Source of the DNA: Candidatus Thorarchaeota archaeon
Lineage (GTDB): Archaea > Asgardarchaeota > Thorarchaeia > Thorarchaeales > Thorarchaeaceae
DNA: 64,000 nucleotides
Direction: 5' to 3'
Assembly (NCBI GenBank): GCA_011364985.1
Contig: RDOC01000001.1
Span: 288,001 to 352,000 of the forward strand
Below, in pieces: positions 1-64,000 of the stretch. A model generated the notes under the pieces. That model did no database searches. It was not told the DNA's origin and saw only the letters and a list, made by a program, of their open reading frames with translations. The position numbers and the translations under genes were made by a program. Each line of letters opens with the position of its first letter. Position 1 is the stretch's first letter.

Positions 1-1
1 A

Positions 2-262
2 TCCGGCAGAATTCAGGTTTATGGCAATGCTGGTATTCTGAATGATCTTGAGGTGGAAGAGTGGAGTGCAATTGCTAGGATTGTAAGAATTTCAGCCAAT
101 GCCTCAGTTCATTTCAGCTCCTTCACATCATCTTTCCCATATGCTTTCGAGATATATTCATCTGAATATGTATTAGAAGGCCTCAGTAATCTGTCGTATT
201 TGCCTATGTCTCAAGGCGTCCTGCTCATCTATGCAAACGACCCGACAGTATTTGGTTGGTAG
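2..262 (+). CDS. C-terminal fragment of a hypothetical protein running in from the left edge
   Basis: Frame +2 is open from base 2 (SGRIQVYGNAGILNDLEVEEWS...) to TAG at 260-262. No recognisable motif. Confidence 0.5.
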   Translation, partial: SGRIQVYGNAGILNDLEVEEWSAIARIVRISANASVHFSSFTSSFPYAFEIYSSEYVLEGLSNLSYLPMSQGVLLIYANDPTVFGW

Positions 263-547
263 GATAGATGACCACGAAAAGACAGCGTAATTGTCAATCA
301 CGAGTTTCAATCTCAAATTGAGTAGTTGCAGGTCTTGACTGTCGCATATGTCACATTTGTTAGAAACGTTGAGTCCTGCAGACATGTGCATGATGTCAGG
401 AGGATTGCCAAACTAGATAAGGAAGGGACTATTCGCCTTTCATGCGATCTACTTCGGCACAGACTGCCGGACAGAAGCTCCCGATAGATAGCATTCGATA
501 TATTCTAGAAGAGCGATTAATCTGTGTTGTGAAGAAGAAACTGAAAA

Positions 548-1693
548 GTGATTGACTTGAGCATAAGTATCTGCTTCGTATCAGGACTGCTGCCGCCAAT
601 CTCTGTTGGAGGTGTGGAAAGGTACGTCCTAAATCTTGTAGAGGAACTCCCGAATACAAAGTACAAATCGCTTATCATTAGTCATCATTATCGTGGATTA
701 GGAAAGCTTGAAAGAAAACACAATTGCCGTATCTATCGAGTTGGCTGGAACCCATTGCCATATAGTCAGGTTCGCATAATCGGTTCTATCTCCAGAGAGC
801 TTAGCAACTTAACGTCCCTTCTTGACAATGTAAAGAATCATTGGTCATTCGATATTGTTCATTCTCAATTTGGTGAGTTCAGTGATGTTGTGTATGGGAC
901 AAAGATTTGCAGAGAAAACGAGGCAAAGCATGTGGTTACCATTCATGGGAGATTCGGTACGCAATTCGAAGATATAAGAATGAATTCCAGAAGACTAGAT
1001 GTTCTCAGAAAAGCGGATTACCTAATTACGAATAGGCAGCAAACATTTCAGTACTTGTTGAAAATGGGCTTTGAGAAACTTGCTCTCCTTCGCAATCCTA
1101 TACCTGTTTCGAAATACAAACGCCCAGATCAAGAAACACCCCCAAGAGAAAGGAAGAACATCGAACTCCTTTTCTTGGGTCGCCTAAGTCTACGAAAAGG
1201 ACCATTTTTGGCAATTCAAGGATTTGCCTATGCCGCGAAGAAAGACCCCAATCTGAATCTCTGCATGGTTGGTGGTGGTGTGCTTGAAAAGCAACTAAGA
1301 GCATTTGCTGAGAAGATGGACTTGAAAGATAGGGTCCATTTTACGGGACCTCGGCTTGATATCAGACCATTTCTTTGGAAATCGGATGTGTTCCTTGCGA
1401 CATCTCCGACAGCGAACTCACCGAGCCTTTCACTTCGAGAAGCTATGGCCGCAGGTATACCTGTTATCGCGACTGATGTAGAAGAAACCGGTACTGTTGT
1501 AAGAGATGGGAAAACAGGGCTGCTAGTAAAACCCAATCCAAGGGCTCTAGGAGAGGCTATTCTTAAACTGACTGGAGATGAAAACATGATGAAACGATAT
1601 CGAATGGCTGCGGCCAAACAAGCTGAAATCGAGTTTGATCTCAACGGGTACGTTAGCGCTTTGGACAGAATCTATGATGCAATTATGGAGTAG
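548..1693 (+). CDS. GT4 (GT-B) glycosyltransferase
   Basis: N-terminal PPISVGGVERY, HVVTIHG, FLGRLSLRKG, LREAMAAGIPVIATDV. Its stop overlaps the murA GTG. Confidence 0.9.
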   Translation: MIDLSISICFVSGLLPPISVGGVERYVLNLVEELPNTKYKSLIISHHYRGLGKLERKHNCRIYRVGWNPLPYSQVRIIGSISRELSNLTSLLDNVKNHWSFDIVHSQFGEFSDVVYGTKICRENEAKHVVTIHGRFGTQFEDIRMNSRRLDVLRKADYLITNRQQTFQYLLKMGFEKLALLRNPIPVSKYKRPDQETPPRERKNIELLFLGRLSLRKGPFLAIQGFAYAAKKDPNLNLCMVGGGVLEKQLRAFAEKMDLKDRVHFTGPRLDIRPFLWKSDVFLATSPTANSPSLSLREAMAAGIPVIATDVEETGTVVRDGKTGLLVKPNPRALGEAILKLTGDENMMKRYRMAAAKQAEIEFDLNGYVSALDRIYDAIME

Positions 1694-2988
1694 TGAAGTT
1701 CCTTATGGTGAAATCTCTGAGAATTAGGGGTAAAGAGCCGCTTGATGGAAACGTAATGATTAGCGGCAGTAAGAATGCTGCAATTCCTTGCATTGCAGCA
1801 GGAATCCTCACCGATGAACCCATAATACTTCATAACGTTCCTGCAATTGAAGACATACATACTCTATGTGAAATTCTTGCAGCCATGAGTGTGAAGGTGT
1901 CATATGATGATGAGAGGACTACTCTGAGGATGCAGTGTATCAACCCTTCTTCCGATATACCTCCTTTGCTTTCCACGAAAATGAGAGGTGCCACTCTTCT
2001 TATGGGAACTCTCCTGGCCCGTTGTGGAGAGGTGATTTTCGAATCCTATGGGGGATGCCCCATTGGGGAAAGACCAATTGACTACCACCTTGATGCATTT
2101 AGGAAACTTGGAGCCAAGATAGATACGAAAGGAAACCAAATCAGAGTATCTGCGAAGAAACTCAAGGGAACACTCATTGAACTCCCATTTCCAAGTGTCG
2201 GTGCTACCGAAAATTCGATACTTGCAGCATGTTGCGCCAAAGGCATGACCACAATAGTCAACATGGCAGTTGAGCCAGAAGTCATGAATCTTATTGAGAT
2301 GCTTGGCAAAATGGGAATGCAGTACACCTTTGATGTGGCCAAATCACGAATTGATATCGAAGGAAAGACAAATCTTCAAGGCATAAGGCATTCGATAATT
2401 CCAGATAGACTTGAGGCGGGAACGTATTCTGTTGCAGCGGCAATCACCAAAAGTAGCATAACGATTCATCCTGTTGTAGAAGCTCACATCAGTCAAGTCA
2501 TTCAGGCGCTAAGGGATGCACGAGGGACTATTGAACTGGAATCCGGAATGACCATGAGAGCAGATTTCTCCGACATATGCTTAAGTCCATTCAAAATCGA
2601 AACCGGACCCTTTCCAGCCTTCCCTACTGACCTGCAACCACAGTTTACATCGCTAAGCACTCAAGCAGAAGGCAGGACTTCAATCATTGAAACGGTCTTT
2701 GAAAATCGATTTGGGCATGTTCCCGAGTTGCAGAAGATGGGAGCCAAGATCCAGATCTCTCAAAGAGAATTAACAATAGATGGACCTGTGAGTCTCAAAG
2801 GTGCACATGTAACGGCAACAGATATCCGGGGAGGAATGGCGCTGATTCTTGCCGCGCTTTGCGCAGAGGGTTCAACTACTGTCAATGGATTTGAAATCAT
2901 TGAAAGGGGTTACGACTCTCTAGAGAGCAAATTGAGCAATCTAGGAGCGAATATTGAGGTGATAGAGGACGAGGAACAACATAAGTGA
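1693..2988 (+). CDS. murA: UDP-N-acetylglucosamine 1-carboxyvinyltransferase (enolpyruvyl transferase); start may be ATG 1705
   Basis: MurA signatures intact: SGSKNAAIP, KMRGA, GGCPIGERPIDYH (catalytic Cys loop), PSVGATEN, IPDRLEAGT, FPTDLQ, FENRFGHVPEL, TDIRGG, IERGY. Confidence 0.93.
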   Translation: MKFLMVKSLRIRGKEPLDGNVMISGSKNAAIPCIAAGILTDEPIILHNVPAIEDIHTLCEILAAMSVKVSYDDERTTLRMQCINPSSDIPPLLSTKMRGATLLMGTLLARCGEVIFESYGGCPIGERPIDYHLDAFRKLGAKIDTKGNQIRVSAKKLKGTLIELPFPSVGATENSILAACCAKGMTTIVNMAVEPEVMNLIEMLGKMGMQYTFDVAKSRIDIEGKTNLQGIRHSIIPDRLEAGTYSVAAAITKSSITIHPVVEAHISQVIQALRDARGTIELESGMTMRADFSDICLSPFKIETGPFPAFPTDLQPQFTSLSTQAEGRTSIIETVFENRFGHVPELQKMGAKIQISQRELTIDGPVSLKGAHVTATDIRGGMALILAALCAEGSTTVNGFEIIERGYDSLESKLSNLGANIEVIEDEEQHK

Positions 2989-4264
2989 AGTAGTCCGAGA
3001 TAATCAATGCGTGGGGTGTGGCGCCTGCGAATTGGCGTGCCCTCATCAGGCCATAGCAATGGCAGTTGAACATAATCGAGGTGTTTACAACGCGATCGTG
3101 GATGAAACAAAATGCGTTTATTGCGGAGCTTGCATCGACGTTTGCTTTGGTGCAGCAATAGAACATCACGAACCAAAGGAATCTTTGCAGCGTCTTATTC
3201 AAAAAGGAAGAGGAATGGAAGTAGCCCGCTATGGATATGCCACAGATTCAAATCTCAGGTTTCGGGCATCATCGGGAGGGGCAGTTACAGCTCTGCTGAC
3301 TCACCTGCTCGATGAGGGGCATATTGACGCTGCAATTGTCGTGAAACTTGCGAGCACTGATCCAGCTCTTGGAGTTTCATTGATTGCCGAGTCCAAAGAA
3401 GCCATTCAAGAAGCAATGGGGTCGAAGTATTGTCCTGTGAGGATCAGCACTGCCCTAAAGCAGATGAAAACGGGAGCCAAGTATGCATTTGTTGGACTGC
3501 CTTGTCAGATATACGCAACTAGGAAACTTCAGGAGAAGGGAAGACTAAATGGCGAAATCAGTATCTATATTGGATTGTTTTGTGGAGGCACGCTTAGCTA
3601 TCATGGAACGAGGTATATTCTCAGACAGAATGATGTTGAATTCAGTAATATACAGGCAATCGGATACAGGGGATTCGGATGGCCTGGACGATTCTATGCA
3701 GAAACGAAAGATGATGTTATTTCTCTCCCATTTGTTACGTATTGGCCAAATATAGCTAGATGGTTCTATCTTGATCGTTGCCTGACATGTCTTAGTGGAC
3801 TGAACCTAAATGCGGATGTCAGTTTTGGGGACTTTTTCTCAAGGGAACATATTTCAACTGATCCTCTTGGCACATCTGTTATGTTAGTCATGTCTGGAAT
3901 TGGAGCTGAAGCTCTATCATCAACTGAGAACGCAGGTCATTTGCATCTCAAATACACAAGCATCAAGAAGGTCATTGAATCACAATCATCCATGTTTCTC
4001 AAGCATAGGAGATACCCAACAAGACTTCTGATATTGAAATTGCTCAGAATGGGAAGACCCTCAAAGGGCCGGTATGAATCAAAACTAGGTTTCAGAATTA
4101 GAGACGCTTTGGATGAGCTTCTTCTTCATTCAGGTCGAGCCCTCGCCTCTAGACCGGGACTATGGCCCTTTTTTGATGTCTTTAAGAGTCTCATGACTGT
4201 GTATAGTCGGATTGTGATGATTATTGGCAAGATTATTGTGCGAAATTCAAGTCTGAATCTCTAG
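2969..4264 (+). CDS. FrhB/FdhB-family Fe-S flavoprotein with N-terminal 2x[4Fe-4S] domain; probable ACG start at 2969 (ORF track starts at 3011)
   Basis: CVGCGACELACP and CVYCGACIDVC ferredoxin motifs; SSGGAVTALL, GSKYCP, VGLPCQ, IGLFCGG, YRGFGWPG, RCLTC, ADVSFGD. The first Cys (3008) lies upstream of GTG 3011. Confidence 0.85.
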   Translation, partial: TRNNISEVVRDNQCVGCGACELACPHQAIAMAVEHNRGVYNAIVDETKCVYCGACIDVCFGAAIEHHEPKESLQRLIQKGRGMEVARYGYATDSNLRFRASSGGAVTALLTHLLDEGHIDAAIVVKLASTDPALGVSLIAESKEAIQEAMGSKYCPVRISTALKQMKTGAKYAFVGLPCQIYATRKLQEKGRLNGEISIYIGLFCGGTLSYHGTRYILRQNDVEFSNIQAIGYRGFGWPGRFYAETKDDVISLPFVTYWPNIARWFYLDRCLTCLSGLNLNADVSFGDFFSREHISTDPLGTSVMLVMSGIGAEALSSTENAGHLHLKYTSIKKVIESQSSMFLKHRRYPTRLLILKLLRMGRPSKGRYESKLGFRIRDALDELLLHSGRALASRPGLWPFFDVFKSLMTVYSRIVMIIGKIIVRNSSLNL

Positions 4265-4317
4265 GTAGTCTTGAATAAGGATAGTTCCCTATGCCTTAGG
4301 AAATACAGGAAAGCGTT

Positions 4318-5856
4318 TTGCATGTAGAAAATACCGCCGAGGTGCAAGGTAGCTTGGATTTGTCCAACGTAATCAAGAGTGCTGTTTTCATATATATAGG
4401 AGGATTGGTCACGAATATTCTGGGTTTCGTATTCTGGCTAGTTGCATCTAGTTACGTACCCCCAGATGTTGTTGGATCGGCTTCGGCCATCATAGCCCTT
4501 CAGGCACTTCTCATGACCATAATGACCATAGGTCTTCCTACAGGATTGCGTCGCTTCGTTGGAAAAGGCGGCAGTGAAGAAAGATATGATTTGATTTCTG
4601 AATACTTCGCAACAAGTATGGGCGTTAACCTCCTTCTCAATCTGCCTGTTTCACTGATTCTGATAGCTGCACCCGCTCTTCACTATAGTGGTTATGGATT
4701 ATCTGCAATAGAACTTGCATTTGTGGGGACTCTTATTCTACTTAGTTTTTGGGCACCAACTCTAGTTTCATTGTTCGATTCATTGTTGAAAACTGAAATC
4801 ACTGCCCTAGCCCAAGTACTCTCTTCGATTGTAAAACTTCTTCTCGGGCTAATGATGCTGATTCTCGGTTATGGATTCTTGGGAGTCATGATGGCATTCA
4901 TAGCGGCATCAATTACAACTGATTCAGTATTGCTATACCACGCGCGGAACATGTTCAGAGAATTTGGATATCAACCTAGGTTTGAATCAGACCGTATAAG
5001 AGAACTAGTGGAATCTGGACTGCCTGCATGGATTCCGAATATGTTGACGATAGCAGGACAATCCGTTGCCGTTCTTGTAATCTATGGATTAGTTGGAGAG
5101 AGCCAAACGGGCCTCTATTACTTAGCTTTCGCCATGGCACAAGTTGTATACACGATACCAACAAGCATTCAGAGTCTAATGTACCCAGTTTTGAGTGGTA
5201 TGAAAAGCGGACGAGAGGATGCCATTCGCCGCACTACACGTGTTTCTCTTATAGCCACAGCGCCCATTGCATTAGCTGTCGCATTGTATTCTGAAATTCC
5301 ATTCTCCGTAATAGGACCAGCATACTCAGATGCAGGTCCTCTTCTGGCAATACTCGTAGTCGGAGCGATGTTCTGGTCAATTTATGTTGGATATTATGGA
5401 TATCTATATGCAATAAAGGAATACAGGCATGTGACTGGATTGGGACTTGTTCTTAATGGAACAAGGCTGGCTTTGTATTTCCTTCTTGCTTCGTTGTTTG
5501 GTGCCATGGGAGTCGCCTTTTCCTTCATCGGGGGAATTCTCGTTGCAATGATCGGCCTTGCGTTTTCCTCAATTAGCATTGGTTACAAACCAGATTGGAA
5601 GAAGTACTTCCTAGCAATTATTATCCCGAGTACTTCCGTCATACTTGTCTGGCATCTCAGTGTAGAATGGATACTGGGAATTCCATTCATTCTTATTTGG
5701 TCATTCATCTTGTATGGAAGACTGAAGATTATGACGAGGACAGACATCTTTGAGGTGTTCTGCGGTTTGTTCACTCCTGAGAAAGCCTTGAGTATAGCAT
5801 TGCGTCTTAGGCCAGTATCAAGAATAGTGTTTGGAAAACAGAACGTAGATGAATGA
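4318..5856 (+). CDS. Oligosaccharide flippase (MOP/PST, Wzx-like)
   Basis: About 14 hydrophobic segments; 'LGFVFWLVAS...VGSAS' and 'GLYYLAF...SLMYPVLS' fit the PST exporter pattern. Confidence 0.85.
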   Translation: MHVENTAEVQGSLDLSNVIKSAVFIYIGGLVTNILGFVFWLVASSYVPPDVVGSASAIIALQALLMTIMTIGLPTGLRRFVGKGGSEERYDLISEYFATSMGVNLLLNLPVSLILIAAPALHYSGYGLSAIELAFVGTLILLSFWAPTLVSLFDSLLKTEITALAQVLSSIVKLLLGLMMLILGYGFLGVMMAFIAASITTDSVLLYHARNMFREFGYQPRFESDRIRELVESGLPAWIPNMLTIAGQSVAVLVIYGLVGESQTGLYYLAFAMAQVVYTIPTSIQSLMYPVLSGMKSGREDAIRRTTRVSLIATAPIALAVALYSEIPFSVIGPAYSDAGPLLAILVVGAMFWSIYVGYYGYLYAIKEYRHVTGLGLVLNGTRLALYFLLASLFGAMGVAFSFIGGILVAMIGLAFSSISIGYKPDWKKYFLAIIIPSTSVILVWHLSVEWILGIPFILIWSFILYGRLKIMTRTDIFEVFCGLFTPEKALSIALRLRPVSRIVFGKQNVDE

Positions 5857-5913
5857 AATTAATCCAAATTGAACGAATTGTGAGTATAGTGCAAATCAGT
5901 CATCCGTTACAAG

Positions 5914-7044
5914 CTAGGGATTCAGGATAACAGATGAAATCACCGATTTCCATTTCCTAGCTGTGGTAGCGAAATCGAAATCTTGGCGTACGAACTTCAT
6001 CGCATGCTCGCTGACAAGTTCCAGTAATTCCGGATCCTTCAGAAGTGAGCATATTTGGTTGGCCAACCCTCTTGGAGCCGTAGATGTTATTATGAAGCCA
6101 GTATGTGCGTCAGCAATGAAATCACTTATACTCCCCACCCGAGAAGCAAGAATAGGAGTGCCACAGGCCATAGCCTCAAGAAGGACATTAGGCAATCCTT
6201 CAGTTTTGGACGGCACAACTAGAAGTTTCAATGAGTTGAGAATTGGGGCAATTTGGATATGTGGCACTCTACCTGTGAACGTCACAAATGAATCAATTCC
6301 ATGATCTAGTACTCGCTGCTTAGCTTCATCAAACAATGGGCCATCTCCAACGACAATGACTCTAATGGGTTTTCCAGAATCCAGAATCAATGAAATAGCA
6401 TCAATCAAAGGGATTACGCCTTTTTCTGAACTCAGGCGTCCGATGAATCCAATCTGGTCAAGCCGTTCAACAATACGACTTGTCCTGAAAAACACGCTGA
6501 AATCAACGAAATGCTCATGAGCTATGAGAACCTTTTTGCTGTGTCTGTTGAAAGGAGATTCTTTCATCATCTGCTTCGAGTAAAGAATGATCTTCATGCT
6601 CAGTCCAAGTACAATGTTCATGACTGCCGCAATGATTCGGGTAAACCGATCATTCTTGGATTGAGCTACTTGAACTGCATTGCCCCCAGGCATAAACGCA
6701 ATTGTATTGCCACTGAGTTTCAATGCAATCATTGGCAATAGCAGAGTTTCACCTCCAATTGTAAACAAAAACATGTCAACATGCTTGGCCAACCTCAATG
6801 CTCTAATTGTGACTCTCATTTGCATTGCCAAGTTGTTTATGATTCTTAGAAGCACATTTGATACGTTTCTGTGTCTAATTGCTGTTGCGTGAAGATTCGG
6901 AAACTGACCTAAATTTCCTATATCAAGTCCAGGAATTAGTACATGTACTGTGTTTGCAATACTAGAGAGAAGTCTAATGATGTTTGCAATTGGAGTAAGT
7001 CCAGGACTTAGTCCGACAACACATATCCGGGGTCTCCCTTTCAT
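5914..7044 (-). CDS. GT4 glycosyltransferase
   Basis: FIGRLSSEKG, PSKTEGLPNVLLEAMACGTP. Confidence 0.9.
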   Translation of the reverse strand: MKGRPRICVVGLSPGLTPIANIIRLLSSIANTVHVLIPGLDIGNLGQFPNLHATAIRHRNVSNVLLRIINNLAMQMRVTIRALRLAKHVDMFLFTIGGETLLLPMIALKLSGNTIAFMPGGNAVQVAQSKNDRFTRIIAAVMNIVLGLSMKIILYSKQMMKESPFNRHSKKVLIAHEHFVDFSVFFRTSRIVERLDQIGFIGRLSSEKGVIPLIDAISLILDSGKPIRVIVVGDGPLFDEAKQRVLDHGIDSFVTFTGRVPHIQIAPILNSLKLLVVPSKTEGLPNVLLEAMACGTPILASRVGSISDFIADAHTGFIITSTAPRGLANQICSLLKDPELLELVSEHAMKFVRQDFDFATTARKWKSVISSVILNP

Positions 7045-7546
7045 AGGTCTACCTCTTTTCAGAACACCGTCAAAGGTATGTCTGATGCAGTTTCATTTGC
7101 CTTACATATACTTATAGATAGACTTGATTCATTCATTTCTTATTCCTCAGTTTGGGGACCTTCTAGACATTCGGTTCTTGTACTCTGAACGCAGTGAAAC
7201 CAAAACGAATCAAGAATGGCTGTTGTTACCTTTCTCAATTCAAGAAGCAAGTGTGACTAGTAAGCCCTTTTCATGCGATTGTGTAAAGACCAACTTATTT
7301 CAGATTATGCGCCGTCCAGCCAGTCCATCCAAATATTCACCTCAACTATTCCCGAAGTTAGATTCAGTAATTCATTCTTGTGAATTCTTCTTCGGTTATA
7401 GGGAGAAGAAACGGCTGATCTGTGGGAGCGACCATGAGGACGCCGAGATTCAAAAGAAAGTGGTTTTCTATAATTCATCCACACATACTTTAGAAGATAA
7501 TACGATGGCTAAACACAGACTCCATCCCATGTTATATTCATTAACT

Positions 7547-8884
7547 TCAAGATAACTTAGAGATTATGAACTTCAGCTTCCCTCCCTGACTGGGAATGTC
7601 TTCGGTTGCTTCCATTAGAACAGGAACTTGTTGCTGCGTTTTCTCCAGCAGGATGTTTCTGACTTTTCCTATTGCGCCACGATAGTCTCTATAAGATTTA
7701 TTGGGAACAAAACGAAGAACGATCGAGTAGTCTGCATTTTGAATGAATTGAAACATTTTTACAGCTTCCGGACAAGCATCGAAGATGGTGGTGAGGAAAT
7801 CGCCACTCAATACGGTACCATTTGGAAGTCGTATCATATCTGACTCACGCCCTCTAACATGGTCCATAAGTGGAAAAGGAAGACCACATGGACACTGCCC
7901 TTCAATTAACCGACCGCGGTCCTCGTTCAGATATCGGATTATCGGGAATGCATAGTTCTCTAAATCTGTTACAACAATATCTCCGAACTCTCCCTCTGCA
8001 CATATCTCCCCATTCTTCACGAATTCGATATGGCGTATATCAGATTCTATGTGAAGACCAGTATGTTGGTTGCATTCAGCGGCAAGCCAGTAGACTTCTC
8101 CGCAACCGTATTGATCATAGACCGGAGCATTGAAGACTTTTTCAACAAGGTTTCGTTGAACCTCACTTATAGGAGAAGAGGTTAACCATACAGCTTTGGG
8201 CGGTGGAAGTTCTATGCAGTGATCATCCACGTACTCGGCCAGATGACATATGGCTCCAACGTAACCTTGTAATAGTCGAGGCTTGATGCATTTGTATTTT
8301 CTTATGAAACATCGTATGGAACTCTCTGTCATTGAAGCCGCGTCAAGTAGTACTCTTTTTGTCGGCCACCAGAATGCACAATACGCTAGGTCTTGAAATC
8401 TGGATTGGCGAACATCCCTGAAAACAAAAGCACCGTCATCCCAGGGTGCCAAATCCCATCTTGCCAAGAGCCTCCATCCAATTGCATGCAAAGGAACTCT
8501 TCTGTCGTGATATACTCTGAGTGGTATGCCGGTAGATCCACCAGTAGTCGACACTTGGAAATATCGCTTGTCCACTTCCATAGCCATGATATCGGCCAAG
8601 TTCTCTCGAATATCGTTCTTCGTGAGGAAAGGTATTTTCAGGAAATCATCAGGCGTTTTTACGTCATCTGGAATTATGCCTGCAGCCTTGAATTTCCTTC
8701 TATAGAAAGGGACTGATTTGTATGCATAACGGAGCAGTTTCTTTCGCTTTCGCCAGTTCAATTCTGCTAGTTCTCTTGAACTAAGACATTGGTTTCTTAT
8801 CAGGCGTTCATAGTACGCTGAGGAGTTGGTGTTCAGAAGAAAGAATTTTGAGTAGAAGTACGAACTCGTGAGTGAACGAAACAA
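7547..8884 (-). CDS. CapK / phenylacetate-CoA ligase / F390 synthetase-like adenylate-forming enzyme (probable TTG start 8884 after AGGAG; ORF extends to 8974)
   Basis: AYKSVPFYRRK, P-loop TTGGSTGIP, YDQYGCGE, TDLENYAFPIIRY, GRESD, GGKLKFI. Confidence 0.85.
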   Translation of the reverse strand: MFRSLTSSYFYSKFFLLNTNSSAYYERLIRNQCLSSRELAELNWRKRKKLLRYAYKSVPFYRRKFKAAGIIPDDVKTPDDFLKIPFLTKNDIRENLADIMAMEVDKRYFQVSTTGGSTGIPLRVYHDRRVPLHAIGWRLLARWDLAPWDDGAFVFRDVRQSRFQDLAYCAFWWPTKRVLLDAASMTESSIRCFIRKYKCIKPRLLQGYVGAICHLAEYVDDHCIELPPPKAVWLTSSPISEVQRNLVEKVFNAPVYDQYGCGEVYWLAAECNQHTGLHIESDIRHIEFVKNGEICAEGEFGDIVVTDLENYAFPIIRYLNEDRGRLIEGQCPCGLPFPLMDHVRGRESDMIRLPNGTVLSGDFLTTIFDACPEAVKMFQFIQNADYSIVLRFVPNKSYRDYRGAIGKVRNILLEKTQQQVPVLMEATEDIPSQGGKLKFIISKLS

Positions 8885-9195
8885 TCGATACTTGGCTCCT
8901 TTTAGGTCTTGATTCCATTCTAATGAGCAATATAAATGATAATAGCACTGCTGCAAACAGAGGCATGTTTTCAAGAAACAATATCCAAGTAATGACTCAT
9001 TTCATAGCTGCCAGCATCATCAATTGCCATTTCCGAACCAGTTCAAGGAGGACCGTGATATACCAATAGTAGGACAAGGCGAACATACAAGATGCCATTA
9101 TCACAGTATTAGGTGGAGTAATACTAAACCCAAACTATGGTGCGATGTTGTGGACTAGGGAATCCCACATTGGATTTCGGAATATTCCAAGAACC

Positions 9196-10383
9196 TCACT
9201 TGTGAGATTCTGTTTTCGACAAAGTTGAGTAGAGATGCTCCAGACGGTCCACAGTCTTTTCGATGGTCAATTCATCGGCAAGATATTTATTAGCTTTATC
9301 TCCCATGAGCTTTGAATCTTTAGGATTTTCAAGTAACCATTCTATTGCTCTAGCGAGTTGAAGAACATCGCCACTTCTGACAAGGAAACCAGTGTCACCG
9401 TGGCGAACAAGATCAGGAATACCTCCCACATCTGTTGCTAGTACTGGTTTTGAACAAGCAAAAGCTTCCAGAATCACATTTGGAAATGTCTCATACCTTG
9501 AAGGCAGAATCACAATGTCAGAGTCAACGTATGCAGATATCTTCTTATTTCCAAAAAGAGGCCCCGTGAAACGCACGTAATTCGCAAGTCCCAGTTTTGT
9601 TGAAAGGGATTTCAAATACCCTAAGTGACCTCCATCTGGACCCACAACAATCAGGTTAACATTCTTTTGTGAGCGCAGGATGCTTTGTAGGGATCGAAGC
9701 AGGCGGTCAATTCCTTTGATGCTGTGTACCCTACCTACAAAGAGGAGTAGGCGTGTGTCATCACTAATATTGTACGCGTATCTGAATGTCCCAGGCTCCG
9801 GAGTATCTTTGAATTCAGACAAGTCAATGCCATTTGGAATAACACTGATCTTCTCATCTGGAATGCCAAGTTTTCGACCGGTTTTCATTTCGAATTGACT
9901 AAGTGCAATTAGTGCCGAAGCATCATGAAGCAGATTCATACCGAAGAGGGTATCATAGATACTCTTAGCTCTCTGCCAACGCACCATGCGCGGTAACGAA
10001 CCACGGGGTTGAATGCAATAAGGAATTCCAGTCTTCCTTAACCAATGATGTGCCACAACATTGTGAAAAGTACGAAATTCATGGAGATGAGCAACATCGA
10101 AATCCTTGAACAAGTTCCTTCCATCTATTGCTAGTTGAGGAGAAATGAGGAACAATCGAGTGCGATGCAAGCCAATATTCCTGTAATAACGAATCTCCAT
10201 TTCGTCTGTTATTGTGACAAAATCACAATCTAACCTATCCTTCAGATTCTTGGCATCGCTTGTGGCGATCACAACATCATGACCTCTTCTCGCAAGTTCC
10301 TTGGAAACCAGATAGGCTGCACGGGGAGCCCCACCAAAAGCTGTGGCGGGAGGAAAATACGATACTACTTCTAGAATCCGCAT
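9196..10383 (-). CDS. GT4 glycosyltransferase
   Basis: FPPATAFGG, VIPNGID, FVGRVHSIKG, PSRYETFPNVILEAF. Confidence 0.92.
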   Translation of the reverse strand: MRILEVVSYFPPATAFGGAPRAAYLVSKELARRGHDVVIATSDAKNLKDRLDCDFVTITDEMEIRYYRNIGLHRTRLFLISPQLAIDGRNLFKDFDVAHLHEFRTFHNVVAHHWLRKTGIPYCIQPRGSLPRMVRWQRAKSIYDTLFGMNLLHDASALIALSQFEMKTGRKLGIPDEKISVIPNGIDLSEFKDTPEPGTFRYAYNISDDTRLLLFVGRVHSIKGIDRLLRSLQSILRSQKNVNLIVVGPDGGHLGYLKSLSTKLGLANYVRFTGPLFGNKKISAYVDSDIVILPSRYETFPNVILEAFACSKPVLATDVGGIPDLVRHGDTGFLVRSGDVLQLARAIEWLLENPKDSKLMGDKANKYLADELTIEKTVDRLEHLYSTLSKTESHK

Positions 10384-10561
10384 GACTCTTGTTACATCCT
10401 GTTTTCAGACAGCTGTGCAATTTCCTATGAAGAAGTAATTCATCATTTCTGACTGCCCTTTGTATCTTGAGATTCAATGGGGAGTATTGACAGCTGCATG
10501 TACTCTGCCTATGTATGAAGATTTAAAGAGAAGGTTTGACATCGAAAAGGTCAGCAGAATC

Positions 10562-11566
10562 ATGGGTGTGGGCAGGGTAAAGGAATTCAGTGTTTACATA
10601 GAGAACTCAAAGCCGCTAAACCAGAAACTCAACGATGGTTTAGGTCACATACAATGGAGACAAATTATCAGAACTGATGACCACGTATTTCTGAAACCAA
10701 ACTTCACTTTTCCATCATACCGTTATGGTGTGACGACATCTCCGTGTCTTCTTGAAGCTCTATTAGGAATTCTGAAGAATCGAGCTTCAGAAATAACAAT
10801 AATAGAATCAAATGGTGGAAACAATGTCTTCACAGCTGACGAAGCCTTCAGAGGACATGGCATTCCAAAGCTGTGCAAAGAATTCGGAATAGACGCTGTA
10901 AACCTATCAGACTGTCCTTCTACAAAGGCTAAGGATAAGATTGGTTCAAGAACGGTAGAAGTGAGCGTACCCAGATTTCTGCCGAATGAAGTGGATTGTT
11001 TTGTATGTGTGCCCGTTCTGAAGGTACATGCAATGACCTTGGTTTCGCTGGGAATCAAGAACCTGTGGGGGTGTCATCCAAATCCCATGAGATGCCTCTA
11101 TCACGAGGATATCGACAAGAAACTTGCGCTTCTCACCAAGCTCTGGAATCCGCGAATCTGCATTATAGACGGGACCTATGCACTAGACGGACATGGACCA
11201 ATGTTTGGCCAACCTGTTGAAATGAATCTGCTGATTGTTGGGAACAATGTTGTAGCAAGCGATAGCGTCGGAGCGAGTGTGATGGGCTTCGATCCCCATC
11301 ACATCAAGCACATAAGAGTGGCGTCGGAGGAGAAACTCGGTCCTATCGATTTAAGGTCGATTAGAGTAAACACAGATTGGAGAAGGTTCTGCAGGGTTTT
11401 CTCGTTCAAGAGAACGCCGCTTGATTATTTATCTTTGGTACCATTTCACAGCGAACTTCTTGCAAAGATTATTTTCAACTCACCATTCACTTCCGGGATT
11501 CGAAGAATGGTAGACATAATCAGGACTTCTGACGAAAAGGAAGACCTAAGAGGGTACGTAAATTAA
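10562..11566 (+). CDS. DUF362-family (Fe-S-associated) protein; ORF could start at 10460
   Basis: VFLKPN, TTSP, PVLKVH...SLGIKNLWGC, IIDG..ALDGHGP, VASD. Confidence 0.8.
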   Translation: MGVGRVKEFSVYIENSKPLNQKLNDGLGHIQWRQIIRTDDHVFLKPNFTFPSYRYGVTTSPCLLEALLGILKNRASEITIIESNGGNNVFTADEAFRGHGIPKLCKEFGIDAVNLSDCPSTKAKDKIGSRTVEVSVPRFLPNEVDCFVCVPVLKVHAMTLVSLGIKNLWGCHPNPMRCLYHEDIDKKLALLTKLWNPRICIIDGTYALDGHGPMFGQPVEMNLLIVGNNVVASDSVGASVMGFDPHHIKHIRVASEEKLGPIDLRSIRVNTDWRRFCRVFSFKRTPLDYLSLVPFHSELLAKIIFNSPFTSGIRRMVDIIRTSDEKEDLRGYVN

Positions 11567-11737
11567 GTAGTAGCTGATCGAATTCTCCTTTTCCATAAAA
11601 AGGACTCTAGTTCGAAGACTCTAATTGGCGTTCTCTTGAACGCATTCTAGTAGGTGAACATCATAAATGAGTACTGGATTCCGCTCCAACACCAAAATGT
11701 CGTTTACTAGGTTTAGCATAGCAGACAATATGCTCCT

Positions 11738-12958
11738 CTACCGGTATCTTCTCGTAACATTACCCAAGACATTCTTCAGTTCTTCTCCTATTCGCTCAAT
11801 ACTGAGGTTGCGCTCTACAAAAGACCTACCGCTCTTGCCCAGAGATGAAACAATGCTTGGATTCTCACTAAGTAATAACACTGATTCTGCAAGAGCAATG
11901 TAATCGCCGGGCTTGATTACAATGCCAGAGTTTGTTTTGGATACATATATGCCAGGCTGTCCGCTAGAACAGCAAAGAATTGGTTTTCCCATGGCTTGAT
12001 ACTCATAGATCTTGGAGGAGATTCCTAGCTCAATCGAGCCGTATCCAGACAAGGGTAGGAGTAGAACGTCTGCATCTTTCATTGCTTCGACGACTTCGAC
12101 TCTCGACACGATCTTCTCAATGACCTTCACGTTTGGCAGTCCAAATTCGGATTGCATCCGATTCAGCTGGCTGGCCATCTCACCCCCACCTTGAAGAATG
12201 ATTTCGATCCCGTCATGCTTGGAAAGCTCTTGCGCGGCGTCAAAGACTTGGCGAAAATCATAAGCTGGAGAGAAAGCCCCAATATACAGAACCCTGAATC
12301 TACTAAGGGGCCGCTTCTGATGGTCTGTAGATACTTGAAATGATTCCATATTCACGCCTGCCTTGATAACATGAATTGCATTAGATGCTATGCCATACTT
12401 GGAAACAACAGCTTTCACATAACCGGGACTAATCGGAGTCACTAAGCTGGCAAATCGGTATGCTATCTTTGCCAGAATCTCCCCAGCTCTTCCGATAAGG
12501 GATCTCTTGCTTATTCCCAAGTCGTAGAGAGCTTCGGGCCACAGGTCATCAACATTCATGGCGATAGGACACTTCTTAACCTTTGAAATCATTATTCCTG
12601 GAAACATTGCAGTGATATTCGGATTTGCAGCCCAAATGACATCGACTTTACCTAAAAAGGGAATAGATAGCATTGATGACAGGATGAATGAAATGAAGAG
12701 CACCATACGCTTCGCATACCCCTCTGATGCCAATGGTGGCACATAAGTCCGGATTAGCCTGAGACCATTGGTGGCTTCAAGAACGAATGCCTTCCTTCGA
12801 TAGCCCTGCGGAATGTTTCCAGAAGGATAATGAGGGAAGGCAGATACGACTGTCACATCGCAACCAGCTTTTCGCAGGCCCAATGAAGCATTGAAAGCAC
12901 GTGTGGCACCTCCGCCCATGTCGGGAGGAAAGTATTGAGCGATGACTAGCACCCTCAT
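11738..12958 (-). CDS. GT4 glycosyltransferase (WbuB-like)
   Basis: QYFPPDMGGGATR, FPHYPSG, DLWPE, SSKIYEYQAMGKPI. Confidence 0.9.
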   Translation of the reverse strand: MRVLVIAQYFPPDMGGGATRAFNASLGLRKAGCDVTVVSAFPHYPSGNIPQGYRRKAFVLEATNGLRLIRTYVPPLASEGYAKRMVLFISFILSSMLSIPFLGKVDVIWAANPNITAMFPGIMISKVKKCPIAMNVDDLWPEALYDLGISKRSLIGRAGEILAKIAYRFASLVTPISPGYVKAVVSKYGIASNAIHVIKAGVNMESFQVSTDHQKRPLSRFRVLYIGAFSPAYDFRQVFDAAQELSKHDGIEIILQGGGEMASQLNRMQSEFGLPNVKVIEKIVSRVEVVEAMKDADVLLLPLSGYGSIELGISSKIYEYQAMGKPILCCSSGQPGIYVSKTNSGIVIKPGDYIALAESVLLLSENPSIVSSLGKSGRSFVERNLSIERIGEELKNVLGNVTRRYR

Positions 12959-13138
12959 ATTCTGATCACTCCCATTGGACCAATGTAAGGCAAAGATTCG
13001 TGATATGGCGCCATTGTTTTTATCTTCTTTTTAGGCAAGTTCATGATATCCGAGAAAACTCCTATCATTGCTCTGAGCGAAACGCAATGATAACAGCCTA
13101 CACTTAAGCTATCCGTATCCACTGCTAACACGAGCAGG

Positions 13139-14272
13139 TCATTGTCCAAGAGAGAAATATAAGTCATTGATGACGGAGGCAATACGTTCAAGACTAAACT
13201 CCTTCTCAATCATTTTTCTGGCGTTTTTGGCAATCTTCTGCGACAATTCTTCATTTTCAAACAGGCTAAAGACGGCGCTTCTGAAACTATCCACTGAGTT
13301 CTCAAAAAGGAGTCCATTATGATTGTGCTGAACGAATGTAGGAATGTCACCCACCCGTGTGGATATCACTGGAGTTCCTGATGCCATTGCCTCCAGTACC
13401 ACCGTTGGCATTCCCTCCCAGAAAGAGGGGAGAACCAACGCATCTGCAGACTTTAGAATTTCAGGAATTTCAGAGTGCTTCCGTTGGCCAAGAAGATCAA
13501 TCTCAATGGGGTGGCCATTCTTCTGCAATTCATTTCTAAGCCTAGCAAGCGATGGATAAAGAGATCCTTGGCCAACAAATCTAATTCTAAAACTCTGACC
13601 ATCCCAATTCCTCTTCTCACGAATCCACTGAATGAGAGACCCAACACCCTTCCATCTCTCTAGGTCACCAACATAAAGTAGGGTCTTCTTAGATGCTGCA
13701 TCCCGTAATGAGAACGAGAATTGGTCTGTATCAACAACATTCGGAACATAGCAGAGCTTGCAGGTAGGAACATTGTACACAGAAGAGATGGTTTCTAGAT
13801 CTGTCTTGGACACAGATGCAATCAGGTCACTCTTGTCAATGGTGAATTGGCCCAAGGAGTGGTCATAGATTTGTTTGACCCATCGTCTTCTTAGAGAGGT
13901 TCGATAGGGAGGGTTTCCGACCCCACCATGTAGTTGAAGCAAAGCCTTTCCTCTCTTCAGGAGTCTTGCCAGTACTGCTTGATTGGATGTGAAATACAGG
14001 TATGAATGAATATGAAACACGTCTGCATCTGACTTACAAAGCTGGCTTAGCATTAAGTTCAGGGGATTGATATTCCAAATAACTGCTGGAGAATAGAACC
14101 TGTGATATGTGACACCATTCTTCTTCGAAACACCGACGCGGCTCAGGTGTCTCGTAGTCGTATACACATGAACGTCGTGCTCCTTCGACTGCATCGTTGA
14201 TATATTATGGACATATCTCTCAGACCCACCCAAGTGTTCTCCGACAAAGGGACAGATATGTGCAAGCCTCAA
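13139..14272 (-). CDS. GT4 glycosyltransferase
   Basis: LGGSERY, VPNVVD, PSFWEGMPTVVLEAMASGTP. Confidence 0.92.
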   Translation of the reverse strand: MRLAHICPFVGEHLGGSERYVHNISTMQSKEHDVHVYTTTRHLSRVGVSKKNGVTYHRFYSPAVIWNINPLNLMLSQLCKSDADVFHIHSYLYFTSNQAVLARLLKRGKALLQLHGGVGNPPYRTSLRRRWVKQIYDHSLGQFTIDKSDLIASVSKTDLETISSVYNVPTCKLCYVPNVVDTDQFSFSLRDAASKKTLLYVGDLERWKGVGSLIQWIREKRNWDGQSFRIRFVGQGSLYPSLARLRNELQKNGHPIEIDLLGQRKHSEIPEILKSADALVLPSFWEGMPTVVLEAMASGTPVISTRVGDIPTFVQHNHNGLLFENSVDSFRSAVFSLFENEELSQKIAKNARKMIEKEFSLERIASVINDLYFSLGQ

Positions 14273-14539
14273 CTAGTATTCTCCATGTGCTAACTTCATT
14301 AACCGCGCATTACCAGTGCTAACAGCTTTGTGCAATCATCTCCGAAGGTACAATTAAGTCTTGTTGGAAGCACTCCGTTTTTGCAGACAATACATCAGGA
14401 AGTTGGGTTTAGCGGCAAGCTAATACGCTTGAATGCTTTTGAAGCTTGAATCATTAGGAAATGATAAGTGTGGGATTTGGCGTCTGCATATTCCAACCTA
14501 GAAGATACTCAGCCGAGCTGGATGAGAGGCGATGCATAA

Positions 14540-17095
14540 TTGGAGAATGAACAAGGAATGGTATCAATCGCGTCGGATGCTCTGGTCAGGTTCCATAATC
14601 CAGTGAAGCTCATTCTTCTGTTTCTTGTTTCATTTCTTGTGTATTTCACCATGAGAGATTCTTCTTGGCCTCTAGCTCAAATGCTGTTAGGAATTCCAGC
14701 TGGACTTGTTTCCATTCTTCTCCTGCCAGGTATAGTTGCGTCAAGAATACTGATTCCTTTGAAATACCAAAACCTTGGAACATCTGTGTTCCTTGGGCTG
14801 GTAATTCAGATGCTCCTTATGCAACTACGATTTTTGTTGAGCTTCTTCTATTTCGCTACTCCCCCAATAAAGATCTGGGTTTTTGGAGGCAATTTATTTC
14901 TTCTAGTGCTGGGTGCGACTGTTCTCCAGTTGAAGAATGATTATGGCTGCTTGAAGACACCCATCAGATTCAACTATGGATGGCAATTTGCTATTCTTCT
15001 GGCAGTTTCACTAATCCTGAGGTTTGTTCTGCTGAGCCAGGTCCAAGGATCAATTTCACCAGACTCCGCACTTTATGCCGATTTTGCACGGCAGTTGGTC
15101 AATGGAAAATACGATTCGCTTGTCCTCAATGATTCTGCAGTAGTCGAATTGAGAGAAGGATTTGACTACATGGCGCATCATGCGTTCACTTATGTCTTTG
15201 CCCTGTCATATCTCCTCATCGAACCATCAACATCAGGGCCCATATTCATATTGGTCGTCATTGGAGTGTCGGTTCTGTTTCCAATATTTGAGATCGGCAA
15301 GGACTTATTCGGCGAGAGAGCGGCACTCTGGATTTGCGGATTGGTTTCTGTTCATCCTCTTTTTGTTTTTCATTCAGTTGTAGGATATGGTCCAGAAATC
15401 ACAAGTCTGCTGTATGTATTGTATGCAGTCCTCTTATTGAGGGATGAGAGGAGCACAATTCTGAGCTTGGTCATGGCTGGAGTCCTAGTGGGTCTTGTGG
15501 ATGTGACGTGGTACGCGAATTTCTACATTATATGCTTCATGCTACCTGTTGCGGCTATTCTCCAGCATTTCTGGTCAGGAAAACAGAACATGAGATTCGT
15601 ATTGCTTCTTCCAATTGTCCTGATAGCGAGATTGTACTATCTCAATGCGCCTATCTTCATGTTGTTGTGGGCGGCAATCTTTAGTCTAATCCTTCTTGGA
15701 AGAGGTACTCTGGATTGGGAGATTCAGAAACCAGTTTCCTTCTATGCAGCTCTTCTTATCATGACAGTTGTATTCCGTTTTCCTTTGCAGATTGTTTCAG
15801 AATCGATTCCTAGCGGCATACGTAATCTCGAAGCGCCATCCTTTCTATCTGCACTGCTGGTCACAGACTGGACTGGAAAGATGTTACAATTCATGTTCTT
15901 TCTTACTTGGCATTTGGGTCCAGTCATACTAATCATCCTTATTTCAACACTCATTGCAACTAGGAATAAGAATACAATTGGTCTTTCAATACTGGGTATG
16001 GTAGTCGCCTTCGGAACATTCGTTGTTCTAGGGACAATACCAGAGAGTCTTAAGATCATCTACTTCTACTCTGATTCTAGGTTCTTCATTCTGGCTGTGC
16101 TGCTATTCATATTTGCAGCCGGGGAGTTCTTCCGTAGACTATCTGCAACGCATCAAATCCATATACCTCGTATTGGCCAACTTCGAAGAGGAACTGTAGC
16201 AGTTCTGACTTTGTCGGCCATTGTCATTGGTTTCATTCCAGCATATCAGATGTATCCATCAGGACTTAGTTTAATCCACATGGAAGATAGATACGGATGG
16301 GATGGGTTTCAGGCAATTGTAGAAGACCTTGGAGATGAGGACTCCATATTCCTTGCAAATAGGGTAAGAGAGTTCTCATGGCTTACAGGAAGAAAGTGCG
16401 TCTTTCTGGCGTTCACTGACACTGCCCTACCCAATTCAAATGCCACTTCAGAGATCATGTCGTTGACGGGAGAATTCTCTGTTGATTTTTTGATTATAGA
16501 TATGTATACCACAACAAGATGGCAGACGTTAATCTTTCTCCTACATCAATCAATGGAGATCGGAGATTCGGTCTTACTCAACGGCTCAATAATCCCTGAA
16601 TGTGTTGGGGAAGGAACCTTCGGACCTGTCCAGTCATTGACTCTTGTTGTGCAAAATGAACCAAATGATGCGGGTAGATTCTCAAGAATCTTCAAAGTTG
16701 ATGAGAGCTATTTCTCATTGAATCAATCAATATCGGTAGTGGATCCAGGCTGGGAGGCTTCGGACAACGGAGAAATTCTGAACCAATCCGATAATGCACA
16801 AGTGATCATCGGAGCTGAAGCTTCACAAACGATTATTCACCGTGATGTTAGTCTCAATCTCTTGCCAGAAACAGGATTCATTCTATTCAGTATAGATGAG
16901 ATAGACGCAAATGTGACATCAATTGAAATGCTTTCAGACAATAATAGCTTAATTGGCCATGGCGAACGAATCGCCGAGGGACTCTTCATATGCTACCACG
17001 GAGAGGAACTCATCAATGACATTCGGATAACTGTTGAGGGCGAAGCTGGAGAATCTGTTGTGATTGAGTCAATCTCATTCTGGACTGACGACTAG
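14540..17095 (+). CDS. Large multi-pass GT-C-fold (ArnT/PMT-like) glycosyltransferase with acidic extracellular C-terminal domain
   Basis: More than 15 TM-like segments; 'SPDSALYADFARQLV' loop, 'HPLFVFHSVVGYGPE', 'DSRFFI'; soluble beta-rich tail. Confidence 0.7.
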   Translation: MENEQGMVSIASDALVRFHNPVKLILLFLVSFLVYFTMRDSSWPLAQMLLGIPAGLVSILLLPGIVASRILIPLKYQNLGTSVFLGLVIQMLLMQLRFLLSFFYFATPPIKIWVFGGNLFLLVLGATVLQLKNDYGCLKTPIRFNYGWQFAILLAVSLILRFVLLSQVQGSISPDSALYADFARQLVNGKYDSLVLNDSAVVELREGFDYMAHHAFTYVFALSYLLIEPSTSGPIFILVVIGVSVLFPIFEIGKDLFGERAALWICGLVSVHPLFVFHSVVGYGPEITSLLYVLYAVLLLRDERSTILSLVMAGVLVGLVDVTWYANFYIICFMLPVAAILQHFWSGKQNMRFVLLLPIVLIARLYYLNAPIFMLLWAAIFSLILLGRGTLDWEIQKPVSFYAALLIMTVVFRFPLQIVSESIPSGIRNLEAPSFLSALLVTDWTGKMLQFMFFLTWHLGPVILIILISTLIATRNKNTIGLSILGMVVAFGTFVVLGTIPESLKIIYFYSDSRFFILAVLLFIFAAGEFFRRLSATHQIHIPRIGQLRRGTVAVLTLSAIVIGFIPAYQMYPSGLSLIHMEDRYGWDGFQAIVEDLGDEDSIFLANRVREFSWLTGRKCVFLAFTDTALPNSNATSEIMSLTGEFSVDFLIIDMYTTTRWQTLIFLLHQSMEIGDSVLLNGSIIPECVGEGTFGPVQSLTLVVQNEPNDAGRFSRIFKVDESYFSLNQSISVVDPGWEASDNGEILNQSDNAQVIIGAEASQTIIHRDVSLNLLPETGFILFSIDEIDANVTSIEMLSDNNSLIGHGERIAEGLFICYHGEELINDIRITVEGEAGESVVIESISFWTDD

Positions 17096-17320
17096 GGAAC
17101 ACTCATGTTGCTCTCACAAAGATTCCTAAACATGGAAGATGGCCCTGAGGGATTTTAAGTGGTAATTCGGCATTATTGTCTTCGTTGTCCTCTGTACCAT
17201 CTAATTGGGTCAATTCTAATGTGTGATAAGAGAGATTAAAAGGAAAATGAAGTGCGACGCAAAGGAGTACAAGTGCAATCAGTTTTTGACACCACATAGG
17301 AAGCACATACCAATAGGAGT

Positions 17321-18289
17321 ATGGACAACTTGAAGGAGCTTAATGGCGCAAGAACCCTTGTGACCGGGGGTGCTGGGTTTATCGGATCACATATTGTGGA
17401 TGGCCTGATTGAACAGGATGCAGAAGTCATTGTCTTGGACGACATGAGTAATGGAGATCTGAAGAATATAGCAAGGTGGGAAGACAATAAGCGACTCAAA
17501 CTCATCAAGGGCGACATTCGAAATCAGGAGACTGTGAGGAATGCGATTCGAGATGTTGAGTATCTTTTTCATCAAGCCGCAAGGGTGAGTGTGCCCTACT
17601 CGGTGAGGAACCCTCACCTTGTGCTAGAGGTCAATGTCATGGGAACAACAGTACTCCTAGAAGAGAGCCGCAAAGCTGACGTGGAGAAGATAGTGGTGGC
17701 CTCGTCCTCATCGGTATATGGAGATACTCCTACATTGCCAAAAGTGGAAACCATGTGTACAAACCCCATCTCTCCGTACGGCGTTTCCAAACTCGCACAA
17801 GAGCAACTTGGAAAAGCATTTCATGAAACATACAACATGAATATTACATCTTTGAGATACTTCAATGTCTATGGCCCAAGGCAAAGAGGAGGGAGCTATG
17901 CAGGAGTCATTTCTATATTCTTCAAAAAGGCATTTGAGAATCAGGCCCTCCCCATTTTTGGGGATGGAACGAGTACTAGAGACTTCACCTATGTGGAAGA
18001 CGTGGTTCAGGCCAATCTCCTTGCGGCTGCCAAGCCCGTCTCGAAAGGCAGAATATACAATGTCGCAAGAGGCGAACAAACCTCTATCGATGGATTGACC
18101 GATGAGATAATCAGGTTGAGCTCTTCAAAGTCCAAGAAGGAATACCTTGCATCTAGACCAGGAGACATTCATGACAGTCTTGCAGACTTAACACTAATTT
18201 GCAGAGAGTTGGGATACGACCCGAAATATGGCATATCCGAGGGACTAAGAAAGACCTTCAACTGGATTAGCAATGAATTACAGCTCTAG
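17321..18289 (+). CDS. NAD-dependent UDP-sugar 4-epimerase (WbpP/GalE-like SDR)
   Basis: LVTGGAGFIGSH, ASSSSVYG, SPYGVSK (YxxxK), LRYFNVYGPRQ, RDFTYV. Confidence 0.93.
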   Translation: MDNLKELNGARTLVTGGAGFIGSHIVDGLIEQDAEVIVLDDMSNGDLKNIARWEDNKRLKLIKGDIRNQETVRNAIRDVEYLFHQAARVSVPYSVRNPHLVLEVNVMGTTVLLEESRKADVEKIVVASSSSVYGDTPTLPKVETMCTNPISPYGVSKLAQEQLGKAFHETYNMNITSLRYFNVYGPRQRGGSYAGVISIFFKKAFENQALPIFGDGTSTRDFTYVEDVVQANLLAAAKPVSKGRIYNVARGEQTSIDGLTDEIIRLSSSKSKKEYLASRPGDIHDSLADLTLICRELGYDPKYGISEGLRKTFNWISNELQL

Positions 18290-18386
18290 TAGCTGAGCAG
18301 TGTGTGTGGCACACTCGAAATGAGGTTTTCAACCTCAGAAAGACATTTCTTTGGAAGCTGGGCAGGAAAGGAAGGCCAAATGAGGA

Positions 18387-19418
18387 TTGACGTTGCGCGA
18401 TCTGCTATTCCTATCTCACAACATTCGACATCCGCGCTGTGAGTATCTTGTGCGCAGCCTTTGTGATGGCTTCAATGTCGTCGCACCCCGTTTCTCAATG
18501 GCTCAAAGCAACAGACTTTCTCTGAGCTCGCGGTCAGCCTCAAATATGTTCAATCTCGGTCTTTCAGCCATGGTACGTAAGATACCAATGCATCTTGATG
18601 GCATCGATGTGTTCATTACACCTTTCATGCGAAATGCTACTTTCGTCCATGACTATCACGTCCCGCTTGTCCCGGAATTGATTTGGCTTGGATACTTGCC
18701 AGTTGCAGCTATTGCCCGAGCACTCCTTCCTGACAGTATCAGACAAGCAAAGGCCATTATCTCACCAAATTGGCGAATGCTCTCACATGCCTCTGAATAC
18801 GCAAGGTTGCCTGACTTCTATGTCGTTCCTAACTATCCTCTAAAGAGATTTTACATTGATATCTCTATCGAGAAGGCGAGGCTCGAGCTGGATCTGCCGC
18901 AGGACAAGCAGATCGTCCTCTTTGTTGGGGGAGGAAGGCTGAGAGAGATCTATGGCATCGACCTGCTGATTGATGCTTGGAGAGAGGTGCATAGGCAGAA
19001 GCCAGACGCACGCCTCTATATACTGGGACCCAAACACAAAGTCGGGCTAACAGCAAGCGAATTCAAAGACCTTGCAAAGAAAGAGCTCATTTTTCCAGGG
19101 ACTATCCCGCACAAGGAGATTCCAATCTGGATCGCCTCCGCCGACTTGTGCGTGTCGCAGCGTACGCGAGGCTTTCCTGTTGAGTTCTACAACATCTATG
19201 ACAGCTTGAAACTGTCTGAGTACGCGCTGTTTGAGAAACCAATTGTGGCTGCCGGATACTCACCAGGAAAGGACTATATCTCAACTGATACGAGAACTGA
19301 GCTGTATGCAAGAGGCATCGTGGAAGGGCTGAATGGTGGTGCTCCAAAGCCGATTCCGCATTATTGGGAGGAGAATATTCCAACCCTAAAGAAGGCATAT
19401 GAAGCTCTACAGAGTTAG
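18387..19418 (+). CDS. Divergent GT4 glycosyltransferase
   Basis: VVPNY, LFVGGG..YGIDLL, IASADLC, SLKLSEYALFEKPIV. Confidence 0.75.
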   Translation: MTLRDLLFLSHNIRHPRCEYLVRSLCDGFNVVAPRFSMAQSNRLSLSSRSASNMFNLGLSAMVRKIPMHLDGIDVFITPFMRNATFVHDYHVPLVPELIWLGYLPVAAIARALLPDSIRQAKAIISPNWRMLSHASEYARLPDFYVVPNYPLKRFYIDISIEKARLELDLPQDKQIVLFVGGGRLREIYGIDLLIDAWREVHRQKPDARLYILGPKHKVGLTASEFKDLAKKELIFPGTIPHKEIPIWIASADLCVSQRTRGFPVEFYNIYDSLKLSEYALFEKPIVAAGYSPGKDYISTDTRTELYARGIVEGLNGGAPKPIPHYWEENIPTLKKAYEALQS

Positions 19419-19422
19419 AGGC

Positions 19423-20133
19423 CTAGTTGGCCAAGAGAAGTCGAAGATACGCCCTAATTGTTCTAGGTACATTCATCTTACTGGCTCCACGCTTCAGGCC
19501 GTAGTCTAGACAAATTGGATATTCGAATGGCCTTGCTCCGACACTCTGCAATCGGAGAAGTACCAAGACCGCCGAGGTGAACTCGCGAGTATTGATGAAG
19601 TTCCCGCCAAACTTCTCAATCGCCTTTTTCAACACGGCATAGCGAATGCATCTGAATCCAGATGTGTTGTCGCGCACCTTACTCCCTTTCATCCTGATGA
19701 GCATGTTGATTCCCCAGCTGAGAGTACGTCGAGAGAGAGGAAGATTGAGTTGTTCTCCGCCAGCAACATATCTTGAAGCAACGACAATGTCATAGCCCGA
19801 ATTCAGTATCTTAAGCATGGGAACGATAAGTTGCGGATCATGGGTCAAGTCTGAGTCCATGGTCACAACGGCAGAATCCTCTTTGCCCTCCCTAGCAATG
19901 TGAATAAGGCCAGTACGAAGGGCGCCCCCAAGTCCTTTATTCACGTCATGGTCTATGACAGTAATGGGCATTTCTTTGGCGAATTCTCTGGCGATTTCGC
20001 CTGTTCTATCAGAGGAGCCATCATTTACGAGGACTATCTCGTATTCAATGGGCACTTGAGCTATTGCCTTGAGCAGATCAGGCAAGTTCTCCTCTTCATT
20101 GTAGGCAGGAAGCATATAGTATACAAGTGTCAT
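19423..20133 (-). CDS. GT2 polyprenol-phosphate hexosyltransferase (DPM1-like)
   Basis: PAYNEEENL, VNDGSSDRT, NKGLGGA, MDSDLTHDP, ASRY, DNTSGFR, GASKM; no TM tail. Confidence 0.88.
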   Translation of the reverse strand: MTLVYYMLPAYNEEENLPDLLKAIAQVPIEYEIVLVNDGSSDRTGEIAREFAKEMPITVIDHDVNKGLGGALRTGLIHIAREGKEDSAVVTMDSDLTHDPQLIVPMLKILNSGYDIVVASRYVAGGEQLNLPLSRRTLSWGINMLIRMKGSKVRDNTSGFRCIRYAVLKKAIEKFGGNFINTREFTSAVLVLLRLQSVGARPFEYPICLDYGLKRGASKMNVPRTIRAYLRLLLAN

Positions 20134-20242
20134 TGGGATAATCCCCCAAATAGATCAGGAGAATTACTGGGTTCTTTGGAGGGCCTTATGCAAATCTCGC
20201 TACGTAATAAATTCCTCTTAAGAATGGAACTACACATACAGA

Positions 20243-22498
20243 TCACATCTCGGAAACCTTCATTTTGAACACAAGGTATTGGCCTTCGCTGTATACTAGG
20301 ATTAAAAAGGGACTTGATTCGAACTTGGAATAGCCATGCGGAAATAGGTTGAATTCAGTAGGAGTAAATAAGACCAGACTCACCTCATATTCAAGGAATA
20401 GGTCCATTACCTCATCCATTGCAGTGGCATTATACATGGCAAAGTAGGCTTGATAGCGTGGATCAGAGGCGTTCGCTACTCTGTAGCCAGAATACAGTAT
20501 CTGGCGCCCGATAATGGCGCTCAGCTCCCAGTTCTCAGGTGCACATAACACTACCTCATCTGGTTCGGAATTCTCATAGATCCATCTTAGCATTGACCGT
20601 TCCTCGAGTGTGACCTTGGGGACCGTGCCGTAGAAGTTCTCATTGAACTCACCCAGATTGTACTGATAGAACCAAGAGGTTTGAAGACTGCCTAACAGCA
20701 GAAGGGACAAAATGAATATCATTTTTCCTGCGGCTATCGCTTTTGGTGCATGCCTCACAATGCTCTCTTTCTGTAACTTCATTCTCTGGTCGGATTGCTT
20801 CAGATTGCGCCACCAATTCTGTGAACCAAATGACCGTTCAAGTAGCTGTAAAGCATCATTTTTATTTGAACTCCAATAAGACACGCCCAGAGCAAAAGCC
20901 AGCAGAACCGATGTCTGCAGGTTGAATAGTGGGAAGTAGTCTGTGGGCATGTAGCCAATTCCCGAGTCTCGAGCCATGGAGAATAAGATGGTCGATAACA
21001 GAGTGAATTCAAGCCATACTATGGATAGCCACTTTCCCGGGCTGTCAGGAAGAGAGTGAAGAGCAATGTAGCCAATCAGGCCAAGAAAAACAAAGGGTCC
21101 CAAATAGGTTCCTAGCCCGTTAAGGATTGCAGTGCCAGTGAATCGGGGTGTTATCACGACAAGGCTCGACACCACACTACGAATGAGGAATAATCCAACT
21201 ACTCCGATGAAGATCAGAGCTTTGTACAATAGTAGGCGTTGGCACATCCTGCTTCTGGAAATGGGCCTGAGAAGAACTATGCCAACGAAGAAGATACCAA
21301 CGCTCACTAGGGGAAAGAAGCCAAGCCCGATATGGAAGAAGGGTAGCTCTACTATGCTGACAGCGATGGCAATGGTAGCACCGCCTTTCCAATTCGTCAC
21401 TCTAAAGAGTAAAGCAATGATAAAGACAAAGAAGAGAAGAGGAAGGAGATGATGAAAACTTGCTAGGAATGATTCATAGCCAAGGCCAGGGACAAAGAAA
21501 TCTGCAGGAACTCCGTCTGGCCGATCCCAAGGAAAAGAAACGCCCCTATTAATTTCGTTTGTCACTGTATAATTGAGGCCATCGTCATACACCCCAAGGA
21601 AGCGGAAGAGAGGAGCAAGATCCATAGTGACTCCGAGGCCTAGTGTGGAAATGACCATGATCCATCCTGGTATTTTCTCAGAAATGCTACGAACTGCATA
21701 GTAGATTACAGGAACAACAGCAGAATGCATTACCATCTTGACGACAATAATGAAGATGTCGCCATAACCCTGCAAGTTCATGGTTGCCATTAATATGGCG
21801 GTATAGCCAAGAGAGAGAGTTAGAGCGATTGGGTTCTCAGAGAGGGTGGAACCAAAGAAAGTGAGATTGGGGGGCGGGTAGACTCCTGTTGCAATTGACT
21901 GAATGATAGTGAGGTTATTGGTCAGGTCTCCAAACATGAAAAAAGTATCAGAAAATGAGCCATAGTACATGTGAAATGAATATGCCAAATCGAGAACACC
22001 AAGAGAGAGCCAGAGAAGAACTACAATCCATGCAGATACTGCCGGAAAACCTCTCTCCTTGTCCCCACCAGCTTTTCCTTCGAGTGTTTCAGAAGATTCA
22101 TCATGACGAAGATAACTTCCAATGCACGTCAGAAGTACTGTGATTATGAAGACCATTACTAGGAAATTGACCTGTCCAAACAGAAAGGGGCCAATATAGG
22201 CGAGAGGCGCCAAGAGAAGAGCACTGAACATGAAGGACTCCGTGAATCCTGTCAAGAGATGGTCAGGTAAACGAGGGTTCCAGTGAGGATTCCCTAGAAG
22301 GATGGTCCTGACAAGTGCGCCGCACATGAGAACAAGTAGCAATCCAGATGCGACTGAAAAGTACATGCCAAGAAATGAGAATATGAAAAGGAGGAAGGCA
22401 AGAGCAACCTTCCGCAATGCAGTTACCTGCATATATGTCAGTCTCGATCGCAGGCCAGCACACTTTGGATCAAAGATTGAATCGCCCATTATACTCAT
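20243..22498 (-). CDS. Multi-pass membrane protein, GT-C-like, with STT3/AglB-like C-terminal domain lacking WWDYG
   Basis: Many TM segments; 'FGDLTNNLTIIQSI..GVYPP' loop; C-terminal 'MLRWIYENSEPDEVVL...IIGRQILYSGY'. Confidence 0.6.
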   Translation of the reverse strand: MSIMGDSIFDPKCAGLRSRLTYMQVTALRKVALAFLLFIFSFLGMYFSVASGLLLVLMCGALVRTILLGNPHWNPRLPDHLLTGFTESFMFSALLLAPLAYIGPFLFGQVNFLVMVFIITVLLTCIGSYLRHDESSETLEGKAGGDKERGFPAVSAWIVVLLWLSLGVLDLAYSFHMYYGSFSDTFFMFGDLTNNLTIIQSIATGVYPPPNLTFFGSTLSENPIALTLSLGYTAILMATMNLQGYGDIFIIVVKMVMHSAVVPVIYYAVRSISEKIPGWIMVISTLGLGVTMDLAPLFRFLGVYDDGLNYTVTNEINRGVSFPWDRPDGVPADFFVPGLGYESFLASFHHLLPLLFFVFIIALLFRVTNWKGGATIAIAVSIVELPFFHIGLGFFPLVSVGIFFVGIVLLRPISRSRMCQRLLLYKALIFIGVVGLFLIRSVVSSLVVITPRFTGTAILNGLGTYLGPFVFLGLIGYIALHSLPDSPGKWLSIVWLEFTLLSTILFSMARDSGIGYMPTDYFPLFNLQTSVLLAFALGVSYWSSNKNDALQLLERSFGSQNWWRNLKQSDQRMKLQKESIVRHAPKAIAAGKMIFILSLLLLGSLQTSWFYQYNLGEFNENFYGTVPKVTLEERSMLRWIYENSEPDEVVLCAPENWELSAIIGRQILYSGYRVANASDPRYQAYFAMYNATAMDEVMDLFLEYEVSLVLFTPTEFNLFPHGYSKFESSPFLILVYSEGQYLVFKMKVSEM

Positions 22499-22501
22499 CC
22501 C

Positions 22502-25138
22502 CTATGTCACCAGCTCTATTCGGTCAATCTCCAACTGCAATGTCGCTGTGTCATCTAAGATGGGATCATACACCGTGACTTTTATTTCATTGTAGCTTTC
22601 GAGAGAGAAGATTCCTGCTGTCGAGAAATTCAAGGCAATAGAGAACGAGATTCCAGTTTCTACATTTGGTGATATCCGAACCTCTTCACAAGCAGTCGAA
22701 TTGCACAGCGAAATAGTGATTCTTGGGAGTATCTCGTAGGTGCCATTCATGGTCATATGAAACAGGAAGATTGCTTCATCTATCGTATAGGCTCGTGTCA
22801 AATTCAGGGAGAGCTGTGAGTATTCAGTTCCAGTCAGGTTTGCGGGGTACGTGAAGGTGCCCGATATAGAATCGGATTCAATTGTCAGATTACCTGCAGT
22901 GCTATTCCCAGACACACTCACACCACTCGCCAAGAGACTATCACCTGCTAAGCCATCATGCAGAACTCGATTAACGTAGAGATCAATTGTTGGAATACCT
23001 CTTTCTGACAGGCTATGAGCAAGACGGAACGCACCAGAGTTCATCAAGAGAGAAACCCATTGAGGCGAATCTGGAAAGAGCTCGAACCATCCTTCCGAGA
23101 GAACAAAGACATCAACGGGAAGAGACATGATGAGAGCCAGAGATGCAAGAGAACTCTCTTGACTGGCTAGATATGAGGGGGGGATTATGATTCTTCTGCT
23201 AGGTATATAATAGTTTAGAACATGAGGTGCTCTGACAGTCATTAGATACCCTAGATCCGGATATGTGCCGATCAGCATGCTAGCTTCCATCAGACTATAG
23301 GTGGGCTCAAAGTAGTTGGGACCATCATATACAAGATGCAACGAGTTTTGATACATTCCTGTATAGCTTACTTGAGGCATTACAAGTGTGATGTTGATAC
23401 TAATCGCGATGACAATGAAGTATCGCTTCAGGTCCTTTCGACTCAATCTTGTGCGGATGAGTCTAATCGAATCGATGAGCTTTGTCAGAACTACTGCTGA
23501 AATCAGAAGAAATGACCATAGACAGTAGACCATATGATGCTGAAGAAGCCTCGTTTCCATTACATAGAAGGGAATGTGTGCAAGAAAAATGGCAACTGGC
23601 AGGTCTCTTGTCATATGGTCATTGTATCTCTTTGAAACCCAAGGAGTGAGAAACACTAATCCCAACACAAGCAGTGGAGTTTGGAATATCAGAAAGAAAG
23701 CAAAGAAGCCCATGTTGTGAAGGACCAGCAGTCCCTCACTAGCAACCCAGTTGGTCTGTGAGTATCCCAGCAGCTTACTAATCGGATTTGTCCATCTTAG
23801 AGGATAGCTGATGAAATAGAAGCAGAGAGAGATGATGCTCAGTAGACCAAGCGAGATAAATCCTCTGGAGAAGTATTCAGTATTCCACTCCTTCTTGTTC
23901 GTATTGATGAGAAGTACCAGAAATAGGCCAAATATGAAGGGGAAAAGGATCAAGATTGATTTGAACATCGAGGAAATCCCAAGGAATATTGCTGACAGAA
24001 CAAGGTTGATGCTACCGTTATTTGAGGCACGAATCAGGAAATAGAGTGCTAGAGCCATCATGGCACTCAGGGGAATCTCTTGATAGAGCGAACGGGAGTA
24101 CTCCAGCAGGATGGGATTTGTAATGATGAATAGAACAGCAATGTAGAACGACTTTCTGTCTCGAATCAATGCTTGAGCGATTAGACCTACCGCTCCGGCG
24201 AGAATTATGAAGAAGAATCGAACCGTCACGCGGTAGATAGCAAACACACCAATTCCAGTTACATAGGAGAGAAATCCGACAAGAAGGGACAGGCCTATGT
24301 TCTTTGACGAACCATGAATCATGGCCCAAGCAGTATAGGAGAAGTCGCCATCGACGAGATTGGAACGCACCATCTCTGCAAAATCGAGATAGCCCCAAGC
24401 CACATAGTTCCAAATCTCTGAGAATTGGCCTTCTGGGCCAGAAAGGCCCATGCCGACAGAGTCATTGTGCACGTATCCAGTATCTGTGACGCTAAGAAAG
24501 ATGAATATCACGACCAGAAACACAACGGCTACAATGAGATGGGATTGCTTGGGCAGGAGCGTACTCAACTTGCTTCCAGAGCCCTCAATATCCTCCTTGG
24601 AGTTGGCTTTCTGCTCTCTCAGCCTAAGAAGGTCAAAGGGTATTATTTGTAGTATTAGTAGAAACCCAGCCGCAATCAGAAGTAGACCAATTGGAAAGAA
24701 CTGTACGTAGGGATAGGAGCAAGTCTCCAGCCAGTAGGTGGTCGTAATTTCTTCGTTGTAAGAGTCCACATATATCCAGAAGGAATAGTTGGAGAATCCA
24801 TCCACGAAGAATGTGAGTCGAGGCTCATGCATCCATGCAGTCATGGCTATTGTACGATTGACATACCGAATGCTGAGAATGCCCGTTCCATTTGACATCT
24901 CCACACGGATTCCGAGAATCTGGTCGACTTCGAGATACTGTCTGCTAATTAGGACGGTAGTATTCTCTTGGATATTTGTGATTGTGATTGAGTCATGTGA
25001 GTATTCACTGACTGTCGTCTGGGAAATTCCAATGAATACGGAACCAAATGCAACGAGTGAAACGATAAGAAGAACGCGGCCAACTTTGATGTGACTAGGA
25101 AGAATCTGATTCAAACTTCGTCGCTTCAAAGATATCAC
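22502..25138 (-). CDS. ArnT/PMT-family GT-C glycosyltransferase with sequon-rich extracellular domains
   Basis: 'NPILLEYSRSLYQEIP' and 'LGISSMFKS' are PMT_2-type motifs; many N-x-S/T sequons in the N- and C-terminal soluble domains. Confidence 0.72.
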   Translation of the reverse strand: MISLKRRSLNQILPSHIKVGRVLLIVSLVAFGSVFIGISQTTVSEYSHDSITITNIQENTTVLISRQYLEVDQILGIRVEMSNGTGILSIRYVNRTIAMTAWMHEPRLTFFVDGFSNYSFWIYVDSYNEEITTTYWLETCSYPYVQFFPIGLLLIAAGFLLILQIIPFDLLRLREQKANSKEDIEGSGSKLSTLLPKQSHLIVAVVFLVVIFIFLSVTDTGYVHNDSVGMGLSGPEGQFSEIWNYVAWGYLDFAEMVRSNLVDGDFSYTAWAMIHGSSKNIGLSLLVGFLSYVTGIGVFAIYRVTVRFFFIILAGAVGLIAQALIRDRKSFYIAVLFIITNPILLEYSRSLYQEIPLSAMMALALYFLIRASNNGSINLVLSAIFLGISSMFKSILILFPFIFGLFLVLLINTNKKEWNTEYFSRGFISLGLLSIISLCFYFISYPLRWTNPISKLLGYSQTNWVASEGLLVLHNMGFFAFFLIFQTPLLVLGLVFLTPWVSKRYNDHMTRDLPVAIFLAHIPFYVMETRLLQHHMVYCLWSFLLISAVVLTKLIDSIRLIRTRLSRKDLKRYFIVIAISINITLVMPQVSYTGMYQNSLHLVYDGPNYFEPTYSLMEASMLIGTYPDLGYLMTVRAPHVLNYYIPSRRIIIPPSYLASQESSLASLALIMSLPVDVFVLSEGWFELFPDSPQWVSLLMNSGAFRLAHSLSERGIPTIDLYVNRVLHDGLAGDSLLASGVSVSGNSTAGNLTIESDSISGTFTYPANLTGTEYSQLSLNLTRAYTIDEAIFLFHMTMNGTYEILPRITISLCNSTACEEVRISPNVETGISFSIALNFSTAGIFSLESYNEIKVTVYDPILDDTATLQLEIDRIELVT

Positions 25139-25161
25139 TCCATCATACCAATTGACCGCAG

Positions 25162-26334
25162 CTATCCAACTTCAGCTGTCCTCTTCATCATCACAGATAA
25201 CTTATGCGCGACTATATTCCAGTCGTATTCCTTTACGCAAACATTCCTAGCTCTATGACCCATAGACGCAAACTCATCTGGATTGTCTCTGCATAGTCTG
25301 AAGAGCCGAGAGATGCCATTCGCCAGTGAATGTGGGTCTTCTGGCGGCACTATAAGTCCGAAATCGTTCCGAACAAATGTACGAGGGCCGGGTATGTCTG
25401 TCACCAAAACGGGCGTACCCGAAGCCATGGCTTCCATGGCCACCAAGCCAAACGTTTCTCTACGCGAGGGCATCAGACAAAGGCTCGCTGACCTGTAATG
25501 CTGAAGCAATTCTTCATCCGAAACGTAACCCAGGTAGGTAACATTGCTTCGGGATTCTGTGAATTTCTCGACCATCTGACCCATGGGTCCTGTGCCGCAG
25601 ATCTTGTAAACAATCTGGGAGGCGATCTCAGGTTCAGACGCCTCAAGTTCTTCTATTGCACCAAGGATGATGTCAATCCCCTTTTGATAGTCGAGTCGGC
25701 CCACAAAGAACACGGTGAATTCGCTCAAGTCCTTCTGGACTAGGGGAGTAAATCTCTTGGTGTCAACACCATTGGGAATCATGTGAACATTCCGGAGACC
25801 CCATGACCGGTAGATTGTGGAGTCTTCATTGTTCAACACATGGTATGCATCAAATACCCGAAGCAGGCGTTTCGTGACCAGACGGATGTAGAGATTGTGT
25901 AAGTAGCCCTCTTGAAAGATTGTGGAATGCTGTGAACTTATCACACGTGCTTTTCCAGACAGGTTCTTTGCGATCCAGACAGTCAAGTCTTGTAGAGCGT
26001 AGGCATTCATGAAATACGTTACGTCATGACTTTGCATAAGACGTGTTAGCTCTTTCAGCGCCTTAGTTTTCAGAGCAGGCAGATTCATTCGGTGGAAAAT
26101 CTTCATTGATGGTATCTCTTTGTAAGTGATTCCATCTTTACGCAATTGCTTGACAAACCATGGAGTTGTACTTTTGCAATAGCTTCTAGCCACGAAATCA
26201 GAAGCGACAACGGTTGGCCGTACGCCACTACGAAGGAGTCTTGGAGCCACCTCTATGAGCCACCGATCCCCTCCAGCGCCCATCGTGAGACTAAGGGGGC
26301 TGTACATCAAGAGACTCAATTCTTCGTCAGTCAT
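25162..26334 (-). CDS. GT4 glycosyltransferase
   Basis: IPNGVD, FVGRLDYQKG, PSRRETFGLVAMEAMASGTP. Confidence 0.92.
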   Translation of the reverse strand: MTDEELSLLMYSPLSLTMGAGGDRWLIEVAPRLLRSGVRPTVVASDFVARSYCKSTTPWFVKQLRKDGITYKEIPSMKIFHRMNLPALKTKALKELTRLMQSHDVTYFMNAYALQDLTVWIAKNLSGKARVISSQHSTIFQEGYLHNLYIRLVTKRLLRVFDAYHVLNNEDSTIYRSWGLRNVHMIPNGVDTKRFTPLVQKDLSEFTVFFVGRLDYQKGIDIILGAIEELEASEPEIASQIVYKICGTGPMGQMVEKFTESRSNVTYLGYVSDEELLQHYRSASLCLMPSRRETFGLVAMEAMASGTPVLVTDIPGPRTFVRNDFGLIVPPEDPHSLANGISRLFRLCRDNPDEFASMGHRARNVCVKEYDWNIVAHKLSVMMKRTAEVG

Positions 26335-26440
26335 CGCTGAACACCCCGTTTCATAGGCTAGCTTCCGGCATATGCGTCCTTACCAGAATCACCTTGGGAC
26401 TACACTAGACTTGGCCTCCAGTGCTAACTTAAGAGCGTTT

Positions 26441-27994
26441 TCAAGACAGCTGATTTGGGTGGTATTCTGGGCTCTTGAAGTAAATCCTCTCAACACGAGA
26501 TACCAGCCCATGCAAGGAAGATGGAAGAACTGCCCTTGCAAGCTGGAAATCGATGTCTTTCATCTCCCGAAATAGAAATAGGAAGATGCTGTACGCAAAG
26601 ATTGAAACTAGAAGCCATAAGCCCAGTTCGATTATTCCTGAGGGCGATGCGATAAAGACAATGAGACCTGCTAGAGCGGAGGCCGTTCCGACCTTGCCAA
26701 GAGATATAACGGTTCGACCCAAGCCGCGAAGACCCCTTTGCTTCAGCCGAGCCCACGAAGCAATAAAGAGTAATGTAATGTATGTACATCGTACCAACAC
26801 AGAACCAAGAAGACCAAACAGAGACGTTAGATACCAGCAGCCAACAATCTCAAAGGCGATAATGAAGACTCCAACGATGATGAAGAACCTTGCTTCACCC
26901 ATCGACCTAAGTGCGGTGTGAATGGCATAGACAACTCCCCAAAGGGTGTACACCAAGACAAGAAGAGAGAAGGAGAGAACAGCATCAGGGAAATCAGCGT
27001 AGGGAAGTCCAAAAAGGACTTCAAGAACAGTGAAGGAGTTCAGAGCAATTATTACCGCCACTGGAAGTAGGAGGATAATGATATAGCGAACCAGCGCAAC
27101 AACGACACCTCCCATCGCACTTCCTGAATCATCCTTCTCTTCAAGTTTCAGACGTATTCTTGTAAGGACAGGATAGATTGAGGATGCAATCGTAAGTGAC
27201 ACCAGACTAAACATGTAGAGGATTCTGAGAAAGACATCGAACACACCAAGAGCTGTGAGCCCCATGAGGTTCAGAAGGATAAGGCGATCAGTACTCTGAA
27301 TCGCAACATCAATGGTCTGGAATGCCAGGTTGGGCAACGCGAATGCCAATACTGGCCCCATTTTGATAGCGGTAGAGGAATATTCCAGATTTCTGCTGGC
27401 TGCAGTCACAAAGACAAGGACTGCTACAAGTTCGCCTCCCAACCATCCGAGCATTACTCCTGCCACGCCAAAACCGGCAAGCACAAGGCCAATTGTACCC
27501 ACGATCCGTGTGGTATCAAAGACAATGCGTCCAAGTGTCAGACTGCGAACATAGTATCTTGCCAAGAGGAAGGAATCAAGAAATGTTTCCATTGCTGAGA
27601 AGGGGCCAATGATTAGGACCAAATGAATTAGGGACTCTGGAACGCCACTGATCCCGAAGAGGAAAGGGGTGAGCAGGAACACAAGAAGTACCAATATCGA
27701 GGATGAAATCAAGATTATGGCAGCCGACCGCTTCAGAAAGTTTCTGACAGCACCTGAGGTGCCCTTGCCCTCCTCTTCAGGCACCACGAGGGGAGCTGCG
27801 TGGTTTAAGCCTGCGGCTCCGAGAAATTGCATAAATCCGTAGATAATCCCAAGGAATCCAATTTGCCCCATCTCTGATTGCAGAAGAAGTCTGGTGAGTA
27901 TCACAAGATTGAGAACTCGCAGAATACCAGTTATTGCTGCTTGAAACATGAATACGGAAGTTCCACGTGCTGCAGTCAAGGCGGTTTCTGTCAT
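26441..27994 (-). CDS. Oligosaccharide flippase (MOP/PST); probable start ATG 27994, ORF extends to 28075
   Basis: 'AARGTSVF...ILTRLL..SEMG' and 'TDRLIL...LGVFD...IYPVLT'; about 14 TM segments. Confidence 0.85.
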   Translation of the reverse strand: MTETALTAARGTSVFMFQAAITGILRVLNLVILTRLLLQSEMGQIGFLGIIYGFMQFLGAAGLNHAAPLVVPEEEGKGTSGAVRNFLKRSAAIILISSSILVLLVFLLTPFLFGISGVPESLIHLVLIIGPFSAMETFLDSFLLARYYVRSLTLGRIVFDTTRIVGTIGLVLAGFGVAGVMLGWLGGELVAVLVFVTAASRNLEYSSTAIKMGPVLAFALPNLAFQTIDVAIQSTDRLILLNLMGLTALGVFDVFLRILYMFSLVSLTIASSIYPVLTRIRLKLEEKDDSGSAMGGVVVALVRYIIILLLPVAVIIALNSFTVLEVLFGLPYADFPDAVLSFSLLVLVYTLWGVVYAIHTALRSMGEARFFIIVGVFIIAFEIVGCWYLTSLFGLLGSVLVRCTYITLLFIASWARLKQRGLRGLGRTVISLGKVGTASALAGLIVFIASPSGIIELGLWLLVSIFAYSIFLFLFREMKDIDFQLARAVLPSSLHGLVSRVERIYFKSPEYHPNQLS

Positions 27995-28146
27995 GAGTCC
28001 GGCATCCTGTTCTGGACCGAGTTGGCTTGATTGATACTCCGAGTATCGCTGGTTGTTCCGTGGCGTGTATGACAAATAGAGTTGTCGGATTGCTACTCCG
28101 GAAAATCTTTTGAGTGAGATGCAGCCTAAGCATCTCGGTTCTCACA

Positions 28147-29361
28147 ATGCGTATCGCAATTATCTCCACACTTCCACCACAAGAGACAGGAGAATCGCCG
28201 TACGCGGCTCGATTAATAGAGAGCCTAGTCAAGAATAATGGCGTTCAGATTGTAGCTGTGACAGGAAAGGATGCTGACGCATTAGACAGTCACAGTGGGA
28301 GAATTCAGACCCAGAGGATATGGGACAGTAGGTCCCTATTGTATCCAATAACCTTGGCGAAGTGTATCAAAGAGCAAAGAGTAGATATCGTTCATGTGCA
28401 ATTTGGACCATATGGAAAGGTCTATGGAGGACTCTTCGGGGAGATAATGCTCTTTCTCCTTATCCTCTTGCGTGCTATGGGAATCAAGACGACCATAACC
28501 CTTCATAGTACATGGATGCCGGAGCAAGTATCAGAAAGAGTGAAAGGATATGGTGTGCTTAGCAATCTCCTGCCATTCGCCCAAGCATTCTTTCGCCTCT
28601 ATATGAGGCTGTTAGATTGGGGAACAAGCACAATCCAGCTAAGCACGGTGAGAATGAACTCTGCCCTTCGGACTGCCTTTCGTAGGAACTACGAGTTTAT
28701 CGATCCAGAGAAGATTCTCGAAATACCTCATCCTTGTGCGCAGCTTGGAAAACCACTAGAGCAGAGCATTGCAGCACAAAAGCTTGGTCTTGAGGGAAAG
28801 ACCGTCGTTCTGATGTTTGGTTTCATTCGAAGAGGAAAAGGATTTGATATCGCACTTCATGCGATTAGTAAAGTGAGAGAATCGAGGCCAGAGACGCTGC
28901 TGCTTATTGCAGGTCGACCACAGGGATTTGATTCCGAAGAGTATATGCAGGAACTTCGAGGAATATGCCAAGAATTCAACTTATCAGATAATGTACGCTT
29001 TGATGCCAGATTCATTCCGGAGGAGGAGATATCAGACTATTTCGCAGCTAGTTCAATTCTTCTAATCCCATACACCGAAAGTGTCGGAGCCAGCGGACCA
29101 ATACATAACTATGCAGGCTATGGTGTACCAATTCTCGCCTCTGATGTGGGATATCATAATCGAGATAGTGTAGGCGGAAACCTCTTTCTATTCAAAGCAG
29201 GAAGCGCTGACGACCTTTCAAGGAAGCTTACCGAGATACTGGACAACTTGGAAGAAACACGGTTGGTGAGCCGGAAACAGGTAGAATACACACGGAAAGA
29301 AACTTGGGACCTTGCAGGAGAAAGAACGCTGTCACATTATAGGAAGACACTGAAGACGTAG
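28147..29361 (+). CDS. GT4 glycosyltransferase
   Basis: MRIAIISTLPP, TLHST, EIPHP, FGFIRRGKG, PYTESVGASG. Confidence 0.88.
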   Translation: MRIAIISTLPPQETGESPYAARLIESLVKNNGVQIVAVTGKDADALDSHSGRIQTQRIWDSRSLLYPITLAKCIKEQRVDIVHVQFGPYGKVYGGLFGEIMLFLLILLRAMGIKTTITLHSTWMPEQVSERVKGYGVLSNLLPFAQAFFRLYMRLLDWGTSTIQLSTVRMNSALRTAFRRNYEFIDPEKILEIPHPCAQLGKPLEQSIAAQKLGLEGKTVVLMFGFIRRGKGFDIALHAISKVRESRPETLLLIAGRPQGFDSEEYMQELRGICQEFNLSDNVRFDARFIPEEEISDYFAASSILLIPYTESVGASGPIHNYAGYGVPILASDVGYHNRDSVGGNLFLFKAGSADDLSRKLTEILDNLEETRLVSRKQVEYTRKETWDLAGERTLSHYRKTLKT

Positions 29362-29362
29362 G

Positions 29363-31492
29363 CTAGTAGACATCCTCCAAGTTTGTTTTCCAGCTTGGAA
29401 GTATTCGTTCAAGCATGAAGATAGACACAAGACTGGGGACAGCCAGAAGAACGCCGAGAACAATGGTGGCCGGAGTAAACTTGTAGACCTCAGTCGTATA
29501 GATGAAATCTATCAGAACGGATAGATAATGCTCCTGAATATTGTCGATTACAAGAATGAATTTCGTTAATTCCACCGGATGGACTGCCATCCCAGTTCCT
29601 TGGAAGCTAAATCGCCATAGAACGTAAGTGATGTTCTTTGGAGAGAACTGCCATTCAGCGATGACAGCATCGGATATAATCTGACCCGTTTCGTTTATGC
29701 CTTGGAAATAGAGTTCCACATCAGCATATCGGCCGAATGTCGGATCCCAATCTGATGAAATAAGAAGAACAATCTCTGTATCGATAGTGACATCTATGGT
29801 TACATCTCGAGAATAGATCGCTCTTATTCTACTCAGCTGTTCTAGCGATGTGTCTTCAGTCGCACTAACAGAGAACGCACCGATTCCGTTCTTAGATTCT
29901 ATCTGGGCAGATACTTGACTTCCATTAAGCCCGCTGTCTGTGAAGTCCAGATAAGCATCCCAAGCATCGACGTCAATGAATTCATCATTCCAAGTACGAT
30001 TCTCTTCATATCCAAGAGAGAGGAAATTGTCATGTGTGTAGCTTGGATAGAGTAATAACATGCAGGCAAGAATAAGGCAGACAACTCTTCTATCATCAAG
30101 GAAGAGCAGTGGTATAAGAGGCCACAGAAGATACCATCCATAGAACACCTGCTTTGAGAGAGTAATGAGAAGTAGCATTGTCACGGACGCAACCAAACCA
30201 AGGGATGCAATGGACACCTTTCGGTCGGATGCAAAGCGCCATCGTTTCCAGGCAGTGATCATGAGCAGGAGAGCAATGGACGAGGCGGCTACGCCACGGG
30301 AGAGGGCAATGTTTGTAGGATATCTCCAGAATACTCCAAGTGCTGGCGGAATGAAGGGATAGACAATGGCAAGAAAAGACATGAACACGAAGAGAAAGCC
30401 GATGCAGAAAGTGAGGACGTTATAGGTTAGCGTCGTAGGCAAAGATACAGCTCCGGTCGAACGACCGATAAAGAAGCCGAGCAGCAAAAGCACTGCAATT
30501 CCAATCATCGAGATAGTGACTAAATGGATAGGACCAAGCTCGAAGATGAATCCAATCATGGCATCAAAGAAACCAGTCTGCAAACCCGGCATAGCAGTTC
30601 CTGGAAAAAGAAGATCGCCTCGCAGCCATACTGGAATTGAGAATGGGATGAATGTCAAAAAGAATATAGCTGTCGTACCAAGCATGAACTCGACCTTCTT
30701 CCGATTGCCCGCTATGGATAGAAGAAGTATAGGAAGAATGAATACGGGATAGATTTTCGTAGCAATGCTTAGCCCAAATGGTATTGTTCCGAGAAGTGCA
30801 CGATTTTCAAACAAGCAACACAAAGCAATCAAAAGGAACAGGTTGGCCAGAGGTTCAAAATGCCCGTTCAGTCCGGATTCTATCACCGAAAAAGGCAGAA
30901 AGGCGTAGAAGAAAGGAGCAATCTGCAGTGTGTGATTTGCAGGATGGCTCTGCTTCATCCACCAGAGAGTTGTAACGATTAAGACATCAAGCGCTATTGC
31001 TAGTATTCTATACGAGTCAACAGTGGGAGCTATAAGCATGATTCCGTAGATGAAATACCCGAAAACGGGGGGGTATGGAAAATAGAAGTCCGCATAAGGC
31101 ATATCACCCCAAGACATGAAATCCCCAAAGTCCAGATACCAGAGGGCATCAAGCGAAATGAGTACTTCCGAACCGAGGAACACAGTTCGAGGTATCACTG
31201 TGAGTACTATCAATATCACTAGGGATTTTCGCGACCATAGAATTACTCCGTGTAGGGAGCTGTCCTTCTCTAGCAGATAAAGAATCAGGCCCATCGTTAG
31301 AATATACAGGGCAGCCCAGACAAAGATTACTATGAAGAAAGGCATCATGGAGTCGCATACAATGCGCATAGATATCGAAGGTATGAGATTCAGTGCGAGA
31401 AGCAAAAGGAGAATTGAAACACCTCTTAGGTCAGAAGGAGAACCTCTAATTGAATTGTCGATCTCAGGCTTAAAGACATCTTCTATCTCCAA
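29363..31492 (-). CDS. GT87 / PIG-M-like GT-C polyprenol-P-mannose-dependent mannosyltransferase with C-terminal extracellular domain and TM anchor
   Basis: 'LDALWY..G..PYADFYFPYPP', 'GHFEPL', 'KIYPVFILP', 'KQVFYGWYLLWPL'. Confidence 0.7.
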   Translation of the reverse strand: MEIEDVFKPEIDNSIRGSPSDLRGVSILLLLLALNLIPSISMRIVCDSMMPFFIVIFVWAALYILTMGLILYLLEKDSSLHGVILWSRKSLVILIVLTVIPRTVFLGSEVLISLDALWYLDFGDFMSWGDMPYADFYFPYPPVFGYFIYGIMLIAPTVDSYRILAIALDVLIVTTLWWMKQSHPANHTLQIAPFFYAFLPFSVIESGLNGHFEPLANLFLLIALCCLFENRALLGTIPFGLSIATKIYPVFILPILLLSIAGNRKKVEFMLGTTAIFFLTFIPFSIPVWLRGDLLFPGTAMPGLQTGFFDAMIGFIFELGPIHLVTISMIGIAVLLLLGFFIGRSTGAVSLPTTLTYNVLTFCIGFLFVFMSFLAIVYPFIPPALGVFWRYPTNIALSRGVAASSIALLLMITAWKRWRFASDRKVSIASLGLVASVTMLLLITLSKQVFYGWYLLWPLIPLLFLDDRRVVCLILACMLLLYPSYTHDNFLSLGYEENRTWNDEFIDVDAWDAYLDFTDSGLNGSQVSAQIESKNGIGAFSVSATEDTSLEQLSRIRAIYSRDVTIDVTIDTEIVLLISSDWDPTFGRYADVELYFQGINETGQIISDAVIAEWQFSPKNITYVLWRFSFQGTGMAVHPVELTKFILVIDNIQEHYLSVLIDFIYTTEVYKFTPATIVLGVLLAVPSLVSIFMLERILPSWKTNLEDVY

Positions 31493-31630
31493 GAGACTCG
31501 CCTCATTGTTGTTAGGATATGAACACGTTCAAGATAGCAAATTATCTGCTTTTCGCAAAATGTATACATATCAGTCTATTGTAGAAAGCCTCGGGCATTG
31601 TCCTAAAAGGTAATGGTGCTTCATCTATGG

Positions 31631-32329
31631 TCAAGCGCTCTTCCAATTCAACAGTCCTGAGAGGAAAGCTCTTCCCACCATTGCCAGATAGAATAGCATG
31701 AGCTGAATACTCATCTTACTCTCTCCACGCCTTCGATTCTCAAAGTTGATTGGAATCTCTGCATAGCGAAGAGAGCAATTTCCAATGATTACCTCCAGAA
31801 CAAACTTAGAACCAGGATTCTTAATGCTCTCAATGAGAATGTCACTCGATCTCACTGCCACAAAACCACTCATCGGGTCTTTGACTGGCATTCTGAACAG
31901 CGCTTTTGCAATTGCAGTTGCACCTTTACTCATGACAACTCGATAAGCTGGCCAGCCTTTCACACCACCGCCAAGAATGTACCTTGATCCGATTACAACA
32001 TCATAGCCCTCGTCGAGCTTTTCGAACAAGAGTGGGAGGTATTTTGGATGGTGAGAGAAATCAGCATCCATCACTGCAACATGGCCCTTGTTTGCCCTAA
32101 CTGCGCCTTGCTGCACTGCGCTCGAAATCCCTAATTTGTGGCCTCTTTCCAGCAGATGAACATCATACTGCTCACTTAGTCGTTCTACAACATCAATAGT
32201 GCCATCAGTACTATTATCATCAACAACAAGAACAGAGGTATTATCTTCTCCAATGTAGCGAAAAATCAAGGGTATGAGGCGTCCAACATTTGCCGCTTCG
32301 TTTACTGTTGGGATAATGATAGTTCTCAT
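31631..32329 (-). CDS. Dolichol/polyprenol-phosphate mannosyltransferase (DPM1-like GT2)
   Basis: IIPTVNEAAN, VDDNSTDGT, MDADFSHHP, GSRYILGG, DPMSGF, RRRGESKM. Confidence 0.9.
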   Translation of the reverse strand: MRTIIIPTVNEAANVGRLIPLIFRYIGEDNTSVLVVDDNSTDGTIDVVERLSEQYDVHLLERGHKLGISSAVQQGAVRANKGHVAVMDADFSHHPKYLPLLFEKLDEGYDVVIGSRYILGGGVKGWPAYRVVMSKGATAIAKALFRMPVKDPMSGFVAVRSSDILIESIKNPGSKFVLEVIIGNCSLRYAEIPINFENRRRGESKMSIQLMLFYLAMVGRAFLSGLLNWKSA

Positions 32330-32430
32330 AGGGATAGTAGCACCGCAGTTGACTTTCCCATGCTCATAGGCAACTCCACCAATGGAAACCTTTGCATTAA
32401 GAAGGTTCCGAGTATGTTAAGCAGAAAGGA

Positions 32431-33294
32431 TCAATGTCCAGAAGCGAATTCCAGAGCGGCTTGGGCGGCTTCGATTCCTTTCAAATCATTAACAGGAATC
32501 CAAGTTTCTGAAGGAATGTTGATAGCAAAGAGCTTCTTTTCCTTAGCTAGAGTCGGGCATACAACTGCTTCAAAGGATGACTCTCGTTCCAATGATACGA
32601 GACGACGGAAGTACTCATATGAATCTGGATGAAAGATTGTAATGCCCGTATGAGCTGGAATAGCTATGGGAGGATACTTTGTCACATCCAGAACACGACC
32701 ATCACGAATTATCATACCCGAGTATTGCAAAGGAGTTTCGGGAACCACCACGAATGTGCAGACACAGCCATTCTTTACTCCCTTCAAATGGCCCTCAAGA
32801 AAGACCTCACCATAAGGCCGACCCATTCCTACTATCATGTCATCAGGATTATGCACAATCGCAGTAAATGAATCATCTAAGGCGCCATTGTTCAGAGCGT
32901 GAAGTATAGCTCCCGCATTGCCGACTTTTCTTCCGTCAGGATCGCGGGAGTGCCTGATTCTTACACCCCATCTTGACCCATCCCCAAGATGTGCTTCAAC
33001 CATCTCAGCAAGAAAGCCTGTGAGAACCACAAAATCCTTGATACCAATTGAGGCGTAGTCAGAGATTGTTCTCTCAATCATGCTTTGCTTTCCATCAATA
33101 CTGATCATCACCTTGTTAATGCCATCACTGTGTGTTTCGGCACGTATACGAGTACCTTTTCCACCAGCAGGCAGTACAACAACGGTCTTCATTTTGGCAT
33201 TCTCAATCTCTGTCTGAGAAACCTTGGTGGTTTTGTCCTCGGTGTTTACTCTTGAACGAATTTCAGCCATAATGGATTCTAGGGTATCGGACAT
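32431..33294 (-). CDS. Sugar-phosphate nucleotidyltransferase (NTP_transferase family)
   Basis: VVLPAGGKGTRIR, NKVMI, HLGDGSRWGVRI, VGNAGAI. Confidence 0.82.
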   Translation of the reverse strand: MSDTLESIMAEIRSRVNTEDKTTKVSQTEIENAKMKTVVVLPAGGKGTRIRAETHSDGINKVMISIDGKQSMIERTISDYASIGIKDFVVLTGFLAEMVEAHLGDGSRWGVRIRHSRDPDGRKVGNAGAILHALNNGALDDSFTAIVHNPDDMIVGMGRPYGEVFLEGHLKGVKNGCVCTFVVVPETPLQYSGMIIRDGRVLDVTKYPPIAIPAHTGITIFHPDSYEYFRRLVSLERESSFEAVVCPTLAKEKKLFAINIPSETWIPVNDLKGIEAAQAALEFASGH

Positions 33295-33352
33295 TGGTAA
33301 TCATGTTTCCAATTCGAAGAAGACAGAAAAGAGTTACGAAAACAAGATTGCA

Positions 33353-33586
33353 TCATTGTTCCATCGTTCGTGCTATTTCAGCCATTTCTTCAAAGAGTGC
33401 AAGAGTTTTCTTGGCTTCTTCAGGCTTCATTTTTTCGATTGCATATCCAGTATGAACAATCACATACTCTCCCACTTTCAACTCCGGAAGCAACGTCACA
33501 CAGACCTTTTTCCGGACTCCGCCAAAATCGACTTCCGCGAAGTCTCCGTTGACTACTTCAACAAGACCTGGCACCGCAAGACACAT
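33353..33586 (-). CDS. hypC: [NiFe]-hydrogenase maturation chaperone HypC
   Basis: MCLAVPG...VDFGGV...VGEYVIVHTGYAI...EEA; the start is the Met before the conserved Cys2. Confidence 0.95.
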   Translation of the reverse strand: MCLAVPGLVEVVNGDFAEVDFGGVRKKVCVTLLPELKVGEYVIVHTGYAIEKMKPEEAKKTLALFEEMAEIARTMEQ

Positions 33587-33763
33587 GATTGTCCACATTG
33601 AGTGGGAGTAGTCTGTTCTTTATAATCTTATGACATAACCAAGTACAAACAATGATTTGACATAGCAAAAGTTAACAATGTGAGAGAGAATATTATACGG
33701 GGAGGCAAGACTAGGTTAGCGAGTCAGCCATACCCTCTATTGGGCTGGTTGGAGGAGTTTCGA

Positions 33764-34327
33764 ATGAACAGGGCCGCTGTGTTTATCGATATTGGGTATC
33801 TTGGAAAGGTTCTGAAATACTGCTTCGGTGAACCACGCATAGACTTTGAGAGGTTCTCGGACCTTCTCTGCGAAGACCGTGAACGACTAAGAACCTACGT
33901 CTATGACTGTACGCCCTTTCAGGATGATCCGCCAACAGAAGAGGAGATGCGAAGAGCAGCAAACCATGAACGATTCGTAAATAGCCTTGCGAGACTTAAT
34001 AGATTTGAAATTCGGCTTGGGAGAACTGCAAGGAACCTGCAAACAGGAGAGTTCTATCAGAAGCGAATTGAGGTACTGTTGACTGTGGACTTAATGCGAA
34101 TGGCTTGGAGTCGTCAGATAGAAACTGCCATACTTGTTACTGGAGAGAATGATTATGTTCCTGCAATTGAGTCTGCCAAGGACGCAGGACTTCTCATCGT
34201 TATTTGGTACAGGGACTGCTTCGATCCCCAAGGAAGACCAATGACAAGAACTAGTGATGAGATACTTGGCATCTGTGACGAATGCGTTCCAATTGGTGAG
34301 GAACACATTGCCAAGTCTAAGTTTTAG
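33764..34327 (+). CDS. NYN/LabA-family (PIN-like) domain protein
   Basis: VFIDIGY, RTYVYD, QKRIEVLLTVD, LVTGENDYVPAIE..KDAG; GGAGG at 33751 precedes ATG 33764. Confidence 0.82.
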   Translation: MNRAAVFIDIGYLGKVLKYCFGEPRIDFERFSDLLCEDRERLRTYVYDCTPFQDDPPTEEEMRRAANHERFVNSLARLNRFEIRLGRTARNLQTGEFYQKRIEVLLTVDLMRMAWSRQIETAILVTGENDYVPAIESAKDAGLLIVIWYRDCFDPQGRPMTRTSDEILGICDECVPIGEEHIAKSKF

Positions 34328-34330
34328 ATG

Positions 34331-35434
34331 TTAGCTGACTGGTGAATAATAGATGCCTAGCTCCTCAGCCTTCGCAAAGGCGTGCCGCATTTCCTCTCTG
34401 TTTACTCCACGAGCAATATCTCTGAATCTGTCCGGTTCTCGGCGTACTCGATGTTCAGGACGATATTGACCCATTATGTTTACCATGCAGTCGGGCATGT
34501 TCTCTGATATCCACTCTAAGATGGGAATAGTGCAACAATCGACATGATTTGGCATAACGAGGTGCCGGACGATCATCTCACTGTATTCGTAGGCATGCAA
34601 ATGATTACGAGAAACAATATTGAAGTAGTCTTTGACGCCCGAGAGTCTAAGTGCACATTCATCATTTCCATACTTGAAATCTGGCAGCCAGACATCGAAG
34701 ATGTCAACCAGAAGATTCATGGTTTCCGCTGAGCAGTAGAGATTCGAATTCCAGAGCTGCGTGACATTCGCGGATTGATACTTCATAGAACCAAGAATTG
34801 TGTGAGTATTCGGAATCGGATCCCCTCCAACATAATTGATGTTCAAAGCCCCCTCTTTGTACAACGCGTCTGACACGGCAGCAAGTTCCTCCTCGCTAAT
34901 AGGATGACCGGAATTGGGATTCGTAGATATGTCTTCGTTCTGGCAAAATACACATCCAAAACAGCATGAAGCAAAGAAGATGGTTCCACTTGGGATGAGA
35001 GGCGCCTCTTCTCCGGTATGAAGAAAGGCAGATGAAACGTGGGATGTTCTACCAAGACGACACCATCCTTTCTCATCTCGCGTTCGATCTACGCCACATC
35101 TGCGTTCGCAGAAGTGACAATGCTGAAGGATCCTATTGGCGATTTCCGTTTTCAAATCAAGAAAGCTGGTTATCGGGCGATGTTCTTCTGTGATTCTTTC
35201 CTTGCCGCTATCCACAGCATCAACATATTCAGTGTGAGCCGCTGAAAGGTCTTGATGCGATTTCCAGAGGGCGTCCAAGGAGTCCTTCAGATCTCCTGTA
35301 AATGCTATATCCTTGGATAGAAGATACTTCGCCCATCGTTCTTGGTCTATAATCCCGCGATATCTTCTTAGTCTACGCACTGTTTCAGTATCTTTCCAGA
35401 CTCTAACAGCATCGGGTCTAAATGTGCGCCACAT
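34331..35434 (-). CDS. Radical SAM protein, PflX-like
   Basis: CHFCERRCGVDR, GEEAPLIPSGTIFF, CCFGCVFCQN, DFKYGND, RHLVMPNH, NIMGQYRP. Confidence 0.9.
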   Translation of the reverse strand: MWRTFRPDAVRVWKDTETVRRLRRYRGIIDQERWAKYLLSKDIAFTGDLKDSLDALWKSHQDLSAAHTEYVDAVDSGKERITEEHRPITSFLDLKTEIANRILQHCHFCERRCGVDRTRDEKGWCRLGRTSHVSSAFLHTGEEAPLIPSGTIFFASCCFGCVFCQNEDISTNPNSGHPISEEELAAVSDALYKEGALNINYVGGDPIPNTHTILGSMKYQSANVTQLWNSNLYCSAETMNLLVDIFDVWLPDFKYGNDECALRLSGVKDYFNIVSRNHLHAYEYSEMIVRHLVMPNHVDCCTIPILEWISENMPDCMVNIMGQYRPEHRVRREPDRFRDIARGVNREEMRHAFAKAEELGIYYSPVS

Positions 35435-35487
35435 GACTCAAATTGGGAAGCTGCATCATATGATAAAAGGGCTACGAAGATTGTGTT

Positions 35488-36486
35488 TCATATTAAGCTT
35501 GCACGTAGTCCTTCTGCACTGAGTTGACTTACAAAGCGAATCGATTGAACAAGAACCTGAATGCGTCTTCCAAGTGCTTTTGGAGTGAGGTTATTCCGAC
35601 TCTGAATTAGGTCCATACTGGCCAAGAGATCAGTCTGTATAGGGGGCTCAGTGATGAAGAGTGATCTGCCACCTAGAAGACTTTTCGTGAAATGCCAGTG
35701 TTTGTACTTCTTTGCCTTGTCTGCCACCTTGTCGGGGTAGCTAAAGTCATCCAAGCTAGTCCAATTCAGCCCCACGACAACATCGGCATTTATGGAAGGA
35801 ATACTGAATTCAGTTGCTTCAACAAGGCTGCCATTATTCTCCTCAGCCAGCTGCTCAGCATTCCTGATAATACGCCGCATTAAAGAGAATTCTGGGGGTG
35901 ACGCAACCACCATTTCTGCACCCAATTTGGCACCTAGTGTGAGAAGGCTGTGAGCTAGATTCTGATGCGTGAAGCGAGATCCATATCCCCAAGAGATTGC
36001 AATCCTCCGCCCTTCAATATTCCCTAGCTCGCCCCAGATTGTTGAGAGTAAGCCAAGTGCTGGTTGAGGCGCATAGATGTCATCCATCATACTGACCAAG
36101 GGTACTTGAATTGTATTGGATAGTGTTTCTGAGAGAGAGCGCCCATATCCAAAGGTCTCCTCATCGATAAAGCCTGTCACGAGAGTGTCAATATATGGGC
36201 TCACCATCTGGGCCTTGGCAACTATGTCTTCAGTTGACATGGTGAAAACAGAATCTAAGCTGAATCCAACATGCCTATAGCCAAATCGAGCACCGGCAAG
36301 ATTCAGAATCTCTAGTTCGCCTGCTGGAATTCCTCGAAGTAATGAACCAATGACAAACGGTCTTGCGTCTTGGTCCAAGGTTCCTTTGGAACGATCCAGT
36401 CTAAGAGACGATTCAATTATATTTTCGAGTTCCTTTCGCGAGAGGCTGTCCACAAATGACCCTCCTTGGAATCGATTACTATGCAA
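35488..36486 (-). CDS. Transcarbamylase-fold protein (YgeW/OTCase-like) with degenerate active site
   Basis: 'VPLVSMMDDIYAPQPAL', 'IEGRRIAISWGY', 'VVASPPEF', 'ADVV..NW' match the fold; the STRT, HPxQ and HCLP motifs are absent. Confidence 0.7.
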   Translation of the reverse strand: MHSNRFQGGSFVDSLSRKELENIIESSLRLDRSKGTLDQDARPFVIGSLLRGIPAGELEILNLAGARFGYRHVGFSLDSVFTMSTEDIVAKAQMVSPYIDTLVTGFIDEETFGYGRSLSETLSNTIQVPLVSMMDDIYAPQPALGLLSTIWGELGNIEGRRIAISWGYGSRFTHQNLAHSLLTLGAKLGAEMVVASPPEFSLMRRIIRNAEQLAEENNGSLVEATEFSIPSINADVVVGLNWTSLDDFSYPDKVADKAKKYKHWHFTKSLLGGRSLFITEPPIQTDLLASMDLIQSRNNLTPKALGRRIQVLVQSIRFVSQLSAEGLRASLI

Positions 36487-36563
36487 TAGTACAATCGCAG
36501 ATGCTAGGCAATGCTTAAGACCATATTGAATGCTTCAGGCATTAACAGCAGGAGGTACAAGTA

Positions 36564-37865
36564 CTGACCGCCTATGCGAAGCTCCTGAAGAGGATTCGAG
36601 ACAAGACAGCTGTTATTGGTGTCATAGGCCTTGGGTATATTGGCCTGCCAACAGCTCTATTCTATAGACGAGCAGGCTTTACGATTTATGGAATTGATAC
36701 CAACAAGGAGCTAGTTGACGAATTGAAAGAAGGCAAGATTCGCATGAAAGAGGAGGGGCTTGAGAAGATTGCAGAGAAGTATCTCTCGGAGATAAAAGTA
36801 GGGACTTCCTACGAGGGAATTAGCGAAATCGATGTCTTTGTTTTATGTCTACCAAGCCCGATAGATGAGGAGGGGAAGCCCGTCGTTCGATACTTAGAGA
36901 ATTCGGTGCGAGATATCGCGAATCGGGTAAAGAAGGAATGCTTGTTACTCGTGGAGAGTACGGTCCCAGTCGGGACAACTGAGAAACTGGCAGAGATCTT
37001 TAGGGATGTCAATGGAAAGAAGCTAGATCATGATTTCTGGTTTGCTCACTGTCCGGAACGAGTTCTCCCAGGCAAGGTTGTGGAAGAGATGAATTCCAAT
37101 CATAGACTGGCTGGTGGTGTTACGAATGCATCTACGGAGTTGGCAGTTGCTTTTCTCAACACAGTATTCCATGCGGAGCTTATTCATGCGACAAGGTCTC
37201 GTATATCTGAAACGGCGAAACTTGCGGAGAACGCCTTTAGAGATGCTAACATAGCATATGCGAATGAGCTTGCTAAGTTTTGCACGGTCCTTGAGATCGA
37301 TGTTACGGAAGTCATCCAACTTGCGAACCTTCATCCACGAGTCGATATATTGAATCCAGGGCTGGGTGTAGGCGGCTATTGCCTTCCAAAAGACGGATGG
37401 ATCCTGGTGGAATCGGTACGACCATTTGGTGAAGAAGGAATACTGATTCCGGCTGCTCGTCAGGTAAATGACAGCATGCCGGCACATGTATCCAAAAGGA
37501 TTCGAGAGACAGTTCTAGATATGTCATTGCGTCCAACAATCGGAATTCTCGGACTCAGCTTCAAGCCGGACGTATCTGACACCAGAAATAGCCCTGCGCT
37601 GGACCTGATTAAACTCCTAGGCTTCACTGGAATGGAGGTTGTCGTGTACGACCCCATGGTTTTTGAGAAACATGGAGACAAGAAAGTAGAATCACTGGAG
37701 GAGGTTCTTGCTTCTTGCGATGTACTTGTGCTCGGAGCAGCGCATCAGATTCTGAAGAAGGAACTCCAGAATAAAGATCTTTCTCAGAAGGTCTTTGTTG
37801 ACCCACATGGTACGATGATTGATATTGCAACCCAGGTAAGGAAGTATATTGGTCTCAGTGTCTAG
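36564..37865 (+). CDS. wecC: UDP-N-acetyl-D-mannosamine/glucosamine dehydrogenase (WecC/WbpA family); probable CTG start
   Basis: In-frame VIGVIGLGYIGLP Rossmann motif upstream of the ORF-track start; ESTVPVGTT, HCPERVLPG, KLAENAFRD, GVGGYCLPKD, DTRNSP. Confidence 0.88.
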   Translation: MTAYAKLLKRIRDKTAVIGVIGLGYIGLPTALFYRRAGFTIYGIDTNKELVDELKEGKIRMKEEGLEKIAEKYLSEIKVGTSYEGISEIDVFVLCLPSPIDEEGKPVVRYLENSVRDIANRVKKECLLLVESTVPVGTTEKLAEIFRDVNGKKLDHDFWFAHCPERVLPGKVVEEMNSNHRLAGGVTNASTELAVAFLNTVFHAELIHATRSRISETAKLAENAFRDANIAYANELAKFCTVLEIDVTEVIQLANLHPRVDILNPGLGVGGYCLPKDGWILVESVRPFGEEGILIPAARQVNDSMPAHVSKRIRETVLDMSLRPTIGILGLSFKPDVSDTRNSPALDLIKLLGFTGMEVVVYDPMVFEKHGDKKVESLEEVLASCDVLVLGAAHQILKKELQNKDLSQKVFVDPHGTMIDIATQVRKYIGLSV

Positions 37866-37930
37866 GTCTTGGCAGGAACAGGCGAGTATCCAAATACTTA
37901 ACCGTCATAGTCTATCCGAAGAAAGCTAAG

Positions 37931-38698
37931 ATGAAGAAGCTTTTAGTCACTCTGACCCCTGCCGAAGGCAAACGTCTCATTGCCAAGGGCCTATTAGCAA
38001 CCAAGCAGGTGAAACACGCTTTAAAGAGCGGTTATCTCTGTGTGACTCTTGGAAGTACATCATCCTATCTTGTGGAAGAGATTCTAGGAGAGTATGACAA
38101 GACGAGGCATCTTGCAGGACTTGTTGTTCCTAAAGGCCCTGCAGTCACCGATGGAAAAATGCGAATGACTGATGCAATATTCCATAAGGGTCTACTTCTT
38201 GAAGGGAAGAAGGTTATTGATGTCTTGGATGAGCTTGGGCCTAAGGATGTCATAATTAAGAGCGCAAATGCATTGGGTTCTGACTACATTCCAATTGTAC
38301 TGCTAGCGAGCAATACTGCCGGAACAATAGGAACATTCCTTGGGGCTGCTGCTGCACGAAACATTACTGTTATCATGCCAGTGGGTCTGGAGAAATCCAT
38401 ACCTGCAAGCTATAATGACTTCAACGCGGAGTTCGGAATGAACGATTGGGATTATGCAATAGGAACCCCAGTTGGAGCAATATCTATTCCCAATACGATT
38501 GCCTTTACCGAGATTGAGGCTCTGGATGTGCTATTCGATGTGTTCACCATTCCCATCGCTGCAGGAGGGCTGAATGGTGCAGAAGGTGCTGTCACCTTCT
38601 ATGTAAGCGGCGACGACAAGAACATCAAAGATACCCACGATTTCCTTCTTACAATCAAGGGAGAACCATTATTTCCCCATGTTAAGCATGTCAAGTGA
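37931..38698 (+). CDS. Conserved hypothetical protein
   Basis: 255-aa ORF with conserved-looking motifs (LTPAEGKRLIAKG, IKSANAL, PVGLEK, AAGGLNGAEG); function not assignable. Confidence 0.7.
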   Translation: MKKLLVTLTPAEGKRLIAKGLLATKQVKHALKSGYLCVTLGSTSSYLVEEILGEYDKTRHLAGLVVPKGPAVTDGKMRMTDAIFHKGLLLEGKKVIDVLDELGPKDVIIKSANALGSDYIPIVLLASNTAGTIGTFLGAAAARNITVIMPVGLEKSIPASYNDFNAEFGMNDWDYAIGTPVGAISIPNTIAFTEIEALDVLFDVFTIPIAAGGLNGAEGAVTFYVSGDDKNIKDTHDFLLTIKGEPLFPHVKHVK

Positions 38699-38716
38699 AA
38701 GGAGAGTCTCTCACCA

Positions 38717-39478
38717 GTGTCTGAAACCGTGATTCGAACCGAACACCTCAGCAAGACCTTCGAAAAAGGAAAGGCACAGGAGGTACGTGCCCTCAAGAGC
38801 GTGAGTCTTGACATCCAGAAGGGCGAGGTCTTTGGATTACTGGGGCCTAACGGAGCAGGAAAGACAACTCTCATTCGTATTCTTGTTGGTCTCCTGACGC
38901 CTACCTCTGGAAGGGCGTGGGTACTTGACAGGGACGTGGTTGAGGATATTGATTACATCCGCCCGAGAGTTGCCCTACTACCTCAGGAAGCAGGTATCTA
39001 TGAGCGGCTTACTGCTCGTGAAAATCTCATCTACTACGGTGGCCTCTATGGAATTCCGGATGATGCCCTGCAGGAACGAACCGACAGGCTCTTGGACATA
39101 GTTGGTCTTAGAGAGAAGGAAGACTATCAGGTGAGGGGATTTAGTGGAGGCATGAAGAGAAAGGTGCTTGTAGCCCGTGCCCTAATCATTGAACCACAAA
39201 TAGTCTTTATGGATGAGCCAACCACAGGAATTGATACGATTGGTGCTCGTGTTGTTCGAAACATGCTCAAAAAGATAAGCTCGGAACACAAGCAGACGGT
39301 CATTCTCACAACACATGACCTCCATGAAGTAGAGGAGTTATGCAATAGGGTCGGAATCCTGAACGATGGGAATCTTGCTGCAGTGGGGAAGCCTAGCGCA
39401 CTCGAAGAAGAATTCAAGGCGGCAAACCTAGAAGAGGTCTTTACCGGCTTAGTCACAGGAGAGGGTGTATATGATTAG
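38717..39478 (+). CDS. ABC transporter ATP-binding protein (ABC-2/NatA-like)
   Basis: GPNGAGKTT, FSGGMKRK, FMDEPTTG, LTTH. Confidence 0.95.
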   Translation: MSETVIRTEHLSKTFEKGKAQEVRALKSVSLDIQKGEVFGLLGPNGAGKTTLIRILVGLLTPTSGRAWVLDRDVVEDIDYIRPRVALLPQEAGIYERLTARENLIYYGGLYGIPDDALQERTDRLLDIVGLREKEDYQVRGFSGGMKRKVLVARALIIEPQIVFMDEPTTGIDTIGARVVRNMLKKISSEHKQTVILTTHDLHEVEELCNRVGILNDGNLAAVGKPSALEEEFKAANLEEVFTGLVTGEGVYD

Positions 39479-40688
39479 TGGATCTCGACAGCATAGACTG
39501 GACCCAAAGATGGTTTGGTTGCTAAGAAAGGAGATTAAATCGGTTCTTAGATCTAGATGGCTACTTGTGGGATTCATTATTAGTCCGTTATTTGCATGGA
39601 TGTTCCAAGGAGCCTTCCTAGGTTTCGTCTATGCACAAGCCTCTGTGGAGCCAGAACGCATCTATATCACAAACGAGGATGCAGGAATATGGGGAGATTA
39701 TGTCTATGGAAATCTTTCGGAATCAATGGACACACTTCTAATCTCAGAGCTTGTTGATGTCACATATGAAGAAGGAGTGGAGATGACTGACAACATCACT
39801 GTGTCAGTCTGGATTTATATTCCAGCGTATTTCACCGAGAAGCTGTTATCAAATACTACTTCTCATATAAGTCCTCTAAACATCACATATAATGCTGCTA
39901 GTTTCAGAGCTTCATCTGCTGCAACTAGACTCACTAATTACATATCTGGCATTGTGAATAGTCTCCTTATTGAAAGACTGGTGAATATCCAGCGAAATTC
40001 TGTTGCACCTCAGGCGAATTACGGTCACCAGCTCGCCATATTCTTGGTCATGCTGACCTCGGTTCTAGCTCCCAGTCCATATGTAGGTCAGTCTTTTGCT
40101 GGAGAGAGAGAGCGACATACCCTAGAAGCGCTCTTGGTTGTGCCGATGAGCCGTTTGAGGATTCTTTTCACAAAACTCGTGGCAGGACTCCTATTGACTC
40201 TCATATACTCAGTATTCACTGTGGTGGGAATTGTCACGTACAATCTCTTGGTCATACTAAGAGCCCAAGGTGCAATTGGAGGGGAGGCGGCCATTGCATA
40301 CTATAGCGTTGATTTAGCATCTGTTCCCCTAATCGTGTTTTGCCAGCTCCTAGTTCTGCTGACCGCAATTTCAATCGGCGTTGTTATCTCATGTATCGCC
40401 AAGGATCAAGCTTCAGCCGAATCAATCAACAATTTAGTACTCCTTGTGCCAACAATGGTAATTGGTATCTTGGGATTCACAGGAAGCATCCTCCAATATG
40501 GAGGCCTCTTTGGACTCGCGGTGCTGGCAATTCCATTCAGCCATGCTGTGATATTCCTAAATGGCGTACTTGTGGGAAATGCGACAGCAGCCAGTCTGGT
40601 GGTTAATGTAGTCTATATGTTAGTCTTCACCATCGTCTTTCTAATCATTGGTGCCAAACTCTTTGAGCGTGAAGCTATAATCGTTTAG
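39471..40688 (+). CDS. ABC-2 type permease (NatB-like)
   Basis: AGERERHTLEALLVVP...KLVA; six or more TM segments plus an extracellular loop. Confidence 0.88.
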   Translation: MISGSRQHRLDPKMVWLLRKEIKSVLRSRWLLVGFIISPLFAWMFQGAFLGFVYAQASVEPERIYITNEDAGIWGDYVYGNLSESMDTLLISELVDVTYEEGVEMTDNITVSVWIYIPAYFTEKLLSNTTSHISPLNITYNAASFRASSAATRLTNYISGIVNSLLIERLVNIQRNSVAPQANYGHQLAIFLVMLTSVLAPSPYVGQSFAGERERHTLEALLVVPMSRLRILFTKLVAGLLLTLIYSVFTVVGIVTYNLLVILRAQGAIGGEAAIAYYSVDLASVPLIVFCQLLVLLTAISIGVVISCIAKDQASAESINNLVLLVPTMVIGILGFTGSILQYGGLFGLAVLAIPFSHAVIFLNGVLVGNATAASLVVNVVYMLVFTIVFLIIGAKLFEREAIIV

Positions 40689-40702
40689 ACCGTGGATTCT
40701 GC

Positions 40703-42100
40703 CTATTGAACAGGCCACTTGGGCTGAATATCAACTCCAGATCTCTCCAGAAGAGCACGACTATGTTCAATAGCATTGTCTATGACTTGGTCTTCATTAA
40801 GAGTCAGGAGTTTCTTTCCATTCATTAGAAGACGACCATTCACAATAACCGTATCAACGGCGTGACCAATACCGGCATAAACAAGGTTCGACACAGGATT
40901 CGAATTCGGAGTTAGACCAATCTCTCTCATGTTGACAAGAATGATGTCTGCCAGTTTTCCAGTCTCCAGAGATCCTACCATATTGTCAAGTCCCATGGCA
41001 ACTGCACCACCAAGAGTGGCCATCTCAATGGCAGTTTCTGCAGGTACCACAAGAGGATTCGAAACCTTTGCCTTGTGAATAAGAGCTGCTAAGCGCATTT
41101 CACGGATCATATCGTAGGTATTGTTGCTTGGACCTCCATCACATGCAATCGAAACAGGAACTCCTGCTTCTAGCATGTCAGGAATTCTAGCAAAGCCAGA
41201 TGCCAGCTTCAAGTTGCTTGATGGGCAGTGAGCAATGTTTGCGCGGTACTTCGCTAATCGTGTCAAGTCATTATCGTCGAGGTGAATTCCATGGGCAAAG
41301 ACCATTCTTGGAGTTAGTAGACCCATTTCTTCAGCAAATTCTGTGAGAGTCTGATTGAAGTTGTCACGAACATAGCGAACATCATCCACTATCTCGCCTA
41401 GATGCATAGTCATATGCGTTTCCTTCTCCTCAGAGAGTTGGACCACCTCTTTGAATAAGTCAGGAGAGACTGCACCTAGCGAACGTAACCCATACCAGAC
41501 TTCAAGACGACCATCTGCTTTTCCATGCCATTTGTTGTACATACGATCTGTTTCGTCAAGACAAGCGTCATGGTCTTCAATCATTCCTGGATACATTATG
41601 TCTGAACTATCAGCATAGCCAGTGGAATCCATTATTATCTTTGAGAGAGCTGCCCTCATCCCAACTTGTTCGACCGCCTTGGCAATCTTATCAAACCCAT
41701 ATCTTGAGTGTATCATGCATTCGATAAAAGAGGTTGTCCCTGTTCGTATCATCTCCGCCATGCATAGCTCAGCGGAAACCTTCCCGTCATCACCCTCAAA
41801 GTTGCCCTGAAGAACCCACACGTATTTCTTGAGCCAGTCAACAAGAGAAACGTCGTCAGCACACCCGCGAATTAGGGCTTGTGCTAGATGTACATGTGTA
41901 TCCACAAGACCCGGCATGACAATCATTCCTCTGGCATCAAGAACTAGTTCTGCATTCCTGCTACTGAGAGCATCACTCTTTCCAACCTCTGCAATCCACT
42001 TGTTCTTGATGTAGACGGACCCATTTTGGAAGATTCGCCTTTTGGAATCCAGAGTGATTACATAGCCATTCTTGATAAGGATTGATTCAGGAGAGACCAT
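40703..42100 (-). CDS. Amidohydrolase, MTA/SAH deaminase / AtzA / SsnA-like (probable start ATG 42100)
   Basis: PGLVDTHVH, MHLGE, AHGIH, HCPSSNLKLASG, DGGPSNN, GSLETGKLAD. Confidence 0.88.
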   Translation of the reverse strand: MVSPESILIKNGYVITLDSKRRIFQNGSVYIKNKWIAEVGKSDALSSRNAELVLDARGMIVMPGLVDTHVHLAQALIRGCADDVSLVDWLKKYVWVLQGNFEGDDGKVSAELCMAEMIRTGTTSFIECMIHSRYGFDKIAKAVEQVGMRAALSKIIMDSTGYADSSDIMYPGMIEDHDACLDETDRMYNKWHGKADGRLEVWYGLRSLGAVSPDLFKEVVQLSEEKETHMTMHLGEIVDDVRYVRDNFNQTLTEFAEEMGLLTPRMVFAHGIHLDDNDLTRLAKYRANIAHCPSSNLKLASGFARIPDMLEAGVPVSIACDGGPSNNTYDMIREMRLAALIHKAKVSNPLVVPAETAIEMATLGGAVAMGLDNMVGSLETGKLADIILVNMREIGLTPNSNPVSNLVYAGIGHAVDTVIVNGRLLMNGKKLLTLNEDQVIDNAIEHSRALLERSGVDIQPKWPVQ

Positions 42101-42164
42101 GTTCAATGCCTCTATCTCTCCAAGAGAGATGTATCTATGACATAATGATTGTGGTAGCAGGATT

Positions 42165-43982
42165 CTAGGCAGCAGGGTCTTTTGATGCGCATCGGAATTC
42201 AATACTTACCTTAAGCCCCGTTTCGGGTTTTCCTTCTATCCGATCCTGAACCTTCAGTTTAGCACCGTACTTCTCGGCCAGGCGCCGAACCAAGTGTAGT
42301 CCAACTCCACCAAAACGACGACCAGCATCGAATAATCTCTCCTTCTTGCCGCTATTCAGCCCAAGACCATCGTCAGCAAATGCTAGCAGAAACGTGTCTC
42401 CAAAGTCATGGCCTGCAATCCAGAGAGTCTTAATGTCCTTTGGGTTATGCCTCACACCGTTCTCCATTATGTTCCATATAAGCTGAGAAAGAGCGCTGTC
42501 AGCATAAACAAACACGCTCTCAGGGATGCGGTAGATCTCCATGTTCACCTCATATTGCTTGACGATATCCTTAATCTCATGCTGAAGTACTGGAACCAAA
42601 TCAACTGGACTGAGAGGCTCACTCTTGGCTTCCTCAGCCTTTCGAACCTTTGATATGAGCTCGATGCTCCGAACTGCACCATCCAATACATACTGCCTTG
42701 CCTTTTGAATTTCTTCGGGCTCACAGTTTTCATGAATCAAGTCACCACCGGCAAGTATTAGCTGCAATTGATTTCCAATATCATGAAGCAATAGGTCAAG
42801 AAGAAACCGTGCTTCGTTTTCCGCCGCCTTGAGGGCAGAAACATCACTAAAGATGCCAAAACTCCCAATATATTGTCCATCAGGTCCAAATACTGGAGCC
42901 GCAGAAACCACTGTAGGAACTAGTCTTCCTGACTTTGTCACTAGTTTCGCTTCATAATGTTCAATTCCACCAGCCTTTCGAGCGGCAAGTCTGCCATCCT
43001 GTTCCTCATCGCTAATTCCCTGTACAATCATGTGACTCGGAACGCCAATCAATTCTTGTTCGTCATATTCCAGCATGTCGCATAATGCCTGGTTGGCGTA
43101 GACAAGACGACCGTCTTCATCATCAAGTCCAAGACCAGCGGTCATTGTTTCAACAAGGGTTCTCCAACGTCGTTCGCTCTCCTCCAGCTGATGACGACGA
43201 GCTCTTTCTTCGGTGATGTCCATTAGCTGTGCAACTGATTTCGCAGACCCATCTTCTGTCGCAAGCATGCTAGCGTACATTGCCATTTCCCGAGTGGATC
43301 CATTGGGGAGCACAATCTTGAATTCATAGCTTGGAGGCACTTTTTCTCCAGTCTGCCTTTGTCTGTACCGTTCTGTAACGATTTCAACACTTTCAGGGTG
43401 AAGAAATCGACGAAAGTCTTGTCCAAGTAGCTCAGAACGTCTTCGCCCAACAATACTGCACAGCTTGTCATTAACATATTCGATACAAAACTGATCGTCA
43501 ATAATCATAATTCCAGTAAACCCAGAGTGCTCAATGGTGTATTCGAGAAGGTTCCTTCTATCGCGTAGCTTGTCCTCAACAGCGGTTCTTCTTGAGAGAT
43601 CAACCATGTACACTAAGAAACCCTCAAGATTTCCATTAGACATAATTCGTTCAGTATAGACCTGTACAGGAATCTGGACGTTATCCTTCCGGACAATTCT
43701 TAAGCTAATAGAAGTTGGATTTTGTTCTTTTGTTAGCTGGTTCAGGCCTTCGCGAACCAGATCCACCTGCTCTGGCGCAACAAGGTCATAGACAGGAACC
43801 TCTCTTTCAAGATCATTATCGTCTAGCTGAAGCATGTCTAATGCTTTGCGATTTGCATATTCAAGAGCGAAGTCGACTCCGACCTCAAGTACGGCCAATG
43901 GCATATTCTCAGCAACTTCACGAAATCTCGATCGGGCTCGCTTCATTTGGATTCCCAAATCTGTCTGTGTTGTCAGGGGCAT
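42165..43982 (-). CDS. Sensor histidine kinase with three PAS domains
   Basis: Three PAS/PAC repeats (YANRKA, YVNDKLC, YANQALC); H-box HDIGNQLQ, N-box NIMENGVRH, DDGLG, GVGL. Confidence 0.88.
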   Translation of the reverse strand: MPLTTQTDLGIQMKRARSRFREVAENMPLAVLEVGVDFALEYANRKALDMLQLDDNDLEREVPVYDLVAPEQVDLVREGLNQLTKEQNPTSISLRIVRKDNVQIPVQVYTERIMSNGNLEGFLVYMVDLSRRTAVEDKLRDRRNLLEYTIEHSGFTGIMIIDDQFCIEYVNDKLCSIVGRRRSELLGQDFRRFLHPESVEIVTERYRQRQTGEKVPPSYEFKIVLPNGSTREMAMYASMLATEDGSAKSVAQLMDITEERARRHQLEESERRWRTLVETMTAGLGLDDEDGRLVYANQALCDMLEYDEQELIGVPSHMIVQGISDEEQDGRLAARKAGGIEHYEAKLVTKSGRLVPTVVSAAPVFGPDGQYIGSFGIFSDVSALKAAENEARFLLDLLLHDIGNQLQLILAGGDLIHENCEPEEIQKARQYVLDGAVRSIELISKVRKAEEAKSEPLSPVDLVPVLQHEIKDIVKQYEVNMEIYRIPESVFVYADSALSQLIWNIMENGVRHNPKDIKTLWIAGHDFGDTFLLAFADDGLGLNSGKKERLFDAGRRFGGVGLHLVRRLAEKYGAKLKVQDRIEGKPETGLKVSIEFRCASKDPAA

Positions 43983-44206
43983 TTCTTTATATTATAGCTT
44001 AATAAGGGTTCATAGGAGAGAGGGGGACTTCAGATCGCCCGGCACGAGCGTCTAAGGAATCCCATGATGGGTTCTCTTCTATATCCAAGTATTCTCATCA
44101 TCCAATTTGTAGAGAAACCGTAGACTGCCTTCTTTCAAGAATATACATGATGGCAACGACTTATAGCCTTAAATAGATTCGATAAGAAGGCTAAAGGCTC
44201 ACGGAG

Positions 44207-44710
44207 ATGTTCAAGGATTTGACGAAGATTCTTGCTATTGATGTAGAGAAATGCACAGGATGCAGAAACTGCGAGTTGGCATGTTCAATTCACCACACTG
44301 GCACCTTCAATCCTAGAAGAGCGAGAATTCAAGTCATAAAAGAAGAAAGAAAAGATTTGGTTGTTCCCATTGTATGCCTTCAGTGTGAATCTCCCCTCTG
44401 TGAGAAGGCCTGCCCGAACGGAGCAATTCAAAGAAATGAATTTGGGACACTCTACGTCAATAATGAGGTGTGCATTGGATGTCAAAATTGTGTGGCAGCC
44501 TGTATTTATGGAGGCATAGAGATTGACCCTTACACAAGGAAGGCAATCAAGTGCGATCTTTGTGGGGGCGATCCTGCCTGTATAAAGGCCTGCGATTATG
44601 GAGCAATCACCTTTGTTGAGTCCAGTCCAAAGGGACGGCTGCAGAGAGCAAAGGGCGTTGAAGTGCTCTCTCAAATCTTCGAAGCAAGCTTCGCGGAGGC
44701 TGAAGAATGA
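44207..44710 (+). CDS. 4x[4Fe-4S] electron-transfer subunit (WorS/DmsB-like)
   Basis: CTGCRNC..AC, CLQC...CEKACP, CIGCQNCVAAC, KCDLC...PACIKAC; ATGA overlap with the downstream AOR. Confidence 0.92.
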   Translation: MFKDLTKILAIDVEKCTGCRNCELACSIHHTGTFNPRRARIQVIKEERKDLVVPIVCLQCESPLCEKACPNGAIQRNEFGTLYVNNEVCIGCQNCVAACIYGGIEIDPYTRKAIKCDLCGGDPACIKACDYGAITFVESSPKGRLQRAKGVEVLSQIFEASFAEAEE

Positions 44711-46635
44711 CTTTTCCATACAAGGGATATGCCGGACAATATCTAGACATCGACTTATCCAAGGGTAAAGTTTTGAAGCGAAAGATGGAAGAGGAATGGG
44801 CAAGACTGTACCTTGGAGGCACTGGAGTTGCGGCCAAGATTTTATGGGACCGGACAGGTCCCAAGACGAACCCCTTCTCTCCACAGAACATTGTAGTTGT
44901 GGGAACGGGACCCTTGACAGGAGTGATGTTCTCGCCATCTGGAAGATTCATGTTTGCCTCCAAATCGCCGCTCACTGGAGTGTGGGCAGAAAGCCACGCC
45001 GGTGGGTTCTTTGGGCCCGAGATGAAATATGCAGGTGTTGACTTCATTATATTCAATGGCCGGTCTCCAAAGCCAGTCTACCTTTTTCTTAGGGACGGAA
45101 AGGCGGAGTTGCTAGATGCAAGTGCCCTTTGGGGAAGAGAAACTGCTGAGACCACAGATATGATTCGAGAACAGCACAAAAATCCCGAAATAGAAACTGC
45201 TGTTATTGGTCCAGCAGGTGAGAATCAAGTCCTCTATTCATGCATAATTGTCGACTACTATCGGGCTGCGGGGCGCACAGGAATTGGCGCTGTCTTAGGA
45301 TCAAAGAATGTCAAGGGAATTGCAGCCTCTGGATCTCTTGGTCTTGAGGCCTATGACATGGAGAAGTACCTCGCCGCGAATGAGGGGGAGATGGAAAAGC
45401 TGAATGACCCGCTCTGGAAGGAGTCACTTTCCTCACTCAGAAGATACGGAACAACGGACTTGGTTGCTATAATCAACGAAATTGGCCGCTTGCCAACCAA
45501 GAATCATTGGACTGGCTTTTACGAAGACGCTGATGACATTGGACCCGAGGCAATAGCAACGAAATTTCGAATTGCACAGGAAGCCTGTCATGGATGCGCC
45601 ATCGGCTGTAAGTATATCTACAAGATAATGGACGGACCTTTTGTAGGAGGACCAGCGGGAGGACCAGAGTACGAAACCCTCATGGCATTTGGATCCAACT
45701 GCATGAACAACGATCTGGCTTCCATCATTCACCTAGGAACAAAATGTGACCTCCTCGGACTTGATACAATATCATGTGGAAAGAGCATAAGCTTTGCAAT
45801 GGACCTCTGGGAACAGGGGATTCTTACCGAGAAAGATACAGGCGGTCTTGACCTGTCTTGGGGAAATGTAGACTCAATGGTTCAACTTGTGGAGATGATT
45901 GCAAAACGAGAGGGCCTCGGTAGGCTCCTTAGTAAGGGAGTACGCAAGGCAGCAGAGAAGATTGGGGGCGATGCCTGGAAATATGCAGTCCATGTCAAGG
46001 GCCTTGAAGCTTCTGGACAAGACCCAAGGGCGCATCAGTCGGTTGGTCTTACCTATGCAACTAATGTGCGCGGAGCTGACCATCTCAGGAGCTTATCAAG
46101 TCTAGAAGAACTTGGTTATCCTGAAATTGTCACTCAACGATTCGGAGAGGAAAAGACCGAAGCAATCTTGGACATAATGTCGCCAAGACACAAGGGCGAG
46201 CTTGTCTGGGACATGGAAGACCTCTATGCAATCGTCGATAGTGCTGTGATTTGCAAGTATGGGACAATGTGGCCGCCAGTATTCTACTTTGATACCTTTA
46301 GTAATGTCATCACGCCTCTGACGGGTATGAAGGAATGGTCGGACCCGAAGTATGTACGAAGGACAGCAGAAAGAATAAGCCATCTACGCAGGGCATTCAA
46401 TCACAGACTTGGGATTACACGAAAGGAGGAGACTCTGCCAAAGAGACTTCTCCAAGACCCAATGCCAACAGGCCCATCAAAGGGCGGACTTCCGGATTTG
46501 GCTGAGATGCTTGACGAGTACTATGACTTCAGAGGCTGCGATAGAGAAACAGGTTATCCAAGGAAGGAGAAGCTTCTAGAGCTTGGATTGGACTATGTAG
46601 CAAAAGATCTTGAGCAACGGAAAATGCTTAGATGA
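44707..46635 (+). CDS. aor: Tungsten/molybdenum aldehyde:ferredoxin oxidoreductase family large subunit
   Basis: KSPLTG, IGPAGEN, AAGRTGIGAVLGSKNVK, CHGCAIGC, GPEYET, GLDTIS, RGADH, ICKY. Confidence 0.93.
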   Translation: MTFPYKGYAGQYLDIDLSKGKVLKRKMEEEWARLYLGGTGVAAKILWDRTGPKTNPFSPQNIVVVGTGPLTGVMFSPSGRFMFASKSPLTGVWAESHAGGFFGPEMKYAGVDFIIFNGRSPKPVYLFLRDGKAELLDASALWGRETAETTDMIREQHKNPEIETAVIGPAGENQVLYSCIIVDYYRAAGRTGIGAVLGSKNVKGIAASGSLGLEAYDMEKYLAANEGEMEKLNDPLWKESLSSLRRYGTTDLVAIINEIGRLPTKNHWTGFYEDADDIGPEAIATKFRIAQEACHGCAIGCKYIYKIMDGPFVGGPAGGPEYETLMAFGSNCMNNDLASIIHLGTKCDLLGLDTISCGKSISFAMDLWEQGILTEKDTGGLDLSWGNVDSMVQLVEMIAKREGLGRLLSKGVRKAAEKIGGDAWKYAVHVKGLEASGQDPRAHQSVGLTYATNVRGADHLRSLSSLEELGYPEIVTQRFGEEKTEAILDIMSPRHKGELVWDMEDLYAIVDSAVICKYGTMWPPVFYFDTFSNVITPLTGMKEWSDPKYVRRTAERISHLRRAFNHRLGITRKEETLPKRLLQDPMPTGPSKGGLPDLAEMLDEYYDFRGCDRETGYPRKEKLLELGLDYVAKDLEQRKMLR

Positions 46636-46883
46636 TGAGAACGCTCTGGTCAAAAGGTCCAAGAATAGTCACTTAAAATGGGCACTACGACTAAGGACAG
46701 CATTGGCTTTGGTCCAAGTGCGTTCGCCTGCGATAGCTCAAGGGAAGAGCATGAAGAGAGAGTTTGCTAGATTACAGGAGCCACATGGTCAGACTAAGCT
46801 CGCAGAAACCAGCTTACTTGTAGAGCTAATATGTCCAAAAGTCTCAAGCAACTCTTATGTTGATGCGCGGCTTACAGCAAGGC

Positions 46884-47978
46884 ATGGCAGACCTAAAGGT
46901 AGAGATTGCTGGACTTAAATTCAGGAACCCTGTTCTTACGGCAGCTGGTCCTACGTCCCGAAATGGCATGACGCTGTTGAATGCTGCTGCTGGCGGCGTA
47001 GGTGGTCTTGTCGCAAAGACTGTAAGTGTCACACGGGCTGATGTTCCCAAACCAAATATGTCTGCATTTGGTAGCGGAAGAGTAGAATCGAAACGAGGTA
47101 TTCTAAATGCTGAACTCTGGAGTGAGATTTCAATTGAGCAATGGCTCGAGAAGGAGTATGCCATTGCCCTCAGTTCGGGCTTGCCACTTATAGCTAGTGT
47201 GGGTTACACTCCAGACGAGGTGTCTGCAATTGCGCCCAGAATTGTTGAGAAAGGAGTCCATGGAATAGAGTTCAGTACACACTATGTAGGAGAACATGCA
47301 GAGATAGCAAAGGCACTTCGTGAATCTGTTGATGTGCCGATTTTTGCCAAGATTAGCCCAAAAGCGGATGTGGCATCTGTGGCAAAGGCTGTGGAACCAT
47401 TCATTGACGGTATCGTGGCCATTAATACGTACGGGCCTTGTCTCAGGATTGATATTGAAACAGGCAAGCCATTTCTCGGTAGTGAATACGGAGAAGGCTG
47501 GATGAGTGGCAGTGCGATCAAACCCATCGCCTTAAGATGCGTTGTGGAGATTGCTCGGACCATCAACAAACCTGTCATTGGAGTCGGTGGAGTGACAACG
47601 GGAAAGGATGCTATCGAATTCTTCATGGCTGGGGCGTCAGCAGTTGAAGTTTGCACGGCGGCAATTCTTGAAGGGAATACTGTCTATGGGAAAATTGCGA
47701 AAGAGATCAATGAGTGGATGGATATGCACGAATACAAATCAATTGAAGACCTTCGCGGATTAGCTCTTCCACATCTTGCCAAAGGAGTATCCCTTAGACC
47801 ACCTCCAAAGGTCGATCTTGATGCATGTACTCGCTGCGGTCTATGTGAGAAATCGTGTGTATATCATGCCATCACGGTGAACAAGGCAGAGGATTTCTTT
47901 GAGATTAACAGCGAAACCTGCGAGGGATGCGGCATGTGTGTTTCAGTCTGCCCCTATAACGCGCTATCTATTGAATAG
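46884..47978 (+). CDS. PreA / dihydroorotate-dehydrogenase-like FMN protein with C-terminal 2x[4Fe-4S] domain
   Basis: NPVLTAAGP, VAKT, LNAELWSE, AINT, GWMSGSAIKPIALR, IGVGGV, CTRCGLC..SC, CEGCGMCVSVCP. Confidence 0.85.
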   Translation: MADLKVEIAGLKFRNPVLTAAGPTSRNGMTLLNAAAGGVGGLVAKTVSVTRADVPKPNMSAFGSGRVESKRGILNAELWSEISIEQWLEKEYAIALSSGLPLIASVGYTPDEVSAIAPRIVEKGVHGIEFSTHYVGEHAEIAKALRESVDVPIFAKISPKADVASVAKAVEPFIDGIVAINTYGPCLRIDIETGKPFLGSEYGEGWMSGSAIKPIALRCVVEIARTINKPVIGVGGVTTGKDAIEFFMAGASAVEVCTAAILEGNTVYGKIAKEINEWMDMHEYKSIEDLRGLALPHLAKGVSLRPPPKVDLDACTRCGLCEKSCVYHAITVNKAEDFFEINSETCEGCGMCVSVCPYNALSIE

Positions 47979-47990
47979 CTCAGCTTGAGA

Positions 47991-49184
47991 TTAGAGAAAC
48001 ACAAATGGATCGATTCCCTTTGTGAGGTGTGTGGCTTTGCCTGTCGTGACGGCATAGTCATCCTCTATTCGAACCCCGCCAAATCCCTCGAAATAGACCC
48101 CTGGTTCTATTGTAATGACATGACCCACTTCAAAATGGCCGTCACGGTCATAGGTACTAGGCTGTTCATGCACCTCTAGTCCAATGCCGTGCCCAAGACC
48201 ATGGGTCATCCCGTCCTTTGTTTCAGGGTCTAGGCGTCTGGATTTGTACCCATGCTTCCGAAGTGTATTGTAGCAAGCCATGTTTATTTCATCTATCTGC
48301 ACGCCTGCAGTAAGTGCATCAACAGAAGCCATATGGGCCTCATAGACTGCCTCGAACATATCTCTAAGCTTCTTTGATACTGTGCTCTTGACTATAGTTC
48401 TTGTCACATCAGCAATGTATCGTTCCCGCTTTAGTCTGGGAAAGACGTCAATAATGATTGGCACCTCGGCCTTCAGTTTGTCTTCTGGATTGCCCAGATA
48501 GTGCCAGTCGAACCCCTTCTCACCTACTGCAACAATGCAGTCTTCTGCAGACTCAGCACCTTGGTCAATTAGGAAATGATCAAGTGAGAGCTTGATGGCG
48601 CCGACAGTGACAGGCGTCCCATTGTGCATTAAGGTCTTGTTTGGACCAACATCAGTTTCCTTGACGAATTCAATGACCTGAGAGATGGCACCCATTGTCG
48701 CATCACCAGCTTTCTTGATGAGTTCAAGTTCTCGTTTGGACTTCGTTGCACGACCTTCAAGAAACAGATCTGATACTGCTTTCACATCATAGCCAAGCTT
48801 TTGAAGTCCGATGACAAGATATGCGGGCAGAGCGTTGGATATTCCAATGGTCTTGCCATCAAAAATCTCACCAAGAATCTTCCCCCAAAACCGTTCAGGA
48901 TTATCTGTTAATCTCTTTCCCGATGTGATGAGTTCCATATACAAGTCCGTTGCATCGTATGTATTCTCGACTATGCTTTCGTTCTTTAGCCGGTCTAATG
49001 TGTTTAGTCCTGTAATGCCGATTAAATTCTCGTCCTTTTGTTGGAAGACTCCTATATCATCAGGTGACCTAAATCGTGTCAGCCAGTAAATGTCCGGTAC
49101 TTCAAAGGCACTGCCATATGCAAATATGGCATCCACTTCATATTTTTGCATTAGTCTGTCCAGGTCCTTAAGCAAGGAAATCAC
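47991..49184 (-). CDS. Xaa-Pro aminopeptidase/dipeptidase (M24)
   Basis: IDVFP, YIADVTRT, HGLGHGIGLEVHE, TIEPGVY, GGVRIEDD. Confidence 0.92.
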   Translation of the reverse strand: MISLLKDLDRLMQKYEVDAIFAYGSAFEVPDIYWLTRFRSPDDIGVFQQKDENLIGITGLNTLDRLKNESIVENTYDATDLYMELITSGKRLTDNPERFWGKILGEIFDGKTIGISNALPAYLVIGLQKLGYDVKAVSDLFLEGRATKSKRELELIKKAGDATMGAISQVIEFVKETDVGPNKTLMHNGTPVTVGAIKLSLDHFLIDQGAESAEDCIVAVGEKGFDWHYLGNPEDKLKAEVPIIIDVFPRLKRERYIADVTRTIVKSTVSKKLRDMFEAVYEAHMASVDALTAGVQIDEINMACYNTLRKHGYKSRRLDPETKDGMTHGLGHGIGLEVHEQPSTYDRDGHFEVGHVITIEPGVYFEGFGGVRIEDDYAVTTGKATHLTKGIDPFVFL

Positions 49185-49233
49185 CCATTGGATGGCCTAT
49201 CATGTATTGAATAAGCCTTTCGAATACTCCTCG

Positions 49234-50118
49234 CTATAGATATACCTTCATTCGATCCTCCACCTGTTTCCGACTCGGCATGCCTATTGGACCGTGAGTC
49301 TGCGCATTAAATGAAGAACACGTTGCTCCAAAGAGGCCAGCTCTCTTCACATCACCGGTCCTTATGTACTCAAGAAGGAACCCCATAGCATACACATCTC
49401 CACTTCCGGTGGAATCCGCAGATTCAGAACCAAGAACAAGTGGTATATCCATCTGAGTGTTCCGAGTGTAGACAGTAGATCCTTTACGGCTTCGGGTCAC
49501 TAGGACAATTCGGGGACCAAGTTCCAGTATCTCTGTTACAGCTGAAAGCTCGGATTGTGCATCAAAAGCTGCACTTAGTTCTAATTCGTTGAATTTCACA
49601 ACATCCACCAGAGAAAGAATTCGTGACGGATTCTTCCATTCCTTCTCCACCACGCAGCCATCAACAATATCTCTCAGATAGCCTTGCGCATCAAGTGAAA
49701 CTAGGGGGCCACCCATGCGTGCCTTGCTATAACAACCATCATCAATGTCAGCAGCAGTCAAAGGAGAAAAATGATATATGCTGGCTCCAAGATGCTGAGG
49801 GAGAATATCCTCAGGGACAACAGGCTCGGCAATTGCCTCCACACACTGGCTTCTACCCTCAAAATCATATTCGTTGATGAAGCGTGTGCTCTTCATACCC
49901 TTTACATGTAACCCTGAAAGGTCCAACCCTGAATTCTGAAGTATCTCCAGGTAGACGTCTTCGAAATCACTGCCAATACAGCTCACAATGCCCGCCCCCA
50001 TTGCTCCCACTGCTGGCGCAATCATTGCATATGCAGGGCCGCCTCCTAATGTTTCTATTCTTGCTTCAGGCGTTACAATACAATCCCTACTCAGATGACC
50101 AATGACGACTAATTCCAC
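49234..50118 (-). CDS. PfkB/ribokinase-family carbohydrate or nucleoside kinase
   Basis: GGGPAY, LDAQGYLR, KFNELE, DSTGSGDVY. Confidence 0.88.
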   Translation of the reverse strand: MELVVIGHLSRDCIVTPEARIETLGGGPAYAMIAPAVGAMGAGIVSCIGSDFEDVYLEILQNSGLDLSGLHVKGMKSTRFINEYDFEGRSQCVEAIAEPVVPEDILPQHLGASIYHFSPLTAADIDDGCYSKARMGGPLVSLDAQGYLRDIVDGCVVEKEWKNPSRILSLVDVVKFNELELSAAFDAQSELSAVTEILELGPRIVLVTRSRKGSTVYTRNTQMDIPLVLGSESADSTGSGDVYAMGFLLEYIRTGDVKRAGLFGATCSSFNAQTHGPIGMPSRKQVEDRMKVYL

Positions 50119-50256
50119 AGAAACGACACTCCTTGGGACCTATCAGGCGGGATGCATGAAGGTGTACTCACCTATAACTTCTATCATTCGATTTCAGGTG
50201 CGGTTAGCAACGGTTAAAACAAGCATTCCACATTGTTTGAAGTTGAGTGGTCAAAT

Positions 50257-50538
50257 TTGGTTACCGTCACGGTGAAGTTCTTCGCAACGGTCCGTGAAGC
50301 TCTAGGCACCAGAAGTGTGCAAGTCGATGCGAGTACTGTCAGAGAAGTACTCGATAGACTCATAGAGCGGTTTGGCAAGGACTTCTCGGAAACGGTTATC
50401 GACCAAGAAACAGGCGACCTGAAGCGCTTCTTCTCTTGTATGGTGAATGGAAGAAGGATTGAGCTCCTTGATAGATACGATACCAAGCTAAAGGAGGGAG
50501 ATTCGATGGCTCTCTTCCCCCCCGTCGGAGGAGGCTAG
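50257..50538 (+). CDS. Ubiquitin-like sulfur carrier (MoaD/SAMP1-like); start TTG 50257 or 50233
   Basis: VKFFATVRE, VNGRRI, LKEGD, C-terminal FPPVGGG. Confidence 0.9.
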   Translation: MVTVTVKFFATVREALGTRSVQVDASTVREVLDRLIERFGKDFSETVIDQETGDLKRFFSCMVNGRRIELLDRYDTKLKEGDSMALFPPVGGG

Positions 50539-50569
50539 CCTGTAGTGCAGAACTAGGAGAGATGAAATC

Positions 50570-51928
50570 ATGTTGGATCTGGTTGTAAAAAATGCACGAC
50601 TTCTGCTTGAGTCGGGATTGATAAGAGGAGGAATAGGCGTTAAGGATGGGAAGATTGGAGTAATAGCAAGAGACGAGCATCTACCTGATGCCAACATCAT
50701 CATCGATGCAAACTCCAACATACTAATGCCAGGGCTAATTGACGGCCATGCTCACATTCATGATCCTGCAATGCTGGACCATGAAGATTTCACAACCGGA
50801 ACTCGCGCCGCAGCCGCAGGAGGAATCACAACAGTCATCGACATGCCGCTCACAAGTCAAGTCGACACTCCAATACTTGTGGATGAGAAGATATCGCAAG
50901 GGGAGTCGATTGCTATTGTCGACTTCTCGTTCTATGCTGGGATGATTAATTCGGACAATGTGCCCGCAATTCCACTACTTATTGACAAGGGCATTGCAGC
51001 GTTCAAGGCCTTTACTTGTGAACCATATTATGCAAATAACGGAGTGATTCTTCGTGCTTTGAGCGAGGTATCGGAGCAGGGAGGCCATCTCACTGTACAT
51101 GCAGAAGACCAAGGCATCATAGACGAGTTTGCCAAGGACTTCCAAGACGAGTGGGATGCCCCCGTCAGTCACGCTCTTTCCCGGCCCTTCATAGCAGAGC
51201 AATATGCAGTGAAGCAGATGATTGATATGGCCGAGCGAACAGGAGGACATCTGCATATAGCTCATGTCACAACTGCGGACGGCGTAAGAGAGATTGAGAA
51301 GGGAAAACTTAGGGGAGTAATGGTGACCACTGAAGTCTGCCCGCACCATCTTTTGTTTAACAGCGATGAGATGAATCGGCTGGGACCAAAGAGCAAGATG
51401 AACCCGCCACTCAGAAGCAAACGAGATGTTTCTGCATTATGGTCTGCACTGCTCCGAGGGATAATCGACCTTGCCGTCACTGATCATGCACCCTCACCTC
51501 TTCAGGAGAAAGAGGTAGGACGGGAGGACATTCGAAAGGCATGGTCGGGAGTAGACGGTCTACAGATGCTCCTTAGAATTCTGCTCTCAGAGGGCGTAAA
51601 CAAGGGGAGAATAACATTTGAGAAACTTCTTCGGGTGGCATCGCTTAATCCGGCAAAACTATTCGGCCTCTATCCAAGAAAGGGAGCACTTCTGGTTGGC
51701 TCAGATGCGGATTTCGTTGTCATTGACCCTGCTCTTGAAGAGACTATTGGCGAAGAAATGATGTTCTCCAAATGTGACTGGACTCTCTACGACGGAATGA
51801 AGGTAACAGGAACTCCACTCATGACCTTTGTAAGAGGCGTGCAGGTGTACGGAGATAATCGGATGCATGTGAAGCCGGGGCATGGTCAATTTCAACCAAT
51901 GAGTGGATACTCCCCAATAGGAGTGTAA
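50570..51928 (+). CDS. Cyclic amidohydrolase (allantoinase / dihydropyrimidinase / dihydroorotase family)
   Basis: IDGHAH, AAAAGGITT.IDMP, FKAF, VHAE, HIAH, EVCPHHL, KMNPPLR, TDHAP. Confidence 0.9.
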   Translation: MLDLVVKNARLLLESGLIRGGIGVKDGKIGVIARDEHLPDANIIIDANSNILMPGLIDGHAHIHDPAMLDHEDFTTGTRAAAAGGITTVIDMPLTSQVDTPILVDEKISQGESIAIVDFSFYAGMINSDNVPAIPLLIDKGIAAFKAFTCEPYYANNGVILRALSEVSEQGGHLTVHAEDQGIIDEFAKDFQDEWDAPVSHALSRPFIAEQYAVKQMIDMAERTGGHLHIAHVTTADGVREIEKGKLRGVMVTTEVCPHHLLFNSDEMNRLGPKSKMNPPLRSKRDVSALWSALLRGIIDLAVTDHAPSPLQEKEVGREDIRKAWSGVDGLQMLLRILLSEGVNKGRITFEKLLRVASLNPAKLFGLYPRKGALLVGSDADFVVIDPALEETIGEEMMFSKCDWTLYDGMKVTGTPLMTFVRGVQVYGDNRMHVKPGHGQFQPMSGYSPIGV

Positions 51929-51931
51929 TGC

Positions 51932-52423
51932 ATGACGGAACTCAAGTTTGTGTATGGTGACCCTCAGATATGCTCAGGATGCATGATTTGTGTTAACGTT
52001 TGTAGTATGTACTACTCTAAAGTTATTGGACCAGAATGGTCCAGAGTGCGAGTTGTGAGAGTTGAACCCGGACTGGATTTTCCCTTATTCTGCAGAAATT
52101 GCGAAGATGCTCCGTGCATTAGTGCATGCCCAGAAGGGGCGCTTAGTAGAACATCGAAAGGCGTTGTTATTGTAAACGATGGAAAATGTACCGGTCACGG
52201 CGAGTGTGTAAAGGCTTGTCCCTATAATGCGATAAGGATCAACCGAGACACAGGAAAGGCAATCAAGTGCATTCATTGTGGTCAATGTGTAGAGAGATGT
52301 CCAGCAGATGCCATATGGATCACTACAGAAGCAGAGCTCTCCGAGAAAGATGCAGACGGAAGAATGGCAAGATTGTATGAAGACCATAAGGAGGAGCTCT
52401 ATGGAAGGGAGAAATCAGCATGA
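51932..52423 (+). CDS. 4x[4Fe-4S] electron-transfer subunit (WorS-like)
   Basis: CSGCMICVNVC, CRNC..APCISACP, CTGHGECVKACP (one Cys replaced by His), KCIHCGQCVERCP. Confidence 0.9.
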   Translation: MTELKFVYGDPQICSGCMICVNVCSMYYSKVIGPEWSRVRVVRVEPGLDFPLFCRNCEDAPCISACPEGALSRTSKGVVIVNDGKCTGHGECVKACPYNAIRINRDTGKAIKCIHCGQCVERCPADAIWITTEAELSEKDADGRMARLYEDHKEELYGREKSA

Positions 52424-54300
52424 TAAGAGGAATTGGAGGACAGATTCTTTGGGTTGATCTCACAAAAGGACGAATAGACAAGAAACCAGTCGACGAGGAC
52501 TTGGTCGAGAAGTACTTGCTCGGGGCAGGATTTCTTTCTAGAATGCTCTTTGATATGATTCCCCTTGGTATTGACCCCTTCTCTCCAAAAAACGTTCTTG
52601 GCATTGCCACCGGTCTATTAACTGCATCAATGTTCCCGCAGTCATCTCGACACGTTGTGGCTGGACTCTCCCCACTGACAGAGATCTGGGGAGAAAGCCA
52701 TGCGGCGGGGTTTTGGGGACCGGAATTGAAACTAGCAGGATATGATGCCATCATGTTCTTGGGTGCATCAAAGGACCCTGTATACTTGAATATTGAAAAT
52801 GACAAGGTAGACCTTCTTGATGCATCTCACATTTGGGGAGCTGATGTCTTCGAAACAGATGACTGGCTTAGAGAGAAGCATGGGAAGAGGACACGTACAC
52901 TTGGTATCGGGCAGGCCGGAGAGAACCTTGTGCGATTTGCCGCCATTATGAACGACCGTGACAGGGCTTCAGCGCGCGCGGGCCTAGGAGCAGTGATGGG
53001 CTCCAAGAATGTCAAAGCAGTTGCAGTACGCGGCACTGGGAAAATAGAGGTTGCAGATTCAAAGAACTACCTTAAGCAGATGGACATATTCTTTGACCGA
53101 ATGCTTGCAAACCCCTTCACGAAAGAGAGGGTCAAATACGGTACAACAAACCTTCTAGAACTGATGAACCACATTGGGCGCTTGCCGACCTACAATATGA
53201 AACAAGGAGTCTTTGAGAAATACGAAAAGATCAGCGGAGAAACAATCACGCAGCACTACTTGGTGAAGCCTCGCGCTGACTGGAACTGCTTGCAGAGATG
53301 CGGCAGGTACACTAGAGTAAAGACAGGCCCCTACAAGTATATTGGAGGATCTCCCGAATTTGAGTCTCAATCATCGTTGGGATCAAGATGTGGGAATGCC
53401 AACATAGAGTCGATACTGTATACGCACCACCTTGCCAATATGTATGGGATGGATACCATTTCTCTGGGCGCAACAATCTCATGGGCGATGGAGGCATGGG
53501 ACGAGGGGCTTCTAACAGGCGAGGATACGGGAGGAATAGACCTCTCTTGGGGCAACCACGAAACCATTGTGAAGTTGACAGAGATGATTGCACTCCGGGA
53601 AGGCTTCGGAAACATCTTGGCTGAAGGGAGTGAAAGAGCTGCTGCAAGAATTGGACGCGGGACTGAGGAGTTCGTAATGACTGTCAAGAAACAGGAGATT
53701 GCAGGACAGGAGCCAAGAGCACAAAAGTCGATGGGGCTCGCAGCTGTCACTGCAGCCCGAGGAGCAGATCATCTGTATGCATTCCCTGTTCTCGATGAAG
53801 CAGGATTTGATGTGGAAATCAAGAAGAGGTTTGGCAACGAATACTTACCTGAGATAGCAGACCGTCTAAATCCCAAATTCAAGGGGGTAATGGTAAAAGA
53901 ATGTGAGGATTATATGGTCGTGATTGAAAGCCTAGGTCTATGCAAATACGGGACACAAATTCCTCCCGAATTCTATTATGAAGATGTGGCGGCCGCACTA
54001 AGAGTTCACAACGGGTTGAATTTGTCCAAACAGGACCTGAAGACTATTGGAGAAAGGATTGTTAATCTGAATCGACTCTTCAATGTTGCACGAGGAGTGA
54101 CAAGGAAGGACGACTCGCTTCCGGACAGACTGACCAAAGAGCCGTCCCCTGTTGGCCCTCCTAAAGGGCAGGTGGTAGAGTTGGACGATATGCTCAGCGA
54201 GTACTACGAGCATAGGGGTTGGGATGTTGAAACTGGTATTCCTCTTCCAGAAACCCTCAAGTGCTTGGGTCTCGAGAAGGACTGGAAGGAACTCCTTTAG
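52420..54300 (+). CDS. aor: Second AOR/WOR-family large subunit (Asp in place of the first cluster Cys)
   Basis: SPLTEIWGESHAAG, IGQAGEN, GLGAVMGSKNVK, ADWNCLQRC, PEFES, GMDTIS, RGADH, LCKY. Confidence 0.9.
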   Translation: MIRGIGGQILWVDLTKGRIDKKPVDEDLVEKYLLGAGFLSRMLFDMIPLGIDPFSPKNVLGIATGLLTASMFPQSSRHVVAGLSPLTEIWGESHAAGFWGPELKLAGYDAIMFLGASKDPVYLNIENDKVDLLDASHIWGADVFETDDWLREKHGKRTRTLGIGQAGENLVRFAAIMNDRDRASARAGLGAVMGSKNVKAVAVRGTGKIEVADSKNYLKQMDIFFDRMLANPFTKERVKYGTTNLLELMNHIGRLPTYNMKQGVFEKYEKISGETITQHYLVKPRADWNCLQRCGRYTRVKTGPYKYIGGSPEFESQSSLGSRCGNANIESILYTHHLANMYGMDTISLGATISWAMEAWDEGLLTGEDTGGIDLSWGNHETIVKLTEMIALREGFGNILAEGSERAAARIGRGTEEFVMTVKKQEIAGQEPRAQKSMGLAAVTAARGADHLYAFPVLDEAGFDVEIKKRFGNEYLPEIADRLNPKFKGVMVKECEDYMVVIESLGLCKYGTQIPPEFYYEDVAAALRVHNGLNLSKQDLKTIGERIVNLNRLFNVARGVTRKDDSLPDRLTKEPSPVGPPKGQVVELDDMLSEYYEHRGWDVETGIPLPETLKCLGLEKDWKELL

Positions 54301-54324
54301 GAAAGAATGAAAGGTGGAATCTTA

Positions 54325-54828
54325 ATGGTATTGCACAAGTTTCAGCAGAAGATGGACATAACGGTATACGACCACTATAGAGCAGTGGTTGCAGAACTGG
54401 TGTCACTTATCCGTGAATTGGAGAACAGCATTGGCAAGGAGATGACTCACCAAATCATCTCGAAGTGGGCAGAGACCAATGCAATTGCAAACATCAAGAA
54501 TGTGATGGCAGCTGAAGACACTGCCATCAATTCCTTCGAAGATGTGAAGTTACTCCTTAGAAAATGGATTACGCACCTAGACGAGAGCATGGAAACTGTC
54601 AGTATTACAGAAGAAACCTCACGCAAATCAGTCTGTATCGTTACCGAATGCATGTATGGAAAGATCTTCAACGATTTGGATGCAGCAGACCTAGGATACC
54701 TTCTGCACTGCAAGCATGACTTCGCGGCTACTCCTGGAATTCATCAAAATCTGAGATTGAAGCGGGACAAAACCGTAATGCAAGGTCACGACTGCTGCGA
54801 TTTTGAATACTACTGGAAGGAAGAATAG
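54325..54828 (+). CDS. L-2-amino-thiazoline-4-carboxylate hydrolase-like (V4R-related) protein; start 54325 or 54307
   Basis: VTECMY...LGYLLHCKHD...LKRDKTVMQGHDCCDFEY. Confidence 0.78.
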   Translation: MVLHKFQQKMDITVYDHYRAVVAELVSLIRELENSIGKEMTHQIISKWAETNAIANIKNVMAAEDTAINSFEDVKLLLRKWITHLDESMETVSITEETSRKSVCIVTECMYGKIFNDLDAADLGYLLHCKHDFAATPGIHQNLRLKRDKTVMQGHDCCDFEYYWKEE

Positions 54829-54835
54829 CGGGAAA

Positions 54836-55189
54836 CTAGACCCATTCACCAGTTCTGCCATGCCTTGCTCTCATAGGTTCTATACTAAAATCGATATTCT
54901 CTGTCTCACAGAAATTTAGAATACGAATCATGAGTTTGTAGTCCATCTCGTACACAAGCTGTCCGGTTGCAGCTGAGCATTGAACTTCTATTGTGTTGTC
55001 TTCCTCCGACAGAATCTCTGCAGTGAACTCGCTTCCTAGTACTTCCTTGCCAAGACCTAGTACGGCATTTCGTATCTCGGCCGCACCCATTGAAAGTTGA
55101 TAACCATAGCGTGGTCTGAAGGTGTACACACGGCGGCTAAAGACTTCCGACACGAGCAAATCACTCCTAATCACATGCTGCACAGACAT
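54836..55189 (-). CDS. Hypothetical protein
   Basis: 117-aa ORF overlapping the end of the Lrp-domain gene, with plausible protein composition. Confidence 0.55.
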   Translation of the reverse strand: MSVQHVIRSDLLVSEVFSRRVYTFRPRYGYQLSMGAAEIRNAVLGLGKEVLGSEFTAEILSEEDNTIEVQCSAATGQLVYEMDYKLMIRILNFCETENIDFSIEPMRARHGRTGEWV

Positions 55190-55412
55190 TCGTCACTGTG
55201 TCCTTTACTCCGTCCACTTTCCGCAACGTATCCACAACAAATGCACTAAGGGCTTCAGGTGTCTTGAAATTGCATTTTATCAGCAAGTCATAAGCACCAT
55301 AGATAAGATGTGCCTCTTCAACCTCATCTAGTGCCCGCACCTTATCCAATATCTCACGAGCCTTTGCAGACTCAATCTTAGCCATGATATATGCTACAAT
55401 CATTGCTGTCAC
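55167..55412 (-). CDS. Stand-alone Lrp/AsnC ligand-binding (RAM) domain protein
   Basis: AYIM...EVEEAHLIYGAYDLLIK...LRKVDGVKDTVT; no HTH. Confidence 0.88.
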   Translation of the reverse strand: MTAMIVAYIMAKIESAKAREILDKVRALDEVEEAHLIYGAYDLLIKCNFKTPEALSAFVVDTLRKVDGVKDTVTNVCAACD

Positions 55413-55547
55413 CCAGAAAATACATCAACCAGCCTTTTCTTATCCAATGACAACATAAATCTGCCCCTTTGGAAGTGTCATTGGTTTTCGGAATCAGCTC
55501 TTGAGTATCTTCGATGCTCGTTTTGGGTCTGTTTCTTTGAGCACTAG

Positions 55548-58448
55548 TCACTCCAAATACAAAGAGACTCGGCCAGGGAGAGAGAAGCGTGCCTTGCTTT
55601 GTGGGTCGTATTTTGCATCTTCGGCCTTGTGCACCTCGACCTTCAGACCGAGTTCTTTGCTGATGTAATTTGAAGAATCTCTTAACATCGATATCTCGTC
55701 TTTTGCAGTCGTCGAATGATCCCATAAGCCATTCTCTTTAGCAATTCGGTCAACTATGTTCTTCACTTCTTTGCCATGTTTGCGAAATTCGTCCTTGGAC
55801 ATTAGATGCTTCATGATGTCACCAACGATCATTGGCAGATCGGCATCACGAATGCTGTTCATGGCTTCGAACATCCAGCTAGGGGCCACGTAGATATGAA
55901 CTGTCTTGTGCTGTTTGTCTCTCTTGAGCTTTAGAATCTCTCTTATGTCACTGATTGTGGATTCAACAACAACATGTGCTCTTTCAGCTGCAAGATCAAT
56001 CAATGCCTTATCTAATCTCGGCCATTCCGCCAGTGAAACATAGTCCTCATGCCCCATCTTGGACCAGTATTCTTCACAAAGGTGTGGTATCATTGGTGCC
56101 AGCATACGAACCCATTTGTCACAGATGTAAGCCATTGTAGATTCCAGTTCTTCCTTCGGTACTTCTGTTCGGTTTTGATAGTGATTGACAATACGGATCA
56201 TCTCGTGCATTGCAGTAATCGCATAATCCCGTATTCGAAAGCTCTCCAAGTATTCAGTACAGTCCCGAACGATGGAATTTACTCGGGACAACGCCCATTT
56301 TGTGATTTCGGACCTTTTCGCCTTCTTGGATGGGACTTCTGGTGTATACTTCGAGTACTTCCTCATGATATCACTGAATTGGCGCAATCGATTTCTGACA
56401 GCAGGCACGTCCCGTTCACGCCAGTCCATAATACTGGCAGGCTCGGCTGCAGATACCACATAGGTCCTGAATACGTCTGCTCCATATTTATCGGGAATCT
56501 CAACCAGTGGGATTGTATTTCCCTTGCTTTTTGACATCTTCCCGCCTTCCATATTCATGTGCTCATTTAGGCTGATGCATTGAATCCAGTCCTTCTTTGG
56601 GAATATAGCAACGTGATGGAAGATGGCAAAGCTCAGATGATTTGAGATATGAGAGGGTGCCGTGTGACGCTGGTCGTTTGGATACCAGTACTTGAACTCA
56701 TCACGCATTATCTTTAGCAGTTCTTCAGATATACCGCTTTCCTCGACAACCTTCTTTGCTGTACCTTTGCCTAGGAAGACATAGTCAAAGAAGTTCATTA
56801 TCAGCTGCTTCGGCCTAATCTTGTTCTTAGTCAAATGATGGGCAATGGTGTAGAAGGCCATATAGATAGTTGAATCCGAGAGAGACTCGATAATCCACTC
56901 CTCATCAAATGGTAATTTGGTCCCAACCCCACGCTTTCGGGCACAGGGACGCTGCGTTAACCAGTTGAAGGTTGACTCGAACAGATTCCTGAACAACTCA
57001 GGAACTATGTCCATCTCATTTAACGCTTCCCACGCCTTGTCCTTCCAGCCGGGACTCTCATAGTCTAGAAACCATTGACCTGCAAATACTCCAACCTGAA
57101 CATCGGCACCACATTTGCAAACGACGGGACGTTGGTCAGGTTCGTAGAAGACATCCACTCGATTAATGGATTTCATCCACTCAATAACTTCTTCCTTGAC
57201 ATCCCTGATGGGCCTCCCAGAGAACTGAGCGCAATTATCCTTCATCACGCCTTCATAGAACTCGGCCTTGTAGATTTCTTGTGTCGCATCTTCAAGCTTC
57301 TCGTCCTCATTTTGGGAGTTGATGCCTCTCTTCTCGACTGCGTCCTTTGCGGGGTACTCAGAGTATCCCTTGATGTCAATCATACTGATAATATCTATTC
57401 CACGGACTGCCTCTGGCGAGATTCCATACTTATCCAGGCCTGATGGATCTTCCTGCAAGTCAAGGAGAGCAATGTAGTCAAATGGAGCATGGCCCGGAAC
57501 AGAGTAGACCACTCCTGTTGCATTATTGACATCAACGAACTCAGCTGGCAGGATAGGAATCTCATGCGAATCGTGAATAGCGCGGAATGTCTTCCCGATT
57601 ATTCTGGACCCGGAGAAGGATTCCAGAGTCTTTACATCTTTGGCTTGAAGCCGTAGCTTCTCACATGCGGGCTTTGAAACAATCCACTTCTCGCCGTCAA
57701 CCTCAGCCCAGACATATTCCTTATCGGGATGAATCCACATATTCGTGACACCAAAAATGGTCTCAGGGCGTAGTGTAGCCGCAACCAAGAAGCCATCTTC
57801 AAATGGCCATTTAATAGCAGTGAATTCCTTTACCTTGGCAGAGGTTCCTTCTAGCAAGTCATCCTCACCAACAGGATTTTGGTCCTTTGGACAATAGAGC
57901 AAGGGATAGTTGCCTTGCTTCAGGTATCCCTTATCCATGAACTTGTGATACTGCCATGTGATGAATTCATTATAGATTGGATCGCCTGTCGTGAAATGTC
58001 GTCTCCAGTCTATGCTGTAACCAAGAGCATCGAAGTCTTGATGGATGACCTTGGCAAAGAAAGCAGCAGTCTTCCAAGCGTCAGTGAATTTCATCAATTG
58101 AGCATCTACTTCTTCTTCGGTCTTGAAGTATAGACGCAAATCTCTCTTGTACTGCTCTATTGCCATCTTGTCCCCTGCTTTGATCCTGTCCACCATTCCC
58201 TGAACTGGAGTCCCAGTCATATGGGACGCCATGGGGAATAGGACATTGAAGCCTCTCATTCGTTTGTATCGAGCGAGCAAGTCACCAACTGTGTATGTTC
58301 GACCGTGGCCAATGTGAAGTGATCCGTTGACATATGGATAGGGAACAGTCAGAAAGAACTTCTTCTTCGAATCCGGATTGGCCTCAAAGACATGGTCTTT
58401 GCTCCACTTCTTCTGCCACTTCTTCTCGATTTTGGCGAACTCACTCAT
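55548..58448 (-). CDS. leuS: Leucine--tRNA ligase, archaeal/eukaryote type (ATG 58448; ORF extends to 58463)
   Basis: PYPYVNGSLHIGH, YSIDWRR, ATLRPET, SVPGHAPFD, IESLSDSTIY, KMSKSKGN. Confidence 0.97.
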   Translation of the reverse strand: MSEFAKIEKKWQKKWSKDHVFEANPDSKKKFFLTVPYPYVNGSLHIGHGRTYTVGDLLARYKRMRGFNVLFPMASHMTGTPVQGMVDRIKAGDKMAIEQYKRDLRLYFKTEEEVDAQLMKFTDAWKTAAFFAKVIHQDFDALGYSIDWRRHFTTGDPIYNEFITWQYHKFMDKGYLKQGNYPLLYCPKDQNPVGEDDLLEGTSAKVKEFTAIKWPFEDGFLVAATLRPETIFGVTNMWIHPDKEYVWAEVDGEKWIVSKPACEKLRLQAKDVKTLESFSGSRIIGKTFRAIHDSHEIPILPAEFVDVNNATGVVYSVPGHAPFDYIALLDLQEDPSGLDKYGISPEAVRGIDIISMIDIKGYSEYPAKDAVEKRGINSQNEDEKLEDATQEIYKAEFYEGVMKDNCAQFSGRPIRDVKEEVIEWMKSINRVDVFYEPDQRPVVCKCGADVQVGVFAGQWFLDYESPGWKDKAWEALNEMDIVPELFRNLFESTFNWLTQRPCARKRGVGTKLPFDEEWIIESLSDSTIYMAFYTIAHHLTKNKIRPKQLIMNFFDYVFLGKGTAKKVVEESGISEELLKIMRDEFKYWYPNDQRHTAPSHISNHLSFAIFHHVAIFPKKDWIQCISLNEHMNMEGGKMSKSKGNTIPLVEIPDKYGADVFRTYVVSAAEPASIMDWRERDVPAVRNRLRQFSDIMRKYSKYTPEVPSKKAKRSEITKWALSRVNSIVRDCTEYLESFRIRDYAITAMHEMIRIVNHYQNRTEVPKEELESTMAYICDKWVRMLAPMIPHLCEEYWSKMGHEDYVSLAEWPRLDKALIDLAAERAHVVVESTISDIREILKLKRDKQHKTVHIYVAPSWMFEAMNSIRDADLPMIVGDIMKHLMSKDEFRKHGKEVKNIVDRIAKENGLWDHSTTAKDEISMLRDSSNYISKELGLKVEVHKAEDAKYDPQSKARFSLPGRVSLYLE

Positions 58449-58617
58449 CTTGAATAGCCTCAACTAATTCTAAAGAACCACAGGAGCCAAAATCAATGCC
58501 CTCTATAAAGGACACGCAAAAGCAGCATCTGTCAATAGACGAGAACGCAATCCATCCTGGCTCACTCTTCCTTTTCTTCAGGTTGGAAGTCCCTTATTAG
58601 AGCTGTGGTTAACTTGA

Positions 58618-58797
58618 ATGGACCATCTGGTGTCTCGCAAACGATGTATGTTCAATAGATGCGGCAAGAATTGTGGATTCTGCTATGGGCCTTGTCCTCG
58701 TCATCATCCTTCGGGCAATCTGAATCAGTTTGCAGAAGCATCAGCCAAAGATGTGATGTATGATGAGATATTTCCAAATGGGCGTTTCGCCTTTTGA
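58618..58797 (+). CDS. Small Cys/His-rich protein (59 aa), below the ORF-track cut-off
   Basis: MDHLVSRKRCMFNRCGKNCGFCYGPCPRHHPSGNLNQFAEASAKDVMYDEIFPNGRFAF; TATA-like TTATTA at 58594-58599. Confidence 0.55.
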   Translation: MDHLVSRKRCMFNRCGKNCGFCYGPCPRHHPSGNLNQFAEASAKDVMYDEIFPNGRFAF

Positions 58798-58874
58798 GAG
58801 ACCCCGGTTCTCATCTTGTAGAGATTGAAAGCAAAGAGCTGAAAAGGAGCGGATAATTCACGCTGTCTGATTCT

Positions 58875-59501
58875 ATGACACCCAAATGGCTGAACGAAGG
58901 CAACCGAGAATACATTGATGTGCACAGCAATCTTCTTGGATACGTCGATGTCTTGAATTTCTTTGAAGAGATTGAACGAGACTTTGACGTCCTGCACTAC
59001 TGCAACGGATCAAATGCAGGAGGCAGGTTTGTATTCCAGATACTCAATCATGAGTTCATTATAGACTTGGCACAGATTGTGAATTCCAAGATACAGAAGG
59101 AGCATATTCTTCTCGAGGTGATGGCCGGAGACGGAAGCCTCACTCGATTTCTGAAGCCGCATATCAGAGCAGAAATGATTGCCACGGATTCCAAGAGAAA
59201 CGTTCATGACATTCCATATCCAAAATGGATTGTTGAATATGAGGCCCTTGATGCCATTGATAGATTCAGACCTGATGCAGTGCTCTTGTCATGGGAGCCT
59301 TTGCTGTCTTCAACAGGGTTAGCGATTTGTGAATCAGGTATTCCTCTGATCTGGATTGGCGACCCGGAAAAATGTGCACCGCACTCGGGCATTTTCGATA
59401 ACGAGCATAAAAAGCTTGGAAACCGGTTCTCGCTGGGAAGATCTGACGAGTTTGCAGAACGCGAGTTTCGCTCTGACATCTATCTCTTCAATTGGCACTA
59501 G
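58875..59501 (+). CDS. Hypothetical protein with SAM-binding Rossmann-like motif
   Basis: LLEVMAGDGSL...IATDS, DAVLLSWEP, LIWIGD. Confidence 0.65.
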   Translation: MTPKWLNEGNREYIDVHSNLLGYVDVLNFFEEIERDFDVLHYCNGSNAGGRFVFQILNHEFIIDLAQIVNSKIQKEHILLEVMAGDGSLTRFLKPHIRAEMIATDSKRNVHDIPYPKWIVEYEALDAIDRFRPDAVLLSWEPLLSSTGLAICESGIPLIWIGDPEKCAPHSGIFDNEHKKLGNRFSLGRSDEFAEREFRSDIYLFNWH

Positions 59502-59616
59502 TTGAAATCCACTCCAGCGGCTGTTCAAGTAGCGTCAGATTCAGGACTCCAAAAATACTGCGTAGCTAACCTTTGTATAGCGGGACTTGCGATAGCGCTA
59601 ATGGTAATTCTTAGTA

Positions 59617-60258
59617 GTGAGCCTCTTCTCTTGGCCTGATATGCACCGCACTATGTATAGTCCCAATGCATACAGGTTCCTCCATTTTATCGAAACTCTT
59701 GAGAGTGATAAAAAGCCGGAGAAGAGAGTTCTGGATTGTGGAGCCGGAGGACCTCGACCACCTCTCGCTCTCTTTCATTTGATGGGCTACGAGACGCATG
59801 GGATAGATATTGCTGAGGCACAAGTAAATAGAGCCTACGATTTTTCAGACAAATACGGTATTGACCTCAATATTCGAATAGGTGATATGAGAGCCCTTGA
59901 CTTTGTAGATGAGTCATTCTCCTGTGTCTACTCGCAGAATTCTATCTTTCATCTTACCAAGTCTGATACAGCCAAAGCAATGATGGAGATGAAACGAGTT
60001 CTCGCGCAAGGAGGGCTTCTCTACGTGAATTTCCTCTCTATTGAGGACCAAGGATACCGCGAAGGAAGGGAGGTGGGCTCAGGCGAGTGGGAGTCAATGG
60101 AATATGGTGAGGTCACAATCCACAGTTTTTACGAAGATAGTGAGCCTGACAAGTATTTCGAGGATGTAGAGATACTGGTGAAGGAGAAGAGAATCATGGA
60201 CCTTCGTACTTACAACCACAAAATGGTGACAATTGAATACATTGCGAGAAGGCCTTGA
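59617..60258 (+). CDS. Class I SAM-dependent methyltransferase (start may be 59641 or 59653)
   Basis: VLDCGAGG, GIDI, GDMRALDF.DESF, RVLAQGG. Confidence 0.88.
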   Translation: MSLFSWPDMHRTMYSPNAYRFLHFIETLESDKKPEKRVLDCGAGGPRPPLALFHLMGYETHGIDIAEAQVNRAYDFSDKYGIDLNIRIGDMRALDFVDESFSCVYSQNSIFHLTKSDTAKAMMEMKRVLAQGGLLYVNFLSIEDQGYREGREVGSGEWESMEYGEVTIHSFYEDSEPDKYFEDVEILVKEKRIMDLRTYNHKMVTIEYIARRP

Positions 60259-60342
60259 TGCAGCATTTGCATTAGCGCGTGTTACACCTATTCATATTAT
60301 GATAATACTGATTCGTTGTATCACTCAGCAGAAGGTCTGGGC

Positions 60343-61284
60343 ATGGTAAAGGCCACGGTGGAAGCACTAGACATTGACCCCAAAACAGGAACAACTCTAG
60401 GATTTTACACCTTCGGGGAAGATAGGCCAAACATCTTGCTGATATCAGCTATGAGTGGGTGGTCAGCGACAGATGTCTATGCAAACTACTTGATGATGAA
60501 GCATATGCGAGATGTGCCACGGATAGACGGATCAGTGACGATACTGCCTGTGGCAAGTCCACTCGCTTTCCGTCTGGGAGTAAAGGTTTCACCACTCGAT
60601 TCCAAGAACATCGACACGGTGTTCCCGGGAAACGAACATGGAACAGTGACAGAAAGAACAGCTTGGGAGATATGGAGACGAGTAGTGCAGGCAGACTATG
60701 TGATTCACCTGCAGACTGGTGAACAGGCCTGTGTTAGTCATGTTACAGCACTTCACAGGGATTACATCCATGTCAGAAATCTCGCGTCCCAAATTGCCCT
60801 TCCGCTAGTAACCCAAGCCTCCGGGAAGAGAGGTACTCTAATCACAGAGGCGGCTCATGAAGGAATCTCAGCAATATGTATTCAGATGAGGGGAGTTAGA
60901 AACGGGGTAGAGCCCCAAGCAGCGGTAGAGGTTCGCGAGGCCATCTTGAATTTCATGCGGATTAAAGATATGATGCCTGGCGAAGGAATCGAAGCCGCTA
61001 GTACTTTCACAGGGATAACAAGACAAGTGAACGTCGGTTCAGAAGGCTTCTTTGTCCCCAGTATCAGACCGGGTGAAGAAGTAATCAGTGGGGACGTAAT
61101 TGGAAGTGTCCAAGACGAGAACGATGTTACTACGCCCTATGATGGTATTGTTGTTTCCATGAGTCAAATGGTCTATGTGTTTGAAGGAGATATGATATCC
61201 GAGATCGCAGCGCGTCTGGTAGAACGTTCAAAGACAAAGGACGATGACATTAATTCGATCCCACAGCCGAGAAGGAAGTGGTAG
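60343..61284 (+). CDS. AstE/AspA (M14-like) fold protein with C-terminal biotinyl-like domain; catalytic residues lost
   Basis: 'PNILLISAMSG', 'GSVTILPVASPLAF', 'NIDTVFPGNEHGT.TER', 'YVIHLQTG'; C-terminal 'EGFFVP...GDVIG...TPYDGIV'. Confidence 0.75.
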   Translation: MVKATVEALDIDPKTGTTLGFYTFGEDRPNILLISAMSGWSATDVYANYLMMKHMRDVPRIDGSVTILPVASPLAFRLGVKVSPLDSKNIDTVFPGNEHGTVTERTAWEIWRRVVQADYVIHLQTGEQACVSHVTALHRDYIHVRNLASQIALPLVTQASGKRGTLITEAAHEGISAICIQMRGVRNGVEPQAAVEVREAILNFMRIKDMMPGEGIEAASTFTGITRQVNVGSEGFFVPSIRPGEEVISGDVIGSVQDENDVTTPYDGIVVSMSQMVYVFEGDMISEIAARLVERSKTKDDDINSIPQPRRKW

Positions 61285-61285
61285 A

Positions 61286-61723
61286 ATGAGTAATACCGCT
61301 GACTGTACAGAACTAGAGCGGCTGATGTGCATCAATGTTGGAGATTCCCGCTTGAGAGAGAGAGGAGAACTCCTCCTAATTGGAAGCTGCATGAACAGCC
61401 GTTTTCCTGATATTGCCAACGAATTCAAAGCGAAAAATGAAGGCAATGCAGTCCTACATGTTTGCTTGGAAGAGACCCATGTGAATCAGGCGGGATTCAA
61501 GATAGCTTCAATAATACGATACTCGAAGATTTCCAAAGTTACAGTCCTCACTATAGATGGAAGTCCACATTGTGTGCAATTGCATTTTGTTGTTGAAGAT
61601 ATTAAGAAGCACTTCACTTCGGAAGTGGAAATCGAGCATTACGTTGTTGAAAGAGGAGAGGCTCTCGAAGTACCTTCGGCTGTTGTCAAACGTGCAAGAC
61701 ACCTTTCGAAAATATCCCTTTGA
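61286..61723 (+). CDS. Small putative Fe-S-binding alpha/beta protein
   Basis: LLIGSC, HVCLE, DGSPHCVQLH, RARHLS; starts 1 nt after the upstream stop. Confidence 0.65.
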   Translation: MSNTADCTELERLMCINVGDSRLRERGELLLIGSCMNSRFPDIANEFKAKNEGNAVLHVCLEETHVNQAGFKIASIIRYSKISKVTVLTIDGSPHCVQLHFVVEDIKKHFTSEVEIEHYVVERGEALEVPSAVVKRARHLSKISL

Positions 61724-62117
61724 ATCTTAATGATGTGAGGAGATTTTATTAAGAGAAGGCTAAATCCTGCAGATTTCTTGTATTCAACATATTCATCGCA
61801 GTAATGAAGGATGAGCTTCTCTTCCTCGTATACAGCAGCGTCAGGGAGTAGTTACAGGCGAGGAGAACTAGTGAACATTATAATGGTTATCAAATGCAAG
61901 CGACATCGTATTCTTGCATGAATCCCATCAGTGATGAGTTCTGGCATCTGATCTGTACTCAGGCACGCAGCAGTACTTACAGACATGATTGTAGTCCAAA
62001 GAGGGCAACTTCAAGATTGAATACCGAATTCTCTGGCATTCAATGACCATTTTGAGATGGGGCACATTCCAATCTTCAACAGCTCAGCAGAAGTACATCT
62101 TGCAACCCTTGCACCAA

Positions 62118-62156
62118 TTTTATAAGGGTCGTATACATTATTAACAATAGTTAATA
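62118..62156 (+). promoter_or_regulatory. TATA box with downstream palindromic operator
   Basis: TTTTATAA at 62118-62125; perfect inverted repeat TATTAAC-AATA-GTTAATA at 62139-62156, over the expected transcription start. Confidence 0.5.
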
Positions 62157-62171
62157 TTAGAAGTGGTTACA

Positions 62172-62738
62172 ATGGAAAAGAATCCTTTCAATGCAATGAT
62201 AATGTCAGAAGACACTATTGTCACTGTGAAAGAGGGTGACAAAGAGAAGCAAGTAGATGCCAAACGCGACAAGATTCGCTATGTCGTGGGTGAGAGCCAA
62301 GAGAAACGATTCGTAGATGGTGGAAACGAAACACTCAAGCCCTTGGAGGACAAGACTGTCTATCTCGTACCAGCAATTCATAGACTTCCAGGAGACCCCT
62401 TCCACTACGATGCAACAATGGTGGAGAGAGTCGCTGGAAAGCATCAACTAGATGCAGCGACAAGGCTACTGAATCGCCATCCCGCCTGCGAATCTCATAA
62501 TGTGATCGAAATCACCTATGAAAGCCCCGGTGTAGAATGCTGTACCATGACGAAGGAAGAGGCTGACAATACACAAGTACCTCTCCAATACGTCGCAGGC
62601 TACTATCTTGGAAAGAAGAACGGCCTTCTAAAGATCGCGTTGTCCAAGACTACAATAGAAGAATCGGGAAAGACATACTATGACAACATCCGGGTGATTC
62701 CGGAAGCAGTGGTCAAAGAGATGAACTGCCTGGAGTAG
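62172..62738 (+). CDS. Hypothetical protein, C-terminal half possibly an Sm-like beta fold
   Basis: Clean ORF with its own TATA box; 'VIEITY...VAGYYLGKKNGLLKIA...IRVIPEAVVKEM'. Confidence 0.7.
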   Translation: MEKNPFNAMIMSEDTIVTVKEGDKEKQVDAKRDKIRYVVGESQEKRFVDGGNETLKPLEDKTVYLVPAIHRLPGDPFHYDATMVERVAGKHQLDAATRLLNRHPACESHNVIEITYESPGVECCTMTKEEADNTQVPLQYVAGYYLGKKNGLLKIALSKTTIEESGKTYYDNIRVIPEAVVKEMNCLE

Positions 62739-62768
62739 ACATTTCGATACTGGCTCATGGAAACCATT

Positions 62769-62840
62769 GGTGAACACTCAATGCCGCAAGTATGGCTTGA
62801 TCCACACAGCCATAAGGGAGGATTCTATTGAGTGTTCACC
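62769..62840. repeat. Perfect 14-bp inverted repeat with nested 7-bp hairpin
   Basis: GGTGAACACTCAAT (62769-82) / ATTGAGTGTTCACC (62827-40); inner TATGGCT (62791-97) / AGCCATA (62808-14). Confidence 0.85.
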
Positions 62841-62922
62841 CACATGTTTTCTTCAGTCTGACAAAGGGTTCGGCTGAATCCATGTCGGAGAATAAACACG
62901 ATCTATTCATAGATGCTTAGAC

Positions 62923-62929
62923 TTATATA
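62923..62929 (+). promoter_or_regulatory. Probable TATA box of tfb
   Basis: TTATATA about 113 nt upstream of ATG 63042; SD-like AGGTGA at 63031-63036. Confidence 0.5.
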
Positions 62930-63041
62930 CGAAAACAATAGCGCCTCCTGACACTCCCTAATTGGGGGCCGGTTTTAACCATTGATTGGTAGCCACCATA
63001 TTCTCGGCCACATCCCAACGGGAAAAGACAAGGTGAAACCT

Positions 63042-63986
63042 ATGGCAAAGCCAGTTCGCTCAATGAACGAAAGGCAGAGAGGCATGAAAGTCTGTTCTAT
63101 TTGTGGCGCCGATAAATTCTACGAAGATTTGTCCCGTGGTGAGAGTATTTGCACATCGTGTGGATGTGTGATTACTGAGAGGATTATTGATAATGGCCCA
63201 GAATGGCGCGCCTTTACTTCTGAAGAAAGAGATGCCAGAGCTCGAACCGGTTCTCCTGCAACCCTTACTATGGCTGACAAGGGACTCGCAACAACCATTG
63301 GCTGGAGCGACAGAGATGCAAATGGTCGAGCAATTGCCGCAAGCTCACGTGCAGCTATTTACAGGATGCGTAAATGGCAGATTCGAACTCTAGTCCATAG
63401 TTCGCAGCATCGAAACCTCAGTATTGCCATGAGCGAGATGGACCGCCTTACTTCACAATTGGGAGTCCCCCATGAAACAAAGGAGACCTCAGCCCTCATC
63501 TACAGAAAGGCCCTTTCAAAGAGGCTTGTCAGAGGACGAAGCATTGAGGGCATGGTTGCGGCTACTATATACTTGTCATGCAGAATTCATAAGATTCCAA
63601 GGCAGCTGGATGAAATTGTGACCGAGGCGAGAGTCAACAGAAAGGAGCTTGGTCAGTGTGTCAGACTGATTCTTCGGAACGTTGATGTTAAAGTTCCAAT
63701 TCCATCTGCAAATGACCTAATGCCGAGGATATCCGCAGATCTTGGACTTGATGGCAAAACTGTACAGACAGCTATGGGAATCATAAATGATGCCAGAGAA
63801 AGAGGCATTACTGCCGGGAAAGACCCTGGTGGACTTGCAGCTGCTGCCCTCTATATTGCAGGCATTATTACCAATGACCGTCGTACTCAGAGGGAAATTG
63901 CCGAGGCATCAAACGTAACAGAGGTCACTGTGAGAAATAGATACAAGGACCTCGCAAGTAGCCTTCAAATCACAATCAAGCCGTAG
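63042..63986 (+). CDS. tfb: Transcription initiation factor IIB (TFB)
   Basis: Zn ribbon CSIC...CTSCG, B-reader GPEWRAF, two cyclin repeats (RGRSIEG, GKDPGGLAAAALY), TEVTVRNRYK. Confidence 0.97.
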   Translation: MAKPVRSMNERQRGMKVCSICGADKFYEDLSRGESICTSCGCVITERIIDNGPEWRAFTSEERDARARTGSPATLTMADKGLATTIGWSDRDANGRAIAASSRAAIYRMRKWQIRTLVHSSQHRNLSIAMSEMDRLTSQLGVPHETKETSALIYRKALSKRLVRGRSIEGMVAATIYLSCRIHKIPRQLDEIVTEARVNRKELGQCVRLILRNVDVKVPIPSANDLMPRISADLGLDGKTVQTAMGIINDARERGITAGKDPGGLAAAALYIAGIITNDRRTQREIAEASNVTEVTVRNRYKDLASSLQITIKP

Positions 63987-64000
63987 TAGAGGAAATGCTT

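Follow-up and report, generated by a model that had tools for sequence, protein, structure and literature searches.

Near the beginning of the window, a 64,000-nucleotide stretch of a Candidatus Thorarchaeota contig, lie co-oriented genes for a GT4 glycosyltransferase, a MurA, an FrhB-like iron-sulfur flavoprotein and a flippase, preceded by the end of a gene for a large membrane protein (Table 1). The preliminary description of this DNA had reported the four open reading frames, and all of them are found where it placed them, on the + strand. The coupling of the GT4 gene to murA is also borne out, the GT4 stop codon and the murA GTG sharing base 1693, and every MurA motif that had been quoted is present in the translation. 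The reported overlap between murA and the FrhB-like gene, however, exists only if the latter starts at the ACG at 2969; from the GTG at 3011 it would begin 22 nt past the murA stop. As a cassette, the GT4-murA-frhB core holds, whereas the flippase is not a constant part of it and the upstream gene had been missed. All reading frames of the cassette are intact in the host genome.

Table 1. Genes and signals at the start of the window; positions are those of the window unless a contig is named.
Feature	Position	Strand	Basis	Remarks
C-terminal-coding end of a 1308-aa membrane protein with predicted GT-C fold	1..262	+		Begins outside the window (C11:284336); the conserved block opens with this gene
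GT4 glycosyltransferase, dedicated, altered donor-sugar loop	548..1693	+	PF00534/PF13439	
MurA, UDP-N-acetylglucosamine enolpyruvyl transferase	1693..2988	+	TIGR01072 above cut-off	Alternative start ATG 1705
Shine-Dalgarno-like GAGGTGAT within the murA tail	2956..2963	+	Read from the sequence	
ACG, probable and non-canonical start codon of frhB	2969..2971	+	Relatives' starts at the matching place	
2[4Fe-4S]-ferredoxin + FrhB-like flavoprotein, proposed enolpyruvyl-ether reductase	2969..4264	+	Fer4, FrhB_N, FrhB_C	3011-4264 from the canonical GTG
Wzx/MATE-type flippase	4318..5856	+	PF01943	Wider locus, not fixed cassette

The murA product scores 462 bits against the equivalog profile TIGR01072 (cut-off 392.7), and its best match in the PDB is a MurA at 326 bits, against 124 for NikO and 73 or less for AroA. 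An AroA role was rejected, the aroA profile giving 79 bits against a cut-off of 287. On alignment to PDB 6Q03 the catalytic Lys, Asn and Arg, the Cys loop, the Asp and the C-terminal Arg are all kept, and K27, N28, D54, R98, C122, R127, H132, E194, R239, D313, R339, R379 and R405 are invariant across the 16 members of the clade. In the MurA tree the cassette sequences come together with moderate support (aLRT 85), in a separate group whose named members are archaeal. A Loki murA was rejected as a member of the cassette: it sits on another branch, has no partners and has Arg379 changed to Gln. When contigs were searched with the MurA alignment, bacterial murA was among the matches listed.

The third gene encodes two Fer4 motifs followed by FrhB_N and FrhB_C (PF04422 and PF04432), with 8 + 4 invariant cysteines and the fold of Fsr, FrhB and HCAR; domains, Fe-S cysteines and fold place it in the FrhB/FdhB superfamily. 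It was rejected as the beta subunit of an F420-reducing hydrogenase, scoring 50 bits against the frhB profile TIGR03289 (cut-off 331), with CofD not found in either the host genome or its relative G329. Ferredoxin or F420 had been put forward as the electron donor, and the F420 part of that proposal is weakened: with CofD not found, F420 is the less likely donor. Nor does the protein have the MurB fold, being without FAD_binding_4 and MurB_C; it may work like MurB, though it is not a MurB.

Judging from the sequence, ACG 2969 is the probable start codon of this gene. A start at GTG 3011 would lose the first Cys of the first Fe-S cluster, and in the relatives (10 of 10) an ATG, GTG or TTG stands at the corresponding site, which gives an overlap of 0-20 nt with murA. 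A canonical start is seen, for example, in G329 (MFW9979859.1). The element GAGGTGAT is complementary to a 16S-tail-like sequence of the genome, and its spacing to the ACG falls within the range for 33 canonical starts. The C of the ACG occupies the wobble position in an Asp codon of murA (GAC, not GAT), the ACG base is identical in a separate assembly, and there is no ATG variant among the cluster members of the FrhB-like protein. With an ACG start, any reduction step that depends on this protein may be weakly expressed in the host genome, and the copy there may be crippled.

The GT4 has the domains of its family together with the His, the Arg/Lys and the second Glu. The first Glu of the EX7E motif, which binds donor O3 (PMC3898925), is missing from a remodelled donor-O3 loop in which N290, P292, S293, R297 and E298 are invariant. 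The register is ambiguous here, N290 falling at the first Glu in one alignment and residue 289 in another; residue 289 is acidic (Asp or Glu) in 3 of 11 sequences, and the window GT4 has Asn or Ala at the site in either register. A single clade (100/100) holds all nine of the murA-adjacent GT4s that were tested, and across 400 Asgard genomes the cassette GT4 occurs only in the two with a cassette murA. The 1308-aa protein upstream is predicted by structural modelling to have a GT-C fold: residues 1-800 (pLDDT 77) best match AglB 5GMY (E 7e-8), DPY19, STT3 and AftA, at a TM of about 0.4, and every one of the 24 fold matches with E no higher than 0.001 is a GT-C enzyme. It has no Pfam match, PF02516 (AglB/STT3) included, and a separate AglB is encoded in G329. 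Its orthologue lies directly upstream of the GT4 gene in 13/14 loci.

The order GT4-murA-frhB is identical in all 14 readable loci, which were reached from murA, from frhB and from GT4 and some of which are near kin. The murA/FrhB-like linkage, one of the points on which the preliminary description could have failed, is thus conserved and not due to chance. The flippase is directly downstream and co-oriented in four of the 14, several others being cut there, and it is also found behind pyruvyl-transferase-frhB pairs. A search for fused proteins, which is a weak test, returned two unrelated fusions and none of MurA with FrhB. The cassette had been called archaeal and possibly Asgard: the host is indeed an Asgard archaeon, but the cassette is rare in that group (2/400 genomes), and it occurs also in Nitrososphaeria; an Asgard-wide trait was rejected. 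This rarity and the ACG start could speak for an assembly error, contaminating bacterial DNA or a defunct remnant, a reading that we consider very improbable and, for the cassette, largely refuted. The genes lie on a 471-kb contig with TFIIB, their tetranucleotide distance is at the 19th percentile of the genome, their frames are whole, and their order is repeated in another assembly, in another Thor genus beside the same pyk gene, and in a Nitrososphaeria contig.

The absence of a murB, on which the preliminary description relied, extends beyond the window, since neither PF02873 nor TIGR00179 was found in the host genome (74.4% complete) or in the 95%-complete G329. Mur ligases (PF08245; MurC-F) and the pyruvyl transferase PF04230 were not found in these two genomes, both of them incomplete bins, and both encode an archaeal GlmU. 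Within the window, a Pfam scan of 40 ORFs likewise gave no murB, murC-F, mraY or murG. A Bathyarchaeia bin with murA and murB, and with no Mur ligase found, is a parallel solution; the 401 genomes of its class yielded no cassette murA, and the bin itself was the only one recovered with murA and murB.

We suggest that MurA makes an enolpyruvyl-UDP-HexNAc, that the FrhB-like protein takes over the part of MurB by reducing this to a lactyl ether, and that the GT4 transfers the product. The interpretation in the preliminary description is to this extent supported, and none of the three points checked against it (linkage, a murB elsewhere, bacterial mis-assembly) spoke against it. We give this a probability of roughly 60%, with all of the chemistry inferred from the genes. 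Together the three proteins probably make a muramic-acid-type sugar that is put into a surface glycan. First, as its family and residues indicate, MurA would put enolpyruvate from PEP on O3 of UDP-GlcNAc or of a closely related UDP-HexNAc. Ferredoxin or flavodoxin would then supply electrons, to be passed through three Fe-S clusters to the FAD of the FrhB-like flavoprotein, which, to judge by its partners, would reduce the C=C of the enol ether to a lactyl (1-carboxyethyl) ether, MurB's job in bacteria, giving UDP-MurNAc or its (S) isomer. The dedicated GT4 would move this O3-carboxylated sugar onto a lipid-linked glycan, as its co-occurrence and changed O3 loop suggest. Least certain of all, the flippase and the GT-C-fold protein might move the glycan and attach it outside.

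The case for the reduction was originally made by analogy with BciB, which reduces a vinyl group with ferredoxin. The history of the FrhB-like lineage offers another line of evidence. The 11 murA-linked copies form one clade (100/99) nested among pyruvyl-transferase-linked copies when four other FrhB-likes are taken as the root of the tree; support for the sister grouping is 91/92. Among 20 Asgard matches to the FrhB-like profile, two lie by murA and 15 are beside or fused to PF04230 (five fusions), the rest being one that is cut off and two outgroups. In a sister Thor genome the genes run GT-C, pyruvyl transferase, frhB, flippase, DUF362 and two GT4s; the downstream ones share 38-59% identity with their counterparts in the window, and the pyruvyl transferase occupies the slot held in the host by GT4 and murA. 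A bacterial-type murA and a GT4 probably replaced the pyruvyl transferase in an older pyruvyl-transferase/FrhB-like module, and this partnership and its replacement carry more weight than the comparison with BciB.

Bacterial capsule loci offer a comparison. Of the Klebsiella capsule loci, K66 alone has an 'F420 hydrogenase' gene, which it has along with a pyruvyltransferase, and the K22/K37 loci have a pyruvyltransferase and a nitroreductase (PMC4616057); K22/K37 bear a lactyl group (bioRxiv 2025.09.09.675204). A search by DNA similarity for E. coli lactyl-ether loci gave no matches. K66 presumably bears a lactyl ether, and the partner of wfeP in E. coli O124 may be FrhB-like. The role of FrhB-like proteins as lactyl-ether reductases in these reference loci is a genetic correlation only, and no assay of them as lactyl-ether enzymes was found in the literature, where the linkage is by genetics.

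FrhB-fold chemistry is varied (Fsr, Frh, HCAR), and most PF04230 enzymes make ketals, without a redox step. It is therefore conceivable that the enol ether stays unreduced, the FrhB-like protein serving glycan synthesis through some other redox step or the glycan keeping an enolpyruvyl or ketal group. We think this improbable: it leaves unexplained why the FrhB lineage stands beside two unrelated PEP-using transferase folds and is fused with one of them, and the lactyl-bearing K22/K37 loci have a nitroreductase as counterpart. A second question is the order of events. The GT4 could transfer enolpyruvyl-HexNAc first and the FrhB-like protein then reduce it on the lipid-linked glycan, with the same end product; the protein would then be no true stand-in for MurB, and free UDP-MurNAc would never be made. 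The FrhB-like ancestors work with PF04230 enzymes, several of which (CsaB, WcfO) act on lipid-linked sugars, and the GT4 loop change is compatible with either O3 ether. The lactyl sugar of E. coli O124, however, is placed at the UDP-sugar stage (wfeP, UDP-GlcLA; PMC7685785), and reduction after transfer appears unlikely to us.

A slightly smaller chance attaches to a different nucleotide sugar (UDP-GalNAc, UDP-ManNAc or a uronic acid) as the acceptor of MurA or to an (S) ether, either of which would give a lactyl-ether sugar that is not muramic acid by a mechanism overlapping the one we prefer. Near the active site the MurA clade has Ala changed to Gly99, Pro to Tyr119 and, in 12/16 members, Phe336 to Tyr, so that the sugar may not be GlcNAc. 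UDP-sugar dehydrogenases and epimerases are present in cassette loci, NikO is a MurA relative with a changed acceptor (PMC6801904), and (S) isomers are known in bacteria (PMC10609480). Against these points, the murA equivalog cut-off is passed, the window copy retains Phe336 and Asp313, and 74 of 121 bacterial-invariant columns are kept, all the catalytic ones included. The full form of our preferred reading, in which true UDP-N-acetylmuramic acid arises through a ferredoxin-driven FrhB-fold enzyme and enters a surface glycan via the GT4 and the GT-C-fold transferase, with muramic acid not confined to bacteria, we hold only tentatively, at a little short of even odds.

Like the bacterial MurA/MurB route, the archaeal cassette has a true MurA with its catalytic residues and, as proposed, enolpyruvyl transfer followed by reduction. 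It differs in that no MurB fold or Mur ligases were found in the two cassette genomes, in a reductase that is an Fe-S flavoprotein of FrhB fold and probably not NADPH-linked, and in a proposed product that would be used by a GT4 instead of receiving a stem peptide. With the PF04230 and FrhB-like pairs (Klebsiella K66 wcqF/HG203; E. coli O124 wfeP) it shares the FrhB-like lineage, the proposed lactyl-ether product and the slot in archaeal glycan loci, but its enolpyruvyl donor would be MurA, of unrelated fold, and it has an added, dedicated GT4. Fold and Cys ligands are common to its FrhB-like protein and the FrhB-family reductases (F420-hydrogenase beta, the N-terminal part of Fsr, HCAR and BciB), from which it differs in having about 20% identity to solved structures, scores far below family cut-offs and no hydrogenase partners nearby. 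FrhB-like proteins are common in glycan loci. NikO, the nikkomycin enolpyruvyl transferase, is likewise a MurA-fold enzyme outside peptidoglycan, but it acts on UMP and is much the weaker match.

Archaea are marked in textbooks by their lack of muramic acid, and the sugar is used as a biomarker for bacteria; an archaeal route, if true, would be an exception to both. A search of the literature, mostly of papers outside subscription, found nothing that links murA to FrhB-like genes or reports muramic acid in glycans of archaea. An earlier paper listed six archaeal sequences resembling MurA and eight resembling MurB, with a guessed role in cell walls or extracellular polysaccharides (PMC10117817); it gives no partners, context or mechanism and, in the passages concerned, notes no FrhB-like, GT4 or GT-C link. 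If our reading is true, the stray archaeal murA genes left unexplained there would acquire a function. With its rare and patchy occurrence, the cassette tells little about Asgards at large or the origin of eukaryotes. It does make the FrhB-like/lactyl-ether question easy to test, the likely substrate being obtainable with any MurA and UDP-MurNAc serving as standard, and a GT4 that uses an O3-carboxylated donor, if such it is, would be a new tool.

The four cassette open reading frames lie where the preliminary description placed them, and Pfam and NCBIfam agree with the identities it gave them: a GT4 glycosyltransferase, MurA, an FrhB-like protein (2[4Fe-4S]-FrhB_N-FrhB_C) and a flippase (PF01943, Pfam). 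MurA scores 462 bits against an NCBIfam equivalog cut-off of 392.7. With the cassette at its start, a stretch of about 38 kb is given over to glycosylation and contains GT4s, GT2s, epimerases, a second flippase and a sugar dehydrogenase. The 471-kb contig around the window also encodes TFIIB, the cassette resembles the genome as a whole in tetranucleotide profile (distance at the 19th percentile), and G329, a relative of the same family listed at NCBI as Ca. Thorarchaeota, carries the same gene block near the same pyk gene. These observations exclude the bacterial mis-assembly considered earlier, and that the cassette is an artefact is barely credible. A canonical murB elsewhere was not found; neither MurB, Mur ligases, PF04230 (polysaccharide pyruvyl transferase) nor CofD was detected in the window's genome (74% complete) or in G329 (95%), and archaeal GlmU is present in both.

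Thirteen database proteins match the window MurA at 396-438 bits, and all remaining ones score 363 or less. The predicted linkage of murA to the FrhB-like gene is conserved: GT4-murA-frhB occurs in that order in all 14 readable loci of this MurA group, some of them near kin (the window, five reached from murA, G329, two from frhB matches, two further loci and three from the GT4 side). The flippase directly follows in 4 of the 14. The suggestion of an Asgard trait fits the host, but the cassette is rare there (2 of 400 Asgard genomes, counted by murA and by GT4) and one locus reached via frhB matches is named Nitrososphaeria. None was seen among 401 genomes of the class of a Bathyarchaeia bin discussed below. 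The separation of cassette MurAs from their bacterial counterparts is moderately supported (aLRT 85).

The FrhB-like protein carries cysteines for three clusters and shares its fold with Fsr, FrhB and HCAR; a hydrogenase subunit was ruled out by score. When 400 Asgard genomes were searched with a profile, 20 matches emerged: 15 adjoin or are fused to PF04230, two lie by murA, one is cut off and two are distant. The next-best database matches likewise sit behind PF04230 genes, as does a Klebsiella plasmid copy. The murA-linked proteins form a single clade (100/99) nested within PF04230-linked copies, and in the matching locus of another Thorarchaeota genome, G392, a pyruvyl transferase holds the slot of GT4 and murA. 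Because of these neighbours, this nesting and the G392 locus, we conclude that one reductase lineage keeps two unrelated PEP-using transferases as partners. An enolpyruvyl ether is the product that both could share, and its reduction would give a lactyl ether. Fusions with pyruvyl transferase, in both domain orders, occur in five Asgard genomes (L109, L111, L115, L118, L123); two unrelated 50-aa peptides (P0414, P0415) in the protein's cluster are a database clustering artefact.

Klebsiella K66 has a lactyl ether. Among Klebsiella capsule loci, K66 alone has an FrhB-like ('F420 hydrogenase') gene, plus a pyruvyltransferase, and K22 and K37 pair a nitroreductase with a pyruvyl transferase (PMC4616057). 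K22 and K37 carry a lactyl group (bioRxiv 2025.09.09.675204), and wfeP is required for UDP-glucolactilic acid in E. coli O124 (PMC7685785). The published genetics point the same way as a lactyl-ether role for the FrhB-like lineage, and we regard a pathway with no reduction as very unlikely. To our knowledge Klebsiella lacks F420, and since CofD was not found in the two cassette genomes either, ferredoxin, one of the two donors first proposed, or flavodoxin is likelier than F420. A DUF362 Fe-S protein, seen near the cassette again in G329 and locus L140, and also in G392, could be a redox partner.

A GTG start at 3011 would cut off the first cluster Cys of the FrhB-like protein. Its frame stays open upstream to 2966, and this added stretch lacks a canonical start; all 10 relatives have ATG, GTG or TTG at the position of ACG 2969. 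Given these starts, a Shine-Dalgarno-like site at ordinary spacing upstream of the ACG and the same base in a separate assembly, the gene appears built to start at 2969; the window copy is either translated from ACG or recently impaired.

Nine murA-adjacent GT4s examined form one clade (100/100), with 39-48% identity to the window GT4, whereas the other GT4s encoded in these loci reach at most 30%. Structures of GT4 enzymes show the donor-sugar O3 bound by the first Glu of EX7E (PMC3898925). The cassette loop has an invariant Asn, and an Arg ahead of the second Glu; MshA Glu316 aligns with that Asn in one alignment and with the preceding residue in another, and in either register the acid is absent from the window GT4 and 8 of 11. 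Judging from sequence, a donor bearing an O3 carboxylate ether would need such a loop change. Reduction only after transfer seems unlikely, and we put reduction at the nucleotide-sugar stage at roughly 0.6.

Upstream of GT4, 13 of 14 loci encode a membrane protein of 1250-1330 aa; the matches of its predicted model with E values of 0.001 or below are all GT-C enzymes, AglB ranking first. From the observed gene identities, residues, folds, linkage and displacement, we suggest that MurA would form enolpyruvyl-UDP-HexNAc, the FrhB-like protein would reduce it, GT4 would move the product onto a lipid-linked glycan, and the flippase and GT-C-fold protein would export and attach that glycan. Precise identity of the product with (R)-MurNAc, borne in a surface glycan, is a tentative proposal, slightly short of even odds; a clearly different sugar is quite unlikely.

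The cassette would work like MurA/MurB, yet outside the Mur pathway, and descends from the PF04230/FrhB-like module without its transferase. All parts belong to known families, and none of the literature searched described their combination. Such chemistry would be surprising for archaeal glycobiology and is readily testable, but the cassette is rare and the window copy has a doubtful start codon. One paper describes a small number of archaeal MurA-like genes, of unclear role (PMC10117817). The Bathyarchaeia bin G400, in which no Mur ligase was found, has murA and murB behind an archaeal-looking membrane gene on a 2.9-kb contig that could be mis-binned; this suggests that archaea acquired this chemistry more than once.

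Locations of cassette genes and other features
Location	Strand	Feature	Remarks
Window 548-1693	+	GT4
Window 1693-2988	+	murA
Window 2969 or 3011-4264	+	FrhB-like gene
Window 4318-5856	+	Flippase
Window 7547-8974 and 10460-11566		PaaK/F390-synthetase-like ligase and DUF362 Fe-S protein	Within glycan locus
Window 14540-17095, 20243-22498, 29363-31492		Long ORFs (851, 751, 709 aa)	No Pfam match; candidate GT-C or glycan-acceptor proteins
Window 22502-25138		878-aa ORF	Weak PMT_2 match; candidate GT-C or glycan-acceptor protein
Window 35488-36486		Ornithine/aspartate carbamoyltransferase-like gene	Weak match to C-terminal domain only; adjoins UDP-sugar dehydrogenase
Window 40703-54300		Two aldehyde:ferredoxin oxidoreductases, two amidohydrolases, dihydropyrimidine-dehydrogenase-like gene	Purine/pyrimidine breakdown-type region; could supply reduced ferredoxin
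L010:8558-12139 and 14336-18262 (contig C11:278558-288262)		Two large membrane proteins	No Pfam match; 19% identity over 800 aa; second has GT-C fold in predicted model; putative archaeal GT-C-like family of glycan loci, so far without a name
L126:4596-5869		murA called as two pieces	One of the 14 cassette loci; probably assembly error; intact 424-aa member in same cluster
L075:429-2640 (CAZQTZ010000229.1, bin G400)		murA then canonical murB	After end of archaeal-looking membrane gene; possible second archaeal route to UDP-MurNAc; short contig
L095:10163-11359 (G156, Promethearchaeota)		Solitary murA	Different branch; no glycan genes nearby; Arg379 to Gln
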